NCBI GenBank assembly: GCA_032127875.1
Contig: JAQBHI010000126.1
Coordinates: 1,861-65,860 of the forward strand
Direction: 5' to 3'
DNA length: 64,000 bases
Source: Acidobacteriota bacterium
GTDB taxonomy: Bacteria; Acidobacteriota; Vicinamibacteria; Fen-336
Shown here: positions 1 through 64,000 of the stretch, piece by piece
How the letters are laid out: each line of letters starts with the position of its first letter
How positions within the stretch are numbered: position 1 is the stretch's first letter
Notes under the pieces: model-generated
The model's input: only the letters and a program-made list of their open reading frames with translations
Database searches by the model: none
What the model was told of the DNA's origin: nothing
Position numbers and translations under genes: made by a program

Positions 1-34
1 GAGGTGCATGCGACATGAGAAGACCATCGGTAAG

Positions 35-118
35 CCGTGTGCCGGAAATCGGCACGCACGGTTTGAAAGGGGGGATCAGGAACCCGGGCTCGCAAGAGCA
101 CCGCGCCTGATCCCTACC
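35..118 (+). promoter_or_regulatory. Structured leader upstream of ORF 120-545. Hairpin 35-61 is followed by TTTG. A long-range stem GGGATCAGG(72-80)/CCTGATCCC(106-114) encloses a GCTC-GCAA-GAGC GNRA hairpin (88-99) and ends 5 nt before the ATG.
   Basis: Inverted repeats read directly from the sequence. The 3' arm of the stem abuts the start codon at 120. Confidence 0.3.
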
Positions 119-119
119 A

Positions 120-545
120 ATGGCCGACCCCTTCACGCCAAAGGACGCAAACGTGGACGTGGCCGCGGTGATGGAAACGATTCGCGAGCGCATCCGACGG
201 CGGGCGGATGCCTTGCCCCTGGAAGAGGCCGTCGCCCGGCGCCTGCGGGCGCTTGCGGACTCCGATCAGCTGGATCCGGACCTGCTCGAACACTTCCTGG
301 CGGGGGACGCGCGCTGGAATCTATCGCCAGACTACAGGATCGTGACGCATCGCCGTGGCCCTGCCGCGAGCCTGGTCGTGGCTGCGAAGCGGCTGGTGCG
401 GCCGTTCGTGCGGCTCTACACCGACCCGATCTTCGAGCGCCAGGCCCAGATCAACCTGTACCTGCTCCACGTCATAGAGACGCTCCTGGAGGAGACCACG
501 CGGCTGCGTCGGGAGCTGTCGAAGCCGAAAGGCCATGAGACCTAG
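120..545 (+). CDS. hypothetical protein (141 aa)
   Basis: ORF with balanced amino-acid composition, not R/P-rich. It is followed by a G7/C7 hairpin plus T5 terminator-like structure. Confidence 0.45.
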   Translation: MADPFTPKDANVDVAAVMETIRERIRRRADALPLEEAVARRLRALADSDQLDPDLLEHFLAGDARWNLSPDYRIVTHRRGPAASLVVAAKRLVRPFVRLYTDPIFERQAQINLYLLHVIETLLEETTRLRRELSKPKGHET

Positions 546-550
546 GCAGC

Positions 551-726
551 GAGCGGCGGATTCACTCCGCCGCGAGCGGCTGGGGGGGAGCGCGAAGCGC
601 GCGGGGGGGTGCGCCGTGCCGTTACCCCCCCGTTTTTCCGACGAGAAGGCGGCGGATTCACTCCGCCGCGCGCGGCTGGGGGGGAGCGCGAAGCGCGCGG
701 GGGGATGCTTGATTCGGTACCCCCCC
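551..726. repeat. Tandem structured intergenic repeat. A ~56-bp unit GCGGCGGATTCACTCCGCCGCG(A/C)GCGGCTGGGGGGGAGCGCGAAGCGCGCGGGGGG occurs twice (553-609 and 649-704), each followed by a G-run / 15-nt loop / C7 stem.
   Basis: Two near-identical copies with one a/c mismatch. Each unit contains an 8-bp hairpin GCGGCGGA-ttcac-TCCGCCGC and a GCGCG-aag-CGCGC hairpin, flanked by G6-7 runs. Confidence 0.6.
603..637 (+). terminator. Putative intrinsic terminator: G7 (603-609), 15-nt loop, C7 (625-631), then TTTTT (633-637).
   Basis: GC stem followed by a T-run downstream of ORF 120-545. Confidence 0.4.
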
Positions 727-1928
727 GAGATTGTCTATTGAGGCTGGCGTTCGTCGTCCAGCGCTACGGCCTCGAGGTGGCAGGCGGCGCGGAACTTCAC
801 TGCCGCTGGCTTGCGGAGCGCCTCGCGCGGACGCACTCGGTGGAGGTCTTCACGACCCAGGCCCTCGACCACGTGGGCTGGACCCACGGCTATCCTGCCG
901 GCGCGGCGAACGTGAACGGCATTCCCGTCCACCGCTTCGCGGTCGCGCGCGCCGCGAGCCCGCGTACGGTCGCCTCGCTCTCGAACCGCGTCTTCAAGCT
1001 ACCCCACACCCGCGAGGACGAGGAGGCCTTCGTGCGGGCGCTGGGGCCCGAGTCGCCCGACCTCGTGGCGGCAGTGGTGGCCGCCCGCGAGCGCTTCGAC
1101 GTGTTCGTGTTCTTCTCGTACCGCTACTACCACAGCTATTACGGCCTACCCGGCGTGCGCGAGAAGGCCGTGCTCGTGCCGACCGCCGAGGAGGACGACG
1201 CCCTCGGCCTCGGCGTCTATGCCGAGCTGTTCCGCATGCCGCGCGCGATCGCGTTCAACACGCCGGAGGAACGGGGGCTGATCGAGGCCGCCGCGGGCGG
1301 CACGAGCCTGCCGGGCCAGGTGGTGGGGTGCGGGCTCTCGCTGCCCGAGGCCCAGATGGCTCCCGAGGCCGACCAGCGCTTCGGCCTCACGCGACCCTTC
1401 CTTCTCTACCTGGGCCGGATCGAGCCGAAGAAGGGCTGCGGGCTGCTCTTCGCCTACTTTCAGACGCTGGCTCGCGACTTGGGCAGCGGACTCGACCTGG
1501 TGCTCGCGGGTCGCGCCACGATGCCCCTGCCGGATCACCCCCGCATCCGCCACCTGGGCTTCGTGACCGAAGAGGAGAAGGTCGGGCTCCTCAAGGGCTG
1601 CGCTGCGCTCGTGATGCCGTCTCCCTACGAGAGTCTCTCGCTCGTGTTGCTGGAGGCCTGGGCGCTCGGCGCTCCGGTGCTGGCGAACGGCCGCTGCCGG
1701 GTACTGCGCGGGCAGTGCCTCCGCTCGGGCGGGGGACTGGCCTACATCGGCTACGAGGAGTTCGCCGCGGCCGCCGGGCTTCTGCTCAAAAGGCCCGATC
1801 TCGGGGCTGCGCTGGGCCGCCAGGGTCGTGCCTACGTCGAACGCGAATATGCCTGGGAGCCCGTCCTCGCCAAGCTCGATTTGGTTTTCGCGGAGGCGCT
1901 CTCCCCCAAGCCGCTCGCGCCCGAGTGA
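705..1928 (+). CDS. glycosyltransferase family 1 (GT4-type, retaining)
   Basis: C-terminal GT1 core motifs (LYLGRIEPKKG...GFVTEEEKVGLL...ESLSLVLLEAWALGAPVLA, an E-x7-E-like motif). Start chosen at ATG 705 (MLDSVPP...); this ATG lies in the loop of a G6/C7 hairpin. Confidence 0.8.
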   Translation: MLDSVPPRDCLLRLAFVVQRYGLEVAGGAELHCRWLAERLARTHSVEVFTTQALDHVGWTHGYPAGAANVNGIPVHRFAVARAASPRTVASLSNRVFKLPHTREDEEAFVRALGPESPDLVAAVVAARERFDVFVFFSYRYYHSYYGLPGVREKAVLVPTAEEDDALGLGVYAELFRMPRAIAFNTPEERGLIEAAAGGTSLPGQVVGCGLSLPEAQMAPEADQRFGLTRPFLLYLGRIEPKKGCGLLFAYFQTLARDLGSGLDLVLAGRATMPLPDHPRIRHLGFVTEEEKVGLLKGCAALVMPSPYESLSLVLLEAWALGAPVLANGRCRVLRGQCLRSGGGLAYIGYEEFAAAAGLLLKRPDLGAALGRQGRAYVEREYAWEPVLAKLDLVFAEALSPKPLAPE

Positions 1929-1949
1929 GTCGGCCGCTCGCCGCGGCTT

Positions 1950-3116
1950 CTAGCTCTTGCCCTTGAGCTCGAGGTCGAGGTGGAGCGTGAGGCGCTCCAG
2001 CTTCTTGTTGCCGACCAGCTTCAGCGTCAGCGCGTCTTCGACGATTTCCTCGCCGTTCTCACCCTCGAACACCAGGTGCAGTCGCAGGCCGGAGGCGCCT
2101 TTCAAGAGTCGGGCCGGAACGTCGACAGTGTTCTTGCGCCGCAGCTCCTGCTTGGAGTCGCGCTCCGAGACGAGCATTTCCCGCAGGCGCCTGTCGGTGC
2201 TCCGCTCGTCCCGGGTCGCCACGGTTGCCGGCTTCGAGGTGCTCGTCATCGCACGCAGCCGCTCCAGTTCGCTCTGGATGTCGATATGCCCCTTGGTCTC
2301 GACCGCGCGCACCCGGTACTTGTCAGTGTCCTCCTCTGCAAACTCCACGTGAACGTCCTCGCCGTGGCTCGCACCCGCCAGGTGCGACAGCGGGTCGCCG
2401 GTAGCGGGCCTGCCCGATGGCTCGGCCGATAGCGGCACGAGCGGCGGCGGCACGCTGGGCGGAGCACTCGAGCCGCGCTGCGGCGCCGGCGCGGTCGACG
2501 CCGCGACGGCCAAGCGAGGCGCATCGACCGCCAGCTTTTTTCGCGTCGACTGGATCGCCAGCCGCGAAACGCCCTTGAGCGTCTCGAAGACGCCGACGCC
2601 GTGCAGGGCCGCGGCCTCGAACCACGGGAAGCGTTTCGGGTTCAGGGCCTCGTTCAGCTTCTCGACCGTGTGAATGTTGCGAATGTCGCGCTTGTTGTAT
2701 TGCAGCACGAGCGGCAGCTGGTCGACGGTCAGGCCCAGCTCGGCCAGGTTGGTCCCGAGGTTCGTGAAGGATTCCAGGTTCGGCTCGAGCGCCGCGATCT
2801 GGCTGTCGGCCACAAACACGACGCCGTCGACACCCCTCAGGACCAGCTTGCGCGTGGCGTTGTAGAAGACCTGGCCGGGCACGGTGTAAAGCTGCAGGCG
2901 CACCTTCATCCCGCCGATCACGCCCACGTCGATTGGCAGCAGGTCGAAGAACAGCGTGCGGTCCGTTTCGGTTTCGAGGCTGATCATCTCACCGCGCGAC
3001 TGAGGCGCCGTCTTCTGATGGATGAACTGCAGGTTGGTGGTCTTACCGCACAGACCCGGGCCGTAATAGACGATCTTGGCCGTCATCTGCATCGTCGTGT
3101 AGTTGAAGAAGACCAC
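1950..3116 (-). CDS. MglA-like Ras-family small GTPase (N-terminal ~195 aa) fused to a ~190-aa C-terminal extension of unknown function
   Basis: N-terminus is closely similar to MglA of Myxococcus xanthus as I recall it (KIVYYGPGLCGKTTNL...TETDRTLFFD...YTVPGQVFY...NKRD), then a Pro/Ser-rich linker and a charged C-terminal domain. Confidence 0.8.
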   Translation of the reverse strand: MVFFNYTTMQMTAKIVYYGPGLCGKTTNLQFIHQKTAPQSRGEMISLETETDRTLFFDLLPIDVGVIGGMKVRLQLYTVPGQVFYNATRKLVLRGVDGVVFVADSQIAALEPNLESFTNLGTNLAELGLTVDQLPLVLQYNKRDIRNIHTVEKLNEALNPKRFPWFEAAALHGVGVFETLKGVSRLAIQSTRKKLAVDAPRLAVAASTAPAPQRGSSAPPSVPPPLVPLSAEPSGRPATGDPLSHLAGASHGEDVHVEFAEEDTDKYRVRAVETKGHIDIQSELERLRAMTSTSKPATVATRDERSTDRRLREMLVSERDSKQELRRKNTVDVPARLLKGASGLRLHLVFEGENGEEIVEDALTLKLVGNKKLERLTLHLDLELKGKS

Positions 3117-3136
3117 GGTGAGCCGAGTTTAGCACG

Positions 3137-3607
3137 CTAGAAACCAATGCCGGCTCCAACGGAGAAGCGCTCGGTCATCGGCAGCAGCGCCTCTTCGGGG
3201 AGCGTGATCTTGCGGTACTCGCCCTTGACCAGCAGCAGCCCGAGGTTCACCTTCACCCCTAGCACGAAGTTGCGGACGATCCCGTTGTCGCTCCGTCCGC
3301 GGTCCGTCTGCCGATAGCCGCCGACCCCGAGGCCGGCGTACGGAACGATGCGTCCGAAGGCGGGCGCCACGAGCGCGCTCCCCACGGCCGACAACTGGCT
3401 CTGCTCCTGGATCTCGCCGAGCACGCGCGCGCCCTCGGCCTCGAAGTGGAGGATCTTGAAGAGGGTCACGCCGAAGGCCCCGCCGGCGCCCCCGGCCCAC
3501 GCGTCCCCTGGCCTGGCGATCGCCAGGAAAGCCGTGACTTCAGCAGCCTGGGCCTGGGAAAACCCGAAGAGGCTGACGCAAGAGAGCACGACGAGGCACC
3601 GCTTCAT
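3137..3607 (-). CDS. small outer-membrane beta-barrel protein (OmpW/OmpA-like 8-strand barrel)
   Basis: Signal peptide (MKRCLVVLSCVSLFGFSQAQA|AEV), alternating amphipathic beta-strand pattern, C-terminal ...GAGIGF with terminal Phe. Confidence 0.6.
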   Translation of the reverse strand: MKRCLVVLSCVSLFGFSQAQAAEVTAFLAIARPGDAWAGGAGGAFGVTLFKILHFEAEGARVLGEIQEQSQLSAVGSALVAPAFGRIVPYAGLGVGGYRQTDRGRSDNGIVRNFVLGVKVNLGLLLVKGEYRKITLPEEALLPMTERFSVGAGIGF

Positions 3608-3662
3608 CTAGATAAGTCTAGAAGATACAACGAGTTGTTTCAAGGCGAACGGGCTGGCCGGG
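3608..3662 (-). promoter_or_regulatory. AT-rich upstream region of the OMP gene. TTGAAA-N17-TAGACT sigma70-like element with a TCTAGA-n4-TCTAGA repeat overlapping the -10 and the start codon.
   Basis: Minus strand reads TTGAAAcaactcgttgtatcttcTAGACTtatctagATG. Local AT-richness in a 70 % GC genome. Confidence 0.3.
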
Positions 3663-3872
3663 CTACTCGACCTTGACGCGCCGGCCCTTGCGGGCTTCAG
3701 GGGCCGGGCGAGCTTCGTTGATGCGCTGGAGTTGCCACTGGCAAAGCAGGATCATGCCCTCGAGCACCTGGCGGCGTAGCTGCCGGGCTTTCCTGCGGTC
3801 GAGGCCCGCCTCCTCGAGGATCTCGGACAGCAGGCAGCACGCCTTCTTCGAGCGACTCTCATCGCGAGCCAT
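3663..3872 (-). CDS. small basic hypothetical protein (69 aa)
   Basis: ATG at 3870-3872 preceded by a strong SD (AAGGAGGaacATG) embedded in the last codons of the upstream ArsA gene, overlapping it by 14 nt. No recognisable domain. Confidence 0.4.
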   Translation of the reverse strand: MARDESRSKKACCLLSEILEEAGLDRRKARQLRRQVLEGMILLCQWQLQRINEARPAPEARKGRRVKVE

Positions 3873-5043
3873 GTTCCTCCTTGGTGCCAAACGCCACGCG
3901 CAGGCGCTGGCCCTCGAAAGCGGCGCCCAGCAGCCGGCGTGAAGCAAGCGTGCGCGGCAACGTGATGTTGCGGCGCTGGTTGTCGACCTGAACCACCAGG
4001 TCCTCGCCCCGGGTCCAGACTTCGATCTTGTCCTTCTCGGCGAAGGCCAGCTTCAGATACAAGGCGTAACCCTTGCCTTCCTTCTTGACCTCGAGCGGCT
4101 TTTCTTCGTAGAAGACCACTGTCGGGTCGTCGTCCCCGAAGACGTCGCGACCGAACTCCTCGAGCAGCTTCAAACCGACCATCTCCCGGTCGAATAGCCG
4201 GGCCGAGAGAAACGGCAACGGATCGAAGGCCTGGCGCGCGTCGGCGAGGTGTCCAGCCTGGATCGAGAACCAGCGGTCGAAGTAGCTCGAGCGAGCCTGT
4301 TCCGGCAGCACGCGGTTTGCGATCACGCAGTCGACGGGGAAGCCGAACAAGCCCAGGTACGTATGCAGGCGTTGCGACTCCTTGATCACCATTCGCTCGG
4401 GGTTGAGCACCAGGCGGATCGAGCTGGTCTTCGGGTCGCGCAGCAACGGTCCCATGCCTTCCATCTGCTGGTAGAGGGCCTTCACGGCGCCGAAGACCTC
4501 GTCCGAGGGCAACGGCATGTCGGTCATCCGCTGCGCCACCGGGCGCACCGAGCGCACCACCGTGCGCTGGATCGGGAAGATGCGCTGAAAATAGAAGTTC
4601 AGCATCTCGGGCACGCCGAGCATGCGCACGGTTTCGCCGGTCGGAGCGCAGTCGACGATGATCACGTCGTAGCTGCCGCTCTCGGCGTGGCGCTTGACGC
4701 GCAACAGGCTGAACAACTCCTCCATACCGGGCAGGATCGCCATCTCCTCGGCGACAGCGTCCTCCACGCCCTTGAAGGTCATGAAGCGCGTCAGCCAGTC
4801 GTGGATCACGCCCCAGTGGCTCGACAGCTCTTGGTTCACGTCGATCTCGAGCGCGTCGAGGTTCTTCGCGATGCGCACCGGCGCGGAGCCGGCCTCGACG
4901 TCGAAGGCGTCCGAGAGGCTGTGGGCCGAGTCCGTGGAGATCACGAGCGTGCGCTTTCCGAGCCGCGCCGAGAGCACCGCAGTGGCCGCGGACAGGCTCG
5001 TCTTGCCGACCCCGCCCTTGCCCGAGTACAACAAGATGCGCAT
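3859..5043 (-). CDS. ArsA/Get3-family ATPase with C-terminal HSP20-like (alpha-crystallin-like) domain
   Basis: Deviant Walker A MRILLYSGKGGVGKTS and ArsA signature DCAPTGETVRML. The C-terminal ~80 aa is ACD-like (GYALYLKLAFAEKDKIEVWTRGEDLVVQV...ITLP...FEGQRLRVAFG). Start fixed at ATG 5041-5043. Confidence 0.85.
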   Translation of the reverse strand: MRILLYSGKGGVGKTSLSAATAVLSARLGKRTLVISTDSAHSLSDAFDVEAGSAPVRIAKNLDALEIDVNQELSSHWGVIHDWLTRFMTFKGVEDAVAEEMAILPGMEELFSLLRVKRHAESGSYDVIIVDCAPTGETVRMLGVPEMLNFYFQRIFPIQRTVVRSVRPVAQRMTDMPLPSDEVFGAVKALYQQMEGMGPLLRDPKTSSIRLVLNPERMVIKESQRLHTYLGLFGFPVDCVIANRVLPEQARSSYFDRWFSIQAGHLADARQAFDPLPFLSARLFDREMVGLKLLEEFGRDVFGDDDPTVVFYEEKPLEVKKEGKGYALYLKLAFAEKDKIEVWTRGEDLVVQVDNQRRNITLPRTLASRRLLGAAFEGQRLRVAFGTKEEHGSR

Positions 5044-5045
5044 CG

Positions 5046-6212
5046 TCAGGAAACCCTGGCCCGTCGGCGCGGGCGGCCAGCGCTGGGTATCTCTCCGAAG
5101 ATCGCCGCGGCGACTTCGGCCAGGCCACGCAGGTCGTGCACGTCGGTCTCCAGCTCGGGAACCAGCACCGGGACCTGGCCGAGATCGACCTCGAGCCGTG
5201 CCAGGCTCTTGCGCTCCGCCCTGGCGACCAGGCGCTGTTCGCCCAACATGGCTACCAGCTTCTCGGTCAGCGACCTGGAGAGGGCAGGCGCCGGCCCACG
5301 GCCCGGCGCCGGAATGGCCTCGTCGGGATCGGGATGGAGGCGGTTCACGACCAGACCCACGAAGGGCATGCTCTTTTCCGCGAGGCGCCGGTGGAAATGC
5401 AGGGCCTCGTCGAGTGTGAGGCGCGCCGGGCTCGCCACCAGGACGAAGCCCGACGCAGGTTCTCGGAGCAGGGCGAAGACACGCGCCGCCCGCTCCTTGA
5501 AGCCATCGTACATGGCTTCGAAGGCGAGAAAGAACTCGGAGAGATCCTGCAGGAATTGGAGGCCGAGGTAGCGGTCCACGAGGCCGAGCACTGCCGCGCC
5601 GGTGCGGGTCGCGACCTTGAGCGTCAGGCGCCCTGCCGCGAAGTACGGCTTCAGGACGAAGCGCAAGATACTGGCGTCCAGGAAGCTCATCATGCGCTCC
5701 GGGGCCTCCAGGAAGTCGAGCGCATGACGCGTCGGCGGCGTGTCGAGGATCACCAGGTCGAAGCGCTCGTCCGCCGACAGCTCCAGCAGCTTCTCCATCG
5801 CCATGTATTCGTGCGTGCCAGCGAGCGCCGCCGACAGCTGTTGGTAGAAGCGGTTTTCCAGGATGCGCCGGCGTGCTTCGTCGCTGCTCGCAAAACGCTC
5901 TACGAGCGCATCGAAGGTGCCCTTCGTGTCGAGCGTCATCGCCCACATCTCGCCTCGGACCTTGAGGCCGAGGCGATGCAGCGGCAGCAGCCGCGGCTTC
6001 TGCGAGAGCTTGGAGAGGCCGAGGCTGGTGGCGAGGCGCCGCGACGGGTCGATGGTGCAGACGAGAACGCGACGGCCGAGCAGGGCCGCCCGGACCGACA
6101 AGGCGGCCGAGGTCGTCGTTTTGCCCACACCCCCCGCCCCGCACACGACGAGAATGCGGCGCTGCTCGAGGGCGGCGCCCAGACGCGCGGCGGCTCGCCG
6201 CTGCGCCCTCAC
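5046..6212 (-). CDS. ArsA/Get3-family ATPase (second paralogue)
   Basis: RILVVCGAGGVGKTT P-loop; DTPPTRHALDFLEAPE signature. GTG start at 6210-6212 overlaps the upstream TGA (GTGA). Confidence 0.8.
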   Translation of the reverse strand: MRAQRRAAARLGAALEQRRILVVCGAGGVGKTTTSAALSVRAALLGRRVLVCTIDPSRRLATSLGLSKLSQKPRLLPLHRLGLKVRGEMWAMTLDTKGTFDALVERFASSDEARRRILENRFYQQLSAALAGTHEYMAMEKLLELSADERFDLVILDTPPTRHALDFLEAPERMMSFLDASILRFVLKPYFAAGRLTLKVATRTGAAVLGLVDRYLGLQFLQDLSEFFLAFEAMYDGFKERAARVFALLREPASGFVLVASPARLTLDEALHFHRRLAEKSMPFVGLVVNRLHPDPDEAIPAPGRGPAPALSRSLTEKLVAMLGEQRLVARAERKSLARLEVDLGQVPVLVPELETDVHDLRGLAEVAAAIFGEIPSAGRPRRRARVS

Positions 6213-7213
6213 GCGGCCTCGAGGCGTTTCACGAGAAGGCGTAGGGCGTCCGGGCCGATCGGGTCCCCGAACAGGTAGGGCAGCGAGACCAGCGGGGCCT
6301 GGATGTCGCGCCGCAGGCGCTTTTCGAAGAACTGCGTCAGCTTGCGCCGGCGGATCTGGCGCCGGGCGGCGGCTAGTGCCGCGCCCAGATCGGCGTCGCG
6401 AGCGAGCCGGCCGCTGGCTCCCTGGGCGCACAGGCGCAACACGTCGGCTTCCTCTTCGTTCGTGAAACGGCGCTCATGGGCTGCATTCAGCACCGTCGCC
6501 GCGCAGCTGATGCCGAGCTCCTGCGTCGCGAGCCGGTAAAACCAGGCGGCCTCGACGGCGGCCATTTCCTCCGGGATCGCGACCACCACCAGCGCCGTTC
6601 GCCGCGCATCGCGCAACAGCGTGAGAATGCGCCGGGCATTCGCGCCGATTGGCCCGACGGGGACGGCCGCGGCCGCGGCCTGGGGCACTCTCAGGAACGA
6701 GAGGCCATGGCCGGTGGCCGGGGCGTCGACGATCACGAGGTCGAAGCGTGGCTTGCGCGACCAGCCTTGCGTCTGCTCCTCGAGCAGCATGATCTTGCCG
6801 AGGACCATCAGCTCCTTGAGGCCCGGCGCGGCCGCGAAGAAGCGGTGATAGATCGGGCTCGCGAGAACGCGCCGCGCCAGCGCTTCGATCTTCACGACAT
6901 GGCCGACGTATTCGTCCATCACGGCCTGGGGCCGGAGGTTGACCGTGAAGAGATTGGGTCGCGCCTGCGTGATCGAGCCGCCGGAATCGCTCGAGCCCAG
7001 GTAGCCTGCCGCCTCGCGGGGCGTATCGATTTCCACCAGCAGGGTGCGCTTGCCCCGCTCGGACGCCGCCAGCGCGAGCGCTGTGCCGGTGACGCTCTTG
7101 CCCACGCCGCCCTTGCCTGAGAGCACGAGCAGGCGCCTCTCGAAGAGCTGGTCGAGGATCACGCGGCTGGAGCCTAACATGCGGCGAATCGAATAGAATT
7201 CCGAGGCTTCCAT
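6209..7213 (-). CDS. ArsA/Get3-family ATPase (third paralogue, short form). True start may be the internal Met (MLGSS...) near 7180.
   Basis: LLVLSGKGGVGKS P-loop; DAPATGHGLSFLRVPQ signature. Confidence 0.8.
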   Translation of the reverse strand: MEASEFYSIRRMLGSSRVILDQLFERRLLVLSGKGGVGKSVTGTALALAASERGKRTLLVEIDTPREAAGYLGSSDSGGSITQARPNLFTVNLRPQAVMDEYVGHVVKIEALARRVLASPIYHRFFAAAPGLKELMVLGKIMLLEEQTQGWSRKPRFDLVIVDAPATGHGLSFLRVPQAAAAAVPVGPIGANARRILTLLRDARRTALVVVAIPEEMAAVEAAWFYRLATQELGISCAATVLNAAHERRFTNEEEADVLRLCAQGASGRLARDADLGAALAAARRQIRRRKLTQFFEKRLRRDIQAPLVSLPYLFGDPIGPDALRLLVKRLEAA

Positions 7214-7979
7214 GACCAGCCAGCTGCCCGCTGCGGCAAAGCAGAAGCCGCGCGTCGTGATCGTGATGCCGGCCTACAACGCGGCCAAGACGCTCGAGGA
7301 CACGTTCCGGGCGATCCCCGCCGGGTATTACGACGAGATCGTCGTCGTGGACGACCACAGCCGCGATGACACCACCGGACTCGCCGAGCGTCTCAACCTC
7401 AAGGCGATCCGCCACCCGCACAATGTCGGCTACGGTGGCAACCAGAAGACCTGCTACATGGAGGCGCTGCGCGACGGCGCCGAGATCGTGATCATGCTCC
7501 ACCCCGACGGCCAGTACGACCCGACGATCCTTCCCGAGATGGTCAAGCCGATCGCGGAAGGCCGGGCCGAGATGGTGCTCGGCTCACGCATGCTGACCCC
7601 CGGCGGCGCCAAGCGCGGCGGCATGCCGCTGTGGAAGCGCATCGCCAACCGCTGCCTCACGAGCCTCGAGAACCTGGCGATGGGCCAGAGGTTCAGCGAG
7701 TGCCACACGGGGTATCGGGCGTACAGCCGGCGCTTCCTGGAGACCGTGCCGTTCCTGCGCAATTCGAATGGCTTCGTGTTCGACACCGAGGTCATCTTCC
7801 AGGCCGTGCACTTCGGGCTGCCGGTCGTCGAGGTGCCGGTCTCGACCCGTTATTTCGACGATGCCTCGTCGGTCGGCTTCCGGGCGGGCGTCGTCTACGG
7901 TCTGGGCACGTTGTGGACGGCCACCCGCTTCCTGCTCCACCGAGCCGGGCTCGTCGAGTCCCCGAAGTTTCGGCGCTAG
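7212..7979 (+). CDS. glycosyltransferase family 2 (GtrB / dolichol-phosphate mannosyltransferase-like)
   Basis: N-terminal GT-A fold motifs (VVIVMPAYNAAKTL...EIVVVDDHSRDDT...MLHPDGQYDP). The ATG overlaps the ATG of the divergent ArsA ORF (CATG). Confidence 0.8.
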   Translation: MTSQLPAAAKQKPRVVIVMPAYNAAKTLEDTFRAIPAGYYDEIVVVDDHSRDDTTGLAERLNLKAIRHPHNVGYGGNQKTCYMEALRDGAEIVIMLHPDGQYDPTILPEMVKPIAEGRAEMVLGSRMLTPGGAKRGGMPLWKRIANRCLTSLENLAMGQRFSECHTGYRAYSRRFLETVPFLRNSNGFVFDTEVIFQAVHFGLPVVEVPVSTRYFDDASSVGFRAGVVYGLGTLWTATRFLLHRAGLVESPKFRR

Positions 7980-8205
7980 GCGCCGCTCAGTCCCTCGAAT
8001 GCCGGCTTTGGCCGTGCCACGAACCATCTCGTTCAAGCGGAACATCACCTGCGCGCGAGCGCCGCCACCCATGCGCCGGTAGCTCTCGATTTGAACCGCG
8101 TCAGCGTCCGGGCTCGTGTCCGCGGCGATCGGCATGCGGTAGCTTGGCACTCGGGCTCCAGGGCGCCCTTTGAGCCCGTCCCGCCATGGCGGCTCCTGTC
8201 CGAGC

Positions 8206-9888
8206 TCAGCGTCCAGCGACGAAGAAGTGGCCCGCGTTCTGGGCGTAGAGCCGGCCCTCGGCATCGATCGAGAGTGGCGTGTAGGCAGAGCCCAGAGGCC
8301 GTTCCAGGAATACGCTCCTGCGCAGCGTCCCGTCCGAACGGATCGCGTAGAGAAAGCCGTCCTCCGCGATCCCGAAGACGTCGCCATTGCGATCGAGCGC
8401 GGGGGCGTTGATGCACCATTCGAAGCCATTCGGATTGAGAAAATGCCAGTCGGGTGCGAGCGTGTCGCCGCGCAGCTGTGTCACGAAGTACTGGCCCTCG
8501 AGCGGATCGGTGGCGCAGCTTCCGCAGTAGGAGCCGACGCCGCCGTAGTGGTTGTCCTTGACCACGATGCTGTAGCCGGCGCCGGTCGCGCGCACCGCCG
8601 GAGTAGTGTCCCAGCCGAAGTCGTAGGCCGCCAGATAGCGACCGTTCGCGTCGAACTTCATCAGATGGCCGCGGGAATAGTTGTAGCGTGAGAACGCGCC
8701 GTAGAGGATGCTGCCGTCGGGTGCCACCACGGGTGAGGAGGACGAGAGGTCGGTCACTTCGCCGTCGCCGAGGCGGTTCGTCAGTGGGTTGACGCCGAGG
8801 CGGGAGCCGCTGCGGCAGCCGCCTGCTGCGCCGTTCGGCGGCAGCACACCTCCGCCCGAAGCCGGCACGCCGCAGCCGTCGGCGAAGCGCTCGCGCAGGG
8901 TCGATGTGAAGCGCGGCGACAGGTCGGCGTTCACGGCGACCAGGGAGCCGTAGCGGGCGTTGAAGTGCGCGCGGCTCACCGTGTACACCGTCCCGTCGTG
9001 CCCGATCACCGGCCCCACGTTGACGCCCGGCCGCTGAGAACCGCAGGCGGCGCTCGGCGGCGTCGCGTCGGCACTTGGGGGCCAGGGCAGCGGCTCGGTC
9101 GTGAAGCTGGTCAGGCACTCTGCGCGAGCGCCCGGCGCTCCGCTGACGATGTCGGCGTAACGGGCGAGGCTGGCACGCCCATCGCTCGTTACCCGCACGA
9201 GCCAGGCGTCCTGTACATCGCGCCGCCAGGGGTCGGCGGGATCGAGCCGCAGGGCGTTGTAGTAGATCTCGCCATTCGCTGTGGCGGCGAGTGGTCCGGA
9301 AGCGAAAATCCGGGGATCCAGCGAGGCGCCGAACGGATTGATGCGCGTGACCAACGAACCGTCGTTCACGTCGAGCTTGATGAGCGTCCCAGCGGCGCCG
9401 GGAACGTACAGGAATCCACCGGCGAGGGCGCCCTGATTCACGGGTTCCCAGCGCAGCACGCCGCCGGGAGGCACGGGCTTCCAGTCCGAGCGATAGTTCC
9501 AGATTTCGCTCAGGCTTCCGTTCTGCCAGTGCAGGCGCTTCCAGTTCCACTCCTGCGAGGCCCAGTTGTCCGGGCCCGTGTACGTGCCGGACTTCGTCAT
9601 CAGGAACACGTCGTCGCCCGAGGCCAGCGGCACCGGGTAGTGGACGAGTAGCGCCCCGCGGCCCGAGGTCTGGATCTCCTGTGGCACGAACGGATCGACG
9701 ACCGTCTCGAAGAGCAGGCGGTCCGGGCTCTGGGCAACGACATCGAGGGTGCCCGTGTGTTGCGGGTTCTGGCCCCATTGCGGCCAGGCCACAGGACCCG
9801 AGACGGGGGGCGTCCCGGCGCTCTCGTTTCCGCCACAGGAGGGCATCAGCAGAAGGCAAAGGACGCCGATCGGGGCTCGGGTGTTCAT
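8206..9888 (-). CDS. secreted hypothetical protein (signal peptide; W/Y/N/D/G-rich, beta-propeller-like composition)
   Basis: Start at MNTRAPIGVLCLLLMPSCGG. Composition is typical of exported proteins. The competing ORF 8045-9859 on the same strand is R-rich junk. Confidence 0.55.
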   Translation of the reverse strand: MNTRAPIGVLCLLLMPSCGGNESAGTPPVSGPVAWPQWGQNPQHTGTLDVVAQSPDRLLFETVVDPFVPQEIQTSGRGALLVHYPVPLASGDDVFLMTKSGTYTGPDNWASQEWNWKRLHWQNGSLSEIWNYRSDWKPVPPGGVLRWEPVNQGALAGGFLYVPGAAGTLIKLDVNDGSLVTRINPFGASLDPRIFASGPLAATANGEIYYNALRLDPADPWRRDVQDAWLVRVTSDGRASLARYADIVSGAPGARAECLTSFTTEPLPWPPSADATPPSAACGSQRPGVNVGPVIGHDGTVYTVSRAHFNARYGSLVAVNADLSPRFTSTLRERFADGCGVPASGGGVLPPNGAAGGCRSGSRLGVNPLTNRLGDGEVTDLSSSSPVVAPDGSILYGAFSRYNYSRGHLMKFDANGRYLAAYDFGWDTTPAVRATGAGYSIVVKDNHYGGVGSYCGSCATDPLEGQYFVTQLRGDTLAPDWHFLNPNGFEWCINAPALDRNGDVFGIAEDGFLYAIRSDGTLRRSVFLERPLGSAYTPLSIDAEGRLYAQNAGHFFVAGR

Positions 9889-10052
9889 GGCGGGAAAGCG
9901 TACCTCATCCGGGGGAGTTGATTGAACAGGCCGGATATTCATCTTGTTGATCGCCGAGCGATGAAGTGTGCCGGCTCTCGTGAACCAGTGCTGGACAGTC
10001 GGAGGCAACTCTGCTCGAATAGGCGAATAAAAGGCGAAACATCAGAAAAACC

Positions 10053-13000
10053 GTGTACGTCGAGCTCCATGCCGCTTCGGCCTTCTCGTTCCTGCGCGCT
10101 GCGTCCCTGCCTGAAGAGCTCGTGGCGCGCGCGGCGGAGCTGGGCTATCCAAGCCTGGCACTCGTCGATCGCGACGGCATCTCGGGCGCGCCGCGTTTCT
10201 TCAAGGCCGCGAAGGCCGCGGGCATCCGGCCGATCGTGGGCGCCGAGTTGAGCCTGCGCGGCGGGGGCGCGCTGCCGCTCGTCGTCGAGAGCCGAGAGGG
10301 CTACCAGAACCTGTGCCGGCTCATCACGCGCATGAAGGCCGGCGTGCCGAAAGGCACGGGGACGCTCGAGCTTACGGCCCTGGAAGGCAACGTCGCCGGC
10401 CTCGTGGCGTTGCCGGGAGTCGGGGCGCTGGGCCACCCGCCCGACACCGATCGGCTCGCGCATCTGCTTGCGGCTTTCGGCCCACGCAGCGTGGCGATCG
10501 AGGTGCAACGGCATCGCCGCCGCGAACAGGAGGCCAGGAACCGGGCGCTGCTCGACATGGCAGACAGCCTCGGCCTTCAAGCCGTCGCGACGAACGGCGT
10601 GCGGCATGCGCTCTCGCAGGGGCGGGCGCTGCTGGACGTGCTCACCTGCATCCGCGAGAAGCGGACGCTGGCCACGGCCGGGCGCCTGCTGGCCGACAAC
10701 GCCGAGCGCCAGCTGAAGGCGCCGCAGGCGATCGAGGCGCTCTTCCGCGATCGCCCCGAACTGCTGCGCAACGTGGCGGCGCTCGCCGAGCGCCTCAGCT
10801 TCACGCTCGACGATCTTGGCTACCGCTTCCCCGAGTACCCGGTGCCGGCGGGGGAGACGATGCAGTCGCACCTGGCGCAGGCGACCGACGCCGGCGCTCG
10901 CGAACGTTACCGGCCGTACCACGAGAAGGCCCGCCGCCAGATCGAGCGCGAGCTGGCGTTGATCGGCAAGCTGGAGCTGGCCGGCTACTTCCTCATCGTC
11001 TGGGACCTCGTGAACTTCTGCCGGCGAGAAGGGATTCTCGTTCAGGGTCGCGGCTCGGCGGCGAACAGCGCCGTCTGCTACAGCCTCGGCATCACGGCCG
11101 TGGACCCCGTCGGCATGGAGCTGCTCTTCGAGCGTTTCCTGTCCGAGGAGCGCGGCGAGTGGCCCGACATCGACCTCGACCTGCCCAGCGGCGGCAAGCG
11201 CGAGCGCGTGATCCAGTACGTCTACGAGCGCTACGGCGAGCGCGGCGCGGCGATGACCGCCAACGTCATCACCTATCGCGACCGCAGCGCCTCGCGCGAG
11301 ATCGGCAAGGCGCTCGGCATCCCGCTCACGGAGATCGAGCAGCTCGCGCGTTACATGCGCCGCTTCGAGTTCGTGGACCCGGACGACACGCTCGCGAAGC
11401 GGCTGCGCGAAGCGGGCTTCGACACGGGCGACTCGCGCATCCGGCTGTTCGCACGGCTGTGGGGCGAGATCCAGGACCTGCCGCGGCACCTGGGCCAGCA
11501 CTCGGGCGGGATGGTGATCGCACAGGGCGCCCTCGACAGCGTAGTGCCGCTGGAGCCGGCCTCGATGCCGAGCCGGGTGATCGTGCAATGGGACAAGGAG
11601 GACTGCGCCGACTTGGGGATCATCAAGGTCGACCTGCTCGGCCTCGGGATGCTGGCGGCCCTCGAGGACTGCATCTCGATGTTGCGTGGGCGCGGCGTCG
11701 AAGTGGACCTTGCGCACCTGCCGCAGGACGACCCGAAGGTCTATGCGATGCTGCGGGAGGCCGACACCGTTGGCCTGTTCCAGGTCGAGAGCCGCGCCCA
11801 GATGGCGACGCTGCCGCGCCTGAAGCCCGAGCGCTTCTACGACCTCGTGGTCGAAGTCGCGATCATCCGGCCGGGACCGATCGTGGGCAAGATGGTCCAC
11901 CCGTACCTGGACCGGCGCGCCGGGCGCGAGGGGGTCCGCTATCCGCATCCGTCGCTTGAGCCGATCCTCGCCCGCACGCTGGGCGTGCCACTGTTCCAGG
12001 AGCAGCTGCTGCGCATGGCGATGACGGCGGCCGGCTTCACCGGCGGCGAGGCCGAGGAGCTGCGCCGGGCCATGGGTTTCAAGCGCTCGCAGAAGCGGAT
12101 GGCCTCGATCGAGGCGCGGTTGCGCGCGGGCATGCTGCGGAACGGCATCACGGGCGAGGCCCAGGAGCAGATCGTGCGCTCCATCGCCTCGTTCGCGCTG
12201 TACGGGTTTCCCGAGTCCCACGCCGCGAGCTTCGCACTCATCGCCTATGCCAGCGCCTACCTGAAGGCCTACCATCCGGCGGCCTTCGTGGCGTCGCTGC
12301 TCAACAACCAGCCGATGGGCTTCTACCATCCGACGACGCTCGTGAAGGACGCGCAGCGCCACGGAGTGCGCTTCGAAGCGGTGGACGTGACGCGAAGCGA
12401 CTGGGACGCGACACTCACGGACGGCGGCGTGCGTCTCGGGCTGGGTTGTGTCGCGGGCCTGCGCCGCGAGGCGGGGGAGCGGATCGTCGTCGAGCGCGCA
12501 GGCGCAGCGTTCGCATCGCTGCAGGATTTCGTCGACCGCGCCTCGCTGCGCCAGGACGAGTTGCGGATCCTCGCCGAGATCGGCGCGCTCAACGCCTTCG
12601 GACTGACTCGGCGGAGTGCCTTGTGGCAGGTGGAGCGCGCGGCGCGCCCGCGCGGGCCGCTGCTACGCGACGTTCCCGAGGTGCTCGATGACTCACCGCT
12701 GCCGGAGATGACGTTTCCCGAGCGCCTGACCCGGGATCTTCGCGGCACGGGGCTCACGGCCGGCCCGCACCCGATGCTGCTCTATCGCGAATCGCTGGTG
12801 GCGCGCGGCGTGAGGCGCGCGGTCGAGTTGTCGCGGCTCGAGGACGGTGCGCGTGTGAGCGTGGCAGGCGCCGTGATCTGCCGGCAGCGGCCCGGTACAG
12901 CCAAGGGCTTCCTGTTTCTGACGCTCGAAGACGAGACCGGCCTCGCCAACGTGACGGTGCGTCCCGACCTGTTCCAGCGGGCGAAAGGCGTTCTGGTGAA

Positions 13001-13118
13001 CACCGGAATTCTCGAGGTCGAAGGCATCTTGCAAAACCTCGAAGGTACGTCGGTCCGTGCGCTTTCCGTCCGGCCTCTGGGCAAAGCCCCTATCTCGATG
13101 TCACGGAATTTTCGATAG
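10053..13118 (+). CDS. dnaE2: error-prone DNA polymerase (DnaE2/ImuC, Pol III alpha-type)
   Basis: 1021 aa. N-terminal PHP domain (MYVELHAASAFSFLRAAS...) and polymerase core motifs. The length matches DnaE2 rather than DnaE1. GTG start. Confidence 0.9.
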   Translation: MYVELHAASAFSFLRAASLPEELVARAAELGYPSLALVDRDGISGAPRFFKAAKAAGIRPIVGAELSLRGGGALPLVVESREGYQNLCRLITRMKAGVPKGTGTLELTALEGNVAGLVALPGVGALGHPPDTDRLAHLLAAFGPRSVAIEVQRHRRREQEARNRALLDMADSLGLQAVATNGVRHALSQGRALLDVLTCIREKRTLATAGRLLADNAERQLKAPQAIEALFRDRPELLRNVAALAERLSFTLDDLGYRFPEYPVPAGETMQSHLAQATDAGARERYRPYHEKARRQIERELALIGKLELAGYFLIVWDLVNFCRREGILVQGRGSAANSAVCYSLGITAVDPVGMELLFERFLSEERGEWPDIDLDLPSGGKRERVIQYVYERYGERGAAMTANVITYRDRSASREIGKALGIPLTEIEQLARYMRRFEFVDPDDTLAKRLREAGFDTGDSRIRLFARLWGEIQDLPRHLGQHSGGMVIAQGALDSVVPLEPASMPSRVIVQWDKEDCADLGIIKVDLLGLGMLAALEDCISMLRGRGVEVDLAHLPQDDPKVYAMLREADTVGLFQVESRAQMATLPRLKPERFYDLVVEVAIIRPGPIVGKMVHPYLDRRAGREGVRYPHPSLEPILARTLGVPLFQEQLLRMAMTAAGFTGGEAEELRRAMGFKRSQKRMASIEARLRAGMLRNGITGEAQEQIVRSIASFALYGFPESHAASFALIAYASAYLKAYHPAAFVASLLNNQPMGFYHPTTLVKDAQRHGVRFEAVDVTRSDWDATLTDGGVRLGLGCVAGLRREAGERIVVERAGAAFASLQDFVDRASLRQDELRILAEIGALNAFGLTRRSALWQVERAARPRGPLLRDVPEVLDDSPLPEMTFPERLTRDLRGTGLTAGPHPMLLYRESLVARGVRRAVELSRLEDGARVSVAGAVICRQRPGTAKGFLFLTLEDETGLANVTVRPDLFQRAKGVLVNTGILEVEGILQNLEGTSVRALSVRPLGKAPISMSRNFR

Positions 13119-13122
13119 CCCT

Positions 13123-14040
13123 TCAGGCGCTGGGAACGGTTTCGTCCCCGCCGGCGTGTTCCAGGTACGACAACATGCCGCCCGCGAGCAGCGCGGTGTA
13201 GTCCATTGCCAACTCGAAGTTGTCCTCGAACACGTCCAGCAGGCCTTCGATCGTGCCGTGAAGGGCTCGCACGGGCGTCAGGGTGGTGGCCGAGAACCAG
13301 TGGCGGACCTCGGCCACCGCCTCCATCGCGCCGATCGCGTGGGGATGGCCCACCTCGAAGCTGAGCTTGTGCGCCTGCGAAGCGCAGCCGACACGACCGT
13401 CGACCACCAGCAACACGTAGGGGGCGGGATCGGCCTCTGCCCACAGTGAGACGCCGGCGTCGAAGTGGACCTCGGTGAGGCCGCGAGACAGCTCAGCGAG
13501 GGCGTTGATGCTGCCGCGCGCGAAGGGCGTCATCTGGCGTAGAAAATGGATTCGTTCCACGAAGTCGAGTTGACCCGAGGCAAGATCCGTCGGCGGGGGT
13601 GAGGCTGGGAACTGCTGCGGCCCGACGCGCTGTTGCACCGAGATCGCCCAGCGAGAGAGGTATTGGAGCGTGCGGTGCACGATCACGAAGTGGTCCTCGC
13701 AGACCTCGAACAGTGCGTCCGCGTCGAGCTCCAACGTGAAGCTGTCGACGTCCGCGATTCCAAGGTAGCCTCGGCTGTCCCGGGCGAGCACCGCCAGGGC
13801 GCCCATCGGCGTTCCCGGTCCTGCGCCGGCGACCGGGGTGCCCCCCCGGGAGGCGCGGATGTAGCCATCGAGCACGAACTGGATCCGGCTGACGGGTTCG
13901 CCCTCGCGTTGCACGACCGCGTCCTTCGGGAACGACCGCTCGCGGAGCAGCTCCGCGAGCGCCGCCAGCGAGTCGTTTGGCAGCTGTGAGAAGGCCGGAA
14001 CCTTTTTCAGATAGAGGATCCGCTCCAGCGTGCCGATCAT
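13123..14040 (-). CDS. tandem cyclic-nucleotide-binding (cNMP) domain protein
   Basis: Two CAP-family effector-domain-like halves (ERSFPKDAVVQREGEP... and a second in the C-terminal half). Confidence 0.65.
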   Translation of the reverse strand: MIGTLERILYLKKVPAFSQLPNDSLAALAELLRERSFPKDAVVQREGEPVSRIQFVLDGYIRASRGGTPVAGAGPGTPMGALAVLARDSRGYLGIADVDSFTLELDADALFEVCEDHFVIVHRTLQYLSRWAISVQQRVGPQQFPASPPPTDLASGQLDFVERIHFLRQMTPFARGSINALAELSRGLTEVHFDAGVSLWAEADPAPYVLLVVDGRVGCASQAHKLSFEVGHPHAIGAMEAVAEVRHWFSATTLTPVRALHGTIEGLLDVFEDNFELAMDYTALLAGGMLSYLEHAGGDETVPSA

Positions 14041-14050
14041 CCCGCCCCGT

Positions 14051-16780
14051 TCAGGCACGTTGCAGCTTTGCGCTCACGCCGAGCAGGTCGAGGGCCCGCT
14101 CCAGCGCGCGTGACACGAAGAACTGCTTTTCCGCTGCCTGCAGCGCTTCGAGCCGGGGCCGGAACGTCGTGAGCCCGAGTTCGGCGATGTGATGCGCTGC
14201 CAGGCAGCGTAGCGACTCGCTCGCCTCTTCGAGCATCACGCCCAGCAGCGCCTCGTAGGGGAGGGTGCTAGGCGCGTGGAAGGGCCGCGCCCGGGCCAGG
14301 CGCTCGGCATCGGCCAGGTCGTCGTGCAACGAGAGCACGGCATCGCGCAGGGGCGGAAGCAGCAGGTTTTCGAGCAGCTCACGGCTGCTGGCGCGGATCC
14401 TGGCGTTGGCGCTGCTGCGGCCGCGGTAGATGCTGCGCAGGTCCTCGTGCCGGAACTGAAGCCCCAACAGACGGAACAGCCGTTCGACCGCGTGCGCCTG
14501 CTTGTCGCGGAGCAGGCAGACTAGAAGCTGGTGCGTTCGCGTGAGGCGCGTGCCGTCGGACGCGGCTCCCGCCTGGAGCGCGAGGCGCCAGTCGATCACC
14601 TTGAGAGCCGCCTGAAGAGTGGCGGTGGTGGCTCGGCCGAGGATGGCCCCGTCCAGCGGCAGCTCGGGAGCGTTGCTGTGGATCCGTCCGAGGCCGCGCA
14701 GGATCTTGAAGCGGACCATGCCGTCGGGCTCCGCCTCGAGCTGGCGCAGCAGCAGCGGGGCCGCGTCTTCCGGCGGGAAGGGGCTGATCGTCCGCGGCAC
14801 GTGCCGCCGGATCTCCTGCGGCAAGCCGTAGTCGGCCGAGGCCCGTTCGAGAAAGGCAAGGCCTGCGGGGCCGTGCGCCAGGAAGGCCCCCCGCGCGGCG
14901 GCGCGCACGCTGCGTTGCGCCAGCATCGGCAGCAGCGCGGGGAGGAAGCGCTCGTCGGGCATCGCCGCCATGGCCTGGGCCACGTCGCTCAGCACTTCGC
15001 CTTCCGGCGCCTCGGACAGCTCGAGCAGCGTCGCGACGAAGACCGCATCGGGCTGGAGGCGGATGGCTTGCGCAAGAGCCGTTCCGGCTTCCGGCGACTG
15101 GCTGTCGAGCAGCTCCGTCAGCGCTCTCTGGGTTTCGTCGGAGACCCAGCCGCCGGAGACGAGCCCGACCAGCGCGGCAGCTCGGACCCGCGGGCTGGAG
15201 TCGTGGCTCGCATGCTCGAGAGCCACCCTGTCGGTCTTGATCGCCACGCGCGCCCGAAGTGCGGCGGCGCGGATCTCGGGGTCGGCATCACTGAGCAGGC
15301 GGTCCGCGATGGACAGGAAGTCGGTGCGCTTCGCCGTGGTGAACAGCGCCAAGGCCCGCAGCGCGACGGCCTTGGATGGGTGATAGAGGATCAGTGCCGG
15401 AATCAGCCGCGCCTTGCCCTGGGTTTCGAGCAGGTCGAGGGCCCCCACGACCTCGGCGTCGTCGCTGCTGTTGAGGGCCGCGAAGATCGCCTCCAGCGAG
15501 CCCAGGTCGAGTTCCGGCACTTCGGCGCTGGTCACGATCGAGCCCTGGCGCAGTGCCGTCCGAAACAGATCGAGGTAGTTGTCCTTGAGGTCGCTGGCCG
15601 TCACTATCCAGAGCGTGGCCAGGATCAGCAGCGTCAGGGCGAGGAAGGCGCTCTGAGAGATGAAGGCCACGGGCGTCAGGATCAGCAGCGATGCGAGCGC
15701 CTGCCCGCCGCGTTGGCAGGTGACATCGATGAACGGCTTGGCGCGGGCGCGGATCGCGTCGGGCAGCGGAACGTAGAGCAGCTCGGTGGCGGTGCGATGC
15801 AGGGAATGGCGCAACGACCCGTCGGCGCCCTTCAACCACAGCGCCGCGGCGAGCCCGCCGCCCACGAGCAGAACGCTCGACCCCGCGATGAGCAGGGCGG
15901 GCAGCACCACGAGTGCTCGGTGCACGCCGAGCCGCCGCAGCAGCCAGCCGACCAGCGCCACCTGTACGATCAGTGCGAGGGCGTTGAGCAGCAGGTACAC
16001 GCCCGCGAAGAATTCGCCCAGTGCTTCTCCGGGCACGTACTTCACGACCGCGCTCTTGAACAGGTAGTCGGCGAGCGTCACCGCCATGGTCGAAGACAGC
16101 ACCAGCCCGGCGAGCGGGCGCGCGTAGGGATGGCGCAGGATCAGCTTCATCGAGCCGGACAGGGAAAGCGCCATGCTCGGTGCCGGGGCCTGGGCGGTGG
16201 CCTTCGAGAACAGCGAGGGCCCCAGGCTCGAGACGAAAAAAAAGGCGGCGCTGGCGAGGATCAGGTGCCGGGAGGGCAGCGCCGCGGCTATCACGCCGGC
16301 GATGCCGGCGCCGAGGATCGCGCCCAGCACGCTGCCCGTGCCGATGATCCGGTACAGCCGCTTGGCCTGCGTGAGGTTGTAGATCTCCGAGAGCACGCCG
16401 TAGAACTGAACGGTGGCGACCGTGCCGAAGAGCCCGCACCAGATATACAGCGTGTACAGCAGCCAGCGCCCCCGCGGGACTTCGCTCAACTCCCAGAGCA
16501 CGAAGTTGGCCAGGGCGGCAACCAGCAGCAGCAGCGACAACGTCGTGCGGCTCGAGAGCCGGCCCAGTCGCGGCGCGGGCAGCCGGGACAGCGCGAAGGC
16601 GATGGCCGCGATCGCGATGTACATGAAGGGCAGGCGCGTCGCTGGAATGCGCGCCAGGAACAGCGCGTCACGCGCCGTTTCGAGGAGGGTGTGACCCGCC
16701 AGGATCCCGAACAGGGTCACGAAGGCTGCCGCCGCGCCTCGTCGCTCCTCTGGCCGGACGTCACCCAACGTCGACAGCAT
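14051..16780 (-). CDS. ATP/ADP-translocase-like (Tlc/Npt1 family) 12-TM transporter fused to a C-terminal HEAT-repeat (PBS-lyase-like) domain
   Basis: N-terminal ~430 aa are polytopic membrane with Tlc-like N-terminus. The C-terminal ~450 aa carry repeated ...DPEIRAAALRAL.../...SPRVRAAALVGL... HEAT-like repeats. Overlaps the downstream cNMP gene by 8 nt. Confidence 0.75.
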   Translation of the reverse strand: MLSTLGDVRPEERRGAAAAFVTLFGILAGHTLLETARDALFLARIPATRLPFMYIAIAAIAFALSRLPAPRLGRLSSRTTLSLLLLVAALANFVLWELSEVPRGRWLLYTLYIWCGLFGTVATVQFYGVLSEIYNLTQAKRLYRIIGTGSVLGAILGAGIAGVIAAALPSRHLILASAAFFFVSSLGPSLFSKATAQAPAPSMALSLSGSMKLILRHPYARPLAGLVLSSTMAVTLADYLFKSAVVKYVPGEALGEFFAGVYLLLNALALIVQVALVGWLLRRLGVHRALVVLPALLIAGSSVLLVGGGLAAALWLKGADGSLRHSLHRTATELLYVPLPDAIRARAKPFIDVTCQRGGQALASLLILTPVAFISQSAFLALTLLILATLWIVTASDLKDNYLDLFRTALRQGSIVTSAEVPELDLGSLEAIFAALNSSDDAEVVGALDLLETQGKARLIPALILYHPSKAVALRALALFTTAKRTDFLSIADRLLSDADPEIRAAALRARVAIKTDRVALEHASHDSSPRVRAAALVGLVSGGWVSDETQRALTELLDSQSPEAGTALAQAIRLQPDAVFVATLLELSEAPEGEVLSDVAQAMAAMPDERFLPALLPMLAQRSVRAAARGAFLAHGPAGLAFLERASADYGLPQEIRRHVPRTISPFPPEDAAPLLLRQLEAEPDGMVRFKILRGLGRIHSNAPELPLDGAILGRATTATLQAALKVIDWRLALQAGAASDGTRLTRTHQLLVCLLRDKQAHAVERLFRLLGLQFRHEDLRSIYRGRSSANARIRASSRELLENLLLPPLRDAVLSLHDDLADAERLARARPFHAPSTLPYEALLGVMLEEASESLRCLAAHHIAELGLTTFRPRLEALQAAEKQFFVSRALERALDLLGVSAKLQRA

Positions 16781-16886
16781 GTACGGGCGATTTTACGACG
16801 ATTGGCTGCGACTGCCCCGAAGCGTCTCGGGGCGAGTGCGGAGCGGGCGGGGGGGTGCTTGGCAGCGCACTCCCCGGGTCTGCCGA

Positions 16887-17408
16887 CTAGAACGTCCTGG
16901 CGAGGTCGAGGGCGCTCTTGACGTCGATACGTTTGAAGGACAGACCGTTCTTCGGGTCGGTGATCGGGGCGCCGGTGCTCTTGAGGGCCGCCTCGATCTG
17001 GCCCGGCGAGAGGTCAGGCCGGGCCTGGAGCAGCAGGGCCGCGGCACCGGCAGCATGCGGGCTTGCCTGGGACGTCCCGAGGAAGGTCGAGGTCCCGCCC
17101 CCGCGTCCCGCTGCGCTGATCGCGGCGCCCGGCGCCAGCGTGCCCTGCATCAGCGTCGCGAAAGAGAGCCGAGCCTGAACCGAGGTGTAGAGGAGCCCCG
17201 TGGCCGTGTTCAGGACGGCCGCGACGATGTAGACGTAGGGCAAGGCCTCCGAGCCGAAGTGCGCGAGGAACAAGGCACTCGCGGCGGTCTCGAAGAACAC
17301 CGTGGCGAGGCCCATCGCGAAAGAGTGCCCGAGCATGAGCGAGGCGGACTGGCGCTCGCCGGGCTCGACACCCAGGGCCAGAGCCACTCGCCCTGCCAGC
17401 GAAGCCAT
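16887..17408 (-). pseudogene. chimeric remnant ORF: N-terminal ~85 aa paralogous to the N-terminus of the adjacent translocase, fused in frame to the C-terminal ~88 aa of a subtilisin-like (S8) peptidase
   Basis: N-terminal part aligns to gene 14051-16780 (ER..A....LFG.LAGH.LLET...ALFLA). C-terminal part is GTSQASPHAAGAAALLLQARPDLSPGQIEAALKSTGAPI, the subtilase catalytic-Ser region. Junction near 17150. Confidence 0.5.
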
Positions 17409-17484
17409 TTCGACCTCGTGACGAAGGTGCGACGACGCCTCCCGCAGGCGCCGGCGAGAGACTATACGCGATAGAATCGCGGCG

Positions 17485-19368
17485 ATGGCGGCAAGTGCGA
17501 AGCGCGCGGCAGCGGCCGACGCGGATCCGGATTTCTCCCCGAGCCGCTACATAGCGCGGATCAGCCTGGACACCGGCAAGGAGATGCCCGGTCCGATCGA
17601 CCCCGAGGAGTTGCTGGTGCACGCCCACCGCGACCGGCATCCGGTCGAGGTGGCCGCGCAGTTCGTGGCGAACCGCGTCGTCGGGCTGACCGGCAAGGAA
17701 GCCGTCGTGCGTCGCGGCCTGAAGGCCTTCAACACGCTGGGTCGATGGCTCGTGAGCGGCGTGGGGGCCGCCTCGGGCAGCCGCGCCGTTGCGGAGCGGG
17801 CGAAGCGGCTGATCGGCGTCGTCGATCCCGGATTCGCCTTCCGCTTTCGCGAGCCGACGCACCTCTCCGACCGGCAGCTTCGGGAACGGGTGAGGAAGCT
17901 GCAGGGCGATGCGGCCGTGCGCCTCAAGGCGCGGGGTCGGAACCCGCGGCTCCGGATCCTCATGACGGGCGCCACCGGCTTCGTCGGCAAGGAGATCCTC
18001 AGCCAGGTCGCTTCGGACCGGCGCGTGGCGGAGCTGGTCGCGGTGCTGCGCCCCGAAACGCTCCGCGATCTGAAGACGAAACAGGTCCTGAAGGTGCTCT
18101 CGCCGGCGGAGCGTGGGGCGCTGCTCCTGAAACGGCTGCGTATCACCGGGACCCGCGCGCAGCGCTTCCGCTTCGTGGCCGGCGACATCGAGAAGCCCAA
18201 CCTCGGCATCGCGGCCGGCGAGATCGCCCGGCTCCGCAAGACGCTCACGCACGTGATTCATTGCGCCGCGAGCGTTTCCTTCGACGACCCCTACGAAAGC
18301 TCGTTCCGAGCCAACGTGCTCGGTTCCCTGAACGCGCTGCGCTTCTCGCTGCAGATCCAGCAAACGCCCGGCTCCGCCTTTCTCCACCACGTCGCGATCG
18401 AGACCTCCTACATCCACGGCCGGAAGAAGCGTTCGATCGCCCAGGAGCGCGCGCTGGTCTTCCCGCGGCACTTCTACAACAACTTCTACGAGCTCACAAA
18501 GGCGATGGCCTCGATCGAGACCGACCGCTTCCTCGTGGCGCGAGGCTTGCGAGTCGTGCAGCTCTTGCCTTCGATCGTGATCGGCGAGGCCCGCACCGGG
18601 AACAACCGCGGCGACCTGAAGGTCGTGAACGCGCCGATCAACGCCTTCGGCCGCGCCAAGGAGGCGGTGGATCGCTCGCACGGGGATCTGCTGGGCATGC
18701 CGAAGGCGCGCGTCATCGCTGCGCTCGCCTGTGTCTTTCCGGGCGACCCGAGCGCGGAGATGAACCTGGTCCCGGTCGACCGCGTCGCCGCCGGGATCCT
18801 GGCGGCGCTCGGCGTGAGCGCGGCCATCGGCGTGCGCATCCACCTCGCCACCGACAACCGGATTCCCTCCGAGGACATGCTACGCATCGTCCACGAAGAG
18901 CTCGGCGTGCAGGTGCGGCTGGCCGACCCCACGCTGTATCGCAACCTGACGATGCCGCTCGTGAAGACCGTCTTGGAACGCGTCGGCGAGCCCAGGCTGG
19001 GGGCGGCCCTGGAGCGGCTCTCGACGATCTTCGGCGCCTACGGGGAATGGGGTCAACCCGTCCACGAAGTCGGCAACGACGTGCGTCTGCTGGGCCTTGC
19101 GCTGCGGCGGCCCGACACGCGCCACGCCTTCCGCATGCTGTGCCGTCACAACCGCTACGTCCAGGAATACGGACGCGTGCGCGACGCCGACGAAGTCGCG
19201 CGCCGGGAGCATGCCTGGGAAGAGGCGATCGACGCCATCGAGCACCGGACCGGGCGCCAGGCGTCGGCGATCCCGGCGGGGGAGTTCAGGGAGCTGCTCG
19301 TCGAGGAGATCGACCTCAAGGGTTTCGAGCGACGTCAGCCAGTACGCAAACGCGGAGGCGACGAATGA
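17485..19368 (+). CDS. thioester-reductase-domain / fatty acyl-CoA reductase-like SDR protein (male-sterility NAD-binding family) with ~150-aa N-terminal extension
   Basis: RLRILMTGATGFVGKEIL Rossmann motif followed by a TR-domain-like region. 627 aa. Confidence 0.75.
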   Translation: MAASAKRAAAADADPDFSPSRYIARISLDTGKEMPGPIDPEELLVHAHRDRHPVEVAAQFVANRVVGLTGKEAVVRRGLKAFNTLGRWLVSGVGAASGSRAVAERAKRLIGVVDPGFAFRFREPTHLSDRQLRERVRKLQGDAAVRLKARGRNPRLRILMTGATGFVGKEILSQVASDRRVAELVAVLRPETLRDLKTKQVLKVLSPAERGALLLKRLRITGTRAQRFRFVAGDIEKPNLGIAAGEIARLRKTLTHVIHCAASVSFDDPYESSFRANVLGSLNALRFSLQIQQTPGSAFLHHVAIETSYIHGRKKRSIAQERALVFPRHFYNNFYELTKAMASIETDRFLVARGLRVVQLLPSIVIGEARTGNNRGDLKVVNAPINAFGRAKEAVDRSHGDLLGMPKARVIAALACVFPGDPSAEMNLVPVDRVAAGILAALGVSAAIGVRIHLATDNRIPSEDMLRIVHEELGVQVRLADPTLYRNLTMPLVKTVLERVGEPRLGAALERLSTIFGAYGEWGQPVHEVGNDVRLLGLALRRPDTRHAFRMLCRHNRYVQEYGRVRDADEVARREHAWEEAIDAIEHRTGRQASAIPAGEFRELLVEEIDLKGFERRQPVRKRGGDE

Positions 19369-19664
19369 GGGAAGAAGAAACGATCTTCGAGCGGCTGAAG
19401 ATGCGCGGCGAGGAGATGTTCCAGCAGGTGTCCGGCGAGCTGATGAACAACCCACGTTTCGTGGCCGCGATGCGCTCGGCGCTGCGCGGCAAGGAGAAAC
19501 TCGACGAAGCCTCGGCGCGTGCCCTGAAGGCCATGAACGTGCCGACGCGGAGCGAGTTCAAGAAAGCACTTCGCCGGATCGAGACGCTCGAGGCGGAGCT
19601 GGCCGCGCTCAAGGCCAGCAGCAAGCCGGCGTCGAAGCGGCGCCAGGCGAAGAAGGCGCGCTAG
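19366..19664 (+). CDS. phasin-family (PHA-granule-associated-like) small protein, 99 aa
   Basis: ATG overlaps the upstream stop (ATGA). ...NVPTRSEFKKALRRIETLEAELAALKA... resembles a phasin C-terminus. It appears in the track only as the tail of a different-frame ORF. Confidence 0.6.
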
Positions 19665-19670
19665 CTTTCA

Positions 19671-20650
19671 TGCGCCGGCTGGCTGTCACGGGCGCCGGAT
19701 CCTTCCTGGGCGGCAGACTGTTGCGGCGGCTGATCGAGACGCGCGGCGCCGACAAGCTCGTGGTGATCGACATCGCCGCTCCGCCCGCGACGCTCGAGGT
19801 CCGGCACCACGAGATCGACTTCACGCAGCCTGCCTCGGATGAGCGCTTGTTGCAGGTGCTGCGCGAGGAGCAAGTGGACAGCGTCGTGCATTTCGCCTTC
19901 TTCACGAACCCGCGCCGCGACAAGAGCTACGCCCACGAGCTGGAATCGATCGGCACCTTGAAGCTGATGGCCGCGGCGGCTGCCGCAGGCGTGTCCCGCG
20001 TCGTGCTCCGCTCGTTCACTGCCGTATACGGGGCGCGCGGCCAGAATCCGAATTTCCTGACCGAGGAGCGCCCGCTGCAGCCGAATTCCGCGCTGGCCTG
20101 GGCGCGCGACAAGTTCGAGGCGGAGCAGCACGCGGCCTCATTCGCGCGGCGCTATCCCGAGATGGCGATCAGCGTGCTGCGCTTCGCGCCGCTGTTCGGG
20201 CCTGGCGTTCGGAACTTTTATACGCGCATCTTCGACAACCGCGTCGTGCCGACGCTGATGGGCTTCGACCCGCTCGTGCAACTGCTGCATCCCGACGACG
20301 CCTTGGATGCCGCCGAGGCGGCCCTGGAACGGGGGGTGGCCGGCGCCTTCAACATCGTCCCGCGAAGCGCGATTCCGCTCGCCTCGATCCTGCACCTGGG
20401 CGCCAAGGTTCCGCTTCCGGTGCCGCACCCGCTCGCGTACGCGCTGTCCGACGCGCTGTGGGCGGCGGGTCTGGCCGAGGCCCCCGGTGCGTTCCTCGAC
20501 TACGTGCGCTATCTGTGCGTCGCCGATGGCGCGCGGGCGGAGCGCGAGCTGGGCTTCCGGCCGCGTTACAGCAGCCGCGATGCCCTGCTCGCCTATCTGC
20601 GCTACCGGCATCCCGAGCCGGCTCCAGGGACGGCGGAGGCCACCGCGTGA
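19671..20650 (+). CDS. NAD-dependent epimerase/dehydratase family protein (SDR)
   Basis: MRRLAVTGAGSFLGGRL Rossmann N-terminus. 326 aa. Confidence 0.75.
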
Positions 20651-21666
20651 AGGCCTCGGCAAAGGTGGTGTCGATCCGTAGCGGCAGGCAGAGCTCAGAG
20701 GCCGAGAGCTTGCGAGAAAAGGTGCGGGCTCTCGAAGACGAGCTGCGGCAGCTCGCGCAGAAGCAAGGCGTCGTCGACCGGGAAGGCGCGCTGGTGGCGA
20801 TCGCGCGGATATTCCAGGCGGGCACCAAGGGCCTTTCCTGGGAAAACCTGGCGCGCGCGCTGGCCGCCTGGCATTTCTCCTGGCACTCGGAGGAGGTCGA
20901 CGCTTTCGGCTTCGACAAGAAGTTCATGGAGACGCTGCGGCCGATGTTCGAGTTCCTGTACACGGTGTGGTGGCGCGTCGAGGCCAGCGGTGTCGAGAAC
21001 GTGCCGAGCCAGGGCGCCGCTCTGATCGTCGCCAATCATTCGGGCGTGCTGCCCTACGACGGCCTGATGATCAACATCGCGGTGCGCCACAAGCATCCGG
21101 CCCGCCGCGAGTGCCGGATGCTGGCGCTCGACATGTTCGCGCTGCTGCCGTTCCTGGCGCCGCTGCTTTCCAGGAGCGGCGCCGTGCGGGCCAATCAGGA
21201 GAACGCCGAGCGGCTGCTGCGCGGCGGCGCGCTGGCCGGAGTATTCCCCGAGGGTGTCAAGGGAGTCGGCAAGCGCTTCAAGGACCGCTACAAGCTGGCG
21301 CGCTTCGGCCGGGGCGGTTTCGTGCGCCTCGCGCTGCGCACCGGCGCGCCGATCATTCCCTGCGCCGTGGTGGGCGGCGAGGAGATCCATCCGGTGCTCG
21401 CAAAGGCCGACTGGATCGGCCGGCCGTTCGGTCTCCCGTACTTTCCGATCACGCCCACCTTTCCGCTGCTGGGACCGCTCGGCGTCGTGCCGCTGCCGAC
21501 GAAATGGAGCCTGGATTTTGCGGACCCGTTGTCCGTGGCGAAGTACGGGCCCGAGGCCGCCGACGATCCGATTCTCGTCAATCGGCTGGCAGAGCAGGTG
21601 CGCGGGACGATTCAGCGCATGATCGACGGGCGTCTCGCGAGACGCCGCTCGATCTGGGTCGGGTAG
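20647..21666 (+). CDS. lysophospholipid / 1-acyl-sn-glycerol-3-phosphate acyltransferase (PlsC family) with N-terminal coiled-coil extension
   Basis: HX4D motif region (ALIVANHSGVLPYDG) and FPEG-type motif (GVFPEGVKG). GTG start overlaps the upstream TGA. Confidence 0.75.
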   Translation: MKASAKVVSIRSGRQSSEAESLREKVRALEDELRQLAQKQGVVDREGALVAIARIFQAGTKGLSWENLARALAAWHFSWHSEEVDAFGFDKKFMETLRPMFEFLYTVWWRVEASGVENVPSQGAALIVANHSGVLPYDGLMINIAVRHKHPARRECRMLALDMFALLPFLAPLLSRSGAVRANQENAERLLRGGALAGVFPEGVKGVGKRFKDRYKLARFGRGGFVRLALRTGAPIIPCAVVGGEEIHPVLAKADWIGRPFGLPYFPITPTFPLLGPLGVVPLPTKWSLDFADPLSVAKYGPEAADDPILVNRLAEQVRGTIQRMIDGRLARRRSIWVG

Positions 21667-21728
21667 CACCGGCGGCGCCCTGCTGGACATGTGAGGGTCC
21701 GGCAAGGCCCACTGCCTAACTCCAGCGC

Positions 21729-22916
21729 TTACCTGAGCTTCCTTTCCAGCATCTCCAGCGAGCCGGAGAGGGCGCGGCCGACCAGGGAGCGCTGCGGCTG
21801 GCGTGCCGGGATGGGGGGCACCGCGGCGGGATCGCCCAGCCGAATGCCGTGGCGCTTGAGGACGCGCGCATAGGCTGCATGGTTCTTCTGGAAGCCTTGC
21901 AGCACGGAACGATAGCCGTCCTCGGCCACGACCTTGCGCGCGCTCATGCGCATGATGTTGTAGGCGAACATGCGCATGTCGTCGCGGGTGGGTTCGATCA
22001 GCAGGATGTCCACTTCGGGATGCTCGGCCTGGTAGCGCTCGAGACCGTATTGCATGCGGCCGTGGAGCATGATGCGCAGCGCCTGGTCGAGGACGTAGTT
22101 GAGGCCCTTGTTGCTGAGGTGGCCGTGCAGGGGGCCTTTCGGCCCCACGTTGAGGATCGGCACGATCGGGTTGATGCAGATCACCAGATTCGCGCCGTGG
22201 CGGATCGCCAGGTTGATGTGAGCGGTCTTCTTGACGCCGCCGTCGACGTAGTCGCGGCCGCCGATGCGCACCGGGCGGTACAGTCCCGGCAGCGCCGTCG
22301 AGGCCTGGACGGCTCGCGAGATCGGCACGTTGCGGTGACCCTTGTCGCCGAAGGCCACCGCTTCTCCTGAATCAAGATCGACGCCGACTACGAACAGCGC
22401 CCGGGCGAGTTCGTCGAACCGGTCGCTCTGGCCGCGCGAGGTGAAGACGGCCTGCAGGAACTCCTGGATGCCCGAATTGTCGAGCAGGCCGGCAGGCAGC
22501 AGTTCCAGCATCGAGAACACAAAGTCCGAGAGGTTGCGCCCCGGCTCGCGGAGGGCCGTGCTGAGCGCCTCGCGCACGACGCGGGGCGCCTGCATCGAGC
22601 CCCGCGCCAGGTCGGAGAGTCCGAGCCTGAACAGCGGCGCCGACGACATTCCGAAGGGGGAGCGAGACGCGACCTCGTCGTACATCTCGCGCGGCGCGAT
22701 GCCATTGGCGAGCAGCGACGAGACAAAGGCGCCACCGCTGACCCCGACGTAGAGGTCGAGGTCGAGGACGCTGCGCCCCAGGATCCCTTCCAGGGCGCGC
22801 AGGCAGCCGATCTCGTAGACCGCTCCGGTGACGCCGCCGCCGGCGCAGACGAGGGCGATCTTGCTGGGTTTCCCGCGTGAGCGTCTCGCCTGCACCTTGT
22901 GTCCGGCCAAGCCCAC
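21729..22916 (-). CDS. patatin-like phospholipase
   Basis: Oxyanion GGG motif (LVCAGGGVTG) and GVSGG nucleophile motif (YVGVSGGAF). Confidence 0.8.
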   Translation of the reverse strand: MGLAGHKVQARRSRGKPSKIALVCAGGGVTGAVYEIGCLRALEGILGRSVLDLDLYVGVSGGAFVSSLLANGIAPREMYDEVASRSPFGMSSAPLFRLGLSDLARGSMQAPRVVREALSTALREPGRNLSDFVFSMLELLPAGLLDNSGIQEFLQAVFTSRGQSDRFDELARALFVVGVDLDSGEAVAFGDKGHRNVPISRAVQASTALPGLYRPVRIGGRDYVDGGVKKTAHINLAIRHGANLVICINPIVPILNVGPKGPLHGHLSNKGLNYVLDQALRIMLHGRMQYGLERYQAEHPEVDILLIEPTRDDMRMFAYNIMRMSARKVVAEDGYRSVLQGFQKNHAAYARVLKRHGIRLGDPAAVPPIPARQPQRSLVGRALSGSLEMLERKLR

Positions 22917-22951
22917 CTCCGTTGTCGCGGCGCGAGTCTACGCGAGGCGGC

Positions 22952-23389
22952 CTACTTGCGGCGCTTGAGCGCGTCGATCTTGCGGGAGAGCTCTTCGACT
23001 TTGCGCGTGAGCTCCGCGATCTCGCGCCGGCTCGGGATGTTGAGCGATGCCAGGGTGTGCTGCACGGCCTGGCCGACGCGCTTGCCCGCGGACGCGCGCT
23101 CCTTCTGGATGCGGGCCTGGAGCGCCTTCAACTGGGCGTCGAGACGCTTGCCCGCCTTCTTGCGCTCGCGTTCGAAGCGACCCTGGAGATCCGCTACGAT
23201 TCGGGCCGCCTCTTTGCCGCTGAGCTTGTTCTTTTTCAGCAGTCGCCGCACTTGCTTCTCGGCCTGCTGCTCGACCGAGACCACGGCCTCGACCGCTTGC
23301 TGCCAGGCGCCGCGCGCCACCTCGGCGGCAGTGCGGCCCGTCGTCGTAGCCTCGGCCTTCAGCTTCTTCTTCGTGTTCTTCTTCGCCAT
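22952..23389 (-). CDS. phasin family protein
   Basis: K/A/E-rich helical protein with C-terminal ...ASLNIPSRREIAELTRKVEELSRKIDALK, typical of TIGR01837-type phasins. Confidence 0.7.
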   Translation of the reverse strand: MAKKNTKKKLKAEATTTGRTAAEVARGAWQQAVEAVVSVEQQAEKQVRRLLKKNKLSGKEAARIVADLQGRFERERKKAGKRLDAQLKALQARIQKERASAGKRVGQAVQHTLASLNIPSRREIAELTRKVEELSRKIDALKRRK

Positions 23390-24030
23390 TACTTTCTCCT
23401 TTTTCGTTTCTTGCCTCGGCGCACCGGCTGCTTCCTGGGCGCAGGGCCCGGCGCGGCCAGGTACGTCTCGAGGGTCATCAGTCGTTCCCTGAGCGAGTGC
23501 AGCGAGAGGCTGACTCCGCCCTCGCGTTCGCTGCGCTCCAGCAGGCTGTGGAGCGCCTGTTCCAGACCCCGCTGTGCGTCGGCCACGACGCTTTGCACGG
23601 AGTGTGCGATCTCCTGCCGCAGGCCAAGTGCCTCTTCGAAGGACAAGAGTTGACGCGACAGGAGGCCGGAAACGATGCGCTCGGCCTCCTCGCGCGCCCG
23701 GACCGCGACGCTCGGCTGTGGCGCTGCCGGCTTCCCCGGGATCGGGGCGGCGGTGAAGCGCACCAGCCGCGCCAGCACCTGCCGCGGGATGCTCGCGGTG
23801 CGTTCCTTGACGCCTTCGAGTACGACCTGGGCGAGCACCAGGTTCGTGATGTCCTCGCCCGTCTGCTGGTCCTGCACCAGGATCTCGTCGCCTGAGGCGA
23901 CGCGCGCGGCGAGGTCCTCGAGCGTCACATGGCGCTTGGCCGCCGGATCGTACAGCTTGCGGTTGGCATAGCGCTTGACGACCCGGGGGCGGAGTGCTGC
24001 TTGCCTTGCCACGACACCAATATAACGCAC
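23389..24030 (-). CDS. phaR: PhaR-like polyhydroxyalkanoate synthesis repressor
   Basis: N-terminal VKRYANRKLYDPAAKRHVTLEDLA...GDEILVQDQQTGEDITNLVLAQVVLE matches the PhaR N-terminal DNA-binding domain pattern (IKKYPNRRLYDT...ITLEDL). The TAA stop overlaps the phasin ATG (TAATG). Confidence 0.75.
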   Translation of the reverse strand: MRYIGVVARQAALRPRVVKRYANRKLYDPAAKRHVTLEDLAARVASGDEILVQDQQTGEDITNLVLAQVVLEGVKERTASIPRQVLARLVRFTAAPIPGKPAAPQPSVAVRAREEAERIVSGLLSRQLLSFEEALGLRQEIAHSVQSVVADAQRGLEQALHSLLERSEREGGVSLSLHSLRERLMTLETYLAAPGPAPRKQPVRRGKKRKRRK

Positions 24031-24066
24031 TGCGTCATGGATGTCAACAGTCCATGACGCGAGGCG

Positions 24067-24297
24067 TCAGGAGGCGGGCGTCGCGTCCAGGTCGAGGGCG
24101 AGGGGCGCGTCCTCGCCGAGCCGGCGTCGGCGCAGCGCCCGGCGGATCAGGATCCCGCCCAGCACCACGCCGCACAGTGCGGCGATGGCGGCACACAACG
24201 CCGCGAGGCCCAGCGAGTTGATCAGTACGCCGGCCAGATCGAAGACGGGCTTCTCGACCTTGACCCAGGTGATGGTTTCGGTCACGGCCTCGTTCAC
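24067..24297 (-). CDS. small membrane protein (76 aa, one TM helix)
   Basis: Hydrophobic stretch LINSLGLAALCAAIAALCGVVLGGILI followed by RRALRRRR. Confidence 0.3.
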   Translation of the reverse strand: MNEAVTETITWVKVEKPVFDLAGVLINSLGLAALCAAIAALCGVVLGGILIRRALRRRRLGEDAPLALDLDATPAS

Positions 24298-26330
24298 GGC
24301 TTGGCTCCCCTGCTGAGGACTCTAGAGGGAGGCGCATTCCGGGTCAACTGTCGGGAGGGGTTCCGATCGAGGCCCTCGAGATACCGGCCGACGCCCCCCA
24401 GCAGGCTCTTGGCGATCTGCTCCCGACGCACGGAGGTCTTGAGCAGCTTCTCTTCCGCCGGGTTCGAAACGAAGGCGATCTCGGCCAAAACGCTTGGCAT
24501 GTTCGCGCCGATCAGGACATAAAAGGGCGCCGTGCGGACGCCGCGGTCCTGCATGTCCGGGTAGCCGGGCCGAAGGTTCTCGACCATCGATTCGTGGACC
24601 GAGCTCGCGAAATCGCGGCTCTCGTTGATCTTGCTGTTGAGCGTGATCGCCTTCACCAGTCCCTGGAGGTCCTTCATGGTCGCGGCGGAGATCGAGTTCT
24701 CGCGGGCGGCTACCTCTTCCGCGTGGGGGTCGGCTGCGAAATTCAGGAAGTAGGTCTCGATGCCGCGCGCCTTGGAGTTGCGGCTGCTGTTGGCGTGGAT
24801 CGAGAGGAACAGATCGGCGCCCTTCGAGTTGGCGATGGCGGTTCGTTCCTCGAGCGGGATGAAGACGTCGCTGTCGCGGGTCATGACGACCTCGGCGCCC
24901 AGCTCCGACTTCACGAGGCGCGCCAGCCGGAGCGCGACGTCGAGGACGAGGGCCTTCTCCTGCAGCCCGCTGCGGCCGATGGTTCCAGGATCGTGGCCGC
25001 CGTGACCCGCGTCGATGACGATGCGGCGCGCCGTCAGGCCGAGCTGGCGGGCGAGGCTGTAGGAGCCGGTGCGATTCATCTGCGGCGGCTGGGGTGGCGC
25101 CGTGGGGGAGGGCGAGGGTTCCAGACTCGCGACGAGCGTCGTCGGTGGCGGCGGGACGGGCGTCGGCACAGGCGCCGGTGTCGGGCCTGGGGCGGGCGTC
25201 GGAAGCGGGCTCTGGGCGGCTGCCGGAGTCGTGCTGGGCATCGCCGCCGGCGTGGGGGATGCGGTCGGCGCGCCAGCGCCATCCGCAGTTCGCCTCTCCG
25301 CGGCGAGGCGTTCCTCGACCCAGCGCTCGATACCTTCGGCCGAGTCCACGTCCTCGATCTCGGAAATCACTACCGATCTTGCCGACGCTCCAGCGGGAGC
25401 CGTCGCATCGGCTGTCGCGGTCGATTTGTCGGCCGTCGCCGTGGCGGGCGGATCGCCGCGCACATCGATCACCAGCCGGGCGGGGTTCTGGAGATAGAAG
25501 ACCTCGTGGTCGTTGACGTCCTTGAAGTCGAGCACGACCCGGACCACGTTCTCCCTGTTCTGGCCGACCCGAACCTGCTCCAGCAGGCCGTCGCCGACCG
25601 GGAACACGCGATCGGTGAGGTTGGGGTGAAGGCGGGCGCCCAGCAGGTCGATCCATAGCCGTTCAGGGCCATGCAGCCGGTCCTGACGCACCGGCACTTC
25701 CTTCTCCAGGTCGACCACCACGCGCGTCGACGAGTCACCGCTCCAGGAGCGAAGGTTGAAAACCGGTACCAGACCGCGCGGCGGCGCCGGAGGCAGCGCC
25801 GCCGCCCTCTCGGTCGAGGTTTTCTTGAGGGAGGCTTTCACTGCCGCGGCGCGGCTCGAGTCGGGGAAGGCGCCCAGGTACAGCTTCGCCGCCTCTTCGA
25901 TGCGTTTTTTGTCCCTGCCCTGGATCGCGATCTGGAACGCGCTGTGCAGCGCCCTCTCCCCCAGGCTGCTGGAGGGATACTCCGAGACGAGCATCCGGTA
26001 GGACTTCACGGCGTCGTCGCTGAAGCGAGGCGTCTTGAAGCGCACCGCCATCTCGCGGTAGAGATCGCCCACGGCGAGCAGCGAGTCGTCGCAGTACGGG
26101 CTCTGCGGATATTTGGCGACGAGCGTCCGGTATTTGAGGACCGGCTTGTCCCACTCGGCACGCCTGGCCTTCAGCGTCGTCGAGCCGGCGAGCCGCGCTT
26201 GCGCCGCCTTCGCCTCGGCGAACAGGCTGCGATCCGGGCGGCCGCTGGCGCCGTGCGCCGGCAGGGCGCCGAGGACGAGCAGGCCGGCGCAAAGAACCCG
26301 TGGCGCGTTCGAAATGAGCGCTCGCCTCAC
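24294..26330 (-). CDS. N-acetylmuramoyl-L-alanine amidase (AmiC-like) with N-terminal TPR-like region and AMIN domain
   Basis: C-terminal Amidase_3 core (VIDAGHGGHDPG...LFLSIHANS...). Pro-rich linker. AMIN-like beta region (RVVVDLEKEV...VVRVVLDFKDV). Signal peptide. GTG start overlaps the ftsK TGA. Confidence 0.8.
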   Translation of the reverse strand: MRRALISNAPRVLCAGLLVLGALPAHGASGRPDRSLFAEAKAAQARLAGSTTLKARRAEWDKPVLKYRTLVAKYPQSPYCDDSLLAVGDLYREMAVRFKTPRFSDDAVKSYRMLVSEYPSSSLGERALHSAFQIAIQGRDKKRIEEAAKLYLGAFPDSSRAAAVKASLKKTSTERAAALPPAPPRGLVPVFNLRSWSGDSSTRVVVDLEKEVPVRQDRLHGPERLWIDLLGARLHPNLTDRVFPVGDGLLEQVRVGQNRENVVRVVLDFKDVNDHEVFYLQNPARLVIDVRGDPPATATADKSTATADATAPAGASARSVVISEIEDVDSAEGIERWVEERLAAERRTADGAGAPTASPTPAAMPSTTPAAAQSPLPTPAPGPTPAPVPTPVPPPPTTLVASLEPSPSPTAPPQPPQMNRTGSYSLARQLGLTARRIVIDAGHGGHDPGTIGRSGLQEKALVLDVALRLARLVKSELGAEVVMTRDSDVFIPLEERTAIANSKGADLFLSIHANSSRNSKARGIETYFLNFAADPHAEEVAARENSISAATMKDLQGLVKAITLNSKINESRDFASSVHESMVENLRPGYPDMQDRGVRTAPFYVLIGANMPSVLAEIAFVSNPAEEKLLKTSVRREQIAKSLLGGVGRYLEGLDRNPSRQLTRNAPPSRVLSRGAKP

Positions 26331-28705
26331 TTCTGCCAGTTGTCGACTGTCTCGTAGTATTCGGGGGCCACCAGGATGTCGCGCGGCTTGGAGCCGTCCG
26401 CGCCGCCGACGATGCCGTCGCGCTCCATCATGTCCACCAGCCGCCCGGCACGGGAGAAGCCGATCCGGAAGCGCCGCTGCAGCATGCTGGTCGAGGCCTG
26501 ACCGTTCTGGACGACGAAGCGGACGGCATCGTCGAACAGCTCGTCGCGGTCGTCCATCTCGACCGCTTCGCTCCTGCGCTCCTCCTTTCCGACGCTGTCG
26601 TCGTAGGCCGGCTTGTCGACCTTGCGCAGGTACGAGGTGAGCCGCGCGATCTCCTTCTCGCTGACGTACGCGCCGTGGATGCGGGTGAGGCGCGCGCTGC
26701 CGGGCGGCAAGAACAGCATGTCGCCCTTGCCGAGCAGTCGCTCGGCGCCGATCGAATCGAGGATGGTGCGGCTGTCGACGCGGGCCGAGACCTTGAACGA
26801 GATACGCGAGGGGAAGTTGGCCTTGATCAGGCCCGTCAGCACGTCGACGGAGGGGCGCTGTGTCGCGAGGATCAGGTGGATGCCGACGGCGCGCGCCATC
26901 TGCGCGAGGCGTGTGATCGATTCCTCCACCTCGCGGGAGCTGACCATCATCAGGTCGGCCAGCTCGTCGATGATGATCACGATGTAGTGGAGCGGCAGCA
27001 CCTCTTCGCCGTCGGGCCCGCTCGCCTGGGCCTTCTCCGCGCGGATGATGTTGTTGAACTGTTCGATGTTGCGCACGCCTTCGGAGGCGAGCTTGCGGAT
27101 GCGCTTTTCCATCTCGCCGACGGCCCACTTGAGCACATTGGCGGCGGTCTTCGGGTCGGTAACGACCGGCGTGAGCAGGTGCGGGATGTCCTCGTAGACG
27201 CCGAGTTCGAGACGCTTGGGGTCGATCAGGATCAGGCGCACTTCGTCGGGCGTCGATTTGAACAGCAGGCTCGCGATCATACAGTTGAGCCCGACGCTCT
27301 TGCCCTGGCCCGTAGCGCCCGCAATCAGCAGGTGTGGCATCTGGGCCAGATCGGTGATGTAGGTGTCGCCCTCCACCGTCTTGCCCAGCGCCATCGTGAG
27401 CCGCGACGGCGCCTTCTGGAATGCCTCCGATTCCACGATGTGCCGCAGCGAGATGGTCTCCCGGACCAGGTTGGGGATTTCGATCCCGACGGTGCCGCGT
27501 CCGCTCATGCGGTCGATGCGGATCGACTCGGCCTGCAGGCCCAGCGCGAGGTCGTCGGCGAGGCCGACGACCTTCGAGTACTTGATGCCGGCGTCTGGCT
27601 TGAATTCGTAGGTCGTGACCACCGGACCCGGGTTGATGTCCGCGACCTTGCCCAGCACGCCGAACTCGATGCACTTCGCCTGCAGGACCCTGGCCCGCTC
27701 GTAGAGCGCTTCCTGGGCTTCGCCATCGCCAGCCTTGATCTCGTCGAGGATCGAAGTCGCCGGGAGCGTGAAGTTGCCGCGCACCGCGGGCGTAGGGCTC
27801 TTCGCCGGCTTCCTGGCGGCCCTGTGTGGTGTGGGCGCTGGCTCTTCGGCTTTTTCCGCCTCGTCGATCAGGGCCACGAAGGGCAGCGGTCGTTGCCGCA
27901 GGGGAGCGGCCGGGCCGCTCGCCAGCAGTACGTCTCCGGCTGCCTCGTCCGCGTCGTCGAAGTCGGCCCCGTCTTCTTCGCCCGCAGGGCCCTTCAGCCT
28001 GCGCACGCGCGGCACCCCCGGATCGCCGTTCTGCGTCTGCGCGTGCTTGCGGATCACCTCGCGGCGCATCTTCTCCTTGCGGCGGGTCTCGAGGTAGTGA
28101 GCCCAGGCTGTACGAAGCGCCTGCACGCGAGCACCCACGATGGCGGCGACCCCGGCCAGCAACGCCGCGAACGAGAACTGCGTTGCGAGGATCAGCGATA
28201 CGAACAGCAGCGTCGCGACGACGATGTAGGCGCCGGTGCGGTTGAAGCTGCCCGTGAGCAGCGCCCCAAGCGCCTCGCCGACCGCCCCGCCGGCCCGGAT
28301 GCTTTCGCTCTCGATTACGACCGCCCCGAAGCTGAGCGTGAGCAGCGATGAGAGCGACAGCAACAACAGCGTCAGGCCGATGGCCTTGGTGTACGGCGCC
28401 TCGATCGGTTTGCACCAGAACAGCTTCCAGCCGGCGATGCCCAGGATCATCGGGATCAGCAGCGCGGCCATGCCGAACAGCTGCGGGATGAGCAGCTCCG
28501 CGAGAAAGGCGCCAGCGGGCCCGATGAAGTTGCCCGCGGTACCGGCGGCGCCGGCCTTGAAGAAAGGCACGGGGTCGCGGGGCGTGTAGGTCGCCAGGCT
28601 GATCAGCAGCATCAGCGCCAGGGCAAAGGCGACGAGCCCGAGGAATTCGGCGAGGCGTGTCGAGGACTTTGTGTCGTTCGCCATCAGATCTCCATCACGA
28701 CGGGG
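26327..28705 (-). CDS. ftsK: DNA translocase FtsK
   Basis: N-terminal 4-TM region; linker; motor domain (LLIAGATGQGKSV Walker A, ...IIIDELADLMM Walker B); C-terminal gamma winged-helix (...MLQRRFRIGFSRAGRLVDMME...). Start at MANDTKSS. Confidence 0.9.
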   Translation of the reverse strand, partial: PRRDGDLMANDTKSSTRLAEFLGLVAFALALMLLISLATYTPRDPVPFFKAGAAGTAGNFIGPAGAFLAELLIPQLFGMAALLIPMILGIAGWKLFWCKPIEAPYTKAIGLTLLLLSLSSLLTLSFGAVVIESESIRAGGAVGEALGALLTGSFNRTGAYIVVATLLFVSLILATQFSFAALLAGVAAIVGARVQALRTAWAHYLETRRKEKMRREVIRKHAQTQNGDPGVPRVRRLKGPAGEEDGADFDDADEAAGDVLLASGPAAPLRQRPLPFVALIDEAEKAEEPAPTPHRAARKPAKSPTPAVRGNFTLPATSILDEIKAGDGEAQEALYERARVLQAKCIEFGVLGKVADINPGPVVTTYEFKPDAGIKYSKVVGLADDLALGLQAESIRIDRMSGRGTVGIEIPNLVRETISLRHIVESEAFQKAPSRLTMALGKTVEGDTYITDLAQMPHLLIAGATGQGKSVGLNCMIASLLFKSTPDEVRLILIDPKRLELGVYEDIPHLLTPVVTDPKTAANVLKWAVGEMEKRIRKLASEGVRNIEQFNNIIRAEKAQASGPDGEEVLPLHYIVIIIDELADLMMVSSREVEESITRLAQMARAVGIHLILATQRPSVDVLTGLIKANFPSRISFKVSARVDSRTILDSIGAERLLGKGDMLFLPPGSARLTRIHGAYVSEKEIARLTSYLRKVDKPAYDDSVGKEERRSEAVEMDDRDELFDDAVRFVVQNGQASTSMLQRRFRIGFSRAGRLVDMMERDGIVGGADGSKPRDILVAPEYYETVDNWQK

Positions 28706-30342
28706 ATGACCATGGGACGCCGCTGCGTCCGCTTGCGGAAGAACCGGCGCAGCTGCTGGCGCAGGCGCTCGCGGGTGAGCATCGGATCGCAACGCTCCGC
28801 GGAGGAGCGCGACTCGACGCTTTCGACCAGGAAGCGGCCTGCCGCCTCCAGCAGCTCGGCGCTCCCGCCCGCGTCGACGAAGCCGCGTGTCACGAACTCG
28901 GGCGCCTGCGTGGCGCGCCCGGTCTGCTTGTCCAGAACCAAGACCGGCACGACGATGCCGTCGGCCGAGAGCTGGCGGCGGTCGCGCAGCACCACGTCCT
29001 CGATGCCGTCGCCGCCGGAGCGGTCGAGCAGCACGCGGCCCGCCGCGATGCGCGCCTGCTTGTGGCCGCGCCCTTGGCTGAAAGCCAGCACGTCGCCATC
29101 CTCCGCCAGCAGCACGCGATCTGCGGCAAGCCCTGCCTCGCCCGCGAGCCTGGCATGCTGCGCGAGCATCCGGTACTCGCCGTGGATCGGCACCAGGTAC
29201 TGCGGCCGCACCAGGCGCAGCAGCTCGAGCAGGTCGTCGCGGCCGCCGTGGCCGGAGACGTGGACGCGGGCGACACCCGGATGCACCACGTCGCAGCCGC
29301 GCCGGAACAGGTTGCCGATCAGCCGCGAGACGACGCGCTCGTTGCCGGGGATCACGCGTGCCGAGAGCACGACGGTATCGCCCGGGCCGACAGCCACGTC
29401 CTTGTGCTCGCCGACGCTGATCATCGACAGCGCCGAGAGCGGCTCGCCCTGGCTTCCGGAAACGAACAGGCACATCGTCTCGGGCGAGCGCTCGCCGACC
29501 TGGGCCGCGGGCACCACGTCGGACTCGGGGATGCGCAACAGCCCGAGATCGCGCGCCACCTCGCTGTTGTCGAGCATGCGTCGGCCCACGAAGCTGACGC
29601 GCCGTCCGTCCGCTCGAGCCACGTCGGCGACGCGCTGCATGCGCGGGATCGAGGTCGCGAAGCAGGACACCAGCACCCGCCCGCGAGTGCGCTCGAAGAC
29701 CTGCTCGAAACCCGGGATCAGGTCGTCTTCACAGCCCGTGCTGCCGCGCTGCTCGACACCGGTGCTGTCGGAAAGCAGCGCGAGCACGCCGCGCTCGCCC
29801 CATTCCGCGAGTGCCGCGACATCGGTGCGCTCCTCCGGCTTGGCGTCCCCATCGATCTTGAAGTCGCCGCTCGCGAGCACGACGCCGGCCGGGGTCTCGA
29901 TCGCGAGCGCCAGCGAATCGCAGACGCTGTGCGCGACACGGATCGGGTGTACCCGGAAGGGCCCGATCGCCTGCGGCTGGCCGGGACGCAGTATCCGCAA
30001 CTCGGCGCTCACGCCCCGTTCGCGCAGGCGCTGGCGTGCAAAGCCCAGCGTGAGCGGGCTGCCGTAGACCGGAGCGGGCGCCGCTTGCAATGCGAAGCAG
30101 AGAGCGCCGATGTGGTCCTCGTGGCCGTGCGTGAGCAGAATTCCGTGAAGCGACTCCGGCTTTTCGGCGAGATACGCGAAGTCGGGAACGATGGAGTCGA
30201 CGCCCGGCATCTCGGCCCCGGCGAAGAGCACTCCGGCATCGACCAGCAGGCGATGTCCGGACCACTCGAGCACGAGCGCGTTCAGGCCGAACTCGCCCAG
30301 CCCGCCCAGCGGGATGAGACGCACGGATTGGTCGCCGGTCAC
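28684..30342 (-). CDS. rnj: ribonuclease J (metallo-beta-lactamase / beta-CASP family)
   Basis: HGHEDHIG motif, beta-CASP region and C-terminal domain. GTG start. Confidence 0.85.
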   Translation of the reverse strand: MTGDQSVRLIPLGGLGEFGLNALVLEWSGHRLLVDAGVLFAGAEMPGVDSIVPDFAYLAEKPESLHGILLTHGHEDHIGALCFALQAAPAPVYGSPLTLGFARQRLRERGVSAELRILRPGQPQAIGPFRVHPIRVAHSVCDSLALAIETPAGVVLASGDFKIDGDAKPEERTDVAALAEWGERGVLALLSDSTGVEQRGSTGCEDDLIPGFEQVFERTRGRVLVSCFATSIPRMQRVADVARADGRRVSFVGRRMLDNSEVARDLGLLRIPESDVVPAAQVGERSPETMCLFVSGSQGEPLSALSMISVGEHKDVAVGPGDTVVLSARVIPGNERVVSRLIGNLFRRGCDVVHPGVARVHVSGHGGRDDLLELLRLVRPQYLVPIHGEYRMLAQHARLAGEAGLAADRVLLAEDGDVLAFSQGRGHKQARIAAGRVLLDRSGGDGIEDVVLRDRRQLSADGIVVPVLVLDKQTGRATQAPEFVTRGFVDAGGSAELLEAAGRFLVESVESRSSAERCDPMLTRERLRQQLRRFFRKRTQRRPMVIPVVMEI

Positions 30343-30370
30343 AGGGTCTTTGGCACCCGGATCGGGGGCT

Positions 30371-31132
30371 TCAGCCTTCGGTCAGCTTCGACGACAAGGC
30401 GGCGAACTCCACCACGGATAGCGTCTCGGCCCGCCTTGAGCCCGCGATCTTGAGTAACCTCAAGTTCTCCTTGAGGTTAGCATAGCTATCTTGCAGGTTA
30501 TTTTCAAGGGTCCGACGGCGGCGGGCGAAAGAACGCTGGACGAGGCGTTCAAAGGCCGCCAGATCAGTGACTTCCGCTCGAGGCTGGGCTAGAAAACGCA
30601 CCCTCAGCACCGCCGAGGAGACTTTCGGTGGCGGAGAGAAGGCCTCGGGAGGGAAACGCAGCACGATCTCCACGTCGGCGAACAGCGCGAACATCACCGA
30701 CAGGATGCCGTACTGCTTCGGCCCCGGGGGAGACGCGATGCGCTCCGCGACCTCCGCCTGGAGCATGGCGTGGATGTCGGTCAGATGGCCGCGCAGCTCG
30801 AGCAGCCGGCGCAGCAGCGGGCTCGAGGCGTAGTACGGAAGGTTGGCGGCGAAGCGGCTGCCACGTGGGACCAGACCGGCGAGCTCGAGCCGCAGCGCAT
30901 CGCCCTGGACGACGCGCACATTCGCCGGCGCTCGCGCGGCCAGCTCCCGGGCCAGGCCGGCGTCGAGCTCGACGCTCACGACCTGGCGACAGCGCTTGGC
31001 CAGCGGCAGCGTCAACGCGCCGTTGCCGGGGCCGATCTCGAGAAACGTCTGATCCGCGAGCGGCTCGATCGTGCGCACGAGTTGCTCGACCGCGGCGGCA
31101 CACAGGAAATGCTGCCCGAGCTTGCGAGGCAT
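30371..31132 (-). CDS. rsmA: 16S rRNA (adenine1518/1519-N6)-dimethyltransferase RsmA/KsgA
   Basis: MPRKLGQHFL... and a SAM-binding motif (EIGPGNGALT). Confidence 0.85.
   Translation of the reverse strand: MPRKLGQHFLCAAAVEQLVRTIEPLADQTFLEIGPGNGALTLPLAKRCRQVVSVELDAGLARELAARAPANVRVVQGDALRLELAGLVPRGSRFAANLPYYASSPLLRRLLELRGHLTDIHAMLQAEVAERIASPPGPKQYGILSVMFALFADVEIVLRFPPEAFSPPPKVSSAVLRVRFLAQPRAEVTDLAAFERLVQRSFARRRRTLENNLQDSYANLKENLRLLKIAGSRRAETLSVVEFAALSSKLTEG
30456..30508 (-). promoter_or_regulatory. sigma70-like promoter TTGAAA(30503-30508)-N17-TATGCT(30480-30485) plus perfect 10-bp palindrome TAACCTCAAG-n5-CTTGAGGTTA (30456-30480), embedded in the low-GC 3' end of ksgA about 115 nt upstream of the rnj start
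   Basis: Read directly from the minus strand. Marked local AT-richness inside coding sequence. Confidence 0.35.
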
Positions 31133-31163
31133 GGAACGTCGACTATGTTAGTCTCGAAGCCCA

Positions 31164-32617
31164 TGGCGGAACGGCTTCACATCGCGTTTGCGACCTCGGA
31201 GATGGTCCCGTATATCAAGACCGGAGGCTTGGCCGACGTCTCGGCCGCGCTGCCCAAGGCGCTCGTGAAGCTGGGTCACCGCGTCAGCGTGTTCCTGCCA
31301 CGCTACGGCCCGATCGCGTTTCCGCCGGGCGAGTTCGCGGGCTCGGTTCACGTCCCGGTGGATGCCCTTCCGCGCAGCGCGGGTTTCTACCGCGCCACCA
31401 ACGCCGACGGCGTCGAGATCGTCTTCATCGAGCAGCCCGACTTCTACGACCGGCCGTTTCCGTACGGCGTCGGCAACCACGACTATCCCGACAACCGGCT
31501 GCGCTTCGCGTTTCTAGCGCGTGCGGTCTGCGAATACTTCCGCAGCCGCGGCGAAAGGCCCAGCCTGTTCCATGCGCACGACTGGCAGACGGGGCTGATT
31601 CCCGTCTATTTGAAGTCCTTCTACTGGGACGACCCGACGCTGCATCGCTCGAGCTGCGTGTTCACGATCCACAACGTCGCCTACCAGGGCGTGTTCGGGC
31701 TGGATACCGTCGGCGTCATCGGGTTGCCGTGGAATCTCGGCACGCATGGCGCCCTCGAGTTTCACGGCAATGTGAGCTACATGAAGGGCGGCGTGATGTT
31801 TTCCGAACTGCTCACGACCGTGTCCGCGCAGTATGCGCGCGAGATCCAGACCCCCGAGCTCGGCTACTCGATGGACGGCCCGCTGCGTGGGCGTGGCGCC
31901 GACCTCAGCGGGATCCTGAACGGCGTCGACTACGACGAGTGGGACCCACGCGTCGACAGCCACATCGCGAAGCACTACTCGGCGAAGGACCTCGCGGGGA
32001 AGGCGGCCTGCAAGGCGGACCTGTCGCGCAGCATGGCGCTGCCCGAGTTCCCGGACCTGCCGATCCTCGGGATCACCTCACGGCTCGTGTCGCAAAAGGG
32101 CTTCGACGTGGTGGTCGGGGCGTGGTGGGACCTGCTGCAGAGAGGCCTGCGGCTGGTGGTGCTCGGCTCGGGCGACGCCGCCGTCGAGGACGGCTTCCGG
32201 GCCCTGGCCGCGCGTGCGCCGGACCGCGTTGCGGTGCGCATCGGCTACGACCCGGTGCTCGCCCACAAGATCGAGGCGGGCGCCGACATGTTCCTGATGC
32301 CCTCGCGCTTCGAGCCGTGCGGCCTGACGCAGATGTACAGCCTGCGCTACGGCACGGTGCCTATCGTGCGCACGACGGGCGGGCTAGCCGACACGGTCGA
32401 GCCCTGGGATGCCGGGGCCGGAACGGGAACCGGCTTCCGCTTCGAGCACCCCGATGGCACGGGCATGATGTGGGCGATCGACCAGGCGCTAGCGACGTAC
32501 CAGGACAAGCCGGCCTGGCGAAAGCTGCAGCAGAACGGAATGGCGCGCGATTTCTCGTGGGAGCGCTCGGCGCGCGCCTACGTCGAGCTGTACCATCGCG
32601 CAATGGCGAAGGCGTGA
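31164..32617 (+). CDS. glgA: glycogen synthase (ADP-glucose type)
   Basis: MAERLHIAFATSEMVPYIKTGGLADV N-terminus and GT5 C-terminal motifs. An alternative upstream ATG at 31145 is possible. Confidence 0.85.
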
Positions 32618-32640
32618 GGCTGGCAAGGAGAGCATGAAGC

Positions 32641-32967
32641 GTGGCAAACAACGTTGAGACGCTGAGCGACGCGAACTGGGAAACGGACGTGCTGAAATCT
32701 CCAGTGCCCGTGCTGGTCGACTTCTGGGCCGACTGGTGCGTGCCGTGCAAGACGCTGCTGCCAACTGTCGAGGCCATGGCGGCTCAATTCGCCGGCCGGC
32801 TCAAAGTCGGCAAGATGAACGTCGAAGAAAACCCCGACGTGCCGTTCAAGTACAGCGTCACCACGCTGCCGACGCTGCTGGTCTTGAAGAACGGCATGGT
32901 CGCCGAGCAGCGTATCGGGCTGATCTCGAAGGACAAGCTGATCCAGTTGCTCGAACCGCTGCTGTAG
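32641..32967 (+). CDS. trxA: thioredoxin (active site WCVPC rather than canonical WCGPC)
   Basis: 108 aa, thioredoxin fold pattern. Confidence 0.85.
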   Translation: MANNVETLSDANWETDVLKSPVPVLVDFWADWCVPCKTLLPTVEAMAAQFAGRLKVGKMNVEENPDVPFKYSVTTLPTLLVLKNGMVAEQRIGLISKDKLIQLLEPLL

Positions 32968-32991
32968 CGGGCGTCCGGCCGATCGAACCGG

Positions 32992-34155
32992 TCAGTCGAT
33001 CTCGATCAGGCTGTCGCGGCGCGAGACGCTCGTGGGCGAGAGGGGCTCCGGCTCGGGGGTGGGCAGGCTCTGGGGAGGCAACGTTGCCATGGTGAGCTTG
33101 GCGCCGGCCGGCGCTGGCTCGGCCGCCAACAGCTCGCGAGCAGCGGCGGCGAGTTCGGCCTGCGTCGGCACGCTGCCGCGGGCATGCAGCCGCACCCACT
33201 GCCGCAGCACGCCGTCCACGTACAGGTAGCGCTTCTTGAGCATGCGGATCGCGTCGACGCCGACGAGCCACTGCAGATAGTCTCGGACTGCGCCCGGGGT
33301 GCGGCCCAGGCGCGGGACGATCGCCGTCAGATTCAGGCCCTCTTCCTCCGCGATGATGCCGAGAGCCGCCTTGCAGATCCCGTAGCCCCGACTGCGCAAG
33401 AGCAGCGTCTCGTAGGTCTGCCGGCAGGCGCTTTCGAGGCGTCTGCCCAGCGCCATCTCGTCCGCCCACGCCGCCGCCACGTCGCCGCGTTGTTCCGTGA
33501 GCGCTTCGAGCAGTATCGAGACGTAGCGTGGCCAACCCCGGCTGAGGCGCGCGAGAGCGTCGGCGTCGGCCGGGGAGTGCAGCTCCGGCGCGATCTCGTC
33601 GCTCGTGAGCGGCCTCGCGCCGAGGGTCTCGAACGACCAGAGCTTGCGGGCGGCGGTCGGAAACGACGTCGCGAGGATCGTAGCGCGCTTGCGGGCCTTG
33701 AGCGCTGCGGCGAAGGGATCCTGGACGTGGCGAAGCCCCGGAAAATAGGAGAGCGAGCGGATCTCGGTGGCCTCGTCGAGCAGCAGCACCACGGGCCGAC
33801 CCTCGGCATCGTCGAGCGTCGCCCACAGCCGGAACAGGGCGTTCGTGGCTTCCACGCCGTGGAGCCGGCCGGAGTCCGCGATGCGGCGGATCTCGGTCGC
33901 CTGCGGCAGGCGCCGGCCCAGGCCCTCGGCGGGAATCGCGCGCAGCGCAGCGATCGCGAAGCGTTCGGGCGTCGAGCAAGCACCCATCAGGTCGAGGTAG
34001 ATCGGCACGGCCCCTTCGCCGGCGAGCCGGTCGGCCAGTTGCCGCAGCAGCGTCGTCTTGCCCGAACCCGGCGGGCCCGTGAGCACGAGCGGCGCCCCGA
34101 GGCGCGCGCGAGCGAGCAGCGCCGCCTCGAGGTCGGGCCTGGAGAGGGTAGCCAC
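32992..34155 (-). CDS. AAA/Arch_ATPase-type P-loop ATPase (DUF234-like)
   Basis: LVLTGPPGSGKTT Walker A and LLLDEATEI Walker B-like motif. Confidence 0.5.
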   Translation of the reverse strand: MATLSRPDLEAALLARARLGAPLVLTGPPGSGKTTLLRQLADRLAGEGAVPIYLDLMGACSTPERFAIAALRAIPAEGLGRRLPQATEIRRIADSGRLHGVEATNALFRLWATLDDAEGRPVVLLLDEATEIRSLSYFPGLRHVQDPFAAALKARKRATILATSFPTAARKLWSFETLGARPLTSDEIAPELHSPADADALARLSRGWPRYVSILLEALTEQRGDVAAAWADEMALGRRLESACRQTYETLLLRSRGYGICKAALGIIAEEEGLNLTAIVPRLGRTPGAVRDYLQWLVGVDAIRMLKKRYLYVDGVLRQWVRLHARGSVPTQAELAAAARELLAAEPAPAGAKLTMATLPPQSLPTPEPEPLSPTSVSRRDSLIEID

Positions 34156-34166
34156 GAGGGCGCCCG

Positions 34167-35840
34167 CTAGCGCCGCGGCAGCATTGGGACGCGCACGCCC
34201 CGTTCGTGGGCCACGTCGATCGCGCGCTCGTAGCCGGCGTCCACGTGGCGCGCGACACCCATGCCGGGATCGCTCGTGAGCACGCGCTGCAAGCGGACCG
34301 CGGCCTGCTCGGTGCCGTCCGCCACGATCACCATGCCTGCGTGGATCGAATAGCCCATGCCGACGCCGCCTCCGTGATGCACCGAGACCCAGCTGGCGCC
34401 GCCCACCGCGTTGATGAGCGCGTTCAGGATCGGCCAGTCGGCCACGGCGTCGGAGCCGTCCTTCATGGCCTCGGTCTCGCGATTGGGCGAGGCCACCGAG
34501 CCGGCATCGAGGTGGTCGCGCCCGATCACGATCGGGGCCTTGACGCGGCCCGTGCGCACCAGCTCGTTGAAGACCAGCCCCAGCTTCGCGCGCTCCCCGT
34601 AGCCGAGCCAGCAGATGCGCGCCGGCAGCCCCTGGGGCTTGACGCGCTCGCGCGCCAGGCTGATCCAGCGATGCAGCGGCTTGTCGTCGGGGAACGTGGC
34701 GAGCACGGCATCGTCGGTCACGGCGAGGTCGGCGGGATCGCCCGAGAGCAGCGCCCAGCGGAACGGCCCCCTGCCCTCGCAGAACAGCGGCCGGATGTAG
34801 GCCGGCACGAAGCCGGGGAAGGCGAAGGCGTCGCTGACGCCGACCTTGTGCGCCACGGCCCGGATGTTGTTGCCGTAGTCGAAGACCACCGCGCCTTGCT
34901 TCTTGAGATCGAGCATCCCGCGCACGTGCTCGCCCATGCTGCGTCGTGCCTCGGCCATGTAGCGCTCGGGATCGCTCTTGCGCAGCGCCAGGGCCGCCTC
35001 ATGGCTCATGCGGTTCGGCACGTAGCCATTGAGCGGATCGTGGGCGCTGGTCTGGTCGGTCACCAGGTCCGGTACGATTGCGCGACGCGCCAGCTCCGGC
35101 AGCACATCAGCGGCGTTGCCGAGCAGGCCGATCGAGAGTCCGAGACCGGCCTGCTGCGCCTCGCGGGCCTGGGCGAGGGCCGCGTCCAGCGAAAGGGCGC
35201 TCACATCCAGGTAGCGCGTCTCGAGCCGGCGCTCGATGCGTTGCCGGTCCACCTCGATTGCGATCATCACGCCGTCGTTCATGGTCGCGGCCAGCGGCTG
35301 CGCCCCACCCATGCCGCCCAGGCCCGCCGTGACCACGAGCCGGCCCCGCAAGCTGCCAGCGAAGTGCTGGCGCGCCGCCTCGGCAAAGGTCTCGTAGGTG
35401 CCCTGCAGGATGCCCTGCGTGCCGATGTAGATCCACGAGCCGGCCGTCATCTGGCCGTACATCATCAGGCCCTTGCGATCGAGCTCGTAGAAGTGCTCCC
35501 AGTTCGCCCACGCCGGCACCAGCATCGAGTTCGAGAGCAGCACGCGCGGAGCGTCTGCGTGAGTGCGGAACACGGCCACCGGCTTGCCCGATTGCACCAG
35601 CAGCGTCTCGTCGTTGCCCAGCGCGCGCAGGCTCGCCACGATCGCGTCGTAGCACTCCCAGTTGCGCGCGGCCTTGCCGATGCCGCCGTAGACCACCAGC
35701 TCCGCTGGGTTCTCGGCCACTTCCGGGTCCAGGTTGTTCATGAGCATCCGCAGCGCCGCTTCCTGCAGCCACGACTTGCAGGAGATCGCGCTGCCCCGTG
35801 GCGCGCGGACCTGACGCCCCGCGACAGCGGATGTCGTCAC
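34167..35840 (-). CDS. hutU: urocanate hydratase
   Basis: Strong family pattern ([13 protein letters not shown]...[13 protein letters not shown]...[10 protein letters not shown]...). GTG start at 35838-35840 overlaps the stop of the upstream small ORF (ATGTGA). Confidence 0.85.
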
Positions 35841-36151
35841 ATCAAGTACCGCTGGTTCTTGGTCGTGTCGTCGTTCTCGAGATCGGCAGGCGAAGGCTTG
35901 CCGCCCCGGATCACGCGCAGCCGGCTGCGTTCGCGCGGTGGCGAAGGCACCCGCCGCCTGGCGAGAAAGCGCTCGAGGGCGCCGACCCCGAGCAGGATCA
36001 CGGCCACCAGACCCACGAAGATCGGCCAGGAACGCAGCTCGATCGAGACGCCGATGAGGGCCGCGATCCCGATCGAGGCGCCGAGGATCGCGAGGCCTGG
36101 AGCCCATTCGGCGCGGCGTGTCGTCAGGAAGCGGCCCATTGGTCTACACAA
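35837..36151 (-). CDS. small 2-TM membrane protein (104 aa) embedded between hutH and hutU
   Basis: Two hydrophobic helices. Its start overlaps the hutH stop and its stop overlaps the hutU start. Confidence 0.4.
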
Positions 36152-37685
36152 GCGTACCGCAGATCGTGGCGGCGTCGCTCGCCAGTTGCCCGGACTCGAC
36201 CAGCTCCGCGATTGCCTCGATCTCCGGCGCGAGCAGCCGGTCCTTGTCGTAGGCCGGGACCCGCGAACGGACGCGCGCGACCACGGCCTCGAGCGCCGGC
36301 GAGGTCTGCAGCGGGCGGTGGAACTCGAGCGCCTGGCAAGCCGCGAGCGCCTCGATCGCCAGGATGCGCCGGACGTTGGTCACCACCTGCGCCGCCTGGC
36401 GCGCCGCAGTGGCGCCCATCGACACGTGGTCCTCCTTGTTCGCCGAGGTGGGAATCGAGTCGACGCTGGCGGGATGCGCCAGCGACTTGTTTTCCGAGGC
36501 GAGTGCCGCGGCCGTCACGTGGGCGAGCATGAATCCCGACTGGATCCCGCCCTCGGGCGTGAGGAACGCGGGCAAGTCCGAGAGGCTTGGGTTGACGAGC
36601 CGCTCGGTGCGCCGCTCGCTGATCGCTCCCAGCTCGGCCACGGCGATCGAAAGCAGGTCGGCGGCGATCGCCACCGGCTCGCCGTGAAAGTTGCCGCCGG
36701 AGAGCAGCTCGCCGGTCTCGGCGAAGACCATCGGGTTGTCGGTGGCGCTGTTCATCTCGATGCCGATGCTGCGCGCGATGAAGCCGAGCGCGTCGCGTAC
36801 GGCGCCGTGGACCTGCGGCATGCAGCGCAGGCTATAGGCGTCCTGCACCTTGCCGCAGCCGCGGTGCGATTCGCGCAGCGGGCTGTGCGCGAGCAGCGCC
36901 CGCAGGTTCGTGGCCGAATCCGCCTGGCCAGGATGCGGCCGCGCCGCCTGGATCCGCACGTCGAAGGCGACGTCGGTGCCCTTCAAGGTGTCCAGCGTGA
37001 GCGCGCCCACGACGTCGGCGGTGCGGGCCAGACGCAGGCTTTCGGCGAGCGCCAGGCCGGCGACGGCCGTCATGAGCTGCGTGCCGTTGATCAGCGCCAG
37101 GCCCTCCTTGGCCTGCAGCTCGACCGGCGCGAGCCCCGCGCCGCGCAGCGCCTCGGCCGAGCCCAGCTCGCGCCCCTGGAAGCGGCTCCGACCCTCGCCC
37201 ACTAGGGCCACGGCCAGGTGCGCGAGTGGCGCCAGATCGCCACTGGCGCCGACGGAACCTTGCGAGGGAACGACTGGATGTACGCCGCGGTTGAGCATCG
37301 CGATCAGCAGCTCGAGCGTCTCCAGCCGGACACCGCTGAAGCCCTTCGCGAGCACGTTGGCGCGCAGCAGCATCAGCCCACGCGTCTGGGCTTCGCTCAG
37401 GGGCGGACCCACGCCGGCGGAATGGCTACGCAGCAGATTGAGCTGCAGCTCCTTCAGGCGGCTGCCGGGGATCACGACTTCGGCGAAGTTGCCGAAACCG
37501 GTGGTGACACCGTAGACCACGCGGCCGGCGCTGACGGCATCGTCGACCACCCGGCGCGCCTTCAGCACCGCCGCTCGGGCGTTCGGCGCGAGCGCCACGC
37601 CCTGGCGCCGCAAGGCCACCTGTTCCAGGTCCTCGAGGGTGAGGCTGTGGCCGTCCAGTGCGAGAGCTTCGCCGGAGATCGTCAT
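36144..37685 (-). CDS. hutH: histidine ammonia-lyase
   Basis: MIO-forming ASG motif context (GSVGASGDLAPLAH). 513 aa from ATG 37683-37685. Confidence 0.85.
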   Translation of the reverse strand: MTISGEALALDGHSLTLEDLEQVALRRQGVALAPNARAAVLKARRVVDDAVSAGRVVYGVTTGFGNFAEVVIPGSRLKELQLNLLRSHSAGVGPPLSEAQTRGLMLLRANVLAKGFSGVRLETLELLIAMLNRGVHPVVPSQGSVGASGDLAPLAHLAVALVGEGRSRFQGRELGSAEALRGAGLAPVELQAKEGLALINGTQLMTAVAGLALAESLRLARTADVVGALTLDTLKGTDVAFDVRIQAARPHPGQADSATNLRALLAHSPLRESHRGCGKVQDAYSLRCMPQVHGAVRDALGFIARSIGIEMNSATDNPMVFAETGELLSGGNFHGEPVAIAADLLSIAVAELGAISERRTERLVNPSLSDLPAFLTPEGGIQSGFMLAHVTAAALASENKSLAHPASVDSIPTSANKEDHVSMGATAARQAAQVVTNVRRILAIEALAACQALEFHRPLQTSPALEAVVARVRSRVPAYDKDRLLAPEIEAIAELVESGQLASDAATICGTLV

Positions 37686-37773
37686 CAGCGGGGGCGGCAA
37701 ATATATATCACCTTGCGGGTATCTGGGACCGGCGGCTAGAATGCGCCGTTTCAACCAGTCCCGAAAGGAGTCG

Positions 37774-39078
<1,305 letters not shown>

Positions 39079-39121
39079 CCGCCCGCGGGCGGCGTGCTAC
39101 CATTTCCAGATTCTTGCGAGA

Positions 39122-39195
39122 GCGCCCGTAGCTCGAAGGTCGAGCGAGAGGCTTTTAACCTCTGGGCGAGGGTTCGATTCCCTCCGGGCGCACCA
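39122..39195 (+). tRNA. tRNA-Lys (anticodon UUU)
   Basis: Manual cloverleaf: acceptor GCGCCCG/CGGGCGC; D-arm GCTC-GAAGGTC-GAGC; anticodon stem AGAGG/CCTCT with loop CTTTTAA; T-arm GAGGG-TTCGATT-CCCTC; 3' A-CCA encoded. Confidence 0.85.
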
Positions 39196-39236
39196 TGTCT
39201 TTTCTGAAGTTGGCCTGTCGCGGGAGGTCGCCGAGC

Positions 39237-39270
39237 GAGCCGGCTTACATGCCGGCTCCTTTCTGGTTAG
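39237..39270 (+). terminator. possible terminator hairpin (AGCCGGC-ttacat-GCCGGCT) followed by a T-rich tract after the tRNA
   Basis: 7-bp inverted repeat followed by cctttctggtt. Confidence 0.25.
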
Positions 39271-39286
39271 TCTGGCGCTCCGCTGT

Positions 39287-41428
39287 CTATCGTGCTGGAC
39301 TCGGCGGCAGGGCGTCGGCGGCCCTCTGGAGGAGCGCTGTATTGCGCGCGATGGCTTCGGCCACGAGCGAGGTTTGTTCACGTGCCAGCGGCCAGTCAGC
39401 CTGCTCGGCCGCCTCGGTGATACCCGGCAGCGTCATCGCAGCGTAGGTGTAGCGCGGAGCAAACAGCAGGTGCTTGAACCAGGGCCGCCCCGGGATGCCC
39501 CCGGGTGAGAGCCAGTTGCGTTCGAATTGCCGAAGCGCATCGTTGACGCGGGCAGTTTGCTCGGCGCTCAAGGCTCCGCCCAGGAGACCGGCCGCGACAC
39601 GCTGGTTCAGGCGGCGCCCAGCGCCCTGAAGCGCCTGGGCGTGACTCGCCAGCCCCGCCAGGTCGAGCTCGGCGCTTGCACCCTTGATTTCGGCGAGGGC
39701 CGTGACGAATGTGCCGAGAGCTGTCGCATAGGCCTCGGCGTCGAGTGGCGGCACTTCGGCATTCGCCAGGCGCAGGGCCATCGAGCCCCAGAGCTGCGAC
39801 ATCAGGACGTGGTATTTGAAGCCCGGATCGCCGATCCGCGACACCCAGTAGTGGTCGTCGTAGGCGGAATGGTAGACGCCGTAGGGACCGTCGAAGCCCA
39901 TCTCGACGACCGGAAGCCCCAGGAAATTCAGGAAGACCGTGTGGTCGGAGCCGCTGCCGATACGGGTCTTGACGAGCGCGGGCTGCTCGTCCGTCTTCGC
40001 GTCCGCCTTCTCCGATCGCGTCCAGGCCTCGAACAGCGAGACGCCTGAGGGGTCCGAGAGCTCACGCGTCAGCTCGACGATCATCGGCGCGAGCGAGCCC
40101 TGTGCGCTCACGCTGAGGTTGGGGCCGGAAGACGCGGAGTCGACGTTCAGATACGCGACGGCCTTCTGCTGGAGAGCGTCTGCGAACTGCTCGCCCCACT
40201 CGGTCGAGCCCGTGAGCGTCACCTCCTCGCCGTCCCAACTGCAGAAGACCAGCGTGCGCCTGGGCCGCGTGCCTTCTTGCTTCAGCAGTCCAAGGGCCCG
40301 TGTCATCTCCATCATCGCCGCCGTTCCGCTGGAAGGATCGACCCCGCCGAACACCCAGGCGTCGCGGTGATTGCCGAGCACGACCCACTCATCGGGGTTG
40401 TCGCTGCCACGAATCCGACCCTCGACCACGAGGTTGGGCTGGATGTCCGTCTGCATCTCGACCTTGACGTGGAGTTTCGCCGCTTCGCCGCCGAGGCGGT
40501 ACGCGATCGGCAACGCGCCCTTCCATTCCTTCGGGGCTTCGGGGCCGCCCAGCGCCTCGAGGATCGGCTGGACGTCGCGATGCGACATCGGAACGGCGAT
40601 CAGCTTGGGCACGGAGGCCGCTTCTGCGATCGGGATCCGTCGCGCGCCGGGCAGCGAGGCCCAGCCCGGCGTCAGCGGATCTCCCGGCACGATGAAGTCG
40701 AAGGCGATGCCGCCGCGCTGGAGGTGGCTCGCCGGGCCCCACGGGCCCTTGGGGAACACCTCGCCGCGGCCGTAGCCGTCCTCGGCCGGATCGGAGTAGA
40801 CGATCATCGCCAGGGCGCCCTCGCGCTGGGCGGTGAGCGCCTTGAAGCCACGGTAACTGTACGGGTTCGAGTAGCGGACGATCACGATTTTGCCGCGCGG
40901 CTCGATGCCCTTGCTGCGCAGCAGTGCGTAGTCCGCAGGATTGCCGCTGTTTGCGTAGACCGCTGGCGCGGTGACGTCGCCCGAGGCGGAGAACGACAGC
41001 CAAGCGCCGCTGATGTCCAAGCGCTGGGAGTCGGGGTCCTCGGGGACCGGGTCCTCGCGCAGGCTGGGCGTGTAGGCGTGGGGCGCGAGCATCTCGACCT
41101 TGACCTCCCGCGGGTTGGACGAAAGCACGTCGTAGCGTCGGATCACGACGTCCTCGAGCCCCTGCAGGCGCCACTGTTCCGCGACGTAGTCCGCGAGATG
41201 GTTGTTGCGCTTGGAGGTGGCGACGTGCGGCTCGGCCGTGAAGTAGCGATGCCAGGCGCGCGCGCGCTCGGCGTCGGGGAGCTCGCGGAAACGACGCTCG
41301 ATCGCGCGCTCGAGATGCGCGGCGTGTGGTGAGTATCCGCGCAACGGCGTCGGCTCGGTGGCCGGCGCCGAGGCGCCGTGCGTGAGAAGTACGACGCCGA
41401 ACAGTAGACACGCGGATCGAGGTCGCAT
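39287..41428 (-). CDS. M28-family peptidase (PSMA / transferrin-receptor-like; PA, M28 and TFR-dimer domains), secreted
   Basis: Signal peptide from MRPRSACLLFGVVLL. Family-like layout over 714 aa. Confidence 0.75.
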   Translation of the reverse strand: MRPRSACLLFGVVLLTHGASAPATEPTPLRGYSPHAAHLERAIERRFRELPDAERARAWHRYFTAEPHVATSKRNNHLADYVAEQWRLQGLEDVVIRRYDVLSSNPREVKVEMLAPHAYTPSLREDPVPEDPDSQRLDISGAWLSFSASGDVTAPAVYANSGNPADYALLRSKGIEPRGKIVIVRYSNPYSYRGFKALTAQREGALAMIVYSDPAEDGYGRGEVFPKGPWGPASHLQRGGIAFDFIVPGDPLTPGWASLPGARRIPIAEAASVPKLIAVPMSHRDVQPILEALGGPEAPKEWKGALPIAYRLGGEAAKLHVKVEMQTDIQPNLVVEGRIRGSDNPDEWVVLGNHRDAWVFGGVDPSSGTAAMMEMTRALGLLKQEGTRPRRTLVFCSWDGEEVTLTGSTEWGEQFADALQQKAVAYLNVDSASSGPNLSVSAQGSLAPMIVELTRELSDPSGVSLFEAWTRSEKADAKTDEQPALVKTRIGSGSDHTVFLNFLGLPVVEMGFDGPYGVYHSAYDDHYWVSRIGDPGFKYHVLMSQLWGSMALRLANAEVPPLDAEAYATALGTFVTALAEIKGASAELDLAGLASHAQALQGAGRRLNQRVAAGLLGGALSAEQTARVNDALRQFERNWLSPGGIPGRPWFKHLLFAPRYTYAAMTLPGITEAAEQADWPLAREQTSLVAEAIARNTALLQRAADALPPSPAR

Positions 41429-41489
41429 ATGGCCGGAAGAATAGCCGTGGCGGCGGCGGTCGTTCAAGCTGCGGTATAAACTCGAAGTC

Positions 41490-42152
41490 ATGAAGCTCGC
41501 GTTCGGCGTGTTGATCCTGGCGCTCGCCGCGCCGCCGCAAACGCCGCAGCATGGCCATGGCGATCGCTTCGGCAATCCCTCGAACCTCGACGCTTACATC
41601 GCGGCTCTCGAGGATCCGGCGCGCGATGCCTGGCAAAAGCCGGACGCCGTGCTGAAGGCGCTCGGCCTCGCCCCCGGGCAGACCGCCTGCGACATCGGCG
41701 CGGGCCCCGGGTACTTCTCGCTGCGGCTCGCGAAGGCGGTCGGCCCGACCGGTCACGTGTGGGCCGTGGACGTCGAGCCGGTGATCCTGGCGGCGCTGCG
41801 CGAGCGCGTGGAGCAGGCGGGGATCAGGAACCTGACTCCGGTGCTCGCGATCGCAAGGGATCCGCTGCTGCCGCCTTCGGCGTGTGACCTCGCCCTGATC
41901 GTGAACACCTACCATCATTTTCAGGACGGCCCCGACTACCTGCGGCGACTCGCCCAGGCGCTTAGGCCCGGCGGCCGGATCGTCAACATCGACTACCAGA
42001 AGAAGGAAACACCGGTCGGCCCGCCGCAGTCGCACCGCATCTCGCGCGAGGAGTTCCTGGCCGACGCCGCGCGGGCGGGTCTAACCCGGGTCGAGGAGCC
42101 GGAGCTGTTGCCCTATCAATACGTCGTCGTTCTGAAATTGCGCGCGCACTGA
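41490..42152 (+). CDS. class I SAM-dependent methyltransferase with signal peptide
   Basis: Motif I (ACDIGAGPGYFSLRLA). Confidence 0.7.
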   Translation: MKLAFGVLILALAAPPQTPQHGHGDRFGNPSNLDAYIAALEDPARDAWQKPDAVLKALGLAPGQTACDIGAGPGYFSLRLAKAVGPTGHVWAVDVEPVILAALRERVEQAGIRNLTPVLAIARDPLLPPSACDLALIVNTYHHFQDGPDYLRRLAQALRPGGRIVNIDYQKKETPVGPPQSHRISREEFLADAARAGLTRVEEPELLPYQYVVVLKLRAH

Positions 42153-42413
42153 CGTGCTGCTCGTGACCATCGCTCTCGCAATCGCCGCCGACGCCTCGCT
42201 TTGCGTGGCCCGCCCGGGCGAAATCGCCGACAAGGTCGCCTACGCCTGCGGCCGTCGAGCGTCAGATAGGCGTCGAGGATCGACTCCGCGGTGAAGTCAC
42301 AGACCTGTCGAGATGGCCCTCGGACACCGACTCGGAACTGAGCGTCCAGTGGCGCTGCGTTTCCGACCGTTCCCTCGGGTGCGCGGGCTTGGCGGCGGCG
42401 TTCGTGGCCAGCT

Positions 42414-42644
42414 TCAGGCCGCGACCGGGGCGGAGCGGCTCATGCCCAGGCGCAGCGACAGCGTGCACTCGCGCCGGTGCGGATACTCGGCCAGCAGCGC
42501 GTCGCGGCGGCGGCGGGCCTCCGCGAGGTCCGCCGTGCCGAGCGAGAGCCGGATGCGTTCCTTCTGCCAGCCGGGTAGATGAACGGTGAAAGCCACCCAG
42601 TAGAGGCGGCCGTTGCGCCATAAGTGATGGTTGGGATCGGGCAC
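42414..42644 (-). pseudogene. lambda-Int-type integrase N-terminal arm-binding domain fragment (~76 aa; no catalytic domain follows)
   Basis: HHLWRNGRLYWVAFTVHLPGWQKERIRLSLGTADLAEARRRRDALLAEY matches the lambda Int arm-type DNA-binding domain pattern (LY.R.NG.YY.R.P..GK...LG.D...A). GAGGAG SD before GTG 42642-42644. Confidence 0.4.
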
Positions 42645-42887
42645 GGTGGTCTTCTCCTCTCGAAGAAGACAACCGGAGACGCGGGGCCGCCGCGCCGGAC
42701 ACTTCACTTGCCTCGGCTGCGCTCGAGGCCACATCTTCCAGCCTGGCCACGCGGCCGGCTGGAACGGCACCTTGGGATGTCCGCCCAGGTTGCCGGGCCC
42801 GCAAACGGCGGGTCACTCCGGATGTCGAGAAGAAATATGCACCCGTCGAGCCGCTGATGCAAGCGGCGGCTGTGTCATAGGGGAGGC

Positions 42888-43103
42888 CTATTCGAGCAGG
42901 ACCCAGAGCAGGCCGAGGGTCACCAGGCTCAGCAAGGCGCCGAGGCTCCACAGGCCGGTCGCCGGAGCCGTGACGGCCTCGTGGGCGCGCTTTCGCTCGG
43001 CCTTGCTTGCGCCGCAAACGCAGCACTCGCTCCGGCGCGGCACCCGCTCCTGGCAACGGGGACAGATCCAGTAGTAGCGGCGTGAGCCGCGCGCCTCGTC
43101 CAT
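42888..43103 (-). CDS. small zinc-ribbon protein with C-terminal TM helix (71 aa)
   Basis: CPRC...CCVCG cysteine pairs, followed by LWSLGALLSLVTLGLLWVLL. Confidence 0.3.
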   Translation of the reverse strand: MDEARGSRRYYWICPRCQERVPRRSECCVCGASKAERKRAHEAVTAPATGLWSLGALLSLVTLGLLWVLLE

Positions 43104-43107
43104 TCGC

Positions 43108-43571
43108 TTATCCAAGCCGACGTGGCCCGGTCTTTGGGAGGGAATGCGTGTTTGTAACACACTCGGTTCGCAAGGCACAACTGCTCCATCCGGCGCGGCG
43201 CATCGATTCGCAGAGTCCCCAGAGTTCCTCTTCGCCCTTGCCGCGAAACGAGCAGGGCGTTCGCCTTGCGCTTGCCGACGAAGGCGGCGTCGAGGCCCGC
43301 AGCCCCGGGGCGGCGGCGAGCCAGAGGGCGCTGTCGGCGCCTTCCGCGGGCGTGTTGGTGAAGAGCCGGGCGTAGGCGGAGGCAGCCCGGGCGGCGAAGC
43401 CGCCGGCCTTGGCGAACAACTCCGTGTCGACGCCACCGGGGTGGATTGCGTTGGCGGTGACTCCGCTGCCCGAGAGGCGTCGCGCGAGCGCCCAGGTGAG
43501 CCGCCGATACCTGCGCTGGCGCTGGTCACGAGCATGGTTTTCCCGCGCAGGTCGGCGGCTATCGGCGTCAC
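43108..43571 (-). pseudogene. short-chain dehydrogenase/reductase remnant: N-terminal Rossmann motif in one frame, C-terminal ...VNAIHPG... region in another, with ~130 codons missing between them
   Basis: Frame A reads LRGKTMLVTSASAGIG. Frame B reads YRRLTWALARRLSGSGVTANAIHPGGVDTELF. The junction is at ~43500-43515. Confidence 0.45.
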
Positions 43572-43622
43572 GCTCGCGGATCCTAGCTTGACTCACGCGC
43601 CTGGCGTCCGCGACGATGGGCC

Positions 43623-44186
43623 ATGAACGTCAAGATCCTGGGGATTGCCGGGAGCCTCCGCACGAAATCCTACAACCGGGCGCTGCTGCGTGCCGCGATC
43701 GAGGTCGCCCCCGCCGGGATGCAACTCACCAGCTTCGAGATCGCCGGGCTCCCCTTGTACAACGCCGATCTGGAGAGCGCAGGGGTGCCGGAGCCCGTGA
43801 CGGCGTTGAAGGCGGCGATCGCAGCCGCCGACGGGCTGCTGATCGTCACGCCCGAGTACAACTATGGCGTGCCGGGCGTGCTGAAGAACGCCATCGACTG
43901 GGCCTCGCGGGCGGCCAAGGGCGAGAAGCCGGTGATGAATGGGAAAGCTGCCGGCATTCTCGGCGCGTCGCCCGGCATGACTGGAACCGCGCGCGCCCAG
44001 GCCCAGCTGCGCCAGGCATTCGTCTTCACGCAGACATACGCGCTGCAAGGACCGGAGTTCCTGGTCGCGAGCGCCCACGAAAAATTCGACGCCGAGGGGC
44101 GGCTCAGCGACCCTCCGACGCGGGAGCGTCTCGTGAAATACCTGGAGTCGCTCGCGGCCTGGACCGAGAGGCTGCGCGGATGGTGA
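43623..44186 (+). CDS. NADPH-dependent FMN reductase (ChrR/ArsH-like flavoprotein)
   Basis: MNVKILGIAGSLRTKSYNRALL...IVTPEYNYGVPGVLKNAIDW. Confidence 0.8.
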   Translation: MNVKILGIAGSLRTKSYNRALLRAAIEVAPAGMQLTSFEIAGLPLYNADLESAGVPEPVTALKAAIAAADGLLIVTPEYNYGVPGVLKNAIDWASRAAKGEKPVMNGKAAGILGASPGMTGTARAQAQLRQAFVFTQTYALQGPEFLVASAHEKFDAEGRLSDPPTRERLVKYLESLAAWTERLRGW

Positions 44187-45037
44187 AACTGCGCAGCGTC
44201 GCCCGCGTCGTGCTCGCTCGCGACACTTCCGATGGCGCCGGCGTCAAGCTTCGGCGCAGCCTCGGCGGCCCCGAACTGGATGCGGCCGATCCCTTCCTGC
44301 TGTTGGACGAATTCCGCTCGGAGAGCGGCGACGACTACGTGGCCGGGTTTCCCGATCACCCGCACCGCGGCTTCGAGACGGTAACCTACATGCTCGCCGG
44401 TGTGATGCGCCACGAGGACCACAGTGGAAACCGCGGCGAGCTGGTGCCGGGGAGCGTGCAGTGGATGACGGCCGGGCGCGGCATCATCCACTCGGAGATG
44501 CCCCAGCAACGCGACGGCCTGTTGTGGGGCTTCCAGTTGTGGGTGAACCTGCCGGCGAAGGACAAGATGACGGCGCCGCGCTACCAGGAGTTCGCGCCGG
44601 ACAAGATCCCCGTCGTGAAGCGCGCCGACGGCGCGACGGTGCGGGTCGTGGCGGGCGAGTCTGAAGGAGTCCGAGGCGCGGTCGTGGGCATCGCGACCAG
44701 GCCGCTCTACCTCGACGTGAGCCTGCCGGCGGGCCGGAGCTTCGAGCAGGCGACTCCGCAGGCTCATACCGGCCTGGTGTACGTCTTCGAGGGCGAGGGC
44801 GAAGTGGGGGTGGGGGACGCGAGCGCGGGCAAGCAGATGACATCCGGCCAGCTTGGCGTGCTGAGCGACGGTGAGGCGCTGCGCGTCGTGGCCCGGGAGC
44901 GCAGCCTGCGCTTCCTGCTCCTGGCCGCCCAGCCGTTGCACGAACCGGTGGTTCGTTATGGCCCGTTCGTGATGAACACACGCGAGGAGATCCACCAGGC
45001 CATCCGCGACTTCCGAAGCGGCGCGCTCGGAGGCTGA
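44180..45037 (+). CDS. pirin family protein
   Basis: HPHRGFETVTYMLAG cupin motif and two-cupin length. Confidence 0.8.
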   Translation: MVKLRSVARVVLARDTSDGAGVKLRRSLGGPELDAADPFLLLDEFRSESGDDYVAGFPDHPHRGFETVTYMLAGVMRHEDHSGNRGELVPGSVQWMTAGRGIIHSEMPQQRDGLLWGFQLWVNLPAKDKMTAPRYQEFAPDKIPVVKRADGATVRVVAGESEGVRGAVVGIATRPLYLDVSLPAGRSFEQATPQAHTGLVYVFEGEGEVGVGDASAGKQMTSGQLGVLSDGEALRVVARERSLRFLLLAAQPLHEPVVRYGPFVMNTREEIHQAIRDFRSGALGG

Positions 45038-45087
45038 GGCTGGAGCCAGCGGCGGCGTGGCTGGTCCAGAACGCTGAGCTGCTGCCG

Positions 45088-45543
45088 ATGCGAGGTCTGG
45101 CGCTCGATGTCGCCTGCGGCTCGGGCCGCAACGCGCTCTGGCTCGCCCAGCGCGGCTTGGACGTGCTCGGCCTCGACCGTGACGCGTCGCGACTCGAAGT
45201 GCTCCGAGGTCTGGCCGCAGCGCGCAGCCTGCCGCTGCGGACGGGGCTCGTCGATCTGGAAGCCGGCAGGGACATCGGCCACGGCCAGTACGCCGTGATC
45301 GTCGTCTTCAACTACCTCCAGCGTCCCCTCTTTCCAGCGATCAGGCGCGCGCTCGCGCCCGAGGGACTGCTGGTCTACGAGACCTTCACCACGGCGCATG
45401 CCGCGCGCGGCAAGCCGACCAACCCGGATTTCCTGCTGAGGCCGGGCGAACTACTGGAGCGCGTCGCCTCGCTCCAGGTCCTCCGCCACCGCGAAGGTGA
45501 TTTCGAAGGCCGAAGCCTGGCGTCGGTGGTCGCCCGCCGCTAA
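45088..45543 (+). CDS. small class I SAM-dependent methyltransferase
   Basis: ALDVACGSGRNALWLA motif I. The start may lie upstream. Confidence 0.6.
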   Translation: MRGLALDVACGSGRNALWLAQRGLDVLGLDRDASRLEVLRGLAAARSLPLRTGLVDLEAGRDIGHGQYAVIVVFNYLQRPLFPAIRRALAPEGLLVYETFTTAHAARGKPTNPDFLLRPGELLERVASLQVLRHREGDFEGRSLASVVARR

Positions 45544-46541
45544 GCCAAAAGCACGATCTTGCCGACGACCTCGTTGGACTCGAGCAGCGCGTGGGCGGCC
45601 GCGGCCTCGGCGAGCGGAAACGTCGCATGGATCTTCGGGCGAAGCTCTCCGGCTTCGAGCAGCGGCCAGACGCGCACCCGAAGCGCCGCCGCGATGGCGC
45701 CTTTCTCGGCGACGCTGCGCGGGCGCAGCGTCGAGCCCGTCACCGTCAGGCGCTTGCGCATCAGCGCATCCAGGTCCAGCTCCGCCCTGGCGCCGCGCAG
45801 ATACGCGATCTGCACGAGCCGACCGCCCTCGGCGAGGGCGGCGATGTTGCGCGGCAGGTAGTCGCCGCCGACCATGTCCAGGATCACGTCGACGCCCTTG
45901 CCGCCGGTCAAATCGCGCGTCACAGCGACGAAGTCTTCGAGGTTGCGGTCGATGCCACGTTCGGCTCCGAGCTTTTCGCAGGCTCGGCAGCGATCGGCCG
46001 AGCCCGCGGTTGCGAGGACCCGGGCGCCGAAGGCGCGCGCCATGGAGATCGCCGTCGTGCCGATGCCGCTGGCGCCGCCGTGCACGAGGAAGGCTTCGCC
46101 GGCCGTCAGCCGGCCGCGCTCGAAGACGTTCGTCCATACGGTGAAGAAGGTCTCGGGCAGCGCCGCCGCCGCCAGCGCGTCGTAACCGCGTGGGATCGGC
46201 AGGCACTGCGGCGCCGGGGCCACCGCGTACTGGGCGTAGCCGCCCCCCGCCAGCAGTGCCGTCACGCGATCGCCCGTGCGCCAGGGCGCGGCGGCCGTCC
46301 CGAGCGCGACGATCTCGCCTGCGACCTCGAGGCCCGGGATGTCGCTGGCGCCCGGCGGCGGCGAATACAGGCCGCGACGCTGCAGGACATCGGGTCGATT
46401 GACGCCGGCGGCCTCGACGCGGATCAAGACCTCGCCGGCGTGAGGCTCGGGCACCGCCCGCGTGGTGACCCGCAGCACTTCGGGCCCGCCGGGGCTCACC
46501 ACTTCGATCGCGCGCATCGCGGCCGGCACGGAGAGCGTCAT
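45540..46541 (-). CDS. NAD(P)H:quinone oxidoreductase (zinc-type ADH/MDR superfamily)
   Basis: MDR pattern including the GGASGIGTTAI nucleotide-binding loop. Confidence 0.8.
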   Translation of the reverse strand: MTLSVPAAMRAIEVVSPGGPEVLRVTTRAVPEPHAGEVLIRVEAAGVNRPDVLQRRGLYSPPPGASDIPGLEVAGEIVALGTAAAPWRTGDRVTALLAGGGYAQYAVAPAPQCLPIPRGYDALAAAALPETFFTVWTNVFERGRLTAGEAFLVHGGASGIGTTAISMARAFGARVLATAGSADRCRACEKLGAERGIDRNLEDFVAVTRDLTGGKGVDVILDMVGGDYLPRNIAALAEGGRLVQIAYLRGARAELDLDALMRKRLTVTGSTLRPRSVAEKGAIAAALRVRVWPLLEAGELRPKIHATFPLAEAAAAHALLESNEVVGKIVLLA

Positions 46542-46729
46542 GCCTGCTCGTGCTTCGCTCGAGGCGCGGCCGCCTGGATCCGGATCAGGCGCTCGTATAC
46601 CAGCCCGATCGGGTGCAGCCCGTCCTCCCAGCGCGCGATGGTGCGCGGCGACACGCCGATGCGCCGTGCGAAGTCGCGCTGCGAAAAGCCGAGCTCGGCA
46701 CGGATCGCGCGCAACTCGTGGCCGGTCAT
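46538..46729 (-). CDS. XRE-family helix-turn-helix transcriptional regulator (63 aa)
   Basis: LRAIRAELGFSQRDFARRIGVSPRTIARWE HTH. 4-nt overlaps on both sides. Confidence 0.7.
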   Translation of the reverse strand: MTGHELRAIRAELGFSQRDFARRIGVSPRTIARWEDGLHPIGLVYERLIRIQAAAPRAKHEQA

Positions 46730-49107
46730 GGCTCGAGTACCAGCCGGCCCTCGGCGTTCTTTTCGATGTTCACCCGCTCCATCGTGAAGGCATGGTAGCC
46801 GCCCGAGAGCCAGAGCGGCAGCATGTCGTCGTAGTGCGCCGAGGCCGGGATCCCGGACTGGCCCATTGGCAGGATGCTGAGCGACCGCTCGAGATCGCCG
46901 AGGTCGGTGATCTGCCGCATCGAGGGCCCATCGCGAACCTCGAAGTCGGCTTCGTCGAACTCCATCTTGTTCACGGTCGAAGTGTGTCCGGGTACGGCGA
47001 AGCTGCCGCGGTCGAAGTAGGCCGCCAGCAGCCGAGAGCCGCGGCCCAGCGCATGCTGGAACGTGATCGTGTGCAGCCGGCCCCAGCGCCAGCTCGCGGG
47101 ATCGTCACCCAGTGTTCGAAGCAACTCGCGAACCGCGGCAACGAAGCTGGTCCGCAGGATCTGGGAGCGATCCTCGCGCCCCGGCGTGTCGATGCGATCG
47201 AACCAATGCTCCGGGCCGTGTCTCATCACCTGCTCCAGCATGATCGCGGACACGTTCGCATGGGAACGATACGCCCGCGCGAGCTCGGGGCCGAACTCGT
47301 CCTGGAAGATCGCGTAGAAGAGCCTGCGGTAGAACACCGAGAACAGCGTGGGCGCGGCGCGCTCGGCTTTCATGTCTCCGTCCCAACCGCGAAGCTGGCC
47401 GAGCGCCGCGGCGACCACCGCGTCGGCGGGCCCGTCGCCGAAGGCTGCCTCGATCGCCGGCGTGATCTCGCGCGCCGAGACGAGCAGCGTATCCATGTGC
47501 ATCTGCCTCACGTCGTCGAGCGAGTGCCGCGGCCGCGACTCGATCATCTCCTGGATGCGCCGGTAGCGATCGAGCGGCTCCCACTGCGACGAAATGTAGT
47601 AAGGCGAGCTGGGGACGGTGGGGTTGTTCGCGGAGGCGAGCCAGCCCTCGGCCGGGTCGAACGAGGAAGGATTCTCCTCGAACGGGATGAAGCCGTCCCA
47701 GTCTTCGGAGCCGTCCCAGCCGCTGCGAATCGCGCTGCCGTCGAGCCTGCCCCGAAGCCGCGGGATCAGGCCGGTCGTCTGCAGGCCGATGTGGCCGGTC
47801 CGATCGGCATAGGCCACGTTTTGCGAAACCGCGCCAAAGTGACGCACCGCGCCGCGGAATTCGTCCCAGTTACGCGCGCGATTCAAGGCGTAGATGGCTT
47901 CGATCTCGTTGCCCTCCGGCGCAAAGTAGTTCCACTGGTAGGAAAGCGCCTCGGCCTGGCCCGGCAGCAAATCCGAAACCAGCGGCCCATGGGGTGTGGA
48001 GCGAATCGTCAAAGGCACGGGAGCCGCGCCCCTTACGCGGATCTCTTCGCGGCGCTCCTCGAGCTTGACCCACTCGCCGCGGCTCATCACCTCGCCCGGC
48101 GAGCCCGGCCGTAGCTTTTCGGCGAAGAAATCGGCGCCGTCGAGCATCACGTTGGTGAAGCCCCAGGCGATCTCGCGATTGTGGCCGAGGATCACGAACG
48201 GCAGGCCCGGGATCGTGACTCCGGTCACGTCCTGGGTAGGCGTCTTCAGATGCACTTCGTACCAGATGCCCGGCGCGCCATGGCCGAGATGCGGGTCGTT
48301 GGCGAGGATCGGTGCGCCGCTGGTCGTCTTCGACGGGCCGAGGACCCAGTTGTTGCTGGCGTGCAGCGAGGGAACGCTCTCGAGCAGCGCGCGCTCCGCA
48401 GGCGAAAGCTCGAAGAGCGGGAGGCTCGCCGCCGGCCGCGGGGTCATCGCGCGCGGGTGTGCAGAGGGACTCCCGCCGAAGTCGAACGGAAAGATCTCCG
48501 CCAGTCGTTCCGGAGGCAGTCGCGCGGCGAGCTTCGTGTAGAGCGGGTCGAAGTGCCACGACATATTGAGCCCCCACGACATGTAGCCGAGGATGCCGAT
48601 GAAGTCGTCGGCTTTGGCCGGCTCGAAGTCGAGTCCCAGAATCGCGAACTCGGGTGGCAGCCGGCCGTGCAGGGCGGCGGCCGAGGCATTGACGCCGCGG
48701 GCGAAGGCCTCGACCCCCTGGCGAGCCTCGGGTCGTGCGCGCGCCAGCATTGCGACGCCGACACGGTGCAGTTGCATGGTTCGAAACAGCCGATCGGTCT
48801 TGAGCATGGCGGGGCCAAACAACTCCGAGAGGCGACCCTGGCCGAGATGCCGGAGCAGCTCCAGTTGGAACAACCGATCCTGCGCCGTGACAAAGCCGAG
48901 CGCGAAGTAGGCGTCGTCGTCGCAAGCCGCGAAGATGTGCGGCACGCCCCACTGGTCGCGCACGATCTCGGTGCTCGCTCCGATGCCCGTGGCGGCGAGC
49001 GTCCCGTCGATCTGCGGCAGGGCGCGCCGGCCCAGATGGCGCAGGCCCAGGCCGAGCCCGGCCCCGGCCAGCAGCAAGGCGACGAGGACAAGGGCAAGCC
49101 AGCGCAT
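46726..49107 (-). CDS. penicillin-acylase-family Ntn hydrolase (S45; AHL-acylase-like)
   Basis: Signal peptide. SNNW nucleophile region (HASNNWVLGPS). 793 aa. Confidence 0.85.
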   Translation of the reverse strand: MRWLALVLVALLLAGAGLGLGLRHLGRRALPQIDGTLAATGIGASTEIVRDQWGVPHIFAACDDDAYFALGFVTAQDRLFQLELLRHLGQGRLSELFGPAMLKTDRLFRTMQLHRVGVAMLARARPEARQGVEAFARGVNASAAALHGRLPPEFAILGLDFEPAKADDFIGILGYMSWGLNMSWHFDPLYTKLAARLPPERLAEIFPFDFGGSPSAHPRAMTPRPAASLPLFELSPAERALLESVPSLHASNNWVLGPSKTTSGAPILANDPHLGHGAPGIWYEVHLKTPTQDVTGVTIPGLPFVILGHNREIAWGFTNVMLDGADFFAEKLRPGSPGEVMSRGEWVKLEERREEIRVRGAAPVPLTIRSTPHGPLVSDLLPGQAEALSYQWNYFAPEGNEIEAIYALNRARNWDEFRGAVRHFGAVSQNVAYADRTGHIGLQTTGLIPRLRGRLDGSAIRSGWDGSEDWDGFIPFEENPSSFDPAEGWLASANNPTVPSSPYYISSQWEPLDRYRRIQEMIESRPRHSLDDVRQMHMDTLLVSAREITPAIEAAFGDGPADAVVAAALGQLRGWDGDMKAERAAPTLFSVFYRRLFYAIFQDEFGPELARAYRSHANVSAIMLEQVMRHGPEHWFDRIDTPGREDRSQILRTSFVAAVRELLRTLGDDPASWRWGRLHTITFQHALGRGSRLLAAYFDRGSFAVPGHTSTVNKMEFDEADFEVRDGPSMRQITDLGDLERSLSILPMGQSGIPASAHYDDMLPLWLSGGYHAFTMERVNIEKNAEGRLVLEP

Positions 49108-49181
49108 TGGCCGCTGAGGCTACCACCACTCGGCGCGAGCCGGCCACCCCGCATGGTAACGTAGCCGCGGATCAGTTTCGC

Positions 49182-50267
49182 ATGAGGGGCACGCTGCGAC
49201 TGCCGAAACCGTTCTCGATGCGCCACGGCGGCAGCCTCGCGCAGGTCGAGATGGTCTACGAGACCTGGGGCGAGCTCACGCCGCAGAAGGACAACGCGGT
49301 GCTTCTCGTCACCGGCCTCTCGCCGGGCGCTCACGCCCGCTCCTCGGCGGAGAACCAGGCGCCGGGCTGGTGGGAGGAGATGGTCGGCCCGGGCCAGGCC
49401 ATCGACACCGAGCGCTTTCACGTGATCTGCGTGAACTCGCTCGGGAGCTGCCACGGCTCGACCGGGCCGGCTTCGATCGACCCGGCCACCGGTCGTGCGT
49501 ACCGGATGAGCTTCCCGGTGCTCGCGATCGAGGACATTGCGGGCGCCGCCCACGAAACGGTGAAGGCACTCGGCATCGGGCGGCTGCGCGCGATCGTCGG
49601 GCCCTCGCTCGGAGGCATGACCGCGCTCGCCTACTCGATGCTGTTTCCCGACGAGGTGCACGCGCTGCTGACGATCTCGTCGGCGGCGCGGGCCACGCCC
49701 TTCGCGATCGCGATCCGCTCGGTGCAGCGCGAGGCGATCCGCTCCGATCCCGAGTGGAAGGGCGGGGACTACTCGGCCCCGGGCCCGGTCACGGGCCTGC
49801 GCCTGGCCCGCAAGCTGGGGCTCATCACCTACCGCTCGGCCAAGGAATGGCGCCAGCGTTTCGCCCGCGAGCGCGTGGAGGTGAGGGACCCTCAGCAGGG
49901 AATCTTCGGCGTCGAGTTCGAGGTCGAGGCCTATCTCGAGGCCCATGCCAGGAAGTTCGCGGGCAGCTTCGACCCGAACTGCTATCTTTATCTATCCCGC
50001 TCCATGGACCTGTTCGACATGGCCGAGCACGGAGGCACGGTGAAGGCGGGGCTGGCGCGGATTCGGGCGGCCAAGGTGCTAGTGGTCGGCGTCGAGACCG
50101 ATTTCCTGTTTCCACTCGATCAGCAGCAGGAGCTCGCCACCATTCTCGCCGCTCAGGGTCGCGACGTGAGCTTCGTGGCCCTGCCCTCGGTCCAGGGTCA
50201 CGATTCGTTCCTGGTCGACTTCGACCGCTTCTGTCCCACGGTCGCCGGCTTCATGGCGAAGCTCTAG
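49182..50267 (+). CDS. metX: homoserine O-acetyltransferase
   Basis: Alpha/beta-hydrolase MetX pattern (GPSLGGMTALAYS nucleophile elbow). Start chosen at MRGTLRLP. Confidence 0.85.
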   Translation: MRGTLRLPKPFSMRHGGSLAQVEMVYETWGELTPQKDNAVLLVTGLSPGAHARSSAENQAPGWWEEMVGPGQAIDTERFHVICVNSLGSCHGSTGPASIDPATGRAYRMSFPVLAIEDIAGAAHETVKALGIGRLRAIVGPSLGGMTALAYSMLFPDEVHALLTISSAARATPFAIAIRSVQREAIRSDPEWKGGDYSAPGPVTGLRLARKLGLITYRSAKEWRQRFARERVEVRDPQQGIFGVEFEVEAYLEAHARKFAGSFDPNCYLYLSRSMDLFDMAEHGGTVKAGLARIRAAKVLVVGVETDFLFPLDQQQELATILAAQGRDVSFVALPSVQGHDSFLVDFDRFCPTVAGFMAKL

Positions 50268-51307
50268 TCGACGTAGCCGGCCGTCGTCAGGACGCTGCCC
50301 TTCCTGCCCACGAGCTGCACGTCGACCGTGTGGCGTCCCGGCGGGAGCAGCGGCTTGACGAAGGCCAGGGCGTAGTAGCCTTCGAGTGCGCGTTCGAGGC
50401 GGGCCATGGCCAGCTTCGGGAAGTCGTGGGTCTTGGCGTAGAAGCCGCCGGTGTCCTCAGCGAGTTGCTGCAGCCCAACCTCGAGCGAGTGGTAATCGGC
50501 GTCGGTGATGTCGAGCGAGAACACGACGACGCGGGCGTCTCGGAGCGCGCGACGCGCCTGGTCGTATTCCGGCAGCATCGAGAAGACGCCGCCGGACAGC
50601 CGTCCGAGCCCCCAGCCGAAAAAGGCCAGAGACTTGGTGCCCGGCAGAGCCTCGAGCGCCTTCGCGAGAACCAGGAAGCCCTGCTCGGCGCTCGAGGCGT
50701 TGCGCGCGGCCGCACGATCGTAGGCCGTGACGAGCGACGGTTCGCCGGTTGCCAGCAGGCTCGGTTCCTCGTCGAAAAGGATCGAACGCCCGATGATGCG
50801 GCGCAGTTTGTCCCGGTCGGCGGTGAAGTCGGTCCAAAGACGCAGGTGGGTGTCGAAGGAAGCCACGGCAACCCGGTCCCCCGGTTCGAGGCTGCCCAGC
50901 AGCTTCAGCGCATGGTTCTTCATTTGCAGCAGGCCCGACAGCCGCGAGGCCGAGAGGTCTTTTTGAAAGAAAAACACGAGCTGTCGGCCGGCGGGCGCGG
51001 CGCTCGCGCCGCTTGCGGCGGCCTGCTCCGGCGTGAGGCCCTCGGCGTACGGCGTCGTGCCGGAAACCCACGTGAGAGAGTCCACTACCGCAGGCTTGCC
51101 GTCGACGCTGAGCCGCAAGTGCTCGGGGAGCAGTCCCACGAGGGCTGCTCCCTTGTCGTCGACCACGCGCAGGTCCATGAGGACTCGCGAGACGTCCACG
51201 CGCTCCTCGAACTGCCCTTGCGGCAGCGACTCGTCCGGCTCCTGCGCCGTCGCTGCGGCCGACGCGCACCAGAGCAGCGCCAGCGCGAACGCGGCATGCG
51301 ACTTCAC
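50264..51307 (-). CDS. secreted VWA-domain protein (Acidobacteria-type VWFA-related family)
   Basis: Signal peptide and VWA-like core (LVFFFQKDLS...VVFSLDITD). Confidence 0.55.
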   Translation of the reverse strand: MKSHAAFALALLWCASAAATAQEPDESLPQGQFEERVDVSRVLMDLRVVDDKGAALVGLLPEHLRLSVDGKPAVVDSLTWVSGTTPYAEGLTPEQAAASGASAAPAGRQLVFFFQKDLSASRLSGLLQMKNHALKLLGSLEPGDRVAVASFDTHLRLWTDFTADRDKLRRIIGRSILFDEEPSLLATGEPSLVTAYDRAAARNASSAEQGFLVLAKALEALPGTKSLAFFGWGLGRLSGGVFSMLPEYDQARRALRDARVVVFSLDITDADYHSLEVGLQQLAEDTGGFYAKTHDFPKLAMARLERALEGYYALAFVKPLLPPGRHTVDVQLVGRKGSVLTTAGYVD

Positions 51308-52452
51308 ACGGCGCCTCCCGAGGGGCCAGCGTTGCGCGCCCGTCGCTCCGCCAGCAGCAGGTCCACCATCCGCCCGTAGCTTCTCACACCCTCGGGCGCG
51401 CCCTGCGATCGCAGATAGGCGTCGTTGACGCGCTCGCCGGCCTCGCGCAGCGGCCCTTCGTAGCGCGCCGACCAGGCCGCGATGGCGGCGACGTCGCGCC
51501 GGACAGCCTGGCTGCGCTGAGCCTCGATCTCGCGCGCCGCGGAGGGCTGTGCGGAATCGACAGCCGCGAGCACGTGGAAGCCCGCGATCAGCGCCCCCGA
51601 GTAGCGAAACTCGAGGTCCGGATGCAGCCGACAGGCCAGATACCCCAGGAAGTTCGCCTCGTCCTCGCGCGCAAAGCCCTGGGCGTGGGCGACTTCGTGC
51701 GCGGCGCTGAAGGGCAGCTCGGCTTCGGGCAGCGTTGCGTTGACGAGTGGCTCGGCGCTGAAGGGCAGGTAGATGCCGGCGATACCCAGCCTGGAAAACA
51801 GCGGGGAAGCGAGGGCGGCCTTGGGCCGCGGAGTTGGACCCGCGAGTGCCGGGAACCCGGAGGCGAGCGCGCGGCTGCCGACGCCAACCATGGCGAGCGT
51901 GGCGTCTCGCCCCGCGGCCAGGCGAAAGACGCCCGTGGCATCCTCACTGCGACCGGCGCGCAGAGCGTTGGCCTCCGCGACCAGCTCACGCGCCAGGCTC
52001 GCGAGCTCGCTGGGGGCAGCCGGTCGCATCGCGAGGGCGCTGGTGCGGGCGAATGGCAGACGCCGATAGTTGAGTCCCCAGACGCACAGGAACAACGCGT
52101 ATCCAATTCCCGCGACGAGCAGCAGGCGCCGAGCGGCGGCCGCCAGCAGCACGCGCCGCGGTTGGCTTGGGTGCCGCAGCCGACCCGCGAGCCTCGCGAG
52201 CGCCAGCAGCGCATAGGCGGCGCACACAGCCAGCACGGGTTCACCCAGCGGGAACGGGACGAGGGCAGTGGAGGCCGTCAGCAGGCGCGCGAGATGGGGA
52301 TACACCCCGCGCGCGTAATGCGCTTCGACCTGCGCCGGAAACGCGCTGGCCGCGGCTTGCAGGAGAAGTGCCGCAGCGAGCGGGAGAGCAATAGCGAGCC
52401 GAGGCACGCGAGATCCTAGCGCGCGTGTCGCTTCAGCGGCTTGGATGTTCAA
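51304..52452 (-). CDS. DUF3810-family membrane protein with HEVAH zincin-like motif
   Basis: SAAHEVAHAQGFAREDEANFLGYLAC; N-terminal TM helices. Confidence 0.55.
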   Translation of the reverse strand: MNIQAAEATRALGSRVPRLAIALPLAAALLLQAAASAFPAQVEAHYARGVYPHLARLLTASTALVPFPLGEPVLAVCAAYALLALARLAGRLRHPSQPRRVLLAAAARRLLLVAGIGYALFLCVWGLNYRRLPFARTSALAMRPAAPSELASLARELVAEANALRAGRSEDATGVFRLAAGRDATLAMVGVGSRALASGFPALAGPTPRPKAALASPLFSRLGIAGIYLPFSAEPLVNATLPEAELPFSAAHEVAHAQGFAREDEANFLGYLACRLHPDLEFRYSGALIAGFHVLAAVDSAQPSAAREIEAQRSQAVRRDVAAIAAWSARYEGPLREAGERVNDAYLRSQGAPEGVRSYGRMVDLLLAERRARNAGPSGGAV

Positions 52453-52533
52453 AGTTCTTTTCCGAACCTTTGGGCGGAATGCGTCGTCTTAGAGCCTGTG
52501 AAGCAGATGTCGAAGGGGACGAGGAGGCCTGAG

Positions 52534-52860
52534 ATGAAGCGTAGCTCTTTGATTGTCGCACTGGCGCTTGGAGTACTGGCCGCGGCGCCGCTGGCGCAGG
52601 CTGGCGAGGCGCGGGCCAAGAGGCTCGCAAGCCAGCAGAGCCTGGCCATCGTCATTGCGCAAGCTCGCTTCGAGTTCGAGCGCAGCCATTCCGAGCTGGG
52701 GCTCGTCGGATCGGCGGCGGCTCTGGAAGCGGCGGCAGACAGGCAGTTGCCGAGTCAGCCGCGCTACGGCCTCATCACGGGACTGCCGCTGGGCCTGCCG
52801 AACGTGTTTGCCACCACGACTGCATCCGTCGGAACACCGCTTCCTGCTCCGGCTCGTTGA
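52534..52860 (+). CDS. small secreted hypothetical protein
   Basis: MKRSSLIVALALGVLAAAPLAQA signal peptide. GGAGG SD 7 nt upstream. Confidence 0.4.
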   Translation: MKRSSLIVALALGVLAAAPLAQAGEARAKRLASQQSLAIVIAQARFEFERSHSELGLVGSAAALEAAADRQLPSQPRYGLITGLPLGLPNVFATTTASVGTPLPAPAR

Positions 52861-53644
52861 ACATCTCGTGGTAGAGGCCGGCCCAGCGGACGTACTCCAC
52901 CAGGCCAGCGGGGGCGCCCCTGGCCCAGCGCTCGGCGGCTTCGGGATCCACCAGGCGGTCGCTTCCCGAGGACATCAGCAGCAACGGAACTCGCAACGAG
53001 GACGCTGTCCGAAACGTGTCTTCGACGGCCGCGAGCATTGATGTGAACCAGCGCGAGGACACCCGCCTGCTGACGAGCGGATCCCGCCGATAGGCCTCGA
53101 CGACGGCCGGGTCCCGCGAGACGAGTTCGGGATTCACGCTGTTGGCAAGGCGCAGTCGCGGCGCCAGCAGCGAAAGGGCCCACGCGGCCGCCCCCAGCAG
53201 CGGCCCCGGTCGCGACGAGGGATGCACGCCGAGCAGCGGCGATGACACGATGGCGCCCGCCACAGCCGCGGGCGATGCAAGCACGCTGCGCAGCACGATC
53301 AGCCCGCCCTGCGAGTGCCCCACCAGAAGCAGCGGGAGCGAGGGGTGTTCGGCGCCTGCCTTGGCCCGCAGCAGGGCGAGGTCTTCGACGAACTCGTCGA
53401 AGCGCTCGACGTGGACGCGGGCACCCTGGCTGCGGCCATGGCCGCGATAGTCGAAGCCGAGCACCACGAAGCCGCGCTCCGCAAAGTACGAGGCGACGTG
53501 GAGGTAGCGGCCGGAGTGCTCGCCAAGGCCGTGCACCAGCAGCATCACGGCTTGCGGATGGTCCGGGAGCCACTCACGCCAGAACAGCTTCAGGCCCTCG
53601 CGGGTTGGCAGCCAGCCGTCCTGTTGCGGCACGCCGATGGTCAC
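52775..53644 (-). CDS. alpha/beta hydrolase (lysophospholipase / monoglyceride-lipase-like)
   Basis: LLVHGLGEHSGRY...VGHSQGG nucleophile elbow. GTG start overlaps the upstream TGA. Confidence 0.75.
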   Translation of the reverse strand: MTIGVPQQDGWLPTREGLKLFWREWLPDHPQAVMLLVHGLGEHSGRYLHVASYFAERGFVVLGFDYRGHGRSQGARVHVERFDEFVEDLALLRAKAGAEHPSLPLLLVGHSQGGLIVLRSVLASPAAVAGAIVSSPLLGVHPSSRPGPLLGAAAWALSLLAPRLRLANSVNPELVSRDPAVVEAYRRDPLVSRRVSSRWFTSMLAAVEDTFRTASSLRVPLLLMSSGSDRLVDPEAAERWARGAPAGLVEYVRWAGLYHEMFNEPEQEAVFRRMQSWWQTRSAGPAAVP

Positions 53645-54480
53645 GGTGTCGGGTCGGCTTCGACCTTGAGGTCGACGCTCCAGTCGGAGCCGCTCGAGCG
53701 CGACCCGCCGCCGAGGAGGACCGTTTCCCGCTCGGATGCCTGCGTCGCGCTGGCGCCGACGTGAAGCCATTCGCCAAGGCGGCCCGACACGACGCTGTCG
53801 AGGCGCCGCTCCCGCACCGAGGCCGCCACGCGCAGGGCGTCGCGCGCGACGGCGATCTCGAGCGTCACCAGTGAGCCGGCGAGACGGGGCAGCACCCAAA
53901 AGCCAGTATCCGCGTTCACCCACGCCGTTGCTGTGACGACGGTCGATTGAGGCCCGACGATCGCCGTCGGCACGGGAACCGAGTCGCCTACCCGGATGAA
54001 GGCCGGCTGGTTCTCGAGGGCCTGTAGCCGCTGCACGTCCTGACCGGAGGCCTGGCTCGAGTTCTGGCTGAGGGCGCCGGTGACGCGCGTCCGGGAGCCG
54101 GACGTGGTGACAATTGCACCGTCGGGCGACACGCGCACGCTTCCCGCGTTTGCGGCAACGGTTCCGGAAAGCTGACCCTCGCGCGTCTCGCTCGCCGAGT
54201 TGGTGGCCTGGCGGACGCTGATCCACAGCCTGCGCGGCGCAACGTCCAGCTGTGCCACGACCACCCGAATCTGCGCCATCGCCGCCGGCGTCGCGCGAAC
54301 GACCAGCCGGTTCTGCATGCTGGTGACGGCACCCTCGGGCCCCGCCAGCGGCAGAAGCGGCGCGACCAGCTCGTCCGCGGGACGATTGTGCACCGTCAGG
54401 ACCTCGACCAGTGTGTCCTCGCCGGCTGCGAATCCGCTCGTAAGCAGCAGCAGGGCGATCAGTCGCATGGCCAGGCGCAT
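53641..54480 (-). CDS. secreted hypothetical protein (279 aa)
   Basis: MRLAMRLIALLLLTSGFAAG signal peptide; T/S/V-rich beta-like composition. Confidence 0.45.
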   Translation of the reverse strand: MRLAMRLIALLLLTSGFAAGEDTLVEVLTVHNRPADELVAPLLPLAGPEGAVTSMQNRLVVRATPAAMAQIRVVVAQLDVAPRRLWISVRQATNSASETREGQLSGTVAANAGSVRVSPDGAIVTTSGSRTRVTGALSQNSSQASGQDVQRLQALENQPAFIRVGDSVPVPTAIVGPQSTVVTATAWVNADTGFWVLPRLAGSLVTLEIAVARDALRVAASVRERRLDSVVSGRLGEWLHVGASATQASERETVLLGGGSRSSGSDWSVDLKVEADPTP

Positions 54481-54512
54481 GGGGGCGACGTTAGACCCCC
54501 CGCCCGCCGTGG

Positions 54513-55385
54513 TCAAGAGCGCGCGCGCTGAACGAGCGCGACACCGGCGACGAGGACCGCGCCGCCCGCGAGCGTCGCCGCGCTCACCGGCTCGCCGAGC
54601 AGGGCGACTGCCGCAGCCAGCGTGACGAGCGGTTCGAGGTACAAGAACGCCGCAACACGCGAGGCCTCGATCCGTGCGAGGGCTGCGTACCAGAACCAAT
54701 AGCCGAGCGCCGAACAACACACACCCAGGAAGAAGACCGCGGCCCACCCGGCGGGGGTGAGTCGCAATAGCTCGCGCCAGGCGTGTGTCGCGACGAACAC
54801 CGGCAGCAGTAGCAGGGCGCCCGCGCTCATCGCGCCCGCAGTGGCGCTCGTTGGGCCGAGGCGGACGAGCGTGCCGTGGCCGATCACGGAGTAGAAGGCC
54901 CAGTTGAGCGTGCTGAGGAGAATCAGCAGGTCGCCACGCGTCGAGGGCAGCGCAGCGAACGCCGAGAGCGAGCCCCGGGTCACGACCCACGCCGCACCCA
55001 GAAAGCCAATCAGCAAGCCGAGCAGCTTGCCCGGTCCAAGGCGCTCGCGCCGCGCGAAGATGGAGAACAGCGCCGCCCACAGGGGCGTGAGGCCGATCAG
55101 CCAGCCGGTACTGATGGCGCTGGTCAGGGTGAGCGCATAGGCCTGGAGCAGTTGGTGAAAACTCACGCCGACGAAGCCCAGGAAAAGCAGCGCCGGCCAG
55201 GCGGCACGCGCTGGCAGCAAGCGCTCGCCGCGCGCGGCGAGCAGCGCGCCGAGGGCCGCGGCGCCGATGCAGGCGCGCGCGGAGACCAGCGCGAGCGGGG
55301 AAATCTGGCCGACGAGGAACTTCGTCGCGACGAAGGAGACGCCCCAGAACACTACGGCGATCATGACTCCCAGCCGCGCCGGCAT
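54513..55385 (-). CDS. DMT-superfamily (EamA-like) transporter
   Basis: 10-TM pattern with duplicated EamA halves. Confidence 0.75.
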   Translation of the reverse strand: MPARLGVMIAVVFWGVSFVATKFLVGQISPLALVSARACIGAAALGALLAARGERLLPARAAWPALLFLGFVGVSFHQLLQAYALTLTSAISTGWLIGLTPLWAALFSIFARRERLGPGKLLGLLIGFLGAAWVVTRGSLSAFAALPSTRGDLLILLSTLNWAFYSVIGHGTLVRLGPTSATAGAMSAGALLLLPVFVATHAWRELLRLTPAGWAAVFFLGVCCSALGYWFWYAALARIEASRVAAFLYLEPLVTLAAAVALLGEPVSAATLAGGAVLVAGVALVQRARS

Positions 55386-55434
55386 CGAGGCAGGGTAGGG
55401 GCGGCGGCTCGGCCAGTCAAAGTAAGATGGGCGG

Positions 55435-55968
55435 ATGCACTTCCGCGTGTGCCGCGAGTGTGGCGAGGAGTATCGACCCGAGGTCGTCGTCTGCAGCGAC
55501 TGCGGGGGTGCCCTGGAGGACCACTACGAGGGCATTGATCTGGCGCCCGACGGATCCGATATTCGGGCCGCGGCGCCGCTCGTCGAGCTCTCCGCGGGAC
55601 CCCTGGTGCCCCTGGCGACCGCGGCTTCGGCGGCCGAGATCGAGCCGTTTGGACGGATTCTCGGGGAGGCTGGAATCCGCTTCGCCGTGCGCGGGTCGAT
55701 AAGATCGTTCGAGCTGTTGGTCGCGGCCGACGAACACGATACGGCGCTCGCCGCGCTGGAGGCGGGTGCTGGAAGAAACGCGGCAGCCATGGAGACGATC
55801 GCGTCTTGCCCGGCCTGCGCAACGGCGGTAACTCCGACGACGCTCGAGTGCCCGGAGTGCGGGCTCGGCCTGGGTGCCGAGGATGCCTCGCAGGCGCCGC
55901 GCTGCAGCCGGTGCGGAGGGCCCCTGGTGGGCGGTGTGCCCTGCGCCGCGTGCTCTTCCGGCGAGTGA
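55435..55968 (+). CDS. double zinc-ribbon hypothetical protein
   Basis: CxxC-x13-CxxC at the N-terminus and three further CxxC pairs at the C-terminus. Confidence 0.45.
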   Translation: MHFRVCRECGEEYRPEVVVCSDCGGALEDHYEGIDLAPDGSDIRAAAPLVELSAGPLVPLATAASAAEIEPFGRILGEAGIRFAVRGSIRSFELLVAADEHDTALAALEAGAGRNAAAMETIASCPACATAVTPTTLECPECGLGLGAEDASQAPRCSRCGGPLVGGVPCAACSSGE

Positions 55969-55972
55969 GGCG

Positions 55973-57403
55973 ATGCGCTCGTTGCGGCGGCAAGTCACGG
56001 CGTTCTGGGGGGGTCCCGCAGGCGGGCGCGAAGTCCTGGCCATCAGCTATCCCCTGATCCTCAGCCAGATGTCGTTCACGGTCCAGGTCTTCGTGGACCG
56101 GCTGTTCCTGACCTGGTATTCGTCCGAGGCCGTGGCGGGGGCGGTGACCGCGCTGTTCACGACCTGGACGCTGATGGGCCTGTGCCTGGGCACCGGCGAA
56201 TACCTGACGACGTTCATCGCTCAGTATTTCGGCGCGAAGCGCTTCGACAGGATCGGCCCCGCCATCTGGCAAGGCATCTATTTTTCGCTCGCGGCGGGCG
56301 TCGTGATCGCCGCCGTAGCGCCTCTGGCCGAGCCGATCTTCGCACTCGCCGGCCACGCTCCGCTCGTGCGGGCCTACGAAGTGGAGTACGCCCGCATCCT
56401 GCTGATCGGGGGCTTTCCGATCGTGCTGATGGCCACGCTTTCGACGTTTTTCGCGGGCCGTGGCGAGACCCACATGGTGCTGATCGCCAACATCGTCGTC
56501 ACGCTCGTGAACGTGCTGCTCGACTATTTCTGGATCTTCGGGCGTGCGGGTTTTCCGCGCGCTGGTGTCGTGGGCGCGGCCTGGGCGACGGTGATCGCGC
56601 AGGCCGTCGGGGCACTCATCTACCTCGCCATCATCCTGGGTCGCGAGCATCGCGAGCGTTTCAACACGCTTTCCGGCTGGCGCTTCGAACGGAGGCTGTT
56701 CGGGCGGCTGCTGCGCTTTGGGCTGCCGGCGGGTCTCCAGTACTCGCTCGAGCTGGGCGCCTTCTCGCTGTTCCTGATGATCGTCGGCCGTATCGGCACT
56801 GCCGAGCTGGCGGCAAGCGGCATCGCCTTCAACCTCAACATGATCGTGTTCATGCCGACGATCGGCCTCGGGATCGGCGTGTCGGCGATCGTCGGCCGCT
56901 ACCTGGGAGCCGATCAGCCGCAATGCGCCGAACGAGCGACATGGTCGGCGTTCGCGATCAGCCTCGTCTACATGTCCGCCTGTGGCGCTCTTTACGTGCT
57001 CGCCCCGGGGCTGCTGCTCGGGCCATACGCCGCCCACGCCGGCAGCGACTTCGCTCACGTGCAGGAGATCGCGATCGTGCTGCTGCGCTTCATCGCGGTC
57101 TACTCGATTTTCGACATGTTCAACGTGATCTTCGCTGCCGGGCTCAAGGGCGCGGGCGACACTCGCTACCCGCTGGCGCTCACGGTCGTGTTGTCCTGGG
57201 TCGCGATGCTGGTCCCAGCGTACGTCTTGTGCCTGCGCGGCGGTGCAGGTGTCTACACCGCCTGGGCCACGGCGAGCGCCTACGTCGTTCTCTTGGGGTT
57301 GTTGATGATGCGCCGCTTCCGTGCGGGGCGGTGGAAGGCGCTGCGCGTGATCGAGGCGCACGTGCCGGAGCTCGACGGCGCTTCGCCGCAGGAGGCGGCC
57401 TGA
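55973..57403 (+). CDS. MATE-family efflux transporter
   Basis: 12-TM, MATE-typical N-terminus (EVLAISYPLILSQMS). Confidence 0.85.
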   Translation: MRSLRRQVTAFWGGPAGGREVLAISYPLILSQMSFTVQVFVDRLFLTWYSSEAVAGAVTALFTTWTLMGLCLGTGEYLTTFIAQYFGAKRFDRIGPAIWQGIYFSLAAGVVIAAVAPLAEPIFALAGHAPLVRAYEVEYARILLIGGFPIVLMATLSTFFAGRGETHMVLIANIVVTLVNVLLDYFWIFGRAGFPRAGVVGAAWATVIAQAVGALIYLAIILGREHRERFNTLSGWRFERRLFGRLLRFGLPAGLQYSLELGAFSLFLMIVGRIGTAELAASGIAFNLNMIVFMPTIGLGIGVSAIVGRYLGADQPQCAERATWSAFAISLVYMSACGALYVLAPGLLLGPYAAHAGSDFAHVQEIAIVLLRFIAVYSIFDMFNVIFAAGLKGAGDTRYPLALTVVLSWVAMLVPAYVLCLRGGAGVYTAWATASAYVVLLGLLMMRRFRAGRWKALRVIEAHVPELDGASPQEAA

Positions 57404-57405
57404 GC

Positions 57406-58026
57406 ATGGAAAGCCTGGCGCTCGAGGCATTCCTCACGCTGTTCGTGGTGATGGATCCGATCGGCCTGGTGCCGGTCTTCCTGGCGCTGGCGGGCGATCG
57501 CCCGCTGGGCGAGCAGTGCCGGATCGCGCGCAAGGCCGTGCTGGTGGCTGGTGGCCTGCTGGCTACGTTCGGCCTGGCTGGGGCCTGGCTGCTGCGCAAC
57601 CTCGGCATCAGCATGGACGCCTTTCGCGCCGCTGGCGGCAGTTTGCTGTTCCTGATCGCCGTCGACATGGTCCTGGCACAACACGAGCGTGAGACCAAGG
57701 AAGAGGAGGAGGAATCGCGTTCCCGCGCCGACATCAGCGTGTTCCCGTTGGCAATCCCCATGATCGCCGGCCCGGGTACGCTGGCGAGCATAATGATCCT
57801 GGCTGCGGAGTCGCGCCGATATCCGTTGGGACTGACCATGGTGCTCGGAATCGCCGGCGTGGTCTTGGCGCTGGGCTACGCGGCGCTTCGGCTGTCGGCT
57901 CCGCTCGGCCGACTCCTCGGCAAGACCGGCGTCAACGTCGTGACGCGCGTGCTGGGCGTGCTGCTCGCCGCGCTGGCGGTGCAGTACATCGCCGATGGCG
58001 TGCGCGGTCTGTGGGGCACGCCGTGA
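57406..58026 (+). CDS. MarC-family (UPF0056/NAAT) integral membrane protein
   Basis: LTLFVVMDPIGLVPVFLAL signature. Confidence 0.8.
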   Translation: MESLALEAFLTLFVVMDPIGLVPVFLALAGDRPLGEQCRIARKAVLVAGGLLATFGLAGAWLLRNLGISMDAFRAAGGSLLFLIAVDMVLAQHERETKEEEEESRSRADISVFPLAIPMIAGPGTLASIMILAAESRRYPLGLTMVLGIAGVVLALGYAALRLSAPLGRLLGKTGVNVVTRVLGVLLAALAVQYIADGVRGLWGTP

Positions 58027-58286
58027 GCGGCCCATGAATCGTCGCGGGGGAGGCGGCAGATGCCGATGAAGACGCGCCGGCCGGGAAGCGCGGGCCCGAG
58101 CGTTTCGGCCCTGGGTCCGGACTGCATGGGGATGTCCGAGTTTTTCGGAGCGCGTGACGATATCGAGTCGCTGGCGACCATCAGGCCGCCGGAAAGCCTC
58201 GAGTCAGCGCATCGATAGCGACCGCATGCCTGCTGGCCGTCCAAGCGGCAGACGTGCGTCCTCAGGGCAGCTACTAGTATGGGGCC

Positions 58287-59045
58287 ATGAGGCAGGCGCC
58301 AGTCGCACCGAGGCCAGGCGCCTGGGCGTGTCTGCTCATGATCTTGGGCCTGGGCTCGGGGTCTGAGCTTCGAGCCGGGGAGCGCATGCGCGTTGAGACA
58401 TCGCGAGCGACCTTGGAGTTCGAGGCGGGTGATCTCAACCCGGGCGAGGCCGAGGCCTTCGCCAGGCTCGCCGACCGCGGAGTTGCGGACGTCGAGTCGC
58501 TGGTCGCTTCGGGGTTGCCGGCCTGGGCGCGGCGTGCCGGTCGGATTCGCTTCCTGGTAAGCTCGCAGATTCGGATCTCGCGTACCAAACACGGTGTCGT
58601 ATACCTCCCGTTGGAGCGAGTCAAGAACAGCTCGGCTCCCTACCTCCACGAGACGGTCCATGCACTCGTGCCCTCCCGGGGCAATCGCACCTGGCTCAGC
58701 GAAGGCCTCGCCTGCTACCTCGAGAGCCACGTCAGCGAAACCCTCGGGGGCTACGACGCCCACGTCTTCACGCAGGCGGGCAACGGCGGCATCCACGCGG
58801 CCGCGCGCCGCACCCTGGCTGGCGCGCCCGGCCGAGCCGTTCTGCCCTGGGTGGGGGGCTACGGCGATCCCCCGCGGCTCGAGGAAGACCGATCCAGGGT
58901 GGCGCGACCTTTCTACGTCCTCTCGCAGTCGCTGACCAAGCACCTGGTCGAAGTCGTGGGACTCGAGGCCATGATCCGGGCCGTCGTCACAGGGCGGGGC
59001 GACCTCGGGGAGTGGAAGCGAGGCTGGCTGGCCGCACTCGGCTAG
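58287..59045 (+). CDS. secreted hypothetical protein with HETVH motif (possible zinc-dependent peptidase)
   Basis: Signal peptide; YLHETVHALVP. Confidence 0.45.
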   Translation: MRQAPVAPRPGAWACLLMILGLGSGSELRAGERMRVETSRATLEFEAGDLNPGEAEAFARLADRGVADVESLVASGLPAWARRAGRIRFLVSSQIRISRTKHGVVYLPLERVKNSSAPYLHETVHALVPSRGNRTWLSEGLACYLESHVSETLGGYDAHVFTQAGNGGIHAAARRTLAGAPGRAVLPWVGGYGDPPRLEEDRSRVARPFYVLSQSLTKHLVEVVGLEAMIRAVVTGRGDLGEWKRGWLAALG

Positions 59046-59083
59046 CCGCTCGCCTCGGCCCCGCCCGTGCTGAGAGCGGGCGG

Positions 59084-60382
59084 CTAGGGCGCGCTCGCCG
59101 GGGCCTGTGAGTTGTCCACGACCACTCGGCCGTTCTTCATCACCCAGCGCACGCCGTGGACGATCGCGCCGACGTCGGCCAGCGGATCGCCCTCCACGGC
59201 CACGATGTCCGCGTAGTACCCGGGAGCCACGGCACCCAGCTCCTTCTCCTTCCCGAGCAGCGCCGCCCCGTTCGTCGTCGCGGTCGCCAGCGCCTGGGCG
59301 GGAGTCAGGCCTGCCTTCACGAACCATTCCAGTTCGCGGGTGTTCTCGCCGAAGCCGGTGAACACCGCGTCCGAGCCCATCGCGATTCTCACGCCCACGC
59401 GGACGCAGCGCCGCAGGGTCTCAAGGTTGCGGGCGATGTAGTCGTCGAGTCGGCTCACGACGGATGCGTCGTAGCCGTACTCGTCCTTGTGTGCGATGTA
59501 GTACCGGTTGTGATCGACGGTCGGCACGTAGAAGGTGCCGCGCCTGGCCATCTCCGAGATCGTGGCGTCGTCCAGGTCGGTCGCATGCTCGATCGAGTCG
59601 GCTCCGGCACGCACCGCGTCCCGAGCGCCGTCGGGGCCGTAGGAGTGGATCGAGATGCGCTTGCCAGCTCGATGCGCCACGTCCACCGCCGCCTTCATCT
59701 CCTCGAAGGAGTAGGTCTGGAACCCGGTGACGTCTTGATCGCTGCCGGTGGACCCGTAGAGCTTGATCCAGTCCGCGCCGGCCGCGATCTGCTGGCGGGC
59801 CACCCGTTGCACCTCGGCCACGCCATCCGCCTGGCCGAGGTCCGATGCGAAATGGCTGGGCCAGTAGGGCGCGCTGCTGATGTGCAACCCGTAGCCGGCG
59901 ACGAACATCCGCGGCCCGAGCATCGCGCCGCGATTGATCAGCTCCCGCATGGCGACGTCGGTAAACTCCCACGAGCCGAGATCGCGAACCGTGGTGACGC
60001 CGGTCTCCAGGGTCCGCCGAGCGTTTTCCTGAGCGAGGTACACAGTGACGGCGGGGCCGAGGCTTCCCAGTTGTGCCCACGGCGGGCTGCCCACGCTCGA
60101 GTCCCACCAGAACGTCATGTGGGTGTGCACGTCGATCAGCCCGGGGATGCCGGTGAAGCGACGCAGGTCGATGACTGTCGCGTTCGGCGGGACCGCTTCG
60201 TCGCCTGAAGCGACGTGGCGGACCCGCTCACCCTCGACCACTACGACGGCGTTCTGGGTAACGCCTCCGCGGCCGTCGATCAGTCGCCCGAAGCGGATCG
60301 CGGTCACCTGTGCGTCGGCGTTCGCGGCACCCCAGGCAACGAGCGTCGTGAGGCAGAGAATAGAGGGGGATGCCGAGCGCAT
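59084..60382 (-). CDS. amidohydrolase-family metal-dependent hydrolase, secreted
   Basis: Signal peptide; GLIDVHTHM metal-binding motif; TIM-barrel hydrolase pattern. Confidence 0.8.
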   Translation of the reverse strand: MRSASPSILCLTTLVAWGAANADAQVTAIRFGRLIDGRGGVTQNAVVVVEGERVRHVASGDEAVPPNATVIDLRRFTGIPGLIDVHTHMTFWWDSSVGSPPWAQLGSLGPAVTVYLAQENARRTLETGVTTVRDLGSWEFTDVAMRELINRGAMLGPRMFVAGYGLHISSAPYWPSHFASDLGQADGVAEVQRVARQQIAAGADWIKLYGSTGSDQDVTGFQTYSFEEMKAAVDVAHRAGKRISIHSYGPDGARDAVRAGADSIEHATDLDDATISEMARRGTFYVPTVDHNRYYIAHKDEYGYDASVVSRLDDYIARNLETLRRCVRVGVRIAMGSDAVFTGFGENTRELEWFVKAGLTPAQALATATTNGAALLGKEKELGAVAPGYYADIVAVEGDPLADVGAIVHGVRWVMKNGRVVVDNSQAPASAP

Positions 60383-60431
60383 TGGTCTCCGAAGAGTCGT
60401 GTGATGTTCGCGAGATACTACGCCCCTTTTC

Positions 60432-61034
60432 GTGGAGCCGTGTAAGATTCGGGCGATGCTCGCCGCGGTCAGCACGCTCGCGATCGGCGTGCTGCTCGTG
60501 GCCGCCCCGCGCTGGTCCACGGACGCGCCGGTGCCCTTCTGGATTCAGGGGGAAGGCGGCCGACAGCGGGACCGCGACCTGGTGCGCCGGGCGCTCGGCG
60601 TGTGGAGCGACGCGACCGGAGGCAGCTTGCGCTTCGAGGAGAGCGAGCTGCCGCCGGCACGCGGGATTCGCGTGGTCTTCACCCGCGATCTGGCGCACTT
60701 CGGCTTCACGATGCCGAAGCTCGACGGAGACGGTCGAGTGCTGCGCGCCGACGTCATCGTCGTGACCGACCCGGTGGGCGACCCGCTGCAGAAGCAGTTG
60801 ATCGTCTATCTGACCGCGGTCCACGAGCTGGGCCACGCGCTGGGCCTCCCGCACAGCGACCGGATCGGGGAGATCATGTACGCGTTTGGACACCCGATGG
60901 ACCCGGAGCGCGTGTTCTTCGGGTATCGCAAGAAGCTGCGCTCGGCGGAAGACATCGGGGGGCCCGAAGCCACCGGCCTGAGTGAGGCCGACCGAAGGGC
61001 CATTCGCCAGCTGTATCCGGCGCCTGAGCCCTGA
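60432..61034 (+). CDS. small metzincin (matrixin / M10-like zinc metalloprotease)
   Basis: Extended zincin motif TAVHELGHALGLPHSD (HExxHxxGxxH) and signal peptide. Confidence 0.7.
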   Translation: MEPCKIRAMLAAVSTLAIGVLLVAAPRWSTDAPVPFWIQGEGGRQRDRDLVRRALGVWSDATGGSLRFEESELPPARGIRVVFTRDLAHFGFTMPKLDGDGRVLRADVIVVTDPVGDPLQKQLIVYLTAVHELGHALGLPHSDRIGEIMYAFGHPMDPERVFFGYRKKLRSAEDIGGPEATGLSEADRRAIRQLYPAPEP

Positions 61035-61052
61035 CTCGCAAGAAAACGCCGC

Positions 61053-61418
61053 TTATTGCGGCGCGCAGCTCGCCGAGGCGAGCGTGAAACGCTGGCCGGT
61101 CCGCTGCTGCACGAGCACGCAGCGCGAGGCGCGCTTCACCAGCTGAAACGCCTCAGGCTTGCCGGCCAGGCGCCCGCTGAACGGCAGGCCTCGTTCGTCG
61201 CGGGGCTCCTGGCGTTCGAGGAGCAGCATGCTGTCCTTCGTGAGCGCGTCCTCCGCGAGCGTGACCGGGGCTCCGTTCATGGCTTCGCCGAGCGTGCGGA
61301 GCAGTTCCGCACGGCTCTGCGGTGTCTCATCCACGATCAGCGCCGGCACGTCGCGCGCCGACAGGCTCGCGCAAGCCGGGCAGACAAGCAGTCCGGCGAG
61401 TGCCAGGCTTCGGATCAC
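61053..61418 (-). CDS. small secreted hypothetical protein (121 aa)
   Basis: MIRSLALAGLLVCPACASLSA signal peptide. ATGA overlap with the upstream gene. Confidence 0.4.
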   Translation of the reverse strand: MIRSLALAGLLVCPACASLSARDVPALIVDETPQSRAELLRTLGEAMNGAPVTLAEDALTKDSMLLLERQEPRDERGLPFSGRLAGKPEAFQLVKRASRCVLVQQRTGQRFTLASASCAPQ

Positions 61419-63010
61419 CGGCGCAGGATGCGGTTCTCGAGCCAGGGCGATTTGTACAGCCGCCCGTCCGACGCGGCCGTTCCCGCGAGGGCCTCGAGTT
61501 CCGCCACTCCAGTTGCCGCGCCGGGGCAGCCCTGGTGGACGCTGTAGCTCAGCGCCACGGATAGCCGCCCCTCCGCCGGATCCCCGAGCGCGTGCGCGAA
61601 GTCGTCGGCGACGGAGCAGCCGGGCAGCAGCACGCCGGTCTTGCCGGCTGCATTCGCGGGGGAGAAACCGTCGGCATAGTCGCCGAACCCCTGGGCGTTC
61701 ACGCCCTGGAACTGGATCGAGAAGTAGGTCGTTCCGCAGTTGTCCTTGGGGTAGAAGCCGTACGGCTTGCCGCAGGTGGTGGAACCGATCTGGACCACCT
61801 CGACGCCAACGCCCCGCAGGCCGTTGAGGATCGCTTCGCTCGCCGAGCAGGTGTTCGGGCCAGTGAGCAGCAGCACGCGCGACAGATTGAGAGTCGGCAG
61901 CGGCCGGCCCTGCGGCCCCGAAAACCCCTGAGACGTGGAGTGGAAGGGGAGCGAGGCCAGGCGTTCACCCGTCACCGGATTGGTGGTTGGATGCTTGTCG
62001 TTGAAAACCTGTGTCTCGAAACTGGCCCCGGTGGTAGGTCCCGGCCCAGCGATCATGTACGCGACTTCGCTCGCGATGTCGAGATAGCCGCCGCCGTTGT
62101 AGCGGATGTCGAGGACCAGGCCGGCCACATGGGCCGCAGAGAGCTGTTCGAAGGCGCTGATCAACTGCTGCTCGGCAGTCGCGATGTGATCGTTGAACAG
62201 CATGTACCCGATCGGGCCCGTGGCTGTCTTGAGGGTCTTGACGCTCTGCACCGGCGTCGAGGTGACGGTCGCAGACAGCAGCGTCACGCTGCGCGGAGCC
62301 CTGGCGCCGGGATCGAGAATCGAGAAGACGTGTGTCTCGCCGGCCGCAGTCGGAAACAGGCCGGCGTTCAGCGTGTCGGCGCTCGCGCCATCGCTCGCAT
62401 TCTTCACGTCGACGCCGTCGACCTCGAGTACCTGCGCCCCGCGCGCCAGATTCGCTGGCGCCGTGGTCGCAGGCGAGTGCGGTTCGGTGTACGCGACCGT
62501 GACCTGCCGCGGCGGGCTCGCGGCCAGGATCGCGAACTGCGCTCCGTATCCCGCCTCCACCCCCGATTGCGACAGCGCCACCCACTCCGCGGTCGGATAG
62601 GTGAAATGGAAGCGATCCTTGGGGTTGCCCGAAGGCGTGGTCGCCGAGGTCTTCAGCAGGCGGAAGTACTCGGCCGTCGTGCGCGAGGCGGGGTTCTGAT
62701 CGGGGACTTCGGCATACCAGAGGTACAGCTCATTGGTCCAGGAGCGCAGGAAGTTGTTCTCGGCGAGGGTCGAGCCCTGCCTGTCACGGAAGGCTGCGCC
62801 GGTCGTCGGGTCCGTGCCGGAGCGCGGGGCGGCGCACTGTGCCGCGAACGTCCCCGAGGTCGGGAAGACGCCTTGGGTCCAGGTGGTTGGCTCCGGAGTC
62901 GTATTGCTCCCGCTGCCACCGCAGCCTGCGAGCGCGACGCAGGCGAGCCCTGCAAGCACGCCTGTCCTCTTCACTGGGGGCACTCCGGAAGCGGCGAACG
63001 AGACGGGCAT
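61415..63010 (-). CDS. S41-family peptidase (C-terminal-processing / tail-specific-protease-like) lipoprotein
   Basis: Lipobox LAGC. DIRYNGGGYLDIASEVAYMIAG S41 catalytic region. Confidence 0.75.
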   Translation of the reverse strand: MPVSFAASGVPPVKRTGVLAGLACVALAGCGGSGSNTTPEPTTWTQGVFPTSGTFAAQCAAPRSGTDPTTGAAFRDRQGSTLAENNFLRSWTNELYLWYAEVPDQNPASRTTAEYFRLLKTSATTPSGNPKDRFHFTYPTAEWVALSQSGVEAGYGAQFAILAASPPRQVTVAYTEPHSPATTAPANLARGAQVLEVDGVDVKNASDGASADTLNAGLFPTAAGETHVFSILDPGARAPRSVTLLSATVTSTPVQSVKTLKTATGPIGYMLFNDHIATAEQQLISAFEQLSAAHVAGLVLDIRYNGGGYLDIASEVAYMIAGPGPTTGASFETQVFNDKHPTTNPVTGERLASLPFHSTSQGFSGPQGRPLPTLNLSRVLLLTGPNTCSASEAILNGLRGVGVEVVQIGSTTCGKPYGFYPKDNCGTTYFSIQFQGVNAQGFGDYADGFSPANAAGKTGVLLPGCSVADDFAHALGDPAEGRLSVALSYSVHQGCPGAATGVAELEALAGTAASDGRLYKSPWLENRILRR

Positions 63011-63061
63011 GGGGAGTCGATCCTGGCGACTACGGCATCCTTAGTCGGTCGCATGCTGCCG

Positions 63062-64000
63062 CTAGGGCGCCGGGCGGCGCACCCAGATCGGCGACGACCA
63101 GGCCTGGTGGCCATCGGCCTGGGTCACGCGCACGTAGTAGCTGGTCTCGCCGGAGAGCGGCGGCTCGTCGCTCATCGAGAACGTGAGGCGGCTCATGTCG
63201 TCCCGGGCCACACGCCGGTCGCCTTGTGGCTGGGCCGGGTCGTACAACAAGAAGACGCCGTCGCGGCCCTCGGGATTCTGCTCGATCCGCACGGCCGCAA
63301 AACTGTCGACCTGGTTGCGCACGATCTCGACGTGGTCCAGCAGCGCCGTGCCCAGCACGCGGACGCTCATCTGGATCGACGCCGCGGACTCGATGCGCGA
63401 GCCCATGGGCGCGCCGTTCGCCGTGAACTCCAGGACGATGCGGGGACCGCTGGTCGCGTAGTTGCGGCGGCTGCGGACGGCATCGTAGATCGACTCGCGG
63501 TCGAGGCGCTCGGCGAGCACCGCGGTGAGCCCGCCCTCGCCGGGCGAAAGGTGATGGGTGTCGCTGGCCGCCATCACACCCACGTGGCGTCCGAGCCGCA
63601 GCGCATCCTGATACTGATGGCCCGGCACCTGGCGGCGGCCCTCGTGGGGATTGCCGTAGTACTCGAAGCGGCCGTGCCACGAGGCGATCTCGAAGTTCGG
63701 CTCGAGGACCTCGTCGAAGGTTGCCCCGGGGTTCCAGCGCCCCCAGGTCGCGTTGGCGGTGTGATGCGGCGACATCATGCCGGGGTGCTGGCGGACGAAG
63801 GCGTACAGCTTCTCGATCGTATCGCCCTCGGGTGACGTCCAACTCAGGACCGGCCCGCCGTCGTCGGGATGCAGGATGACGCGGTGGCCGTAGGCGGGCC
63901 CGGCCGTCCATTCCCAACCGCTCAGGCTCACGAAGCGGCCGGCGTCGGTGAAGGTGCGCGCCGTCAACTGGATCTCGGCGCGTTCGGTCGGCTGGAGCCG
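63062..64000 (-). CDS. hypothetical protein; 5' end runs off the window, so this is partial
   Basis: Open frame continues to the window edge. Hydrolase-like composition with H/D-rich motifs. Confidence 0.45.
   Translation of the reverse strand, partial: RLQPTERAEIQLTARTFTDAGRFVSLSGWEWTAGPAYGHRVILHPDDGGPVLSWTSPEGDTIEKLYAFVRQHPGMMSPHHTANATWGRWNPGATFDEVLEPNFEIASWHGRFEYYGNPHEGRRQVPGHQYQDALRLGRHVGVMAASDTHHLSPGEGGLTAVLAERLDRESIYDAVRSRRNYATSGPRIVLEFTANGAPMGSRIESAASIQMSVRVLGTALLDHVEIVRNQVDSFAAVRIEQNPEGRDGVFLLYDPAQPQGDRRVARDDMSRLTFSMSDEPPLSGETSYYVRVTQADGHQAWSSPIWVRRPAP

Follow-up and report, generated by a model that had tools for sequence, protein, structure and literature searches.

A conserved Get3/ArsA ATPase and MglA-type GTPase neighbourhood of Vicinamibacteria that probably comprises three modules

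Do six tightly packed bacterial genes, three of which encode ArsA/Get3-fold ATPases, form one system? The question arises for a 64,000-nucleotide stretch of an Acidobacteriota contig (JAQBHI010000126.1), hereafter the window, for which the original prediction had proposed a single operon tying a hetero-oligomeric Get3-like machine to an outer-membrane barrel and a GTPase. Our answer draws on which genes are present, what they are homologous to and how they are ordered in relatives, all obtained with computational tools, from which we infer transcription units, complexes and all functions. It is, with a probability of roughly 0.68, that the locus is a neighbourhood conserved at class level in Vicinamibacteria and made up of three modules (A–B, C–D and E–F), not one system. 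Its features are as follows.

6209–7213, minus strand: gene A, BagA-like ArsA/Get3-fold ATPase (PF02374, NCBIfam BagA match)
5046–6212, minus strand: gene B, BagB-like ATPase (NCBIfam BagB, Rv3680 match)
3859–5043, minus strand: gene C, Get3/ArsA ATPase with C-terminal alpha-crystallin (ArsA_HSP20) domain (TIGR00345, PF02374, PF17886)
3663–3872, minus strand: gene D, 69-aa basic protein (ORF, homologous clusters, conservation)
3615–3643, minus strand: promoter-like site TTGAAA-17-TAGACT in the D–E gap (sigma-70-like match)
3137–3607, minus strand: gene E, candidate small beta-barrel outer-membrane protein, secreted (orthologues match PF13505)
2532–3116, minus strand: gene F, N-terminal domain, residues 1–195, Group-1 MglA-type GTPase (MglA structure matches)
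1950–2531, minus strand: gene F, C-terminal extension, residues 196–388 and stop (linker, two helices, four-stranded beta sheet)

In gene content the original prediction was borne out: six minus-strand genes, separated by overlaps or by gaps of at most 55 nt, encode three ArsA ATPases (each matching PF02374), of which C has an HSP20-like domain, a small basic protein, an outer-membrane barrel candidate and an MglA-like GTPase (gene F as a whole spans 1950–3116 in the ORF listing), all with coding-type GC3 (0.81–0.89), and domain search finds GT2 (7212–7979) and GT1 (609–1928) genes at the flanks, as had been claimed. The junctions, read from the sequence, comprise a GTGA overlap of B's GTG start with A's stop, a 2-nt gap between B and C, a 14-nt overlap of C and D with a GGAGG 5 nt ahead of D's ATG, and gaps of 55 nt (D/E) and 20 nt (E/F). 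As anticipated, the ATPases are not of the ParA, MinD or Mrp type, their best NCBIfam matches being BagA, BagB and GET3_arsA_TRC40. The deviant Walker A motif KGGVGKT/S, assigned to all three, is present in A (GKGGVGKS) and C (canonical KGGVGKT), but B has GAGGVGKT, without the signature lysine; the D(T/A)xPTGH signature fits none of them literally (A has DAPATGH and B DTPPTRH, each at switch II; the C version is DCAPTGE).

Sequence comparison identifies the A–B pair as the conserved core. B (388 aa, GTG start) matches Rv3680 of Mycobacterium tuberculosis over its full length (6bs3_B; residues 16–380, E 1e-73) and NCBIfam BagB across profile positions 11–368 of 371 (343.8 bits); it shares with Rv3680 the GAGGVGKTT P-loop, the missing signature lysine and a switch II of the form DTPP(T/S)R(H/N)ALDFL, and its relatives form 1552 representative clusters at E ≤ 1e-30. 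The resemblance of A to BagA is weak: BagA is its best NCBIfam match (87.7 bits), PF02374 scores 75.6 bits, and the PDB matches are ArsA (1f48, 1e-18) and Rv3679 (6bs3_A, 3e-13). Neither protein attains the respective equivalog cutoff (400, far above A's score, and 521 for B), which sets both apart from BagA and BagB themselves. PDB entry 6bs3 is a joint deposition of Rv3679 (chain A) and Rv3680 (chain B).

The gene arrangement is also shared, BagA and BagB being encoded by two adjoining same-strand genes with the A-type gene directly upstream. Among the 80 metagenomic loci nearest one distant BagB relative, of which 79 diverse loci were counted, 54 of the 60 whose sequence extends far enough have an A-like gene immediately upstream in the same orientation; this conservation, together with natural A–B fusion proteins of 640–840 aa (the N-terminal half of one, P0277, shares 35% identity with A), identifies the pair as the core. 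[quoted passage not shown] On the evidence of 6bs3 and the fusions a hetero-oligomer of A and B is plausible, and to this extent the predicted hetero-oligomeric machine stands; its extension to all three paralogues is too strong, because a C-type gene joins the pair in only one (L119) of the 42 diverse loci with enough downstream sequence.

C (394 aa) combines one Get3 domain (PF02374, residues 1–300, 294.8 bits) with an ArsA_HSP20 domain (PF17886, residues 324–385, 71.4 bits), which is the architecture of 'Group 6' of bacterial Get3 homologues (PMC6593721) and of Get3d (PMC10248533; PDB 8elf, 3igf). With 248.7 bits against TIGR00345 (cutoff 135) it clears the TRC40/GET3/ArsA subfamily cutoff, and its PDB matches include 5zme, 3zq6, 3ug6 and, across residues 4–388, 8elf (AtGet3d). 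It nonetheless differs from Get3d in that its active site is complete (KGGVGKT; switch I TDSAHS), whereas Nostoc Get3d has no nucleotide site (PMC6593721); its score against the NosAFP equivalog is below the cutoff (148 versus 325), its host lineage, unlike the Get3d comparison group, is non-photosynthetic, and it is coupled to D, a small Cys-bearing protein of a kind not described for the Get3–alpha-crystallin group.

D (pI 10.2) has homologues in 209 clusters (61–94 aa), for which Vicinamibacteria is the sole taxon label; no relatives were found in Pfam, NCBIfam, PADLOC or the PDB. Residues C12, C13, C44 and W46 are invariant in an alignment of homologues, and an AlphaFold2 model predicts a helical hairpin (H11–21, H26–54; mean pLDDT 74). 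Coupling to C is supported by the 14-nt overlap with its Shine-Dalgarno sequence, by a conserved C–D distance (19 relatives, all between −10 and +57 nt) and by the invariant residues, and D, coupled to a Get3-type ATPase, is a new part of the locus.

The alternative that survives best, although we regard it as unlikely, is that A–B and C–D are functionally independent, i.e. that two unrelated Get3-fold systems lie side by side in Vicinamibacteria, giving three units without cooperation between the ATPases. The near absence of C-like genes from the diverse BagB-like loci and the complete absence of D are consistent with such independence, as is the occurrence of alpha-crystallin-bearing Get3 proteins alone in many phyla (PMC6593721). 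The B–C junction argues against it, since the spacing is ~3–81 nt in 16 of 17 relatives and 205 nt in the other (L014), with no insertion, and since the divergent L119 repeats the A–B–C order (35%, 44% and 52% identity to the window's A, B and C, respectively). ABCD is probably one transcript in Vicinamibacteria; this continuation of the pair into C and D distinguishes it from BagAB and from almost all other BagB-like loci.

Within the third module, E (156 aa) resembles the small PF13505 (OMP_b-brl) barrels in its signal peptide (ending AQA–AE), alternating hydrophobic strands and C-terminal aromatic residue (GAGIGF). Nine of 12 E orthologues align with PF13505 over their full length (the best, from L082, at 35.6 bits against a cutoff of 28.7), whereas the window's own E reaches no threshold and has no Pfam match; no sequence relatives were found in the PDB, and an E profile detects the gene in 21 loci, all Vicinamibacteria-like.

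F (388 aa; Ras/small_GTP by domain search) aligns over residues 1–193, ungapped, with Myxococcus xanthus MglA (6hjh and others; 59% identity, E 1e-73) and also matches Thermus thermophilus MglA (7e-64); like these Group 1 proteins (PMC4316618) it has a P-loop (GPGLCGKT), an arginine finger (the intrinsic Arg in TDRTLFFD) and a catalytic glutamine (VPGQ), and it carries an NKRD motif. It departs from MglA in that its gene is paired, in Vicinamibacteria, with one for a small outer-membrane protein, and in a conserved extension of ~190 residues (a Pro/Ala-rich linker, helices at ~280–292 and ~304–320, and a four-stranded beta sheet at ~325–384), for which no recognisable fold was found. Whilst mglB lies within four genes of 390 of 449 MglA genes (PMC4316618), no MglB gene was found near F, as is the case for the orphan MglA of Bdellovibrio and SofG, which also lack an adjoining mglB. 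This acidobacterial long-form MglA without a nearby MglB gene is likewise a new part of the locus.

The promoter-like site TTGAAA-17-TAGACT, the sole sigma-70-like match within 1500–8000, ends 7 nt ahead of E's ATG and, as a consensus match, marks a putative start site; there is no Shine-Dalgarno sequence ahead of E, and the combination suggests a leaderless-type start. The same motif recurs at the same place, ending 6–10 nt before the ATG, in 7 of 22 loci, some of which have D–E insertions (background, 0.004 matches per 200 nt); the other 15 do not match the strict pattern.

A forward comparison of gene order covered 20 Vicinamibacteria-like loci with both ends visible, a sample biased by having been fetched via F, and in these the D/E junction alone is variable. 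D and E are no more than 215 nt apart in seven loci (the window included) and 700–3611 nt apart in 13, with inserts, often including an opposite-strand gene, that comprise a sigma-54 response regulator, an opposite-strand Prok-JAB-like gene, PadR with an FtsX permease, and an LMW phosphatase; in the closest relative the insert is an unrelated opposite-strand gene of 198 aa. F also occurs apart from the other genes: in 61 acidobacterial loci outside Vicinamibacteria its homologues have NrdR, HSP20, Lon, DnaJ/GrpE and DUF2520 as neighbours and none of A–E, and for those in Thermoanaerobaculia and Holophagae none of A–E was found within 10 kb. Conversely, none of D, E and F was found in the 79 BagB-like loci. 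The varied D–E distances and inserts, the recurrent promoter motif and these separate occurrences support the division into modules.

They also render improbable, more so than independence of A–B and C–D, the originally predicted operon, in which a hetero-oligomeric Get3-like machine would act with an MglA-like GTPase and a barrel to which falls the directing or receiving of proteins of the envelope or of the machinery for polysaccharides. In the window the genes are indeed tightly spaced on one strand, and the D–E gap contains nothing resembling a terminator, so that transcription starting in ABCD may continue into EF; in many relatives the set has glycosyltransferase genes at its flanks, and some selective linkage of ABCD with EF is possible because the two lie on the same strand, at most 3.6 kb apart, in all 20 informative loci. 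The flanking GT2, GT1, Aldedh, SLT, ComM, M23 and SecA genes, however, are about as syntenic as A–F, which indicates that class-level linkage is not specific to the six. The genes are conserved in this one class of soil Acidobacteria, but as a six-gene unit they do not withstand the comparison.

Arsenite or antimonite resistance of the ArsA type, with D as a metallochaperone acting through its vicinal cysteines, is very improbable, for although all three ATPases match PF02374 ('anion-transporting ATPase') and D has an invariant Cys-Cys pair and a third Cys, the ArsA equivalog scores are 48–83 bits (TIGR04291, cutoff 650) and 43–105 bits (NF041417, cutoff 800), the ATPases are single-domain whereas ArsA is duplicated, no ArsB-, Acr3-, ArsR- or ArsC-like neighbours occur among the genes scanned in 1–24 kb, and D resembles no Pfam or NCBIfam family, ArsD included.

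For the favoured three-module arrangement the following mechanism may be outlined. A and B, coupled translationally through the GTGA overlap, would most likely assemble as an asymmetric heterodimer like Rv3679–Rv3680, in which A alone keeps the signature lysine, and could, at the membrane, use ATP to handle a cargo that is hydrophobic or toxic; mycobacterial BagAB protects against glycerol-derived and nitric-oxide stress. C, catalytically intact as judged by its motifs, may work as a homodimer that, gated by ATP, holds or targets hydrophobic segments, with the lineage-restricted D, modelled as a hairpin, as a putative partner or regulator. E and F would be transcribed separately, from a promoter immediately ahead of E, and F, in which the MglA catalytic residues are all present, may act as a nucleotide-dependent switch for polarity or envelope machinery.

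The start of gene A probably needs a small revision. Counted from the first ATG, A has 334 aa; an independent gene call on an identical contig uses an internal ATG (position 7180) and so yields 323 aa. The latter is the likelier start, and with it A no longer shares a CATG at its start codon with the divergently oriented GT2 gene.

The six minus-strand ORFs from which the original prediction assembled a single operon, taken to encode a hetero-oligomeric Get3-like machine, are all present exactly as they had been drawn:

6209–7213, minus strand: A, a BagA-like ATPase
5046–6212, minus strand: B, a BagB-like ATPase
3859–5043, minus strand: C, a Get3/ArsA ATPase
3663–3872, minus strand: D, a small Cys-bearing basic protein
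3137–3607, minus strand: E, an outer-membrane barrel candidate
1950–3116, minus strand: F, a long-form MglA

Third-position GC is 0.81–0.89 in all six genes, as in real genes of this 68% GC sequence. Read along the minus strand, A and B share a stop/start overlap (GTGA), B and C are separated by 2 nt, C and D overlap by 14 nt with a GGAGG five bases 5′ of the ATG of D, D and E are separated by an AT-richer gap of 55 nt, and E and F by 20 nt. An independent gene call on an identical contig starts A at an internal ATG (window 7180; 323 aa), which removes the odd start-codon overlap of A with the divergent GT2 gene. On either side, the GT2 (PpgS/AglJ-like) and GT1 genes agree with the first description, and A, B and C are indeed ArsA-type ATPases, all three matching PF02374 (ArsA_ATPase) and not ParA, MinD or Mrp. 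The motifs attributed to all three require correction: the Walker A sequence KGGVGKT/S holds for A and C (GKGGVGK(S/T)) but not for B (GAGGVGKT), and the signature D(T/A)xPTGH is a literal fit in none (DAPATGH in A, DTPPTRH in B, DCAPTGE in C). The underlying observation is thus real and its domain assignments are mostly correct.

Comparison with relatives suggests that the genes are three modules, A–B, C–D and E–F. By genome scan the window belongs to Acidobacteriota, its closest relatives being Vicinamibacteria. Starting from F, E adjoins F in 21 loci, and the order GT2←|A-B-C-D … E-F|←GT1 is seen in every locus whose contig is long enough to show it. The A/B, B/C, C/D and E/F junctions are tight across relatives (largest gap 243 nt, at E/F of L011, one of the homologous loci from other genomes and metagenomes), whereas the D|E gap, in 20 loci with the window counted, is ≤215 nt in 7 cases and 700–3611 nt in 13. 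The DNA inserted there differs between genomes, and includes a sigma-54 response regulator, a Prok-JAB-like gene on the opposite strand (at least 9 loci; absent from the whole window), a PadR gene with an FtsX permease, an LMW phosphatase and an unrelated 198-aa gene, also on the opposite strand, in the closest relative, whose F is 83% identical. The Prok-JAB-like gene (~180–200 aa; 24.3 bits, slightly short of the cutoff of 25) is conserved and sits in divergent orientation upstream of E in L001–L006, L008, L012 (8818–9417, minus strand) and L014, and is often preceded by the sigma-54 response regulator. Synteny in Vicinamibacteria also runs well past the six genes (Aldedh, SLT/LysM, ComM, M23, SecA, DnaE), so that conserved proximity is not specific to this set.

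Outside the immediate lineage the six genes do not occur as a set. The F-like genes at 61 loci of Thermoanaerobaculia, Holophagae and unclassified Acidobacteriota are without A–D (tblastn) or E (profile HMM) within 10 kb, their neighbours being NrdR, HSP20, Lon, DnaJ/GrpE or DUF2520; a first neighbourhood clustering is only partly usable, since single linkage lumped in spurious high-GC ORFs. As the homologue lists of B and F were saturated by close relatives, a distant representative was needed for the reverse comparison, and a distant BagB-like clade served as the query (80 metagenomic loci, 79 after exclusion of one near-identical relative). An A-like gene lies directly upstream on the same strand in 54 of the 60 loci with enough upstream sequence, a C-like gene is present in 1 of the 42 with enough downstream sequence (L119), and none of D, E and F was found in the 79 loci, 31 of which extend at least 3 kb downstream. 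By these counts A–B is an old, self-contained pair, to which C–D is added essentially only in this lineage, with E–F a further, separable neighbour. A divergent ParA/MinD-like P-loop gene ends roughly 0.2–0.8 kb upstream of the A-like gene in many diverse BagAB-like loci (L089, L090, L092–L094, L098, L112, L114, L122 and L141).

A six-gene system of ‘ArsA triplet + OMP + MglA’ is therefore not supported, either by the contiguity of its junctions or by co-occurrence. Compact local gene order accounts for the combination, which does not merit an entry as a new system, and in this sense the chief practical outcome is negative. Other readings of the cluster do not fit. Arsenic resistance is rejected by architecture and scores: A, B and C are each single-domain proteins of 334–394 aa, not a duplicated A1–A2, and reach 48–83 bits against the cutoff of 650 for TIGR04291, the equivalog of the ArsA arsenical pump-driving ATPase. 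The sole PADLOC match is a partial, generic P-loop hit of B to mad8 (30.9 bits), on which a defence-system reading is rejected, and an Rfam scan of window 1–12000 found no riboswitch or leader within the six-gene cluster.

The transcripts, complexes and functions that we propose for A–F are all inferred. B is homologous over its full length to Rv3680, the BagB of M. tuberculosis (6bs3_B, E 1e-73, residues 16–380), with which it shares a lysine-less P-loop and switch II, and it scores 343.8 bits against positions 11–368 of 371 of the NCBIfam BagB profile, below the equivalog cutoff of 521. The best NCBIfam family of A is BagA, a weak match (87.7 bits; equivalog cutoff 400), and the match between Rv3679 and A has an E of 3e-13. 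By these scores A and B are family-level relatives of BagA and BagB and not equivalogs. In the window the A-type gene lies directly upstream of B on the same strand, and Rv3679 and Rv3680 chains are co-deposited in PDB 6bs3. With 1552 representative clusters at E ≤ 1e-30, the BagB-like family is a large one. Some of its proteins, of 640–840 aa, match B with their C-terminal half; A is 35% identical (E 8e-24) to the N-terminal half of one such protein, P0277, which shows that natural A–B fusions exist. Such single-chain BagA-like + BagB-like fusions (P0250, P0262, P0277 and others) are in effect the pair in the form of an ArsA-like pseudo-dimer. A and B probably form an asymmetric Get3-fold heterodimer, in which the signature lysine would come from A only, comparable to the mycobacterial Rv3679/Rv3680 pair, which is encoded as an operon. 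The mycobacterial BagAB operon has been linked to the tolerance of both nitric-oxide and glycerol-derived stress (PMC10597346; PMC12216072), protection against glycerol and nitric-oxide toxicity being reported for mycobacteria only (PMC10597346).

C belongs to the TRC40/GET3/ArsA subfamily (TIGR00345, 248.7 bits against a cutoff of 135) and carries a C-terminal alpha-crystallin domain (PF17886, ArsA_HSP20; 71.4 bits against 22.5; residues 324–385). It aligns with Arabidopsis Get3d over residues 4–388, and reaches 147.6 bits against the cutoff of 325 for the Get3d/NosAFP equivalog of photosynthetic lineages (NF050088). Its active site is intact, and the sequence has a Met- and hydrophobic-rich stretch between switch II and the C-terminal part of the ATPase domain. 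The architecture is that of the ‘Group 6’ bacterial Get3 proteins, already recorded in some Acidobacteria, whose function is unknown (PMC6593721; PMC10248533). Judged from its sequence, C is most likely a homodimeric ATP-gated holdase or targeting factor and, by analogy with its family, may bind or target tail-anchored or other hydrophobic clients. D matched no family in any library searched, and a PDB profile search gave no meaningful match. Its homologous clusters (209; 61–94 aa) have invariant residues C12, C13, C44 and W46, and the predicted fold is a helical hairpin with a basic tail. Since D is translated from within the 3′ end of C and is co-conserved with it, D is the best candidate for a partner or regulator of C.

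E starts with a signal peptide and ends in GAGIGF. Nine of 12 E orthologues match PF13505 (OMP_b-brl), the best with 35.6 bits against a gathering cutoff of 28.7; the window copy gives no match at E ≤ 0.1, and a PDB profile search with E no meaningful one. E is thus a barrel candidate by the Pfam matches of its orthologues. The D–E gap contains TTGAAA-17-TAGACT, ending 7 nt before the ATG of E, which is the only sigma-70-like site in 1500–8000. In six other loci E is preceded, in the same register, by the same promoter-like motif (background 0.004 matches per 200 nt), and each of the six has inserted genes upstream of E (the contig of L001 ends before D). No terminator-like site is predicted by consensus between D and E. 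Most likely, E–F would be its own transcription unit, with a possibly leaderless start.

Residues 1–193 of F are 59% identical to M. xanthus MglA without gaps, and the MglA Group 1 motifs are kept (P-loop GPGLCGKT, intrinsic Arg finger, catalytic Gln). Against the single domain of ~195 aa expected of MglA Group 1, F has 388 aa; the extension of ~190 residues comprises a Pro/Ala linker, two helices and a confidently predicted four-stranded sheet, has no recognisable fold, and is conserved in 60 of 60 aligned homologues. A C-terminal extension is also present on many F-like genes of the 61 non-Vicinamibacteria loci. A PilZ-like C terminus, suggested by motifs seen by eye, gave no Pfam PilZ match at E ≤ 0.01. 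In L023, 9389–9835 matches the extension only (residues 242–387, 29% identity) with no G-domain match, and may be a stand-alone copy or a frameshifted gene. Most MglA genes have a coupled mglB (Roadblock/LC7) within four genes (PMC4316618), whereas F is without one in the searches made: tblastn with an M. xanthus MglB probe, a weak test, found no mglB in the window or 82 loci, and the Roadblock family is absent from the gene calls in L081 and L082. F would act as an MglA-type, GTP-dependent switch. The P-loop of F does not belong to the GTP-locked kind (cf. PMC4316618) which, with no mglB found nearby in that weak test, suggests that its GAP is encoded elsewhere or replaced by the extension.

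Two features are of interest in their own right. One is the lineage-specific variant of the BagAB cluster, which adds a Get3–alpha-crystallin ATPase and a new small Cys protein; the other is the long-form MglA, which the three sampled acidobacterial classes share, for which no mglB was found next to the gene, and which adds to the architectures described for this much-studied polarity GTPase. The Get3d structure paper reports no known partners (PMC10248533); a Get3–alpha-crystallin gene coupled translationally to a conserved small protein, and fixed beside a BagAB-like pair, offers testable candidate partners in a widespread soil lineage. A bolder reading, to which we would give roughly one chance in eight, is that the BagAB-like heterodimer, the Get3–alpha-crystallin ATPase and D form a GET-like relay for hydrophobic or membrane proteins in Vicinamibacteria, D being the first partner or regulator dedicated to a bacterial Get3 homologue, and that, separately, the F extension takes over the regulation provided elsewhere by MglB. 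The least likely part is a functional tie between the ATPase set and E–F, as originally envisaged.

Several further features of the window were observed:

30–117, plus strand: group II intron domain V/VI (Rfam RF00029; 44.6 bits against gathering 40; full model covered), ending 3 nt before ORF 120–545; the intron body would lie upstream of the window start
8206–10008, minus strand: 600-aa protein with coding-type GC3 and no Pfam or NCBIfam family; L081 has a 561-aa gene at the matching position
10053–13118, plus strand: 1021-aa DNA polymerase III alpha-type protein (PHP, DNA_pol3_alpha, finger, HHH_6 and OB domains) of DnaE2-like short length, also conserved next to the cluster in L081, the closest relative
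13123–16780, minus strand: 909-aa protein with TLC/MFS transporter regions and HEAT repeats, adjoining a 311-aa cyclic-nucleotide-binding protein
17485–24030: gene run resembling lipid or polymer storage, with a NAD_binding_4 fatty-acyl reductase-like protein (627 aa), an acyltransferase (402 aa), a patatin-like phospholipase (395 aa), a phasin (145 aa) and a PhaR-like PHB_acc_N regulator (213 aa)

Follow-up and report, generated by a model that had tools for sequence, protein, structure and literature searches.

What could a bacterial GTPase of the MglA family do with some 190 extra residues at its C terminus? MglA serves as the bacterial model of a Ras-like spatial switch and, to our knowledge, everything that has been learned about its positioning and switching comes from the short, MglB-coupled versions of Myxococcus, Thermus, and Bdellovibrio. 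The long MglA described here comes from the Acidobacteriota, a phylum that is widespread in soils, and is encoded in a 64-kb stretch of DNA (the window).

The Long mglA Gene and Its GTPase Domain

The gene occupies positions 1950..3116 of the minus strand, starts with a GTG codon at 3116, and consists of a single unbroken open reading frame (ORF) of 388 codons plus a stop. The region that the initial annotation of this DNA had singled out as a ~190-aa extension (1950-2530) corresponds to residues 197 to 388 plus the stop codon, and both peptides that it quoted, HIDIQSELERLRAM and LRLHLVFEGENGEEIVEDALTLKLVGNKKLERLTLHLDLEL, are found in the protein. The GC3 value is 0.88 across the mglA frame and 0.85 to 0.90 in each of the G domain, the linker, and the tail, with no change of frame. 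All 120 homologues listed belong to the same length class (369 to 431 aa); 114 of them align with the query over at least 95% of its length, with 57 to 84% identity, which rules out a frameshift or read-through artifact. The extension is real and under selection, with dN/dS values of 0.16 to 0.43. The initial annotation had allowed that a frameshift might split off the extension or that the latter might be of low complexity and have no fold; the frame proved to be continuous, and a fold is confidently predicted for the final 65 residues.

The G domain (residues 1 to 195; 2532..3116, minus strand) is that of a canonical group-1 MglA, as judged from its matches to MglA chains in the PDB, a residue-by-residue check, the AlphaFold2 (AF2) model, and its dN/dS of 0.08 to 0.13. 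The complete protein, however, is not the single-domain, ~190- to 200-aa protein typical of that group, having 193 residues past the G domain. Residues 1 to 193 align without gaps with the M. xanthus MglA structures 6hjh, 5ymx, and 6h17 (phmmer, E=1e-73). Sequence identity is 59.5% over 195 ungapped residues to a Myxococcaceae MglA and 59% to MglA structures in Foldseek alignments, so that the figure of roughly 65% identity to M. xanthus MglA in the initial annotation was slightly too high; its assignment of the protein to the MglA family was correct. The top Foldseek matches of the AF2 model are MglA structures (TM scores of 0.82 to 0.86, including 0.85 to 0.86 for 6hjo, 6izw, and 6h17), with Rab and Rho far behind at about 0.6 to 0.7, and the MglA-specific insertion between G1 and G2 is collinear with that of solved MglA.

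All the catalytic residues are kept. The P-loop GPGLCGKT (G19-P-G21-L-C-G24-K25-T26), which has the GxxxxGK[ST] pattern with Gly at position 21, is invariant in 73 homologues. The arginine finger R53 and the switch-I residue T54 lie within the β-screw segment E-T-D-R-T-L-F-F-D, where ETETDRTLFFDLLP is present and invariant. In the G3 motif T78xxGQ82 (part of YTVPGQVFY), Thr78 replaces the Asp of Ras, while the catalytic Gln82 is retained; the G4 motif NKxD is represented by N141-K142-R143-D144. The allosteric-pocket residues V64, I67, K181, and R185 are all present, the latter two being conserved. Given the full catalytic set (P-loop, R53, Q82, T78, and the TLFFD screw), the G domain should be a fully competent switch that cycles and signals like the MglA of Myxococcus or Thermus; the residues are observed, and the activity would follow from membership in the family. 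A search for G-domain residues specific to the long forms, as a candidate docking surface for the tail, found 16 positions that differ between long and short MglAs, a contrast that is uninformative because the changes are mostly conservative and confounded with phylum (Acidobacteriota versus mostly Myxococcota).

Anatomy of the C-Terminal Extension

The initial annotation described a linker rich in Pro and Ser and, after it, a charged domain. Both parts were recovered, but the “domain” is not a single unit: it is a composite of an acidic motif, two helices, and a 65-aa β module, with a variable loop between them. The linker (residues 196 to 252; 2361..2531, minus strand) is rich in Pro, Ala, and Ser (21% Pro, 21% Ala, and 18% Ser plus Thr), is predicted to be disordered (block-mean pLDDT of 44 to 53 over residues 201 to 250), contains no conserved columns, and is hypervariable among homologues in both length and sequence; its dN/dS is 0.39 to 0.43. 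It is followed by the acidic motif and an amphipathic helix (residues 253 to 292; 2241..2360, minus strand), with the consecutive signatures V-E-F-A-E-E-D, V-R-x-V-x-T-K, and D-I-Q-S-E-L-E-R-L-R and a dN/dS of 0.16 to 0.18. Invariant or near-invariant columns in this segment are E258, F259, A260, E261, D263, R270, V272, T274, D279, I280, L284, L287, and R288, of which F259 is invariant. The predicted helix (residues 280 to 292) is conserved across classes, whereas the acidic motif degenerates to [VI]-acidic-F-x-[EQ] outside Vicinamibacteria.

A nonconserved loop with pLDDT below 50 (residues 293 to 305; 2202..2240, minus strand) leads to helix 2 (residues 306 to 323; 2148..2201, minus strand), which has the sequence RRLREMLV... 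and is predicted at positions 56 to 69 of the C-terminal fragment; other classes have a “DDLL”-type motif here, and the D-x-L-L pattern is conserved throughout the phylum. The terminal β module (residues 324 to 388; 1953..2147, minus strand) begins with a basic R-R-K cluster and comprises four predicted antiparallel strands of 10 to 12 residues (324 to 333, 343 to 352, 355 to 366, and 376 to 385). Its block-mean pLDDT is 87 to 94 over most of its length, residues R327, K328, and L338 are invariant, and dN/dS is 0.18 to 0.39. Leu and charged residues alternate strictly along the strands, which gives the sheet one charged face and one Leu-rich face that must be buried. The predicted topology of the tail is thus α-α-β4. 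The AF2 model places the helices without confidence (pTM of 0.39), has pLDDT below 50 for most of residues 246 to 273, and docks the tail nowhere on the G domain.

The tail does not match any described domain (PATAN/DUF4388, PilZ, and the like). Pfam and NCBIfam searches with the window protein, 43 tail sequences, and 10 divergent long MglAs gave no match to this region; the tail profile retrieved nothing from PDB sequences even at E≤10; and Foldseek comparisons found no match in the PDB below E=0.1 and none among BFVD folds. Thus, the Foldseek check that the initial annotation had recommended matched no known fold, although the β module itself is confidently predicted. A fused MglB/Roadblock or Rag-like C-terminal domain was rejected as well, with an hhalign probability of 0.3% against the MglB profile and no Pfam or Foldseek match, and these searches produced no evidence of a GAP- or GEF-like fold in the tail.

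Phyletic Distribution of Long MglAs

The long form is not an odd paralogue but the standard MglA across several classes of Acidobacteriota. A survey of C-terminally extended MglAs, as suggested in the initial annotation, shows the architecture to be widespread, with 46 long-mglA loci (contigs, one genome per species) from at least four classes, in Vicinamibacteria, Thermoanaerobaculia, Holophagae, and Solibacteraceae, that encode 107 to 573 extra residues. Nearly all of these 46 proteins finish in the same β module, which always forms the extreme C terminus of acidobacterial long MglAs; the module is conserved, and the linker is conserved in neither length nor sequence. In JGI, long MglAs are labeled “signal recognition particle receptor subunit beta,” “mutual gliding-motility protein MglA,” or hypothetical.

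The tail is exclusive to MglA. An HMMER search of 1.84 billion representative proteins with the tail-module profile returned 109 matches, and all of those long enough to judge contain the MglA N-terminal domain. Stand-alone tail proteins and combinations with other N-terminal domains were considered and rejected: the short matches that were inspected start within the linker (with a recurrent “MTGEEP...”) and so represent partial gene calls. A word-indexed search of proteins that used the tail as its sole query yielded only 10 fragments. Judging from these sequence comparisons, the fusion is real and old; we found no description of this architecture in the literature searched.

Possible Roles of the Tail

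A built-in regulatory or localization module, as proposed in the initial annotation, is plausible. The anatomy, as predicted, favors localization or assembly, and we tentatively suggest that the tail serves as a tethered domain for targeting or assembly. A flexible, hypervariable tether would carry a conserved helix and β-sheet module at its end, and the hydrophobic face of the sheet might be covered by amphipathic helices of the same module, through the formation of a dimer or oligomer, or by a partner at a fixed position in the cell. In each case, the G domain would be tethered to a particular place, for example, the pole, the envelope, or a scaffold. Myxococcus localizes its MglA in trans with the help of MglB, RomR/RomX, and comparable factors; in the long forms, part of that task may have been built into the GTPase.

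The distribution of mglB is just as compatible with a regulatory replacement. Each of the 29 short-mglA loci with retained upstream sequence has mglB immediately before mglA, whereas jackhmmer searches seeded with MglB detected none within ±10 kb of the acidobacterial long-mglA loci. The absence of an adjacent mglB, stated in the initial annotation, was confirmed for the window, where jackhmmer found no Roadblock/MglB protein among ORFs of at least 50 aa and Pfam found no Robl_LC7 domain in the genes scanned, including 15 small and 5 larger ones from a GC3-filtered gene call. Coupling to mglB within four genes has been reported for 390 of 449 MglAs (Wuichet 2014), so that the long mglA, with no coupled mglB found, is an “orphan” in the sense of that work.

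These data raise the possibility, which we consider unlikely but worth weighing, that the tail folds back on the G domain as an in-cis GAP-like, GEF-like, or autoinhibitory element that replaces the missing MglB and/or RomR. In a more specific version, VEFAEED would fill the allosteric pocket of MglA (K181/R185 of α5 and V64/I67 of the β2-β3 loop). In M. xanthus, this pocket is the binding site for the acidic C-terminal helix of MglB (…SPFAEISDDDIDNLF) and probably also for the Glu-rich tail of RomR. Basic α5 residues of this kind have been reported to co-occur with D/E-rich C-terminal helices (Baranwal et al. 2019, PMC6785124). In the long MglA, the conservation of K181 and R185 suits such an interaction, the retention of G21, R53, and Q82 indicates a G domain of the GAP-responsive type, and the “F-A-E plus acidic” core of VEFAEED is reminiscent of the MglB tail. 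However, the likeness to the MglB helix is limited to F-A-E followed by three acidic residues. When F259 is aligned with F145, there are no counterparts of the contact residues D150 to D152, D154, and F157; the motif runs into Gly/Lys, and no helix is predicted for it, which leaves mimicry of the MglB helix a weak lead. The degeneration of the motif outside Vicinamibacteria, the absence of any docking between tail and G domain in the AF2 model, and the lack of a relationship between the module and Roadblock also argue against a built-in regulator, and MglB may be encoded elsewhere in these genomes, as the search covered ±10 kb per locus. In a broader variant, the long MglA would be a self-contained polarity switch whose module performs in cis the functions that MglB and/or RomR-RomX have in trans in Myxococcus, namely, anchoring at the pole, control over the nucleotide cycle, or both, possibly with VEFAEED engaging the α5 pocket. 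It would then be a bacterial counterpart of the eukaryotic GTPases that carry a hypervariable region plus an anchor; we view this as a rather improbable scenario.

Alternatively, the tail might couple the GTPase to an effector, hard-wiring the switch to a single output through type IV pilus ATPases, an envelope- or peptidoglycan-remodeling complex, or the small outer membrane protein encoded upstream. The upstream gene (3137..3607, minus strand) codes for a 156-aa secreted outer membrane β-barrel-like protein with a signal peptide, a C-terminal ...GAGIGF, and no Pfam match. Its stop codon lies 20 nt ahead of the mglA start, a promoter-like site is found at 3643-3615, and the two genes are probably cotranscribed. 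Homologues of this gene adjoin long mglA in four loci (L001, L002, L004, and L006), and a fifth (L081) has a 156-aa gene in the same position, so that long mglA of Vicinamibacteria probably belongs to an operon with a gene of this kind. In Thermoanaerobaculia and Holophagales, a lytic transglycosylase with SLT and LysM domains is encoded 10 to 45 nt downstream in nine loci and within about 3.3 kb in 23 loci. Effector coupling would also suit the hydrophobic face of the module, which needs a partner. Nevertheless, the synteny is class specific: the neighbors differ between Vicinamibacteria and Thermoanaerobaculia, whereas the module is the same, and no conserved neighbor names a partner. An outer membrane protein or a periplasmic transglycosylase cannot directly touch a cytoplasmic GTPase, and neither the 28 window genes scanned nor the immediate surroundings of mglA yielded a motility or pilus gene. 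Effector coupling therefore seems a doubtful explanation. Finally, the notion that the extension is an artifact or nonfunctional, produced by a frameshift or a lost stop codon that joined MglA to a downstream ORF or by low-complexity read-through, could appeal to the low complexity of the linker and to a metagenome-assembled locus (L028) with the module in a separate 72-aa ORF behind a 262-aa MglA, but it is refuted by the even GC3 from end to end, the presence of the same architecture in more than 100 independent assemblies, dN/dS values of ~0.4 or lower in each segment, the confidently predicted β fold, and the fact that the module was not encountered as an independent gene.

We still prefer, tentatively, to read the tail as a tethered domain for targeting or assembly. 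In an independent parallel, an Ignavibacteria MglA of 476 aa (L056) has a long acidic linker that ends in KKKFSLFGWLKRLGRK, which we read as an amphipathic membrane-targeting helix of the MinD/FtsA type, and MglB is encoded alongside. This is a different kind of tail, but, given the retained neighboring MglB, it indicates that C-terminal tethers of MglA can serve localization and need not replace MglB. If the acidobacterial tail does localize or regulate the GTPase in cis, it would offer a simpler, single-polypeptide polarity module to dissect and would represent a new protein domain family. Should the tail instead serve only to bind a partner specific to the lineage, the finding would still usefully correct the annotation.

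Comparison with Known Systems

The MglAs of M. xanthus and T. thermophilus (6hjh, 5ymx, 6izw, and 3t12) share with the acidobacterial protein the collinear, ungapped residues 1 to 195, the sequence motifs, the TLFFD β-screw, and the basic residues of α5. Compared with the characterized MglAs, it is twice as long, carries a disordered tether and a conserved C-terminal module, and is found with neither an adjacent mglB nor a motility locus. An MglA-family G domain with no coupled MglB and/or with extra sequence is also seen in SofG of M. xanthus, in the MglA of Bdellovibrio, and in the longer entries of Table S2 of Wuichet and Søgaard-Andersen (2014), such as Fisuc_0226 of Fibrobacter (313 aa). 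However, the G domain studied here is far nearer MglA proper (about 60% identity) than the SofG-like paralogue of locus L077 (47%), and it keeps G21, unlike the locked MglA of Bdellovibrio, which lacks this residue. Among the entries of Table S2 that were surveyed, MglA lengths range from 168 to 313 aa, and the two entries from Acidobacteria in the supplement are short, so the acidobacterial tail appears not to be covered there.

The Rag/Gtr proteins, in which a G domain is followed by a C-terminal Roadblock domain, and MglB itself exemplify the same idea of a GTPase covalently tied to a dimerizing or regulatory domain. The topologies differ, however, with α-α-β4 predicted for the tail as against α-β-β-α-β-β-β in Roadblock, and Foldseek gave no Roadblock or Rag match. 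A closer parallel in design is offered by the hypervariable region and anchor of Ras, Rho, and Rab, the linker and C-terminal peptide of FtsZ, and the terminal helix of MinD and FtsA, all of which combine a switch or an enzyme with a variable disordered linker and a terminal element. This is an analogy rather than homology, and the terminal element of the long MglA is predicted to be a folded module of about 65 to 135 aa instead of a lipidated peptide or a single helix. If the tail does act in cis, Acidobacteriota would have converged with eukaryotic small GTPases on a tether-and-anchor design.

A bona fide MglA with a long C-terminal extension

The gene at positions 1950 to 3116 of the window (minus strand) is one unbroken ORF of 388 codons that starts with GTG. 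In its product, referred to here as the long MglA, the G domain (residues 1 to 195) is followed by a C-terminal extension (residues 196 to 388). Residues 1 to 193 align without gaps with the MglA proteins of M. xanthus (6hjh, 5ymx, and 6h17; E = 1e-73) and T. thermophilus (3t12; E = 7e-64). The set of defining residues of group-1 MglA is complete; the P-loop reads G19-x-G21-x-x-G-K-T, the intrinsic arginine finger R53 is accompanied by T54, the TVPGQ segment supplies T78 and Q82, and an N141-K-R-D144 motif is found. The TLFFD strand (the beta-screw strand) is kept, as are V64, I67, K181, and R185, which line the allosteric pocket that Baranwal et al. 2019 (PMC6785124) described. The full-length AF2 model matches MglA crystal structures with TM scores of 0.82 to 0.86, with scores for Rab, Rho, and Ras structures falling far below these, and no PDB structure covers the second half of the model. 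All sequence and fold criteria tested identify this protein as a bona fide MglA, as the initial annotation had it; its identity to a Myxococcaceae MglA is 59.5%, somewhat lower than the ~65% given there for M. xanthus. It departs from typical MglA in two respects: it exceeds single-domain size and has no coupled MglB. Because the set of catalytic and conformational residues is complete, the G domain would be expected to behave like MglA.

The extension, described initially as ~190 residues with a Pro/Ser-rich linker, is genuine. Third-position GC content (GC3) is continuous in one frame, with values of 0.90 (G domain), 0.85 (linker), and 0.88 (the tail, i.e., the conserved part past the linker), which speaks against a frameshift or a separate ORF. 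In comparison with the homolog from locus L081, which is 83% identical to the window protein, dN/dS is 0.08 for the G domain, 0.39 for the linker, 0.16 for the acidic motif plus helix 1, and 0.18 for the beta module; the four segments rank in the same order against the more distant L001 homolog. The linker (residues 196 to 252) is Pro/Ala/Ser-rich and predicted to be disordered. Residues 253 to 292 comprise the acidic motif V-E-F-A-E-E-D, then V-R-x-V-x-T-K, and an amphipathic helix, D-I-Q-x-E-L-E-x-L-R; the acidic motif is nearly invariant, with F259 unchanged in 73 of 73 sequences. After a variable loop (residues 293 to 305) and helix 2 (residues 306 to 323), the beta module (residues 324 to 388) consists of a basic R-R-K cluster and four antiparallel strands of 10 to 12 residues each, predicted with block-mean pLDDT values of 87 to 94 across most of its length, so that the lack of a fold, raised initially as a possibility, is not what the model predicts. 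Since Leu alternates with charged residues in these strands, one face of the predicted sheet is wholly hydrophobic. The C-terminal half is therefore real and structured in parts.

Searches for relatives of the tail

Pfam and NCBIfam yielded no family matches to the extension in the window protein, in 43 individual tails, or in ten divergent long MglAs; profile searches of PDB sequences up to E ≤ 10 left the tail unmatched, as did Foldseek against PDB and BFVD folds (best E-values, 0.15 and 0.08; TM, ~0.2). A relationship to MglB/Roadblock was ruled out (hhalign probability, 0.3%), which also excludes a fusion of MglA with MglB and a Rag-like combination of a G domain with Roadblock. Among 1.84 billion representative proteins, the tail profile found 109 matches in all, and every match long enough to judge has the MglA N-domain. 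The inspected matches without it begin within the linker, which is what partial gene calls would produce.

Distribution in Acidobacteriota

A protein search with the long MglA returned 8000 MglA-like candidates. All of the best 120 are 369 to 431 aa long; for 114 of these, the alignment spans at least 95% of the query, with identities of 57 to 84%. The closest relatives carry Vicinamibacteria labels, and the window thus probably belongs to this class. In the one-genome-per-species collection, MglAs of Myxococcota, Nitrospirota, and similar groups have 195 to 213 aa, and 46 acidobacterial loci encode MglAs with 107 to 573 extra residues. Represented among these loci are Vicinamibacteria, Thermoanaerobaculia, Holophagales/Holophagaceae, Solibacteraceae, Polarisedimenticolia, and Acanthopleuribacteraceae, making the extended MglA a lineage-wide architecture and no oddity. 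The tail profile matches the extreme C-terminus in 38 of the 46, and in most of the loci it misses, the protein still closes with a "D-x-L-L" helix and, after it, the same amphipathic-strand pattern. The profile also matches a separate 72-aa ORF in a Thermoanaerobaculia MAG (L028:10001-11318), which carries the beta module next to a 262-aa MglA ORF. This sole split example among the loci examined is most likely an assembly frameshift.

In the systematic survey by Wuichet and Søgaard-Andersen 2014 (PMC4316618), Acidobacteria are represented by just two MglAs, both of them short: one of 196 aa that is coupled to MglB and an orphan of 194 aa. No paper in the literature searched pairs MglA with current acidobacterial class names, and the acidobacterial long MglA and its C-terminal domain are undescribed there.

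Genomic neighborhoods

Of the short-mglA loci, 29 still include sequence upstream of the gene, and each of these has mglB directly upstream. As noted initially for the window, no MglB is encoded next to the long mglA; none was found among the ORFs of the 64-kb window or within 10 kb on either side of any acidobacterial long mglA, and neither a Roadblock domain nor pilus or gliding genes turned up when 28 window genes were searched with Pfam.

Upstream of the window mglA, a gene at 3137 to 3607 (minus strand) encodes a secreted protein of 156 aa that carries a signal peptide and ends in ...GAGIGF; it has no match in Pfam and looks like a small 8-stranded outer-membrane beta-barrel. Its stop codon is 20 nt ahead of the mglA GTG, and a sigma-70-like promoter-like site (3643 to 3615) precedes the pair, so the two genes are probably cotranscribed. 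Homologs of this gene adjoin long mglA in Vicinamibacteria only; L081 has a same-sized gene there instead. Farther upstream are three tandem genes for ArsA/Get3-like P-loop ATPases (3859 to 7213, minus strand), the one closest to mglA (about 3859 to 5043) with a C-terminal ArsA_HSP20 domain; there are no arsenic-resistance genes near the trio. This order (ATPase trio, small OMP gene, long mglA) is syntenic in the Vicinamibacteria-type loci L001, L002, L004, L006, and L081. A GT4 glycosyltransferase gene downstream converges on the mglA ORF.

In Thermoanaerobaculia/Holophagales (L008, L009, L011, L017, L021, and others; around 10001 to 13100), a divergent hrcA-grpE-dnaK-dnaJ cluster lies upstream of long mglA. 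On its other side is an SLT+LysM lytic transglycosylase gene, 10 to 45 nt after mglA in nine loci, with a comM-like Mg-chelatase gene behind it. L081 has its SLT/LysM gene 4.5 kb downstream of mglA, suggesting that this adjacency is ancestral and was later interrupted by insertions. Synteny is class-specific, and no neighbor common to all classes was found that would point to a partner.

Elsewhere in the window, a 600-aa ORF without Pfam matches (8206 to 10008, minus strand) is divergent from a gene for a 1021-aa pol III alpha subunit of the DnaE type (10053 to 13118, plus strand), a short length for a replicative DnaE; this polymerase gene also lies close to the long mglA of L081. Two genes at 13123 to 16780 (both on the minus strand) overlap by 8 nt, an unusual pairing; one encodes a 909-aa protein in which an MFS/TLC-type transporter region is joined to HEAT repeats, and the other encodes a 311-aa cyclic-nucleotide-binding-domain protein. 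Adjoining phasin and PhaR (PHB_acc_N) genes (22952 to 24030, minus strand) indicate that the organism makes polyhydroxyalkanoate granules.

Possible roles of the tail

The tail is conserved, widespread, and under selection. Our preferred, if tentative, explanation is that it is a tethered targeting or assembly element, given the combination of a free tether, a terminal module, a hydrophobic sheet face, and exclusivity to MglA. A disordered tether of free length (107 to 573 aa) would leash the conserved module, constant in its terminal position and found exclusively in MglA, to the G domain; the hydrophobic face would have to be covered by the module's own helices, a second copy, or a partner. 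An independent case outside Acidobacteriota, a different kind of C-terminal tether, lends support to this explanation: in the 476-aa MglA of an Ignavibacteria MAG (L056:10001-11927), with mglB directly downstream (14 nt), a long and highly acidic linker leads to a terminal KKKFSLFGWLKRLGRK, which we read as a putative MinD/FtsA-type amphipathic membrane-targeting helix.

The main rival, a cis-acting regulator making up for the missing neighboring MglB, appears rather unlikely. In its favor, the tail and an adjacent mglB are perfectly anticorrelated, the GAP-responsive active site and the basic alpha5 pocket are conserved, and the motif core ("F-A-E plus acidic") recalls the MglB tail SPFAEI(S/T)D(D/E)DIDNLF. 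However, the crystallographically defined MglB contact residues D150-152, D154, and F157 (PMC6785124) have no aligned counterparts in the acidic motif, which is not predicted to be helical and degenerates outside Vicinamibacteria, and AF2 places no part of the tail on the G domain. That the tail is a hard-wired effector-binding domain is slightly less likely still, and an artefactual extension can be dismissed almost entirely.

Of the initial annotation, the observation of an extended MglA is thus confirmed, and its suggestion of a built-in regulatory or localization module is supported in part. The long MglA has a direct bearing on the placement of Ras-like switches in bacterial cells, the role of its tail being inferential. 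As a targeting or assembly device, tether plus module would follow a logic comparable to that of the hypervariable region and anchor of eukaryotic small GTPases and of the linker and C-terminal peptide of FtsZ.

Follow-up and report, generated by a model that had tools for sequence, protein, structure and literature searches.

Within a 64,000-nt stretch of an Acidobacteriota contig (hereafter the window), a short open reading frame on the minus strand (ORF173; Table 1) begins like a membrane transporter and ends like a subtilisin-type protease. Such an ORF could be a recently formed pseudogene, a new small membrane-anchored protein or a product of faulty assembly, and the question raised by this locus is which of these it is and by which event its two halves were brought together.

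Table 1. Features of the ORF173 locus; positions refer to the window unless contig L016 is named.
Feature	Position	Strand	Basis or remark
ORF173, chimeric ORF, 173 codons + stop	16887..17408	minus	ORF list, sequence
TA-derived segment, codons 1-91, two hydrophobic helices	17136..17408	minus	90-91% aa identity to the N-termini of the intact 1055-aa TA of L003 and L009
S8-derived segment, codons 92-173 + natural stop; sole catalytic motif is the Ser box GTSQASPHAAG	16887..17135	minus	Pfam PF00082, alignments to L016 and L004
Deletion junction with microhomology, CTG GCG C (Leu91-Ala92 + first base of codon 93)	17132..17138	minus	nucleotide comparison
Junction-spanning peptide of ORF173			...LMQGTLAPGAAISAAGR...
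75-nt spacer after the S8 stop	16812..16886	minus	no counterpart in L003, L004 or L016; G-rich stretch 16821-16861 resembles repeats at 553-727
Conserved upstream region of the 909-aa gene, untouched by the deletion; -10-like TAAAAT at 16790-16795, 9 nt before ATG	16781..16811	minus	L003 homology resumes at 16811
Intact NTT(TLC)-HEAT gene, 909 aa, distant TA paralog	14051..16780	minus	Pfam TLC, HEAT_2, MFS_1
cNMP-binding protein, 311 aa	13123..14058	minus	overlaps stop of the 909-aa gene; kept downstream in L003, L009-L012
Divergent intergenic region, intact; GAGG ribosome-binding site at 17414-17417, 5 nt before ORF173 ATG; reductase upstream region	17409..17484		conserved with L003
Divergent NAD_binding_4 (fatty acyl-reductase-like) gene, left flank	17485..19368	plus	Pfam; kept in L003, L009, L010, L012, L016
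L016 TA, 1078 aa, NTT-HEAT-cNBD	L016 6311..9547
L016 phosphate-selective-porin-like gene	L016 9580..10764		Pfam Porin_O_P
L016 S8 subtilase, 444 aa	L016 10764..12098		complete Pfam S8 domain

Composition of ORF173 and its matches among known proteins

ORF173 is an in-frame chimera of a transporter N-terminus (residues 1-91) and an S8 subtilase C-terminus (residues 92-173), as a first-pass annotation made from the sequence letters had proposed for positions 16887-17408, and this reading is borne out by a Pfam match to the S8 family and by alignments to an intact transporter gene (TA) and intact S8 genes of related loci. Residues 99-146 correspond to profile positions 226-273 of 288 of Peptidase_S8 (E 1e-9; 38.6 bits at a cutoff of 21.8), and the NCBIfam matches were sub-threshold and of superfamily rank only. 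The motif GTSQASPHAAG, which had been named as part of a subtilisin C-terminus, occupies residues 111-121, includes the catalytic-serine motif GTSxAxP and is the same in the S8 protein of contig L016. The subtilisin assignment holds, as identity of the S8 part of ORF173 reaches 83% with the C-terminus of P0002, a subtilase of metagenomic origin (contig L004), and 71% with that of the L016 protein. All three share a common natural stop, directly preceded by ...TF or ...AF (P0002 terminates in ...KRIDVKAALDLAKTF and the stop). By tblastn mapping, ORF173 aligns to residues 6-91 of TA and to residues 362-444 of S8 from L016. Hydropathy indicates two hydrophobic helices only, at about residues 29-49 and 55-77. 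Neither another S8-like sequence (tblastn) nor a second TA copy was found in the 64-kb window.

A search of 5.8 billion proteins recovered a single protein identical to ORF173, with records in NCBI and in the Logan assemblies of two runs. The remaining matches fell into two non-overlapping classes, transporter N-termini and subtilase C-termini. Members of the transporter class are 63-74% identical to residues 1-91 and continue after '...LMxGTL' into more hydrophobic helices ('WFLLVSV...'), and those of the subtilase class are up to 83% identical to residues 92-173, which are preceded there by '...CFSNSNAVVDLL'. No second protein spanning both halves was present among the 5.8 billion, and a scan of JGI metagenomes with ORF173 did not find the junction peptide MQGTLAPG at any other locus; a conserved family of stand-alone short ORFs, the finding that the first-pass annotation had named as speaking against a fusion event, was thus not seen. 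As all matches measured <=301 aa, a family of short proteins was considered and rejected, the matches being truncated or frameshifted pieces of ordinary long genes.

Source of the two halves in related loci

The N-terminal residues had been described as paralogous to the downstream Tlc-like gene and as a duplicate of its 5' end. Similarity to the N-terminus of that gene, which encodes 909 aa and has >1300 orthologs, does exist (36% over 47 aa by BLASTP, E 5e-5; 34% over 74 aa by tblastn, E 4e-7), whereas the intact 1055-aa TA of the related loci L003 and L009 is 90-91% identical over 90 aa (E 5e-49), with the similarity reaching through residue 91. A recent duplication of the 5' end of the 909-aa gene was rejected on the basis of this difference, and the 5' part of ORF173 is the surviving 5' end of TA, a separate and ancient paralog of the 909-aa gene. 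In L003, L009 and L016 the corresponding position is occupied by an intact TA, and in L026 and L027 the 909 ortholog follows immediately after the 3' end of TA. In TA homologs, further helices follow residue 92. TLC, HEAT and cNMP-binding domains were identified in the TA of L003, and HEAT and cNMP-binding domains also in that of L016.

The NTT-HEAT family, which combines a TLC/NTT domain (PF03219) with HEAT repeats, is functionally uncharacterised, and both NTT-HEAT-cNBD fusions and NTT-HEAT proteins with a separate cNBD have been described (Major, Embley and Williams 2017; PMC5381601). TA exhibits exactly the fused NTT-HEAT-cNBD architecture, and the 909-aa gene is an NTT-HEAT gene followed by a separate cNBD gene. 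ORF173 shares with the fused type residues 1-91, which are orthologous to the TA N-terminus (90%), and retains only the first two helices. The two architectures can be compared directly at this locus, where the cNMP-binding domain is C-terminal in TA (L003:6744-9911) and resides in a separate 311-aa gene after the 909-aa gene (window 13123-16780, minus strand). The start of the 311-aa gene overlaps the stop of the 909-aa gene by 8 nt, and TA residues 914-1031 align to the 311-aa protein at 32%.

The ancestry of the S8 half was traced through contigs obtained from the JGI metagenome scan and mapped by tblastn. At the position corresponding to the window locus, L016 carries a reductase gene on the minus strand divergent from TA, followed by a porin O/P gene, S8 and the 909 ortholog. 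The L016 S8 protein starts with MRPLSAAVLALLLSVAPGRG, a signal-peptide-like N-terminus. A look at orthologous loci for an intact subtilase, as the first-pass annotation had recommended, thus located a 444-aa S8 next to the 909 ortholog. The same succession of transporter, porin and secreted S8, all on one strand, is conserved in several Acidobacteriota contigs (L016:6311-12098; L013, L017, L018). P0002 is encoded on L004, where a 909-like gene (MLKLGDVRPDERRGVA) starts 31 nt after the S8 stop; the S8 of this contig contains an in-frame TAG where L016 has Glu, which is observed in a single contig and may be a sequencing error.

The closest genome locus, and the one locus returned by a scan of the genome collection with the 909 protein, is L003 from an uncultured Acidobacteriota MAG (~86% nucleotide identity). 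Its collinearity with the window extends over both flanks (window 21669..17132 = L003 2482..7020; window 16811..8205 = L003 9971..18560), and between the two blocks 2950 nt in L003 stand against 320 nt in the window. The 2950-nt interval is the rest of the intact 1055-aa TA (6744..9911), and a subtilase is absent from the L003 locus. L009, L026 and L027 share this TA-909 arrangement and are likewise missing porin and S8; together with L003 they are the four closest relatives, with 83-85% identity in the 909 protein. In L010, L011 and L012, whose 909 orthologs are 69-72% identical, the reductase gene is directly divergent from the 909 ortholog, and TA, porin and S8 are all absent. The cluster is demonstrably dispensable, as it has been lost at this locus in several ways: the transporter alone has been kept (L003, L009, L026, L027), nothing has been kept (L010-L012), or S8 carries an in-frame stop (L004). 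That the immediate ancestor of the window possessed S8 would accordingly be read from the more distant relatives, the four closest being without it.

The contexts of two transporter matches (P0009 and P0052, in L005 and L006) were uninformative, as these frameshift-ridden assemblies end 1-2 kb past the TA start, and two more distant S8 matches (P0046 and P0015, in L007 and L008) lie in unrelated neighbourhoods. The reductase ortholog of L009 (L009:4176-6057) is distributed over two frames (tblastn HSPs covering residues 1-377 and 379-627), and the genes called at this site encode 253 aa and 341 aa, the second of them on the opposite strand, which is indicative of a frameshift or of faulty assembly in this MAG.

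The junction and its origin

The window stems from a metagenome-assembled genome and is GC-rich around the junction, so that a false join of unrelated regions during assembly has to be weighed. However, the same junction recurs in Logan assemblies made independently from the separate runs ERR5010711 (99.9% identical to the window) and ERR5010722 (99.7%), and the two differ in the SNPs that they carry. Furthermore, no more than 8 nt are shared at the junction, much less than the k-mer of any assembler, and synteny with L003 and L016 holds on either side. The junction, which two separate run assemblies with different SNPs support indirectly, is almost certainly real, and an artefact of assembly is extremely improbable. 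Both Logan contigs end exactly at window position 17488, where the first 24 nt of L001 fully diverge (window 17485-17512; L001:1-24). The reductase start read from L001 would be MVRPERGPE..., compared with MAASAKRAA... in the window, which is indicative of variation between strains, or of a rearranged 5' end of the reductase gene, within the same population.

The junction spans codons 91-93 and reads ACG CTG GCG C-TG CTG in TA, CTG CT(C/G) GCG C-CG GGC in S8 and ACG CTG GCG CCG GGC in the window (hyphens mark the end of the shared stretch), so that 4-8 nt of microhomology are shared (GCGC, up to GCTGGCGC), the length depending on the ancestral S8 codon. Relative to L003 the breakpoints are sharp, at 17132 and 16811. 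The interval missing between the TA and S8 pieces is about 5.3 kb (5.27 kb in L016 coordinates), and the two pieces keep the native order, orientation and position of the first and last genes of the cluster. Short microhomology at the crossover is typical of illegitimate, microhomology-mediated deletion. A mosaic junction, suggested by the window's 'AIS', which resembles 'LIS' of TA rather than 'AIT' of other S8 proteins, was considered and treated as a coincidence, as the intervening PGAA codons are S8-derived.

It is thus very probable that ORF173 is the remnant of a ~5.3-kb deletion across the three-gene cluster of TA, porin and S8 in one lineage of soil Acidobacteria. The ancestor would have carried the reductase gene divergent from a same-strand series of TA (about 1055-1078 aa), porin O/P, a secreted S8 (about 444 aa) and the 909-aa gene. 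One illegitimate recombination at the short microhomology would have removed TA from codon 92 onward, the whole porin gene and S8 up to about codon 362, and the ends would have been joined in frame by chance. The 909-aa gene would have retained its own promoter-proximal region and remained unaffected. Translation of the remnant would yield a membrane peptide in which two helices are followed by 82 residues of subtilase, with this tail facing the wrong side of the membrane. Of the deletion or duplication initially proposed, only the deletion is needed, as a single deletion across TA, porin and S8 suffices, and the idea that the 5' end of the downstream gene was duplicated is not borne out in view of the intact TA genes in L003, L009 and L016.

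The spacer that follows the S8 stop and the gene content of the nearest relatives could also be reconciled with a replacement, in which the ancestor already had TA directly before the 909-aa gene and a double-strand break in TA was repaired either with 2.95 kb being lost and 320 nt of a subtilase gene taken up from elsewhere, or through recombination with a strain that still possessed the cluster. Porin and S8 are missing from 4/4 closest relatives, and the spacer is without a counterpart in the three loci compared. A captured fragment, however, is unlikely to arrive in native orientation, with the natural S8 stop and at the exact site upstream of the 909 promoter region that S8 occupies in L016 and L004. 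Moreover, the distances that separate the window, L003 and L009 from one another are similar (dS 0.46-0.61), so that independent losses are easy to accommodate. Replacement hence appears highly doubtful, and the single deletion remains the preferred account.

Deletion-generated fusion pseudogenes and chimeric ORFs are known from bacteria, where they arise by microhomology-mediated illegitimate recombination between same-strand neighbours. ORF173 resembles them in having intact parents of the same order and strand in a relative (L016) with the interval missing, in the microhomology at its junction, in the retention of the first gene's start signals and the last gene's stop, and in its restriction to one lineage. 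Nothing essential sets it apart; slightly unusual are the in-frame join and the fact that decay is not yet visible. ORF173 is therefore a case of ordinary gene loss, one more instance of a well-known type of event.

Part of the spacer resembles intergenic sequence elsewhere in the window. Two tandem G-rich repeats of ~80 nt (553-632 and 649-727) are 89% identical to each other and contain GGCGGATTCACTCCGCC and G7 runs, and weaker partial copies (82-86%) are located at 1896-1944 and, within the spacer after the ORF173 stop, at 16821-16861. These may constitute a small REP/MITE-like family or reflect mere G-rich similarity.

Predicted product, selection and expression

From the S8 family (PF00082), ORF173 keeps the C-terminal part with GTSxASP, whereas the signal peptide and the catalytic Asp, His and oxyanion Asn are gone. 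In the S8 protein of L016 the motifs of these three residues (VVDTG, GHGT and NFSLG) all lie before residue 362, and ORF173 begins with the TA N-terminus in place of the signal peptide. Its S8 catalytic domain is incomplete, being restricted to profile positions 226-273 of 288, and ~360 N-terminal residues of the S8 protein are missing. On the transporter side, Pfam returned no TLC (PF03219) match, HEAT repeats or cNMP-binding domain for ORF173; the latter two are present in the TA of L003 and L016. Because the tail lacks the catalytic Asp, His and oxyanion Asn and has no signal peptide, the product cannot be a protease, and because only the first two helices remain, without HEAT repeats and cNBD, it cannot be a transporter. 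ORF173 can probably still be transcribed and translated, as the upstream region, ribosome-binding site and start of TA and the stop of S8 are all retained. With two helices following a cytoplasmic N-terminus, its tail would be located in the cytoplasm, in contrast to the exported parental enzyme.

The reading frame is intact and shows no sign of decay. For the TA part, dN/dS is 0.22 between the window and L003, 0.14 between the window and L009 and 0.215 between L003 and L009, and the S8 part gives 0.13 (window-L004) and 0.20 (window-L016), compared with 0.16-0.21 for the 909-aa gene. A three-point decomposition assigned dN ~0.026 and dS ~0.19 to the window branch of the TA part, which is not faster than the branches leading to intact genes. 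The strain SNPs within ORF173 are both synonymous (2/2; V37V and S44S), a number that carries no statistical power. The low dN/dS values and the intact ORF fit a very recent deletion and equally well continued selection, between which 91 + 82 codons cannot discriminate. A long neutral history of ORF173 is excluded.

These observations bear on the proposal that ORF173 is a functional new small membrane protein, in which a two-helix anchor from TA carries a C-terminal fragment of a subtilase and is kept by selection, for instance because it modulates the paralogous NTT-HEAT transporter. It would explain the intact ORF with its retained ribosome-binding site and upstream region, the low dN/dS without acceleration on the window branch, and the two synonymous SNPs. 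Yet the chimera was found in one population only, the low dN/dS mostly records history before the fusion, and the two SNPs are too few to weigh. The catalytic Asp, His and Asn are absent, ~48/288 Pfam S8 positions remain, and a fragment of this size is no autonomous folding unit of the subtilisin fold. In addition, an in-frame join is expected in 1 of 3 cases by chance, and relatives have dropped the cluster without leaving such an ORF. We consider a functional new protein very unlikely. That selection maintains ORF173 specifically as a two-helix membrane protein, whose helices or tail might contact the downstream NTT-HEAT transporter, appears highly improbable; if true, it would represent gene birth from deletion debris caught in the act.

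With regard to the choice left between a recent pseudogene and a new small membrane protein, the evidence favours the pseudogene. A recent deletion is favoured because the chimera is confined to one population, the parts required for either parental function are missing and the cluster is expendable in the clade. Most likely ORF173 is recent, has no function and is bound to erode, as the cluster did in sister lineages. As an intact-looking deletion leftover that may be annotated as "Peptidase_S8" although it is no protease, it calls for caution in the annotation of MAGs. The comparison of loci also identified a conserved transporter-porin-subtilase cluster beside a paralogous NTT-HEAT/cNBD pair in Vicinamibacteria-like Acidobacteriota, which could help later work on the NTT-HEAT family.

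A consensus promoter and terminator scan of positions 16650-17600 found nothing. Visual inspection of the alignments, by which alone these elements were spotted, revealed a -10-like box (TAAAAT, TAGAAT, TAAGAT, TAGTAT or TAACAT) 6-9 nt ahead of the start codon of the 909-aa gene in 7/7 loci (window, L003, L004, L009, L010, L012 and L016). A similar box, TAGAAT (17468-17473), is located 7 nt before the ATG of the reductase gene. The proximity of these boxes to the starts of the 909-aa and reductase genes suggests putative leaderless transcripts.

Follow-up and report, generated by a model that had tools for sequence, protein, structure and literature searches.

The PhaR/PhaP circuits of Cupriavidus, Paracoccus and Sinorhizobium (AniA/PhaR) are among the closest described counterparts of the locus analysed here: in both, the regulator carries a PHB_acc_N domain and its gene is coupled directly to a phasin gene. 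Another point of comparison is the Pseudomonas pair PhaF/PhaI (PF05597), together with the C-terminus of the synthase subunit PhaE. PhaF is built of a helical part, a zipper motif and a basic tail, and the Lys/Arg-rich tails of PhaF-type phasins bind DNA. Patatin-like proteins have been reported on the PHB granules of Ralstonia eutropha. Biosynthetic parallels are found in the wax-ester pathways of Acinetobacter and Marinobacter, which pair a fatty acyl-CoA reductase with a WS/DGAT (and mammalian FAR with AWAT, of the DGAT2 family), and in the Myxococcus elbB–elbE ether-lipid cluster, which likewise combines reductase and acyltransferase functions. The lipid-droplet proteins of Actinobacteria include Rhodococcus MLDS with its regulator MLDSR, TadA and mycobacterial HBHA; MLDS is a small basic helical protein on neutral-lipid droplets, encoded together with a droplet-associated regulator. 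Our locus resembles these in logic only; its parts are PhaR- and phasin-family proteins, and no sequence relationship is expected.

The locus lies in a 64-kb stretch (the window) of a Vicinamibacteria (Acidobacteriota) genome. Seven genes between positions 17485 and 24030 are supported (Table 1), and the sequence reads cgaATGAggg, gcGTGAagg and GTAATGG at the RED/S99, SDR/acyltransferase and PHAR/PHAS junctions, confirming the genes and the ATGA, GTGA and TAATG overlaps described in the initial annotation. Its domain assignments were matched in Pfam, except that S99 stays below the Phasin cut-off and the regulator has the N-terminal PhaR domain only. Its parallel with myxobacterial lipid bodies did not hold, the related loci being all from Acidobacteriota and mostly from Vicinamibacteria. 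Our preferred reading, which we put forward tentatively, is that two separately transcribed modules, the reductase operon and the PhaR–phasin–lipase genes, serve one storage inclusion of neutral lipid (wax ester or acylglycerol), not of PHA.

Table 1. Genes, promoter elements and predicted operators of the locus (window positions).
Feature	Position	Strand	Basis or remark
RED -10-like box TAGAAT	17472-17477	+	7 nt before RED ATG; short or no leader
RED, reductase, 627 aa	17485-19368	+	GC3-based gene call, ORF list
S99, 99-aa protein	19365-19664	+	GC3-based gene call, ORF list
SDR, 326 aa	19670-20650	+	GC3-based gene call, ORF list
Acyltransferase, 339 aa	20647-21666	+	GC3-based gene call, ORF list
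Patatin-like, 395 aa	21729-22916	-	GC3-based gene call, ORF list
-10-like box TAGACT	22935-22940	-	phasin–patatin spacer; possible own patatin promoter
PHAS, phasin, 145 aa	22952-23389	-	GC3-based gene call, ORF list
PHAR, PhaR-like	23389-24012 (longer ORF to 24030)	-	GC3-based gene call, ORF list
Sigma-70-type promoter of PHAR–PHAS unit, TTGACA-17-TATATT	24019-24047	-	near-consensus, 11/12 positions
Proximal predicted PhaR-type operator ATGACGCAGTGCGTTAT	24022-24038	.	palindrome between -35 and -10, overlaps -10
Distal predicted PhaR-type operator CTGACGCCTCGCGTCAT	24054-24070	.	upstream of -35, 32 bp from proximal box

RED matches Pfam NAD_binding_4 (E 9e-30), and its TGATGFVGKE motif and Y335xxxK339 are invariant. 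Its nearest relatives in the PDB are the MxaA reductase domain, carboxylic acid reductase (CAR) and a fatty acyl-CoA reductase. Judged by these intact motifs, RED is a thioester/fatty-acyl reductase, as first annotated, and thus of the same class as the reductase of the wax-ester pathway. Unlike the latter, it has at either end a conserved region of its own (~150 aa N-terminal, ~230 aa C-terminal), and Pfam found no 'Sterile' domain in it. The family is small and strongly conserved (61-87% identity across MAGs of Vicinamibacteria, Thermoanaerobaculia and Holophagales). RED is followed by S99, SDR and the acyltransferase in about 30 Vicinamibacteria-type loci, and stands alone, without these partners, in Thermoanaerobaculia and Holophagales loci. 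The closest relatives outside Acidobacteriota are fusion proteins: in four representatives, a region 46-52% identical to RED residues ~18-614 is followed at the C-terminus by a WS/DGAT domain whose HHxxxDG motif is intact. One of the four is encoded in a 'Deltaproteobacteria' MAG (MCC7385741.1), another in a marine metagenome and a TARA-labelled assembly. Because these relatives are joined to an intact WS/DGAT, they support a role of RED in fatty-alcohol, wax-ester or other neutral-lipid metabolism. Upstream of RED, a (TG)nTAGAATC box is kept in most Vicinamibacteria loci; since four of the five TAGAAT/TAGACT hexamers in the window stand 13-24 nt before gene starts, we regard it as a general promoter element rather than a specific operator.

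S99, translationally coupled to RED through the ATGA overlap, occurs in about 31 loci and in each of them lies between RED and SDR. It scored 21.5 bits against Phasin PF05597, below the cut-off of 28.8, with a match covering only the C-terminal ~40 model residues, and 22 bits against the PhaE C-terminus. All of its 27 orthologues match PF05597 at E<=0.01, and hhalign aligned S99 with the phasin family over 42 residues (96.5% probability, E 8.9e-10). This 42-residue, zipper-like motif of phasin and PhaE C-termini is common to S99 and PHAS. S99 resembles PhaF in architecture, with a helical part, the phasin zipper motif and a Lys/Arg-rich tail. Of the two phasins originally annotated, PHAS passes the cut-off (36.7 bits) of PF05597, the family of PhaF and PhaI, whereas S99 has the motif but falls short. 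Unlike PhaF, both are much shorter, and unlike PhaF/PhaI they lie below the TIGR01837 cut-off (30.4 against 94.7 for PHAS) and are not beside mcl-PHA genes.

The gene annotated as an SDR epimerase does encode a Pfam Epimerase match (E 2.6e-20) with a TGxxSxxG glycine motif, but the catalytic Tyr is replaced by Trp (W144xxxK148) in 30/30 orthologues. By its sequence the product is an atypical extended-SDR-like protein, and without this Tyr an accessory or binding subunit is likelier than an aldehyde reductase. The acyltransferase matches Pfam Acyltransferase (E 1.2e-18, 67.7 bits), with NHSGVLP[YW]DG and VFPEGVKG invariant in 30/30 sequences and 65-88% identity across relatives. Its only relative in the PDB is Thermotoga PlsC (5KYM, E 1.3e-5), and a weak Pfam DAGAT (DGAT2-family) match of 19.7 bits recalls the wax-ester pathway. 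On this evidence it is a member of the PlsC/LPLAT family, not a WS/DGAT, a further difference from that pathway.

On the opposite strand, the gene annotated as phaR encodes the N-terminal DNA-binding domain of PhaR (PHB_acc_N, 73.5 bits), but scores 64.1 against TIGR01848 (cut-off 109.45). The PHB_acc domain (PF05233) is absent from all 17 PHAR-like regulators, the C-terminal half does not resemble the part of canonical PhaR that binds PHB, and the C-terminus is Lys/Arg-rich. Translation probably starts at the GTG at 24012 (207 aa) and not at 24030, which falls within the promoter. In most loci this start lies 6 nt past the -10 box, so that the mRNA would be leaderless. The -35 and -10 boxes are kept in 19 loci, and the region holds two such near-consensus sites where shuffled sequences predict 0.3. 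The proximal palindrome (27.7 bits with our PWM) is conserved in 19/19 loci, every one matching the core YGCRNYGCR of Sinorhizobium PhaR, also with AT-rich arms (core from PMC12542648). The distal one scores 18.7 bits, and position and spacing (30-33 bp, mostly 32 bp) are kept across loci. This arrangement is that of the Sinorhizobium phaP1 and phaP2 promoters, where two copies of the experimentally defined box flank the -35 element (PMC12542648). The expectation of PhaR boxes upstream of both phasin and reductase was therefore borne out for the phaR–phasin promoter only: upstream of RED, S99, SDR, the acyltransferase and patatin we found no PhaR-type box in any locus, the best PWM scores being at background.

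PHAS, whose N-terminus is Lys-rich, is kept downstream of PHAR in 18 loci. The patatin-like protein (393-395 aa; Pfam Patatin, E 1.5e-23, 84.4 bits) has an invariant GGG oxyanion loop, GVSGG motif and DGG dyad motif; PADLOC gave weak generic phospholipase matches and no defence partners. TAGACT or a close variant occurs in the phasin–patatin spacer of many orthologous loci, in many cases with a GC-rich hairpin between it and the end of the phasin gene, and the patatin gene probably has its own -10 box.

The reported absence of phaC, phaA and phaB from the vicinity was confirmed and extended. When all called genes of at least 100 aa were scanned against Pfam/NCBIfam, no PhaC, thiolase, PhaB or WS/DGAT turned up in the window, and the 80 related loci likewise contained no thiolase, PhaB or WS/DGAT; tblastn with a PDB-validated PhaC query gave no PhaC in the window or in these loci, up to ±10 kb. 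In contrast to the PhaR/PhaP circuits, the neighbours here are lipid enzymes. The host lineage also differs from PHB producers: in one study, Vicinamibacteraceae cells contained glycogen and polyphosphate and gave no PHA Raman signal, and the PHA pathways of 50 Acidobacteriota MAGs, only one of them Vicinamibacteria, had gaps (PMC8100337).

The two modules sit in a generally syntenic backbone, with TLC/cNMP genes on one side and amidase–FtsK on the other, and several genomes carry inserted, unrelated genes between the modules. In L004, L056 and L079 we did not find patatin, PHAS and PHAR downstream of the acyltransferase (the L004 contig ends ~3.3 kb past it). These insertions and the three non-adjacent cases, together with the missing reductase box, the lone RED genes and the Tyr-less SDR, argue against a single PhaR-controlled system. 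Of the PhaR/phasin-regulated lipid body proposed in the initial annotation, the control of phaR and phasin thus has predicted operators to support it, whereas extension to the reductase does not. Its neutral- or ether-lipid or wax-ester interpretation agrees with the WS/DGAT-fused relatives of RED and the phasin-motif protein in the operon, and is inferential.

Such observations would also suit an ordinary PHA system whose synthase lies elsewhere in the genome, with PHAR, PHAS and patatin serving PHB/PHA granules and the reductase operon an unrelated neighbour. The PhaR DNA-binding domain, PF05597 phasin and PhaR-type operator come from families with no known members outside PHA systems, the patatin would have its counterparts on the Ralstonia granules, and the modules, in a broadly syntenic region, share no operator and are not always adjacent. 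We nevertheless find this doubtful, given that PhaC is missing from the window and the related loci, PHA from the cells studied and PHB_acc from the regulators, and that the reductase operon contains a second protein with the phasin motif. Unlikely, in our view, is that the operon makes a membrane lipid, either an Elb-like or acyl-DHAP-like alkylglycerol ether or another fatty-alcohol-derived envelope lipid, with a separate role for PhaR and phasin. A route of this kind would use reductase, acyltransferase and SDR as keto-reductase, in a disaggregated Elb-like or acyl-DHAP-like form. Across classes RED shows more identity than is usual among storage-lipid enzymes; a housekeeping membrane-lipid role would fit too, and the acyltransferase is similarly conserved. 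The pair mirrors the C-terminal half of ElbD, and Elb-like clusters have been reported from MAGs of subdivision 6 Acidobacteriota (bioRxiv 10.64898/2026.06.23.733905). ElbD, however, unites adenylation, carrier, reductase and acyltransferase domains, whereas here reductase and acyltransferase are separate genes and no AMP-binding, carrier or AGPS-type domain was reported in RED or any scanned gene of the window. The SDR lacks its catalytic Tyr, the fusion partner in the nearest outgroup relatives of RED is WS/DGAT, which acts on neutral rather than ether lipids, and a phasin-motif protein would be unexpected in such an operon.

It is very improbable that PHAS, S99 and PHAR are small basic coiled-coil proteins associated with the nucleoid or with division, co-expressed with an RNase J–FtsK–amidase string and linked to lipid by coincidence. 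RNase J, FtsK, an AMIN-amidase, a 76-aa membrane protein, PHAR, PHAS and patatin do all run in one direction, overlapping by 1-4 bp or standing a short gap apart, and PHAS, S99 and PHAR all have Lys/Arg-rich tails like the DNA-binding PhaF-type phasins. Yet the strong conserved promoter and operators of PHAR mark it as a separate transcription unit, S99 belongs to the reductase operon, and the phasin and PhaR domain matches are specific.

For the neutral-lipid inclusion that we favour, the in silico basis consists of gene content, conservation, operator and promoter architecture, and the RED–WS/DGAT fusions; from these we infer the chemical product, the surface bound by PhaR and phasin, and the functional coupling of the modules. 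The reading is supported by the RED motifs and fusions, S99 in the operon, the kept catalytic motifs of acyltransferase and patatin, the PhaR-type operators and promoter in 19 loci, and the lack of nearby PhaC and of a PHA Raman signal; the lack of a nearby WS/DGAT, the divergent C-terminal half of PHAR, the unusually high identity of RED and the points raised above against a single PhaR-controlled system speak against it. RED would reduce a fatty acyl thioester to the aldehyde or alcohol, the PlsC/DGAT2-like acyltransferase may esterify this product, with the SDR-like protein as an accessory or binding subunit rather than an aldehyde reductase, and S99, as a mini PhaF-like protein, would coat or organise it. 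PHAR is predicted to bind the two palindromes that bracket the -35 and overlap the -10 of its own leaderless promoter, which would shut off PHAR itself and the co-transcribed PHAS. By analogy with PhaR, a newly formed hydrophobic surface would titrate PHAR away and release phasin synthesis, and the downstream patatin lipase would mobilise the store.

A PhaR–phasin–lipase module and a fatty-acyl-reductase operon thus adjoin in Vicinamibacteria, a widespread group of soil Acidobacteria, and a PhaR/phasin system linked to neutral lipid would plausibly be an uncharacterised variant. With no PHA synthase nearby and a phasin-like gene inside the reductase operon, proteins of a kind known solely from bioplastic granules may here be at work on wax-ester or fat bodies.

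Pfam searches upheld the gene set and the domain assignments that the initial annotation had proposed for this lipid locus, with refinements for a 99-aa protein with a phasin motif (S99) and for the PhaR-like regulator (PHAR). Gene positions were taken from a GC3-based gene call and an ORF list, in a window whose G+C content is 66–71%. Four tightly packed plus-strand genes, starting with that of a 627-aa reductase (RED), are followed by three minus-strand genes convergent toward them, and the ATGA, GTGA and TAATG overlaps described initially can all be read in the sequence.

Genes of the lipid locus, with their positions in the window and domain matches
Gene product	Position	Strand	Domain match
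RED, 627-aa reductase	17485-19368	+	NAD_binding_4, E 9e-30, 104 bits
S99, 99-aa protein	19365-19664	+	Phasin PF05597, 21.5 bits, below cut-off
SDR-like protein, 326 aa	19670-20650	+	Epimerase (PF01370), E 2.6e-20, 73.3 bits
Acyltransferase, 339 aa	20647-21666	+	Acyltransferase (PF01553), E 1.2e-18, 67.7 bits
Patatin-like protein	21729-22916	-	Patatin (PF01734), E 1.5e-23, 84.4 bits
PHAS, 145-aa phasin	22952-23389	-	Phasin PF05597, 36.7 bits (cut-off 28.8)
PHAR, PhaR-like regulator	23389-24012 (longest ORF to 24030)	-	PHB_acc_N, 73.5 bits (cut-off 25)

The other genes of the window are housekeeping or unrelated. They encode DnaE, a TLC/HEAT transporter, a cNMP-binding protein, RNase J, FtsK, an AMIN-amidase, glycogen synthase, thioredoxin, urocanase, histidine ammonia-lyase, MetX, peptidases, transporters, glycosyltransferases and, adjoining the last, three consecutive ArsA/Get3-like ATPases (3859-7180, minus strand), one with an HSP20-like domain. 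A divergent minus-strand ORF (16887-17408), which begins 77 bp before RED, has an N-terminus similar to that of the adjacent TLC/MFS-HEAT transporter and a C-terminal part that matches only a Ser-box fragment of subtilase (PF00082, residues 92-139); it looks like a gene remnant or a chimera. One neighbouring gene matches the acidobacterial VWFA model TIGR03436. The close relatives of RED all come from Acidobacteriota MAGs, those with a named source being Vicinamibacteria. The comparison with myxobacterial lipid bodies made in the initial annotation is thus misplaced, the host not being a myxobacterium.

As first noted, no PHA synthase is encoded nearby. Family scans of the called genes found no PhaC, thiolase, acetoacetyl-CoA reductase or WS/DGAT in the 64-kb window, where the sole α/β-hydrolase of class-III-PhaC size is MetX. 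A tblastn search of the window and 80 related loci with Cupriavidus PhaC (a query validated by its match to PDB 5HZ2, 907 bits) gave no match better than E 2.5. Raman analysis of Vicinamibacteraceae cells has revealed glycogen and polyphosphate but no PHA, and none of 50 Acidobacteriota MAGs, of which only one was from Vicinamibacteria, had a complete PHA pathway (PMC8100337). The literature searched yielded nothing relevant on Vicinamibacteria with phaC, ether lipids or wax esters, nor any description of the present arrangement, in line with the original belief that it is uncharacterised.

RED belongs to the NAD_binding_4 family by its domain and by its TGxxGxxG (T161-G-A-T-G-F-V-G-K-E) and YxxxK (Y335/K339) motifs, which are invariant in 12 diverse relatives. 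Its nearest relatives of solved structure are thioester reductases, a carboxylic acid reductase and a fatty acyl-CoA reductase. Pfam detected no 'Sterile' C-terminal domain in RED, and an AlphaFold model based on 12 aligned sequences was of low quality (mean pLDDT 50). The family is small: when 1.84 billion cluster representatives were searched exhaustively, only 90 reached E<1e-30, with many short partial matches among the ones listed. The best full-length relatives, P0242, P0243, P0245 and P0248 (loci L084-L089), are 46–52% identical over RED residues ~18-614, are 1038–1137 aa long, and each end in a complete WS/DGAT (PF03007 and PF06974) with an intact HHxxxDG motif. P0242 (MCC7385741.1) comes from a 'Deltaproteobacteria' MAG, P0243 from a marine metagenome and a TARA-labelled assembly, and the remaining fusions from two other assemblies. 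This domain fusion, although indirect, is our strongest evidence that RED may feed fatty aldehyde or alcohol into ester synthesis. Around the four fusion genes there are no phasin- or PhaR-like neighbours, and the adjoining small ORFs are unrelated. When the WS/DGAT part of P0242 was used as a tblastn query, no match was found in the window or in loci L001-L083. RED represents a so far uncharacterised family of ~600-aa proteins, some of which, in MAGs of marine and other origin, are joined to a WS/DGAT; neither the family nor such natural fusions were described in the literature searched.

The esterifying enzyme could be the putative PlsC/LPLAT-type acyltransferase encoded in the same operon. 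Its NHSGVLP[YW]DG and FPEGVKG blocks are invariant in orthologues, and the His and Asp of NHSGVLP[YW]D are seven residues apart, whereas they are five apart in HX4D. It also gives a weak DGAT2-family signal (PF03982, 19.7 bits), and its family profile retrieved only noise from the PDB. The protein between S99 and the acyltransferase, initially described as an SDR epimerase, does contain an Epimerase domain, but its catalytic Tyr is replaced by Trp in all 30 orthologues (W144xxxK148). It lacks the full Ser/Thr-Tyr-Lys triad of extended SDR epimerases/dehydratases, and its glycine motif is degenerate. It is thus an atypical SDR, for which a simple aldehyde-reductase role is doubtful. The patatin-like protein has the GGG oxyanion loop, GVSGG serine and DGG aspartate motifs of its family, all invariant in orthologues. 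An anti-phage role for its gene was rejected, since PADLOC returned only weak generic phospholipase matches and no partner genes.

Of the two phasins claimed initially, only PHAS exceeds the Pfam cut-off. On TIGR01837 PHAS scores 30.4 bits (cut-off 94.7) and S99 19.1, also under the cut-off, and only the last ~40 model positions are matched by S99. Nevertheless, a weak PF05597 match was found in 27 of 27 S99 orthologues at E<=0.01 (best 1.9e-7), and comparison of the S99 and PHAS families with hhalign aligned a 42-residue C-terminal motif (probability 96.5%, E 8.9e-10), (M/L)N(I/V)P(T/S)RxE...L..(K/R)(I/V)E.L. Apart from S99, nothing links the two modules directly at the molecular level. Basic stretches recur in these proteins: S99 has a Lys/Arg/Ala/Pro-rich C-terminal tail of variable length, and the N-terminus of PHAS and the C-terminus of PHAR are Lys-rich. 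In S99 a helical part is followed by a zipper-like motif and then by the basic tail, a layout that resembles that of PhaF. In one long-read MAG (L010, 17142-18161, minus strand), a single ORF of 339 codons runs through both the PhaR-like and the phasin gene, owing either to a natural fusion of regulator and phasin or to a sequencing error.

The PhaR identity of PHAR is supported by the N-terminal DNA-binding domain PHB_acc_N (PF07879), present in 17 of 17 family members; on the other hand, PF05233 (PHB_acc) had no match in PHAR or 17 relatives, even at E<=1, and the TIGR01848 score is 64.1 bits, below the cut-off of 109.45. Residues ~96-165 of PHAR show weak similarity to the N-terminal half of PHAS (hhalign probability 47%, E 1.9e-4), a hint, on which we place no reliance, that its sensor part may be phasin-like. 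Upstream of PHAR we found a promoter, TTGACA-17-TATATT (24047-24019, minus strand), that fits 11 of 12 consensus positions; two near-consensus promoter sites were observed in this region, against 0.3 expected from shuffles. Two 17-bp palindromes (consensus ATnACGC-N3-GCGTnAT) are conserved in the 19 loci compared, 30–33 bp apart and 32 bp in most. The distal one lies upstream of the -35 box, and the proximal one between -35 and -10, overlapping the latter. The Sinorhizobium meliloti PhaR motif YGCRNYGCR was derived with MEME and confirmed by EMSA and mutation, and in the phaP1 and phaP2 promoters of that species two palindromes flank the -35 box (PMC12542648). The predicted PHAR operators have the same core, which fits 31 of 37 sites and all 19 proximal ones, and the same two-site layout around -35. 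Because the promoter palindromes match the Sinorhizobium motif and layout, PHAR very probably represses its own PHAR-PHAS unit in the manner of PhaR.

In most loci the GTG or ATG start of PHAR lies ~6 nt after the -10 box, suggesting that its mRNA is leaderless and that the true start is at 24012. Both PHAR (24012-24047, minus strand) and RED (17472-17485) start 6–7 nt past -10-like boxes, a sign that mRNAs of this lineage may have no leader or a very short one. Between PHAR and the AMIN-amidase gene, a 76-aa single-pass membrane protein without family match is encoded (24067-24297, minus strand); its position is kept in most Vicinamibacteria loci, and its stop codon overlaps the distal PhaR box.

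We then scanned 1.3 Mb (the window and the loci) with a weight matrix built from the PHAR-promoter sites. Of the 43 matches at >=14 bits, 35 fell at PHAR promoters, a circular result as these are the source of the matrix, and eight at a recurrent position ~1.9–3.4 kb downstream of RED in Thermoanaerobaculia-type loci. No match at >=14 bits was found in the window or the loci upstream of RED, S99, SDR, acyltransferase or patatin genes, and the best scores upstream of RED were at background level. Thus, the check for PhaR boxes suggested initially is positive for the phasin promoter, which carries two conserved boxes, and negative for that of the reductase. A near-identical PhaR-box-like 17-mer, TTCACGCG(G/T/C)CGCGTCAT, occurs in L014, L019, L033, L034, L036, L040 and L053; in L019, where it was compared with the gene call, it lies inside a gene matching Rieske. 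As its sequence is near-identical and its offset from RED similar, we discarded this downstream 17-mer as a PhaR operator in favour of probable coding conservation. A TAGAAT/TAGACT -10-like box lies near the start codon of both RED and the patatin gene. Such hexamers sit 13–24 nt before gene starts in four of five cases in the window, and we read them as a general promoter element, which better explains CGCG-TAGAMTC-CGCG upstream of both genes than the common operator we had considered.

For gene conservation, the RED alignment was scanned against one genome per species, and the content of the 80 loci kept (<=10 kb of flank on each side) was determined by tblastn with the window proteins. The order RED-S99-SDR-acyltransferase recurs in ~30 Vicinamibacteria-type loci, except that an unrelated gene is inserted after RED in two and S99 is missing in one. 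In ~20 loci, patatin, PHAS, PHAR, the 76-aa protein, amidase and FtsK come next on the opposite strand. In several genomes unrelated genes, including ABC transporter components, a penicillin-amidase-like gene and short-chain dehydrogenases, separate the acyltransferase and patatin genes by up to ~6.7 kb. The patatin, PHAS and PHAR genes were not found in the ~3.3 kb before the contig end in the closest relative (L004), nor in L056 and L079, whose contigs offered ~7.6 kb of downstream sequence. The upstream TLC and cNMP genes are likewise syntenic. Because the two modules are set in such a conserved syntenic backbone, their adjacency is weak evidence for function. In MAGs labelled Thermoanaerobaculia and Holophagales, RED (62–67% identical) stands alone, its neighbours being glycogen phosphorylase or cytochrome bc genes. 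In L065, L067 and L070 (~6900-11800), the lone reductase is preceded on the same strand by a STAS-domain gene and glycogen phosphorylase (gaps of 58–212 nt), and may be linked to carbon-store turnover.

Taken together, we tentatively favour, at slightly less than an even chance, a system for neutral-lipid inclusions that is assembled from PhaR and phasin components. One unit would be a fatty-acyl-reductase operon with its own phasin-motif protein, from a family tied by fusions to wax-ester/acylglycerol synthesis; the other would be a phasin unit under PhaR-type autoregulation, with a lipase gene behind it. This reading is supported by the lack of a PHA synthase in the window and the 80 loci, the lack of PHA by Raman and the incomplete PHA pathways. 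Of the lipid-body system first proposed, the lipid/wax-ester direction gains independent support (through the RED-WS/DGAT fusions) and the PhaR-type circuit is real, but control of one lipid-body system by PhaR is not supported. The more specific proposal that PhaR/phasin proteins were re-used in Vicinamibacteria to build and sense wax-ester/neutral-lipid bodies, made by RED and the PlsC/DGAT2-like acyltransferase, is possible but somewhat less likely.

The main rival, that the synthase is encoded elsewhere in the genome and the lipid operon is merely a neighbour, we regard as less likely, but it stands; against it, no PhaC was found in the window or the 80 loci searched. A membrane- or ether-lipid role of the RED operon would fit the fact that RED and the acyltransferase are very highly conserved, their formal similarity to the half of ElbD that holds the reductase and acyltransferase, and the Elb-like clusters reported in subdivision 6 Acidobacteriota (bioRxiv 10.64898/2026.06.23.733905). 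However, in ElbD and the elb cluster adenylation and carrier domains lie upstream of the reductase and acyltransferase, whereas neither RED nor its neighbouring genes have AMP-binding, PP-binding or AGPS domains, and the outgroup fusions of RED point to WS/DGAT; we therefore consider this role improbable.

PhaR and phasins are textbook markers of PHA granules, from which genome surveys infer PHA storage, and Vicinamibacteria are a globally abundant class of soil bacteria. If PhaR and phasins organise neutral-lipid inclusions in this class, annotations of PHA storage would mislead for a large and poorly cultured part of the soil microbiome. The locus would then be the first PhaR/phasin system with a client other than polyhydroxyalkanoate, and would represent a new carbon-storage route in oligotrophic soil Acidobacteria.
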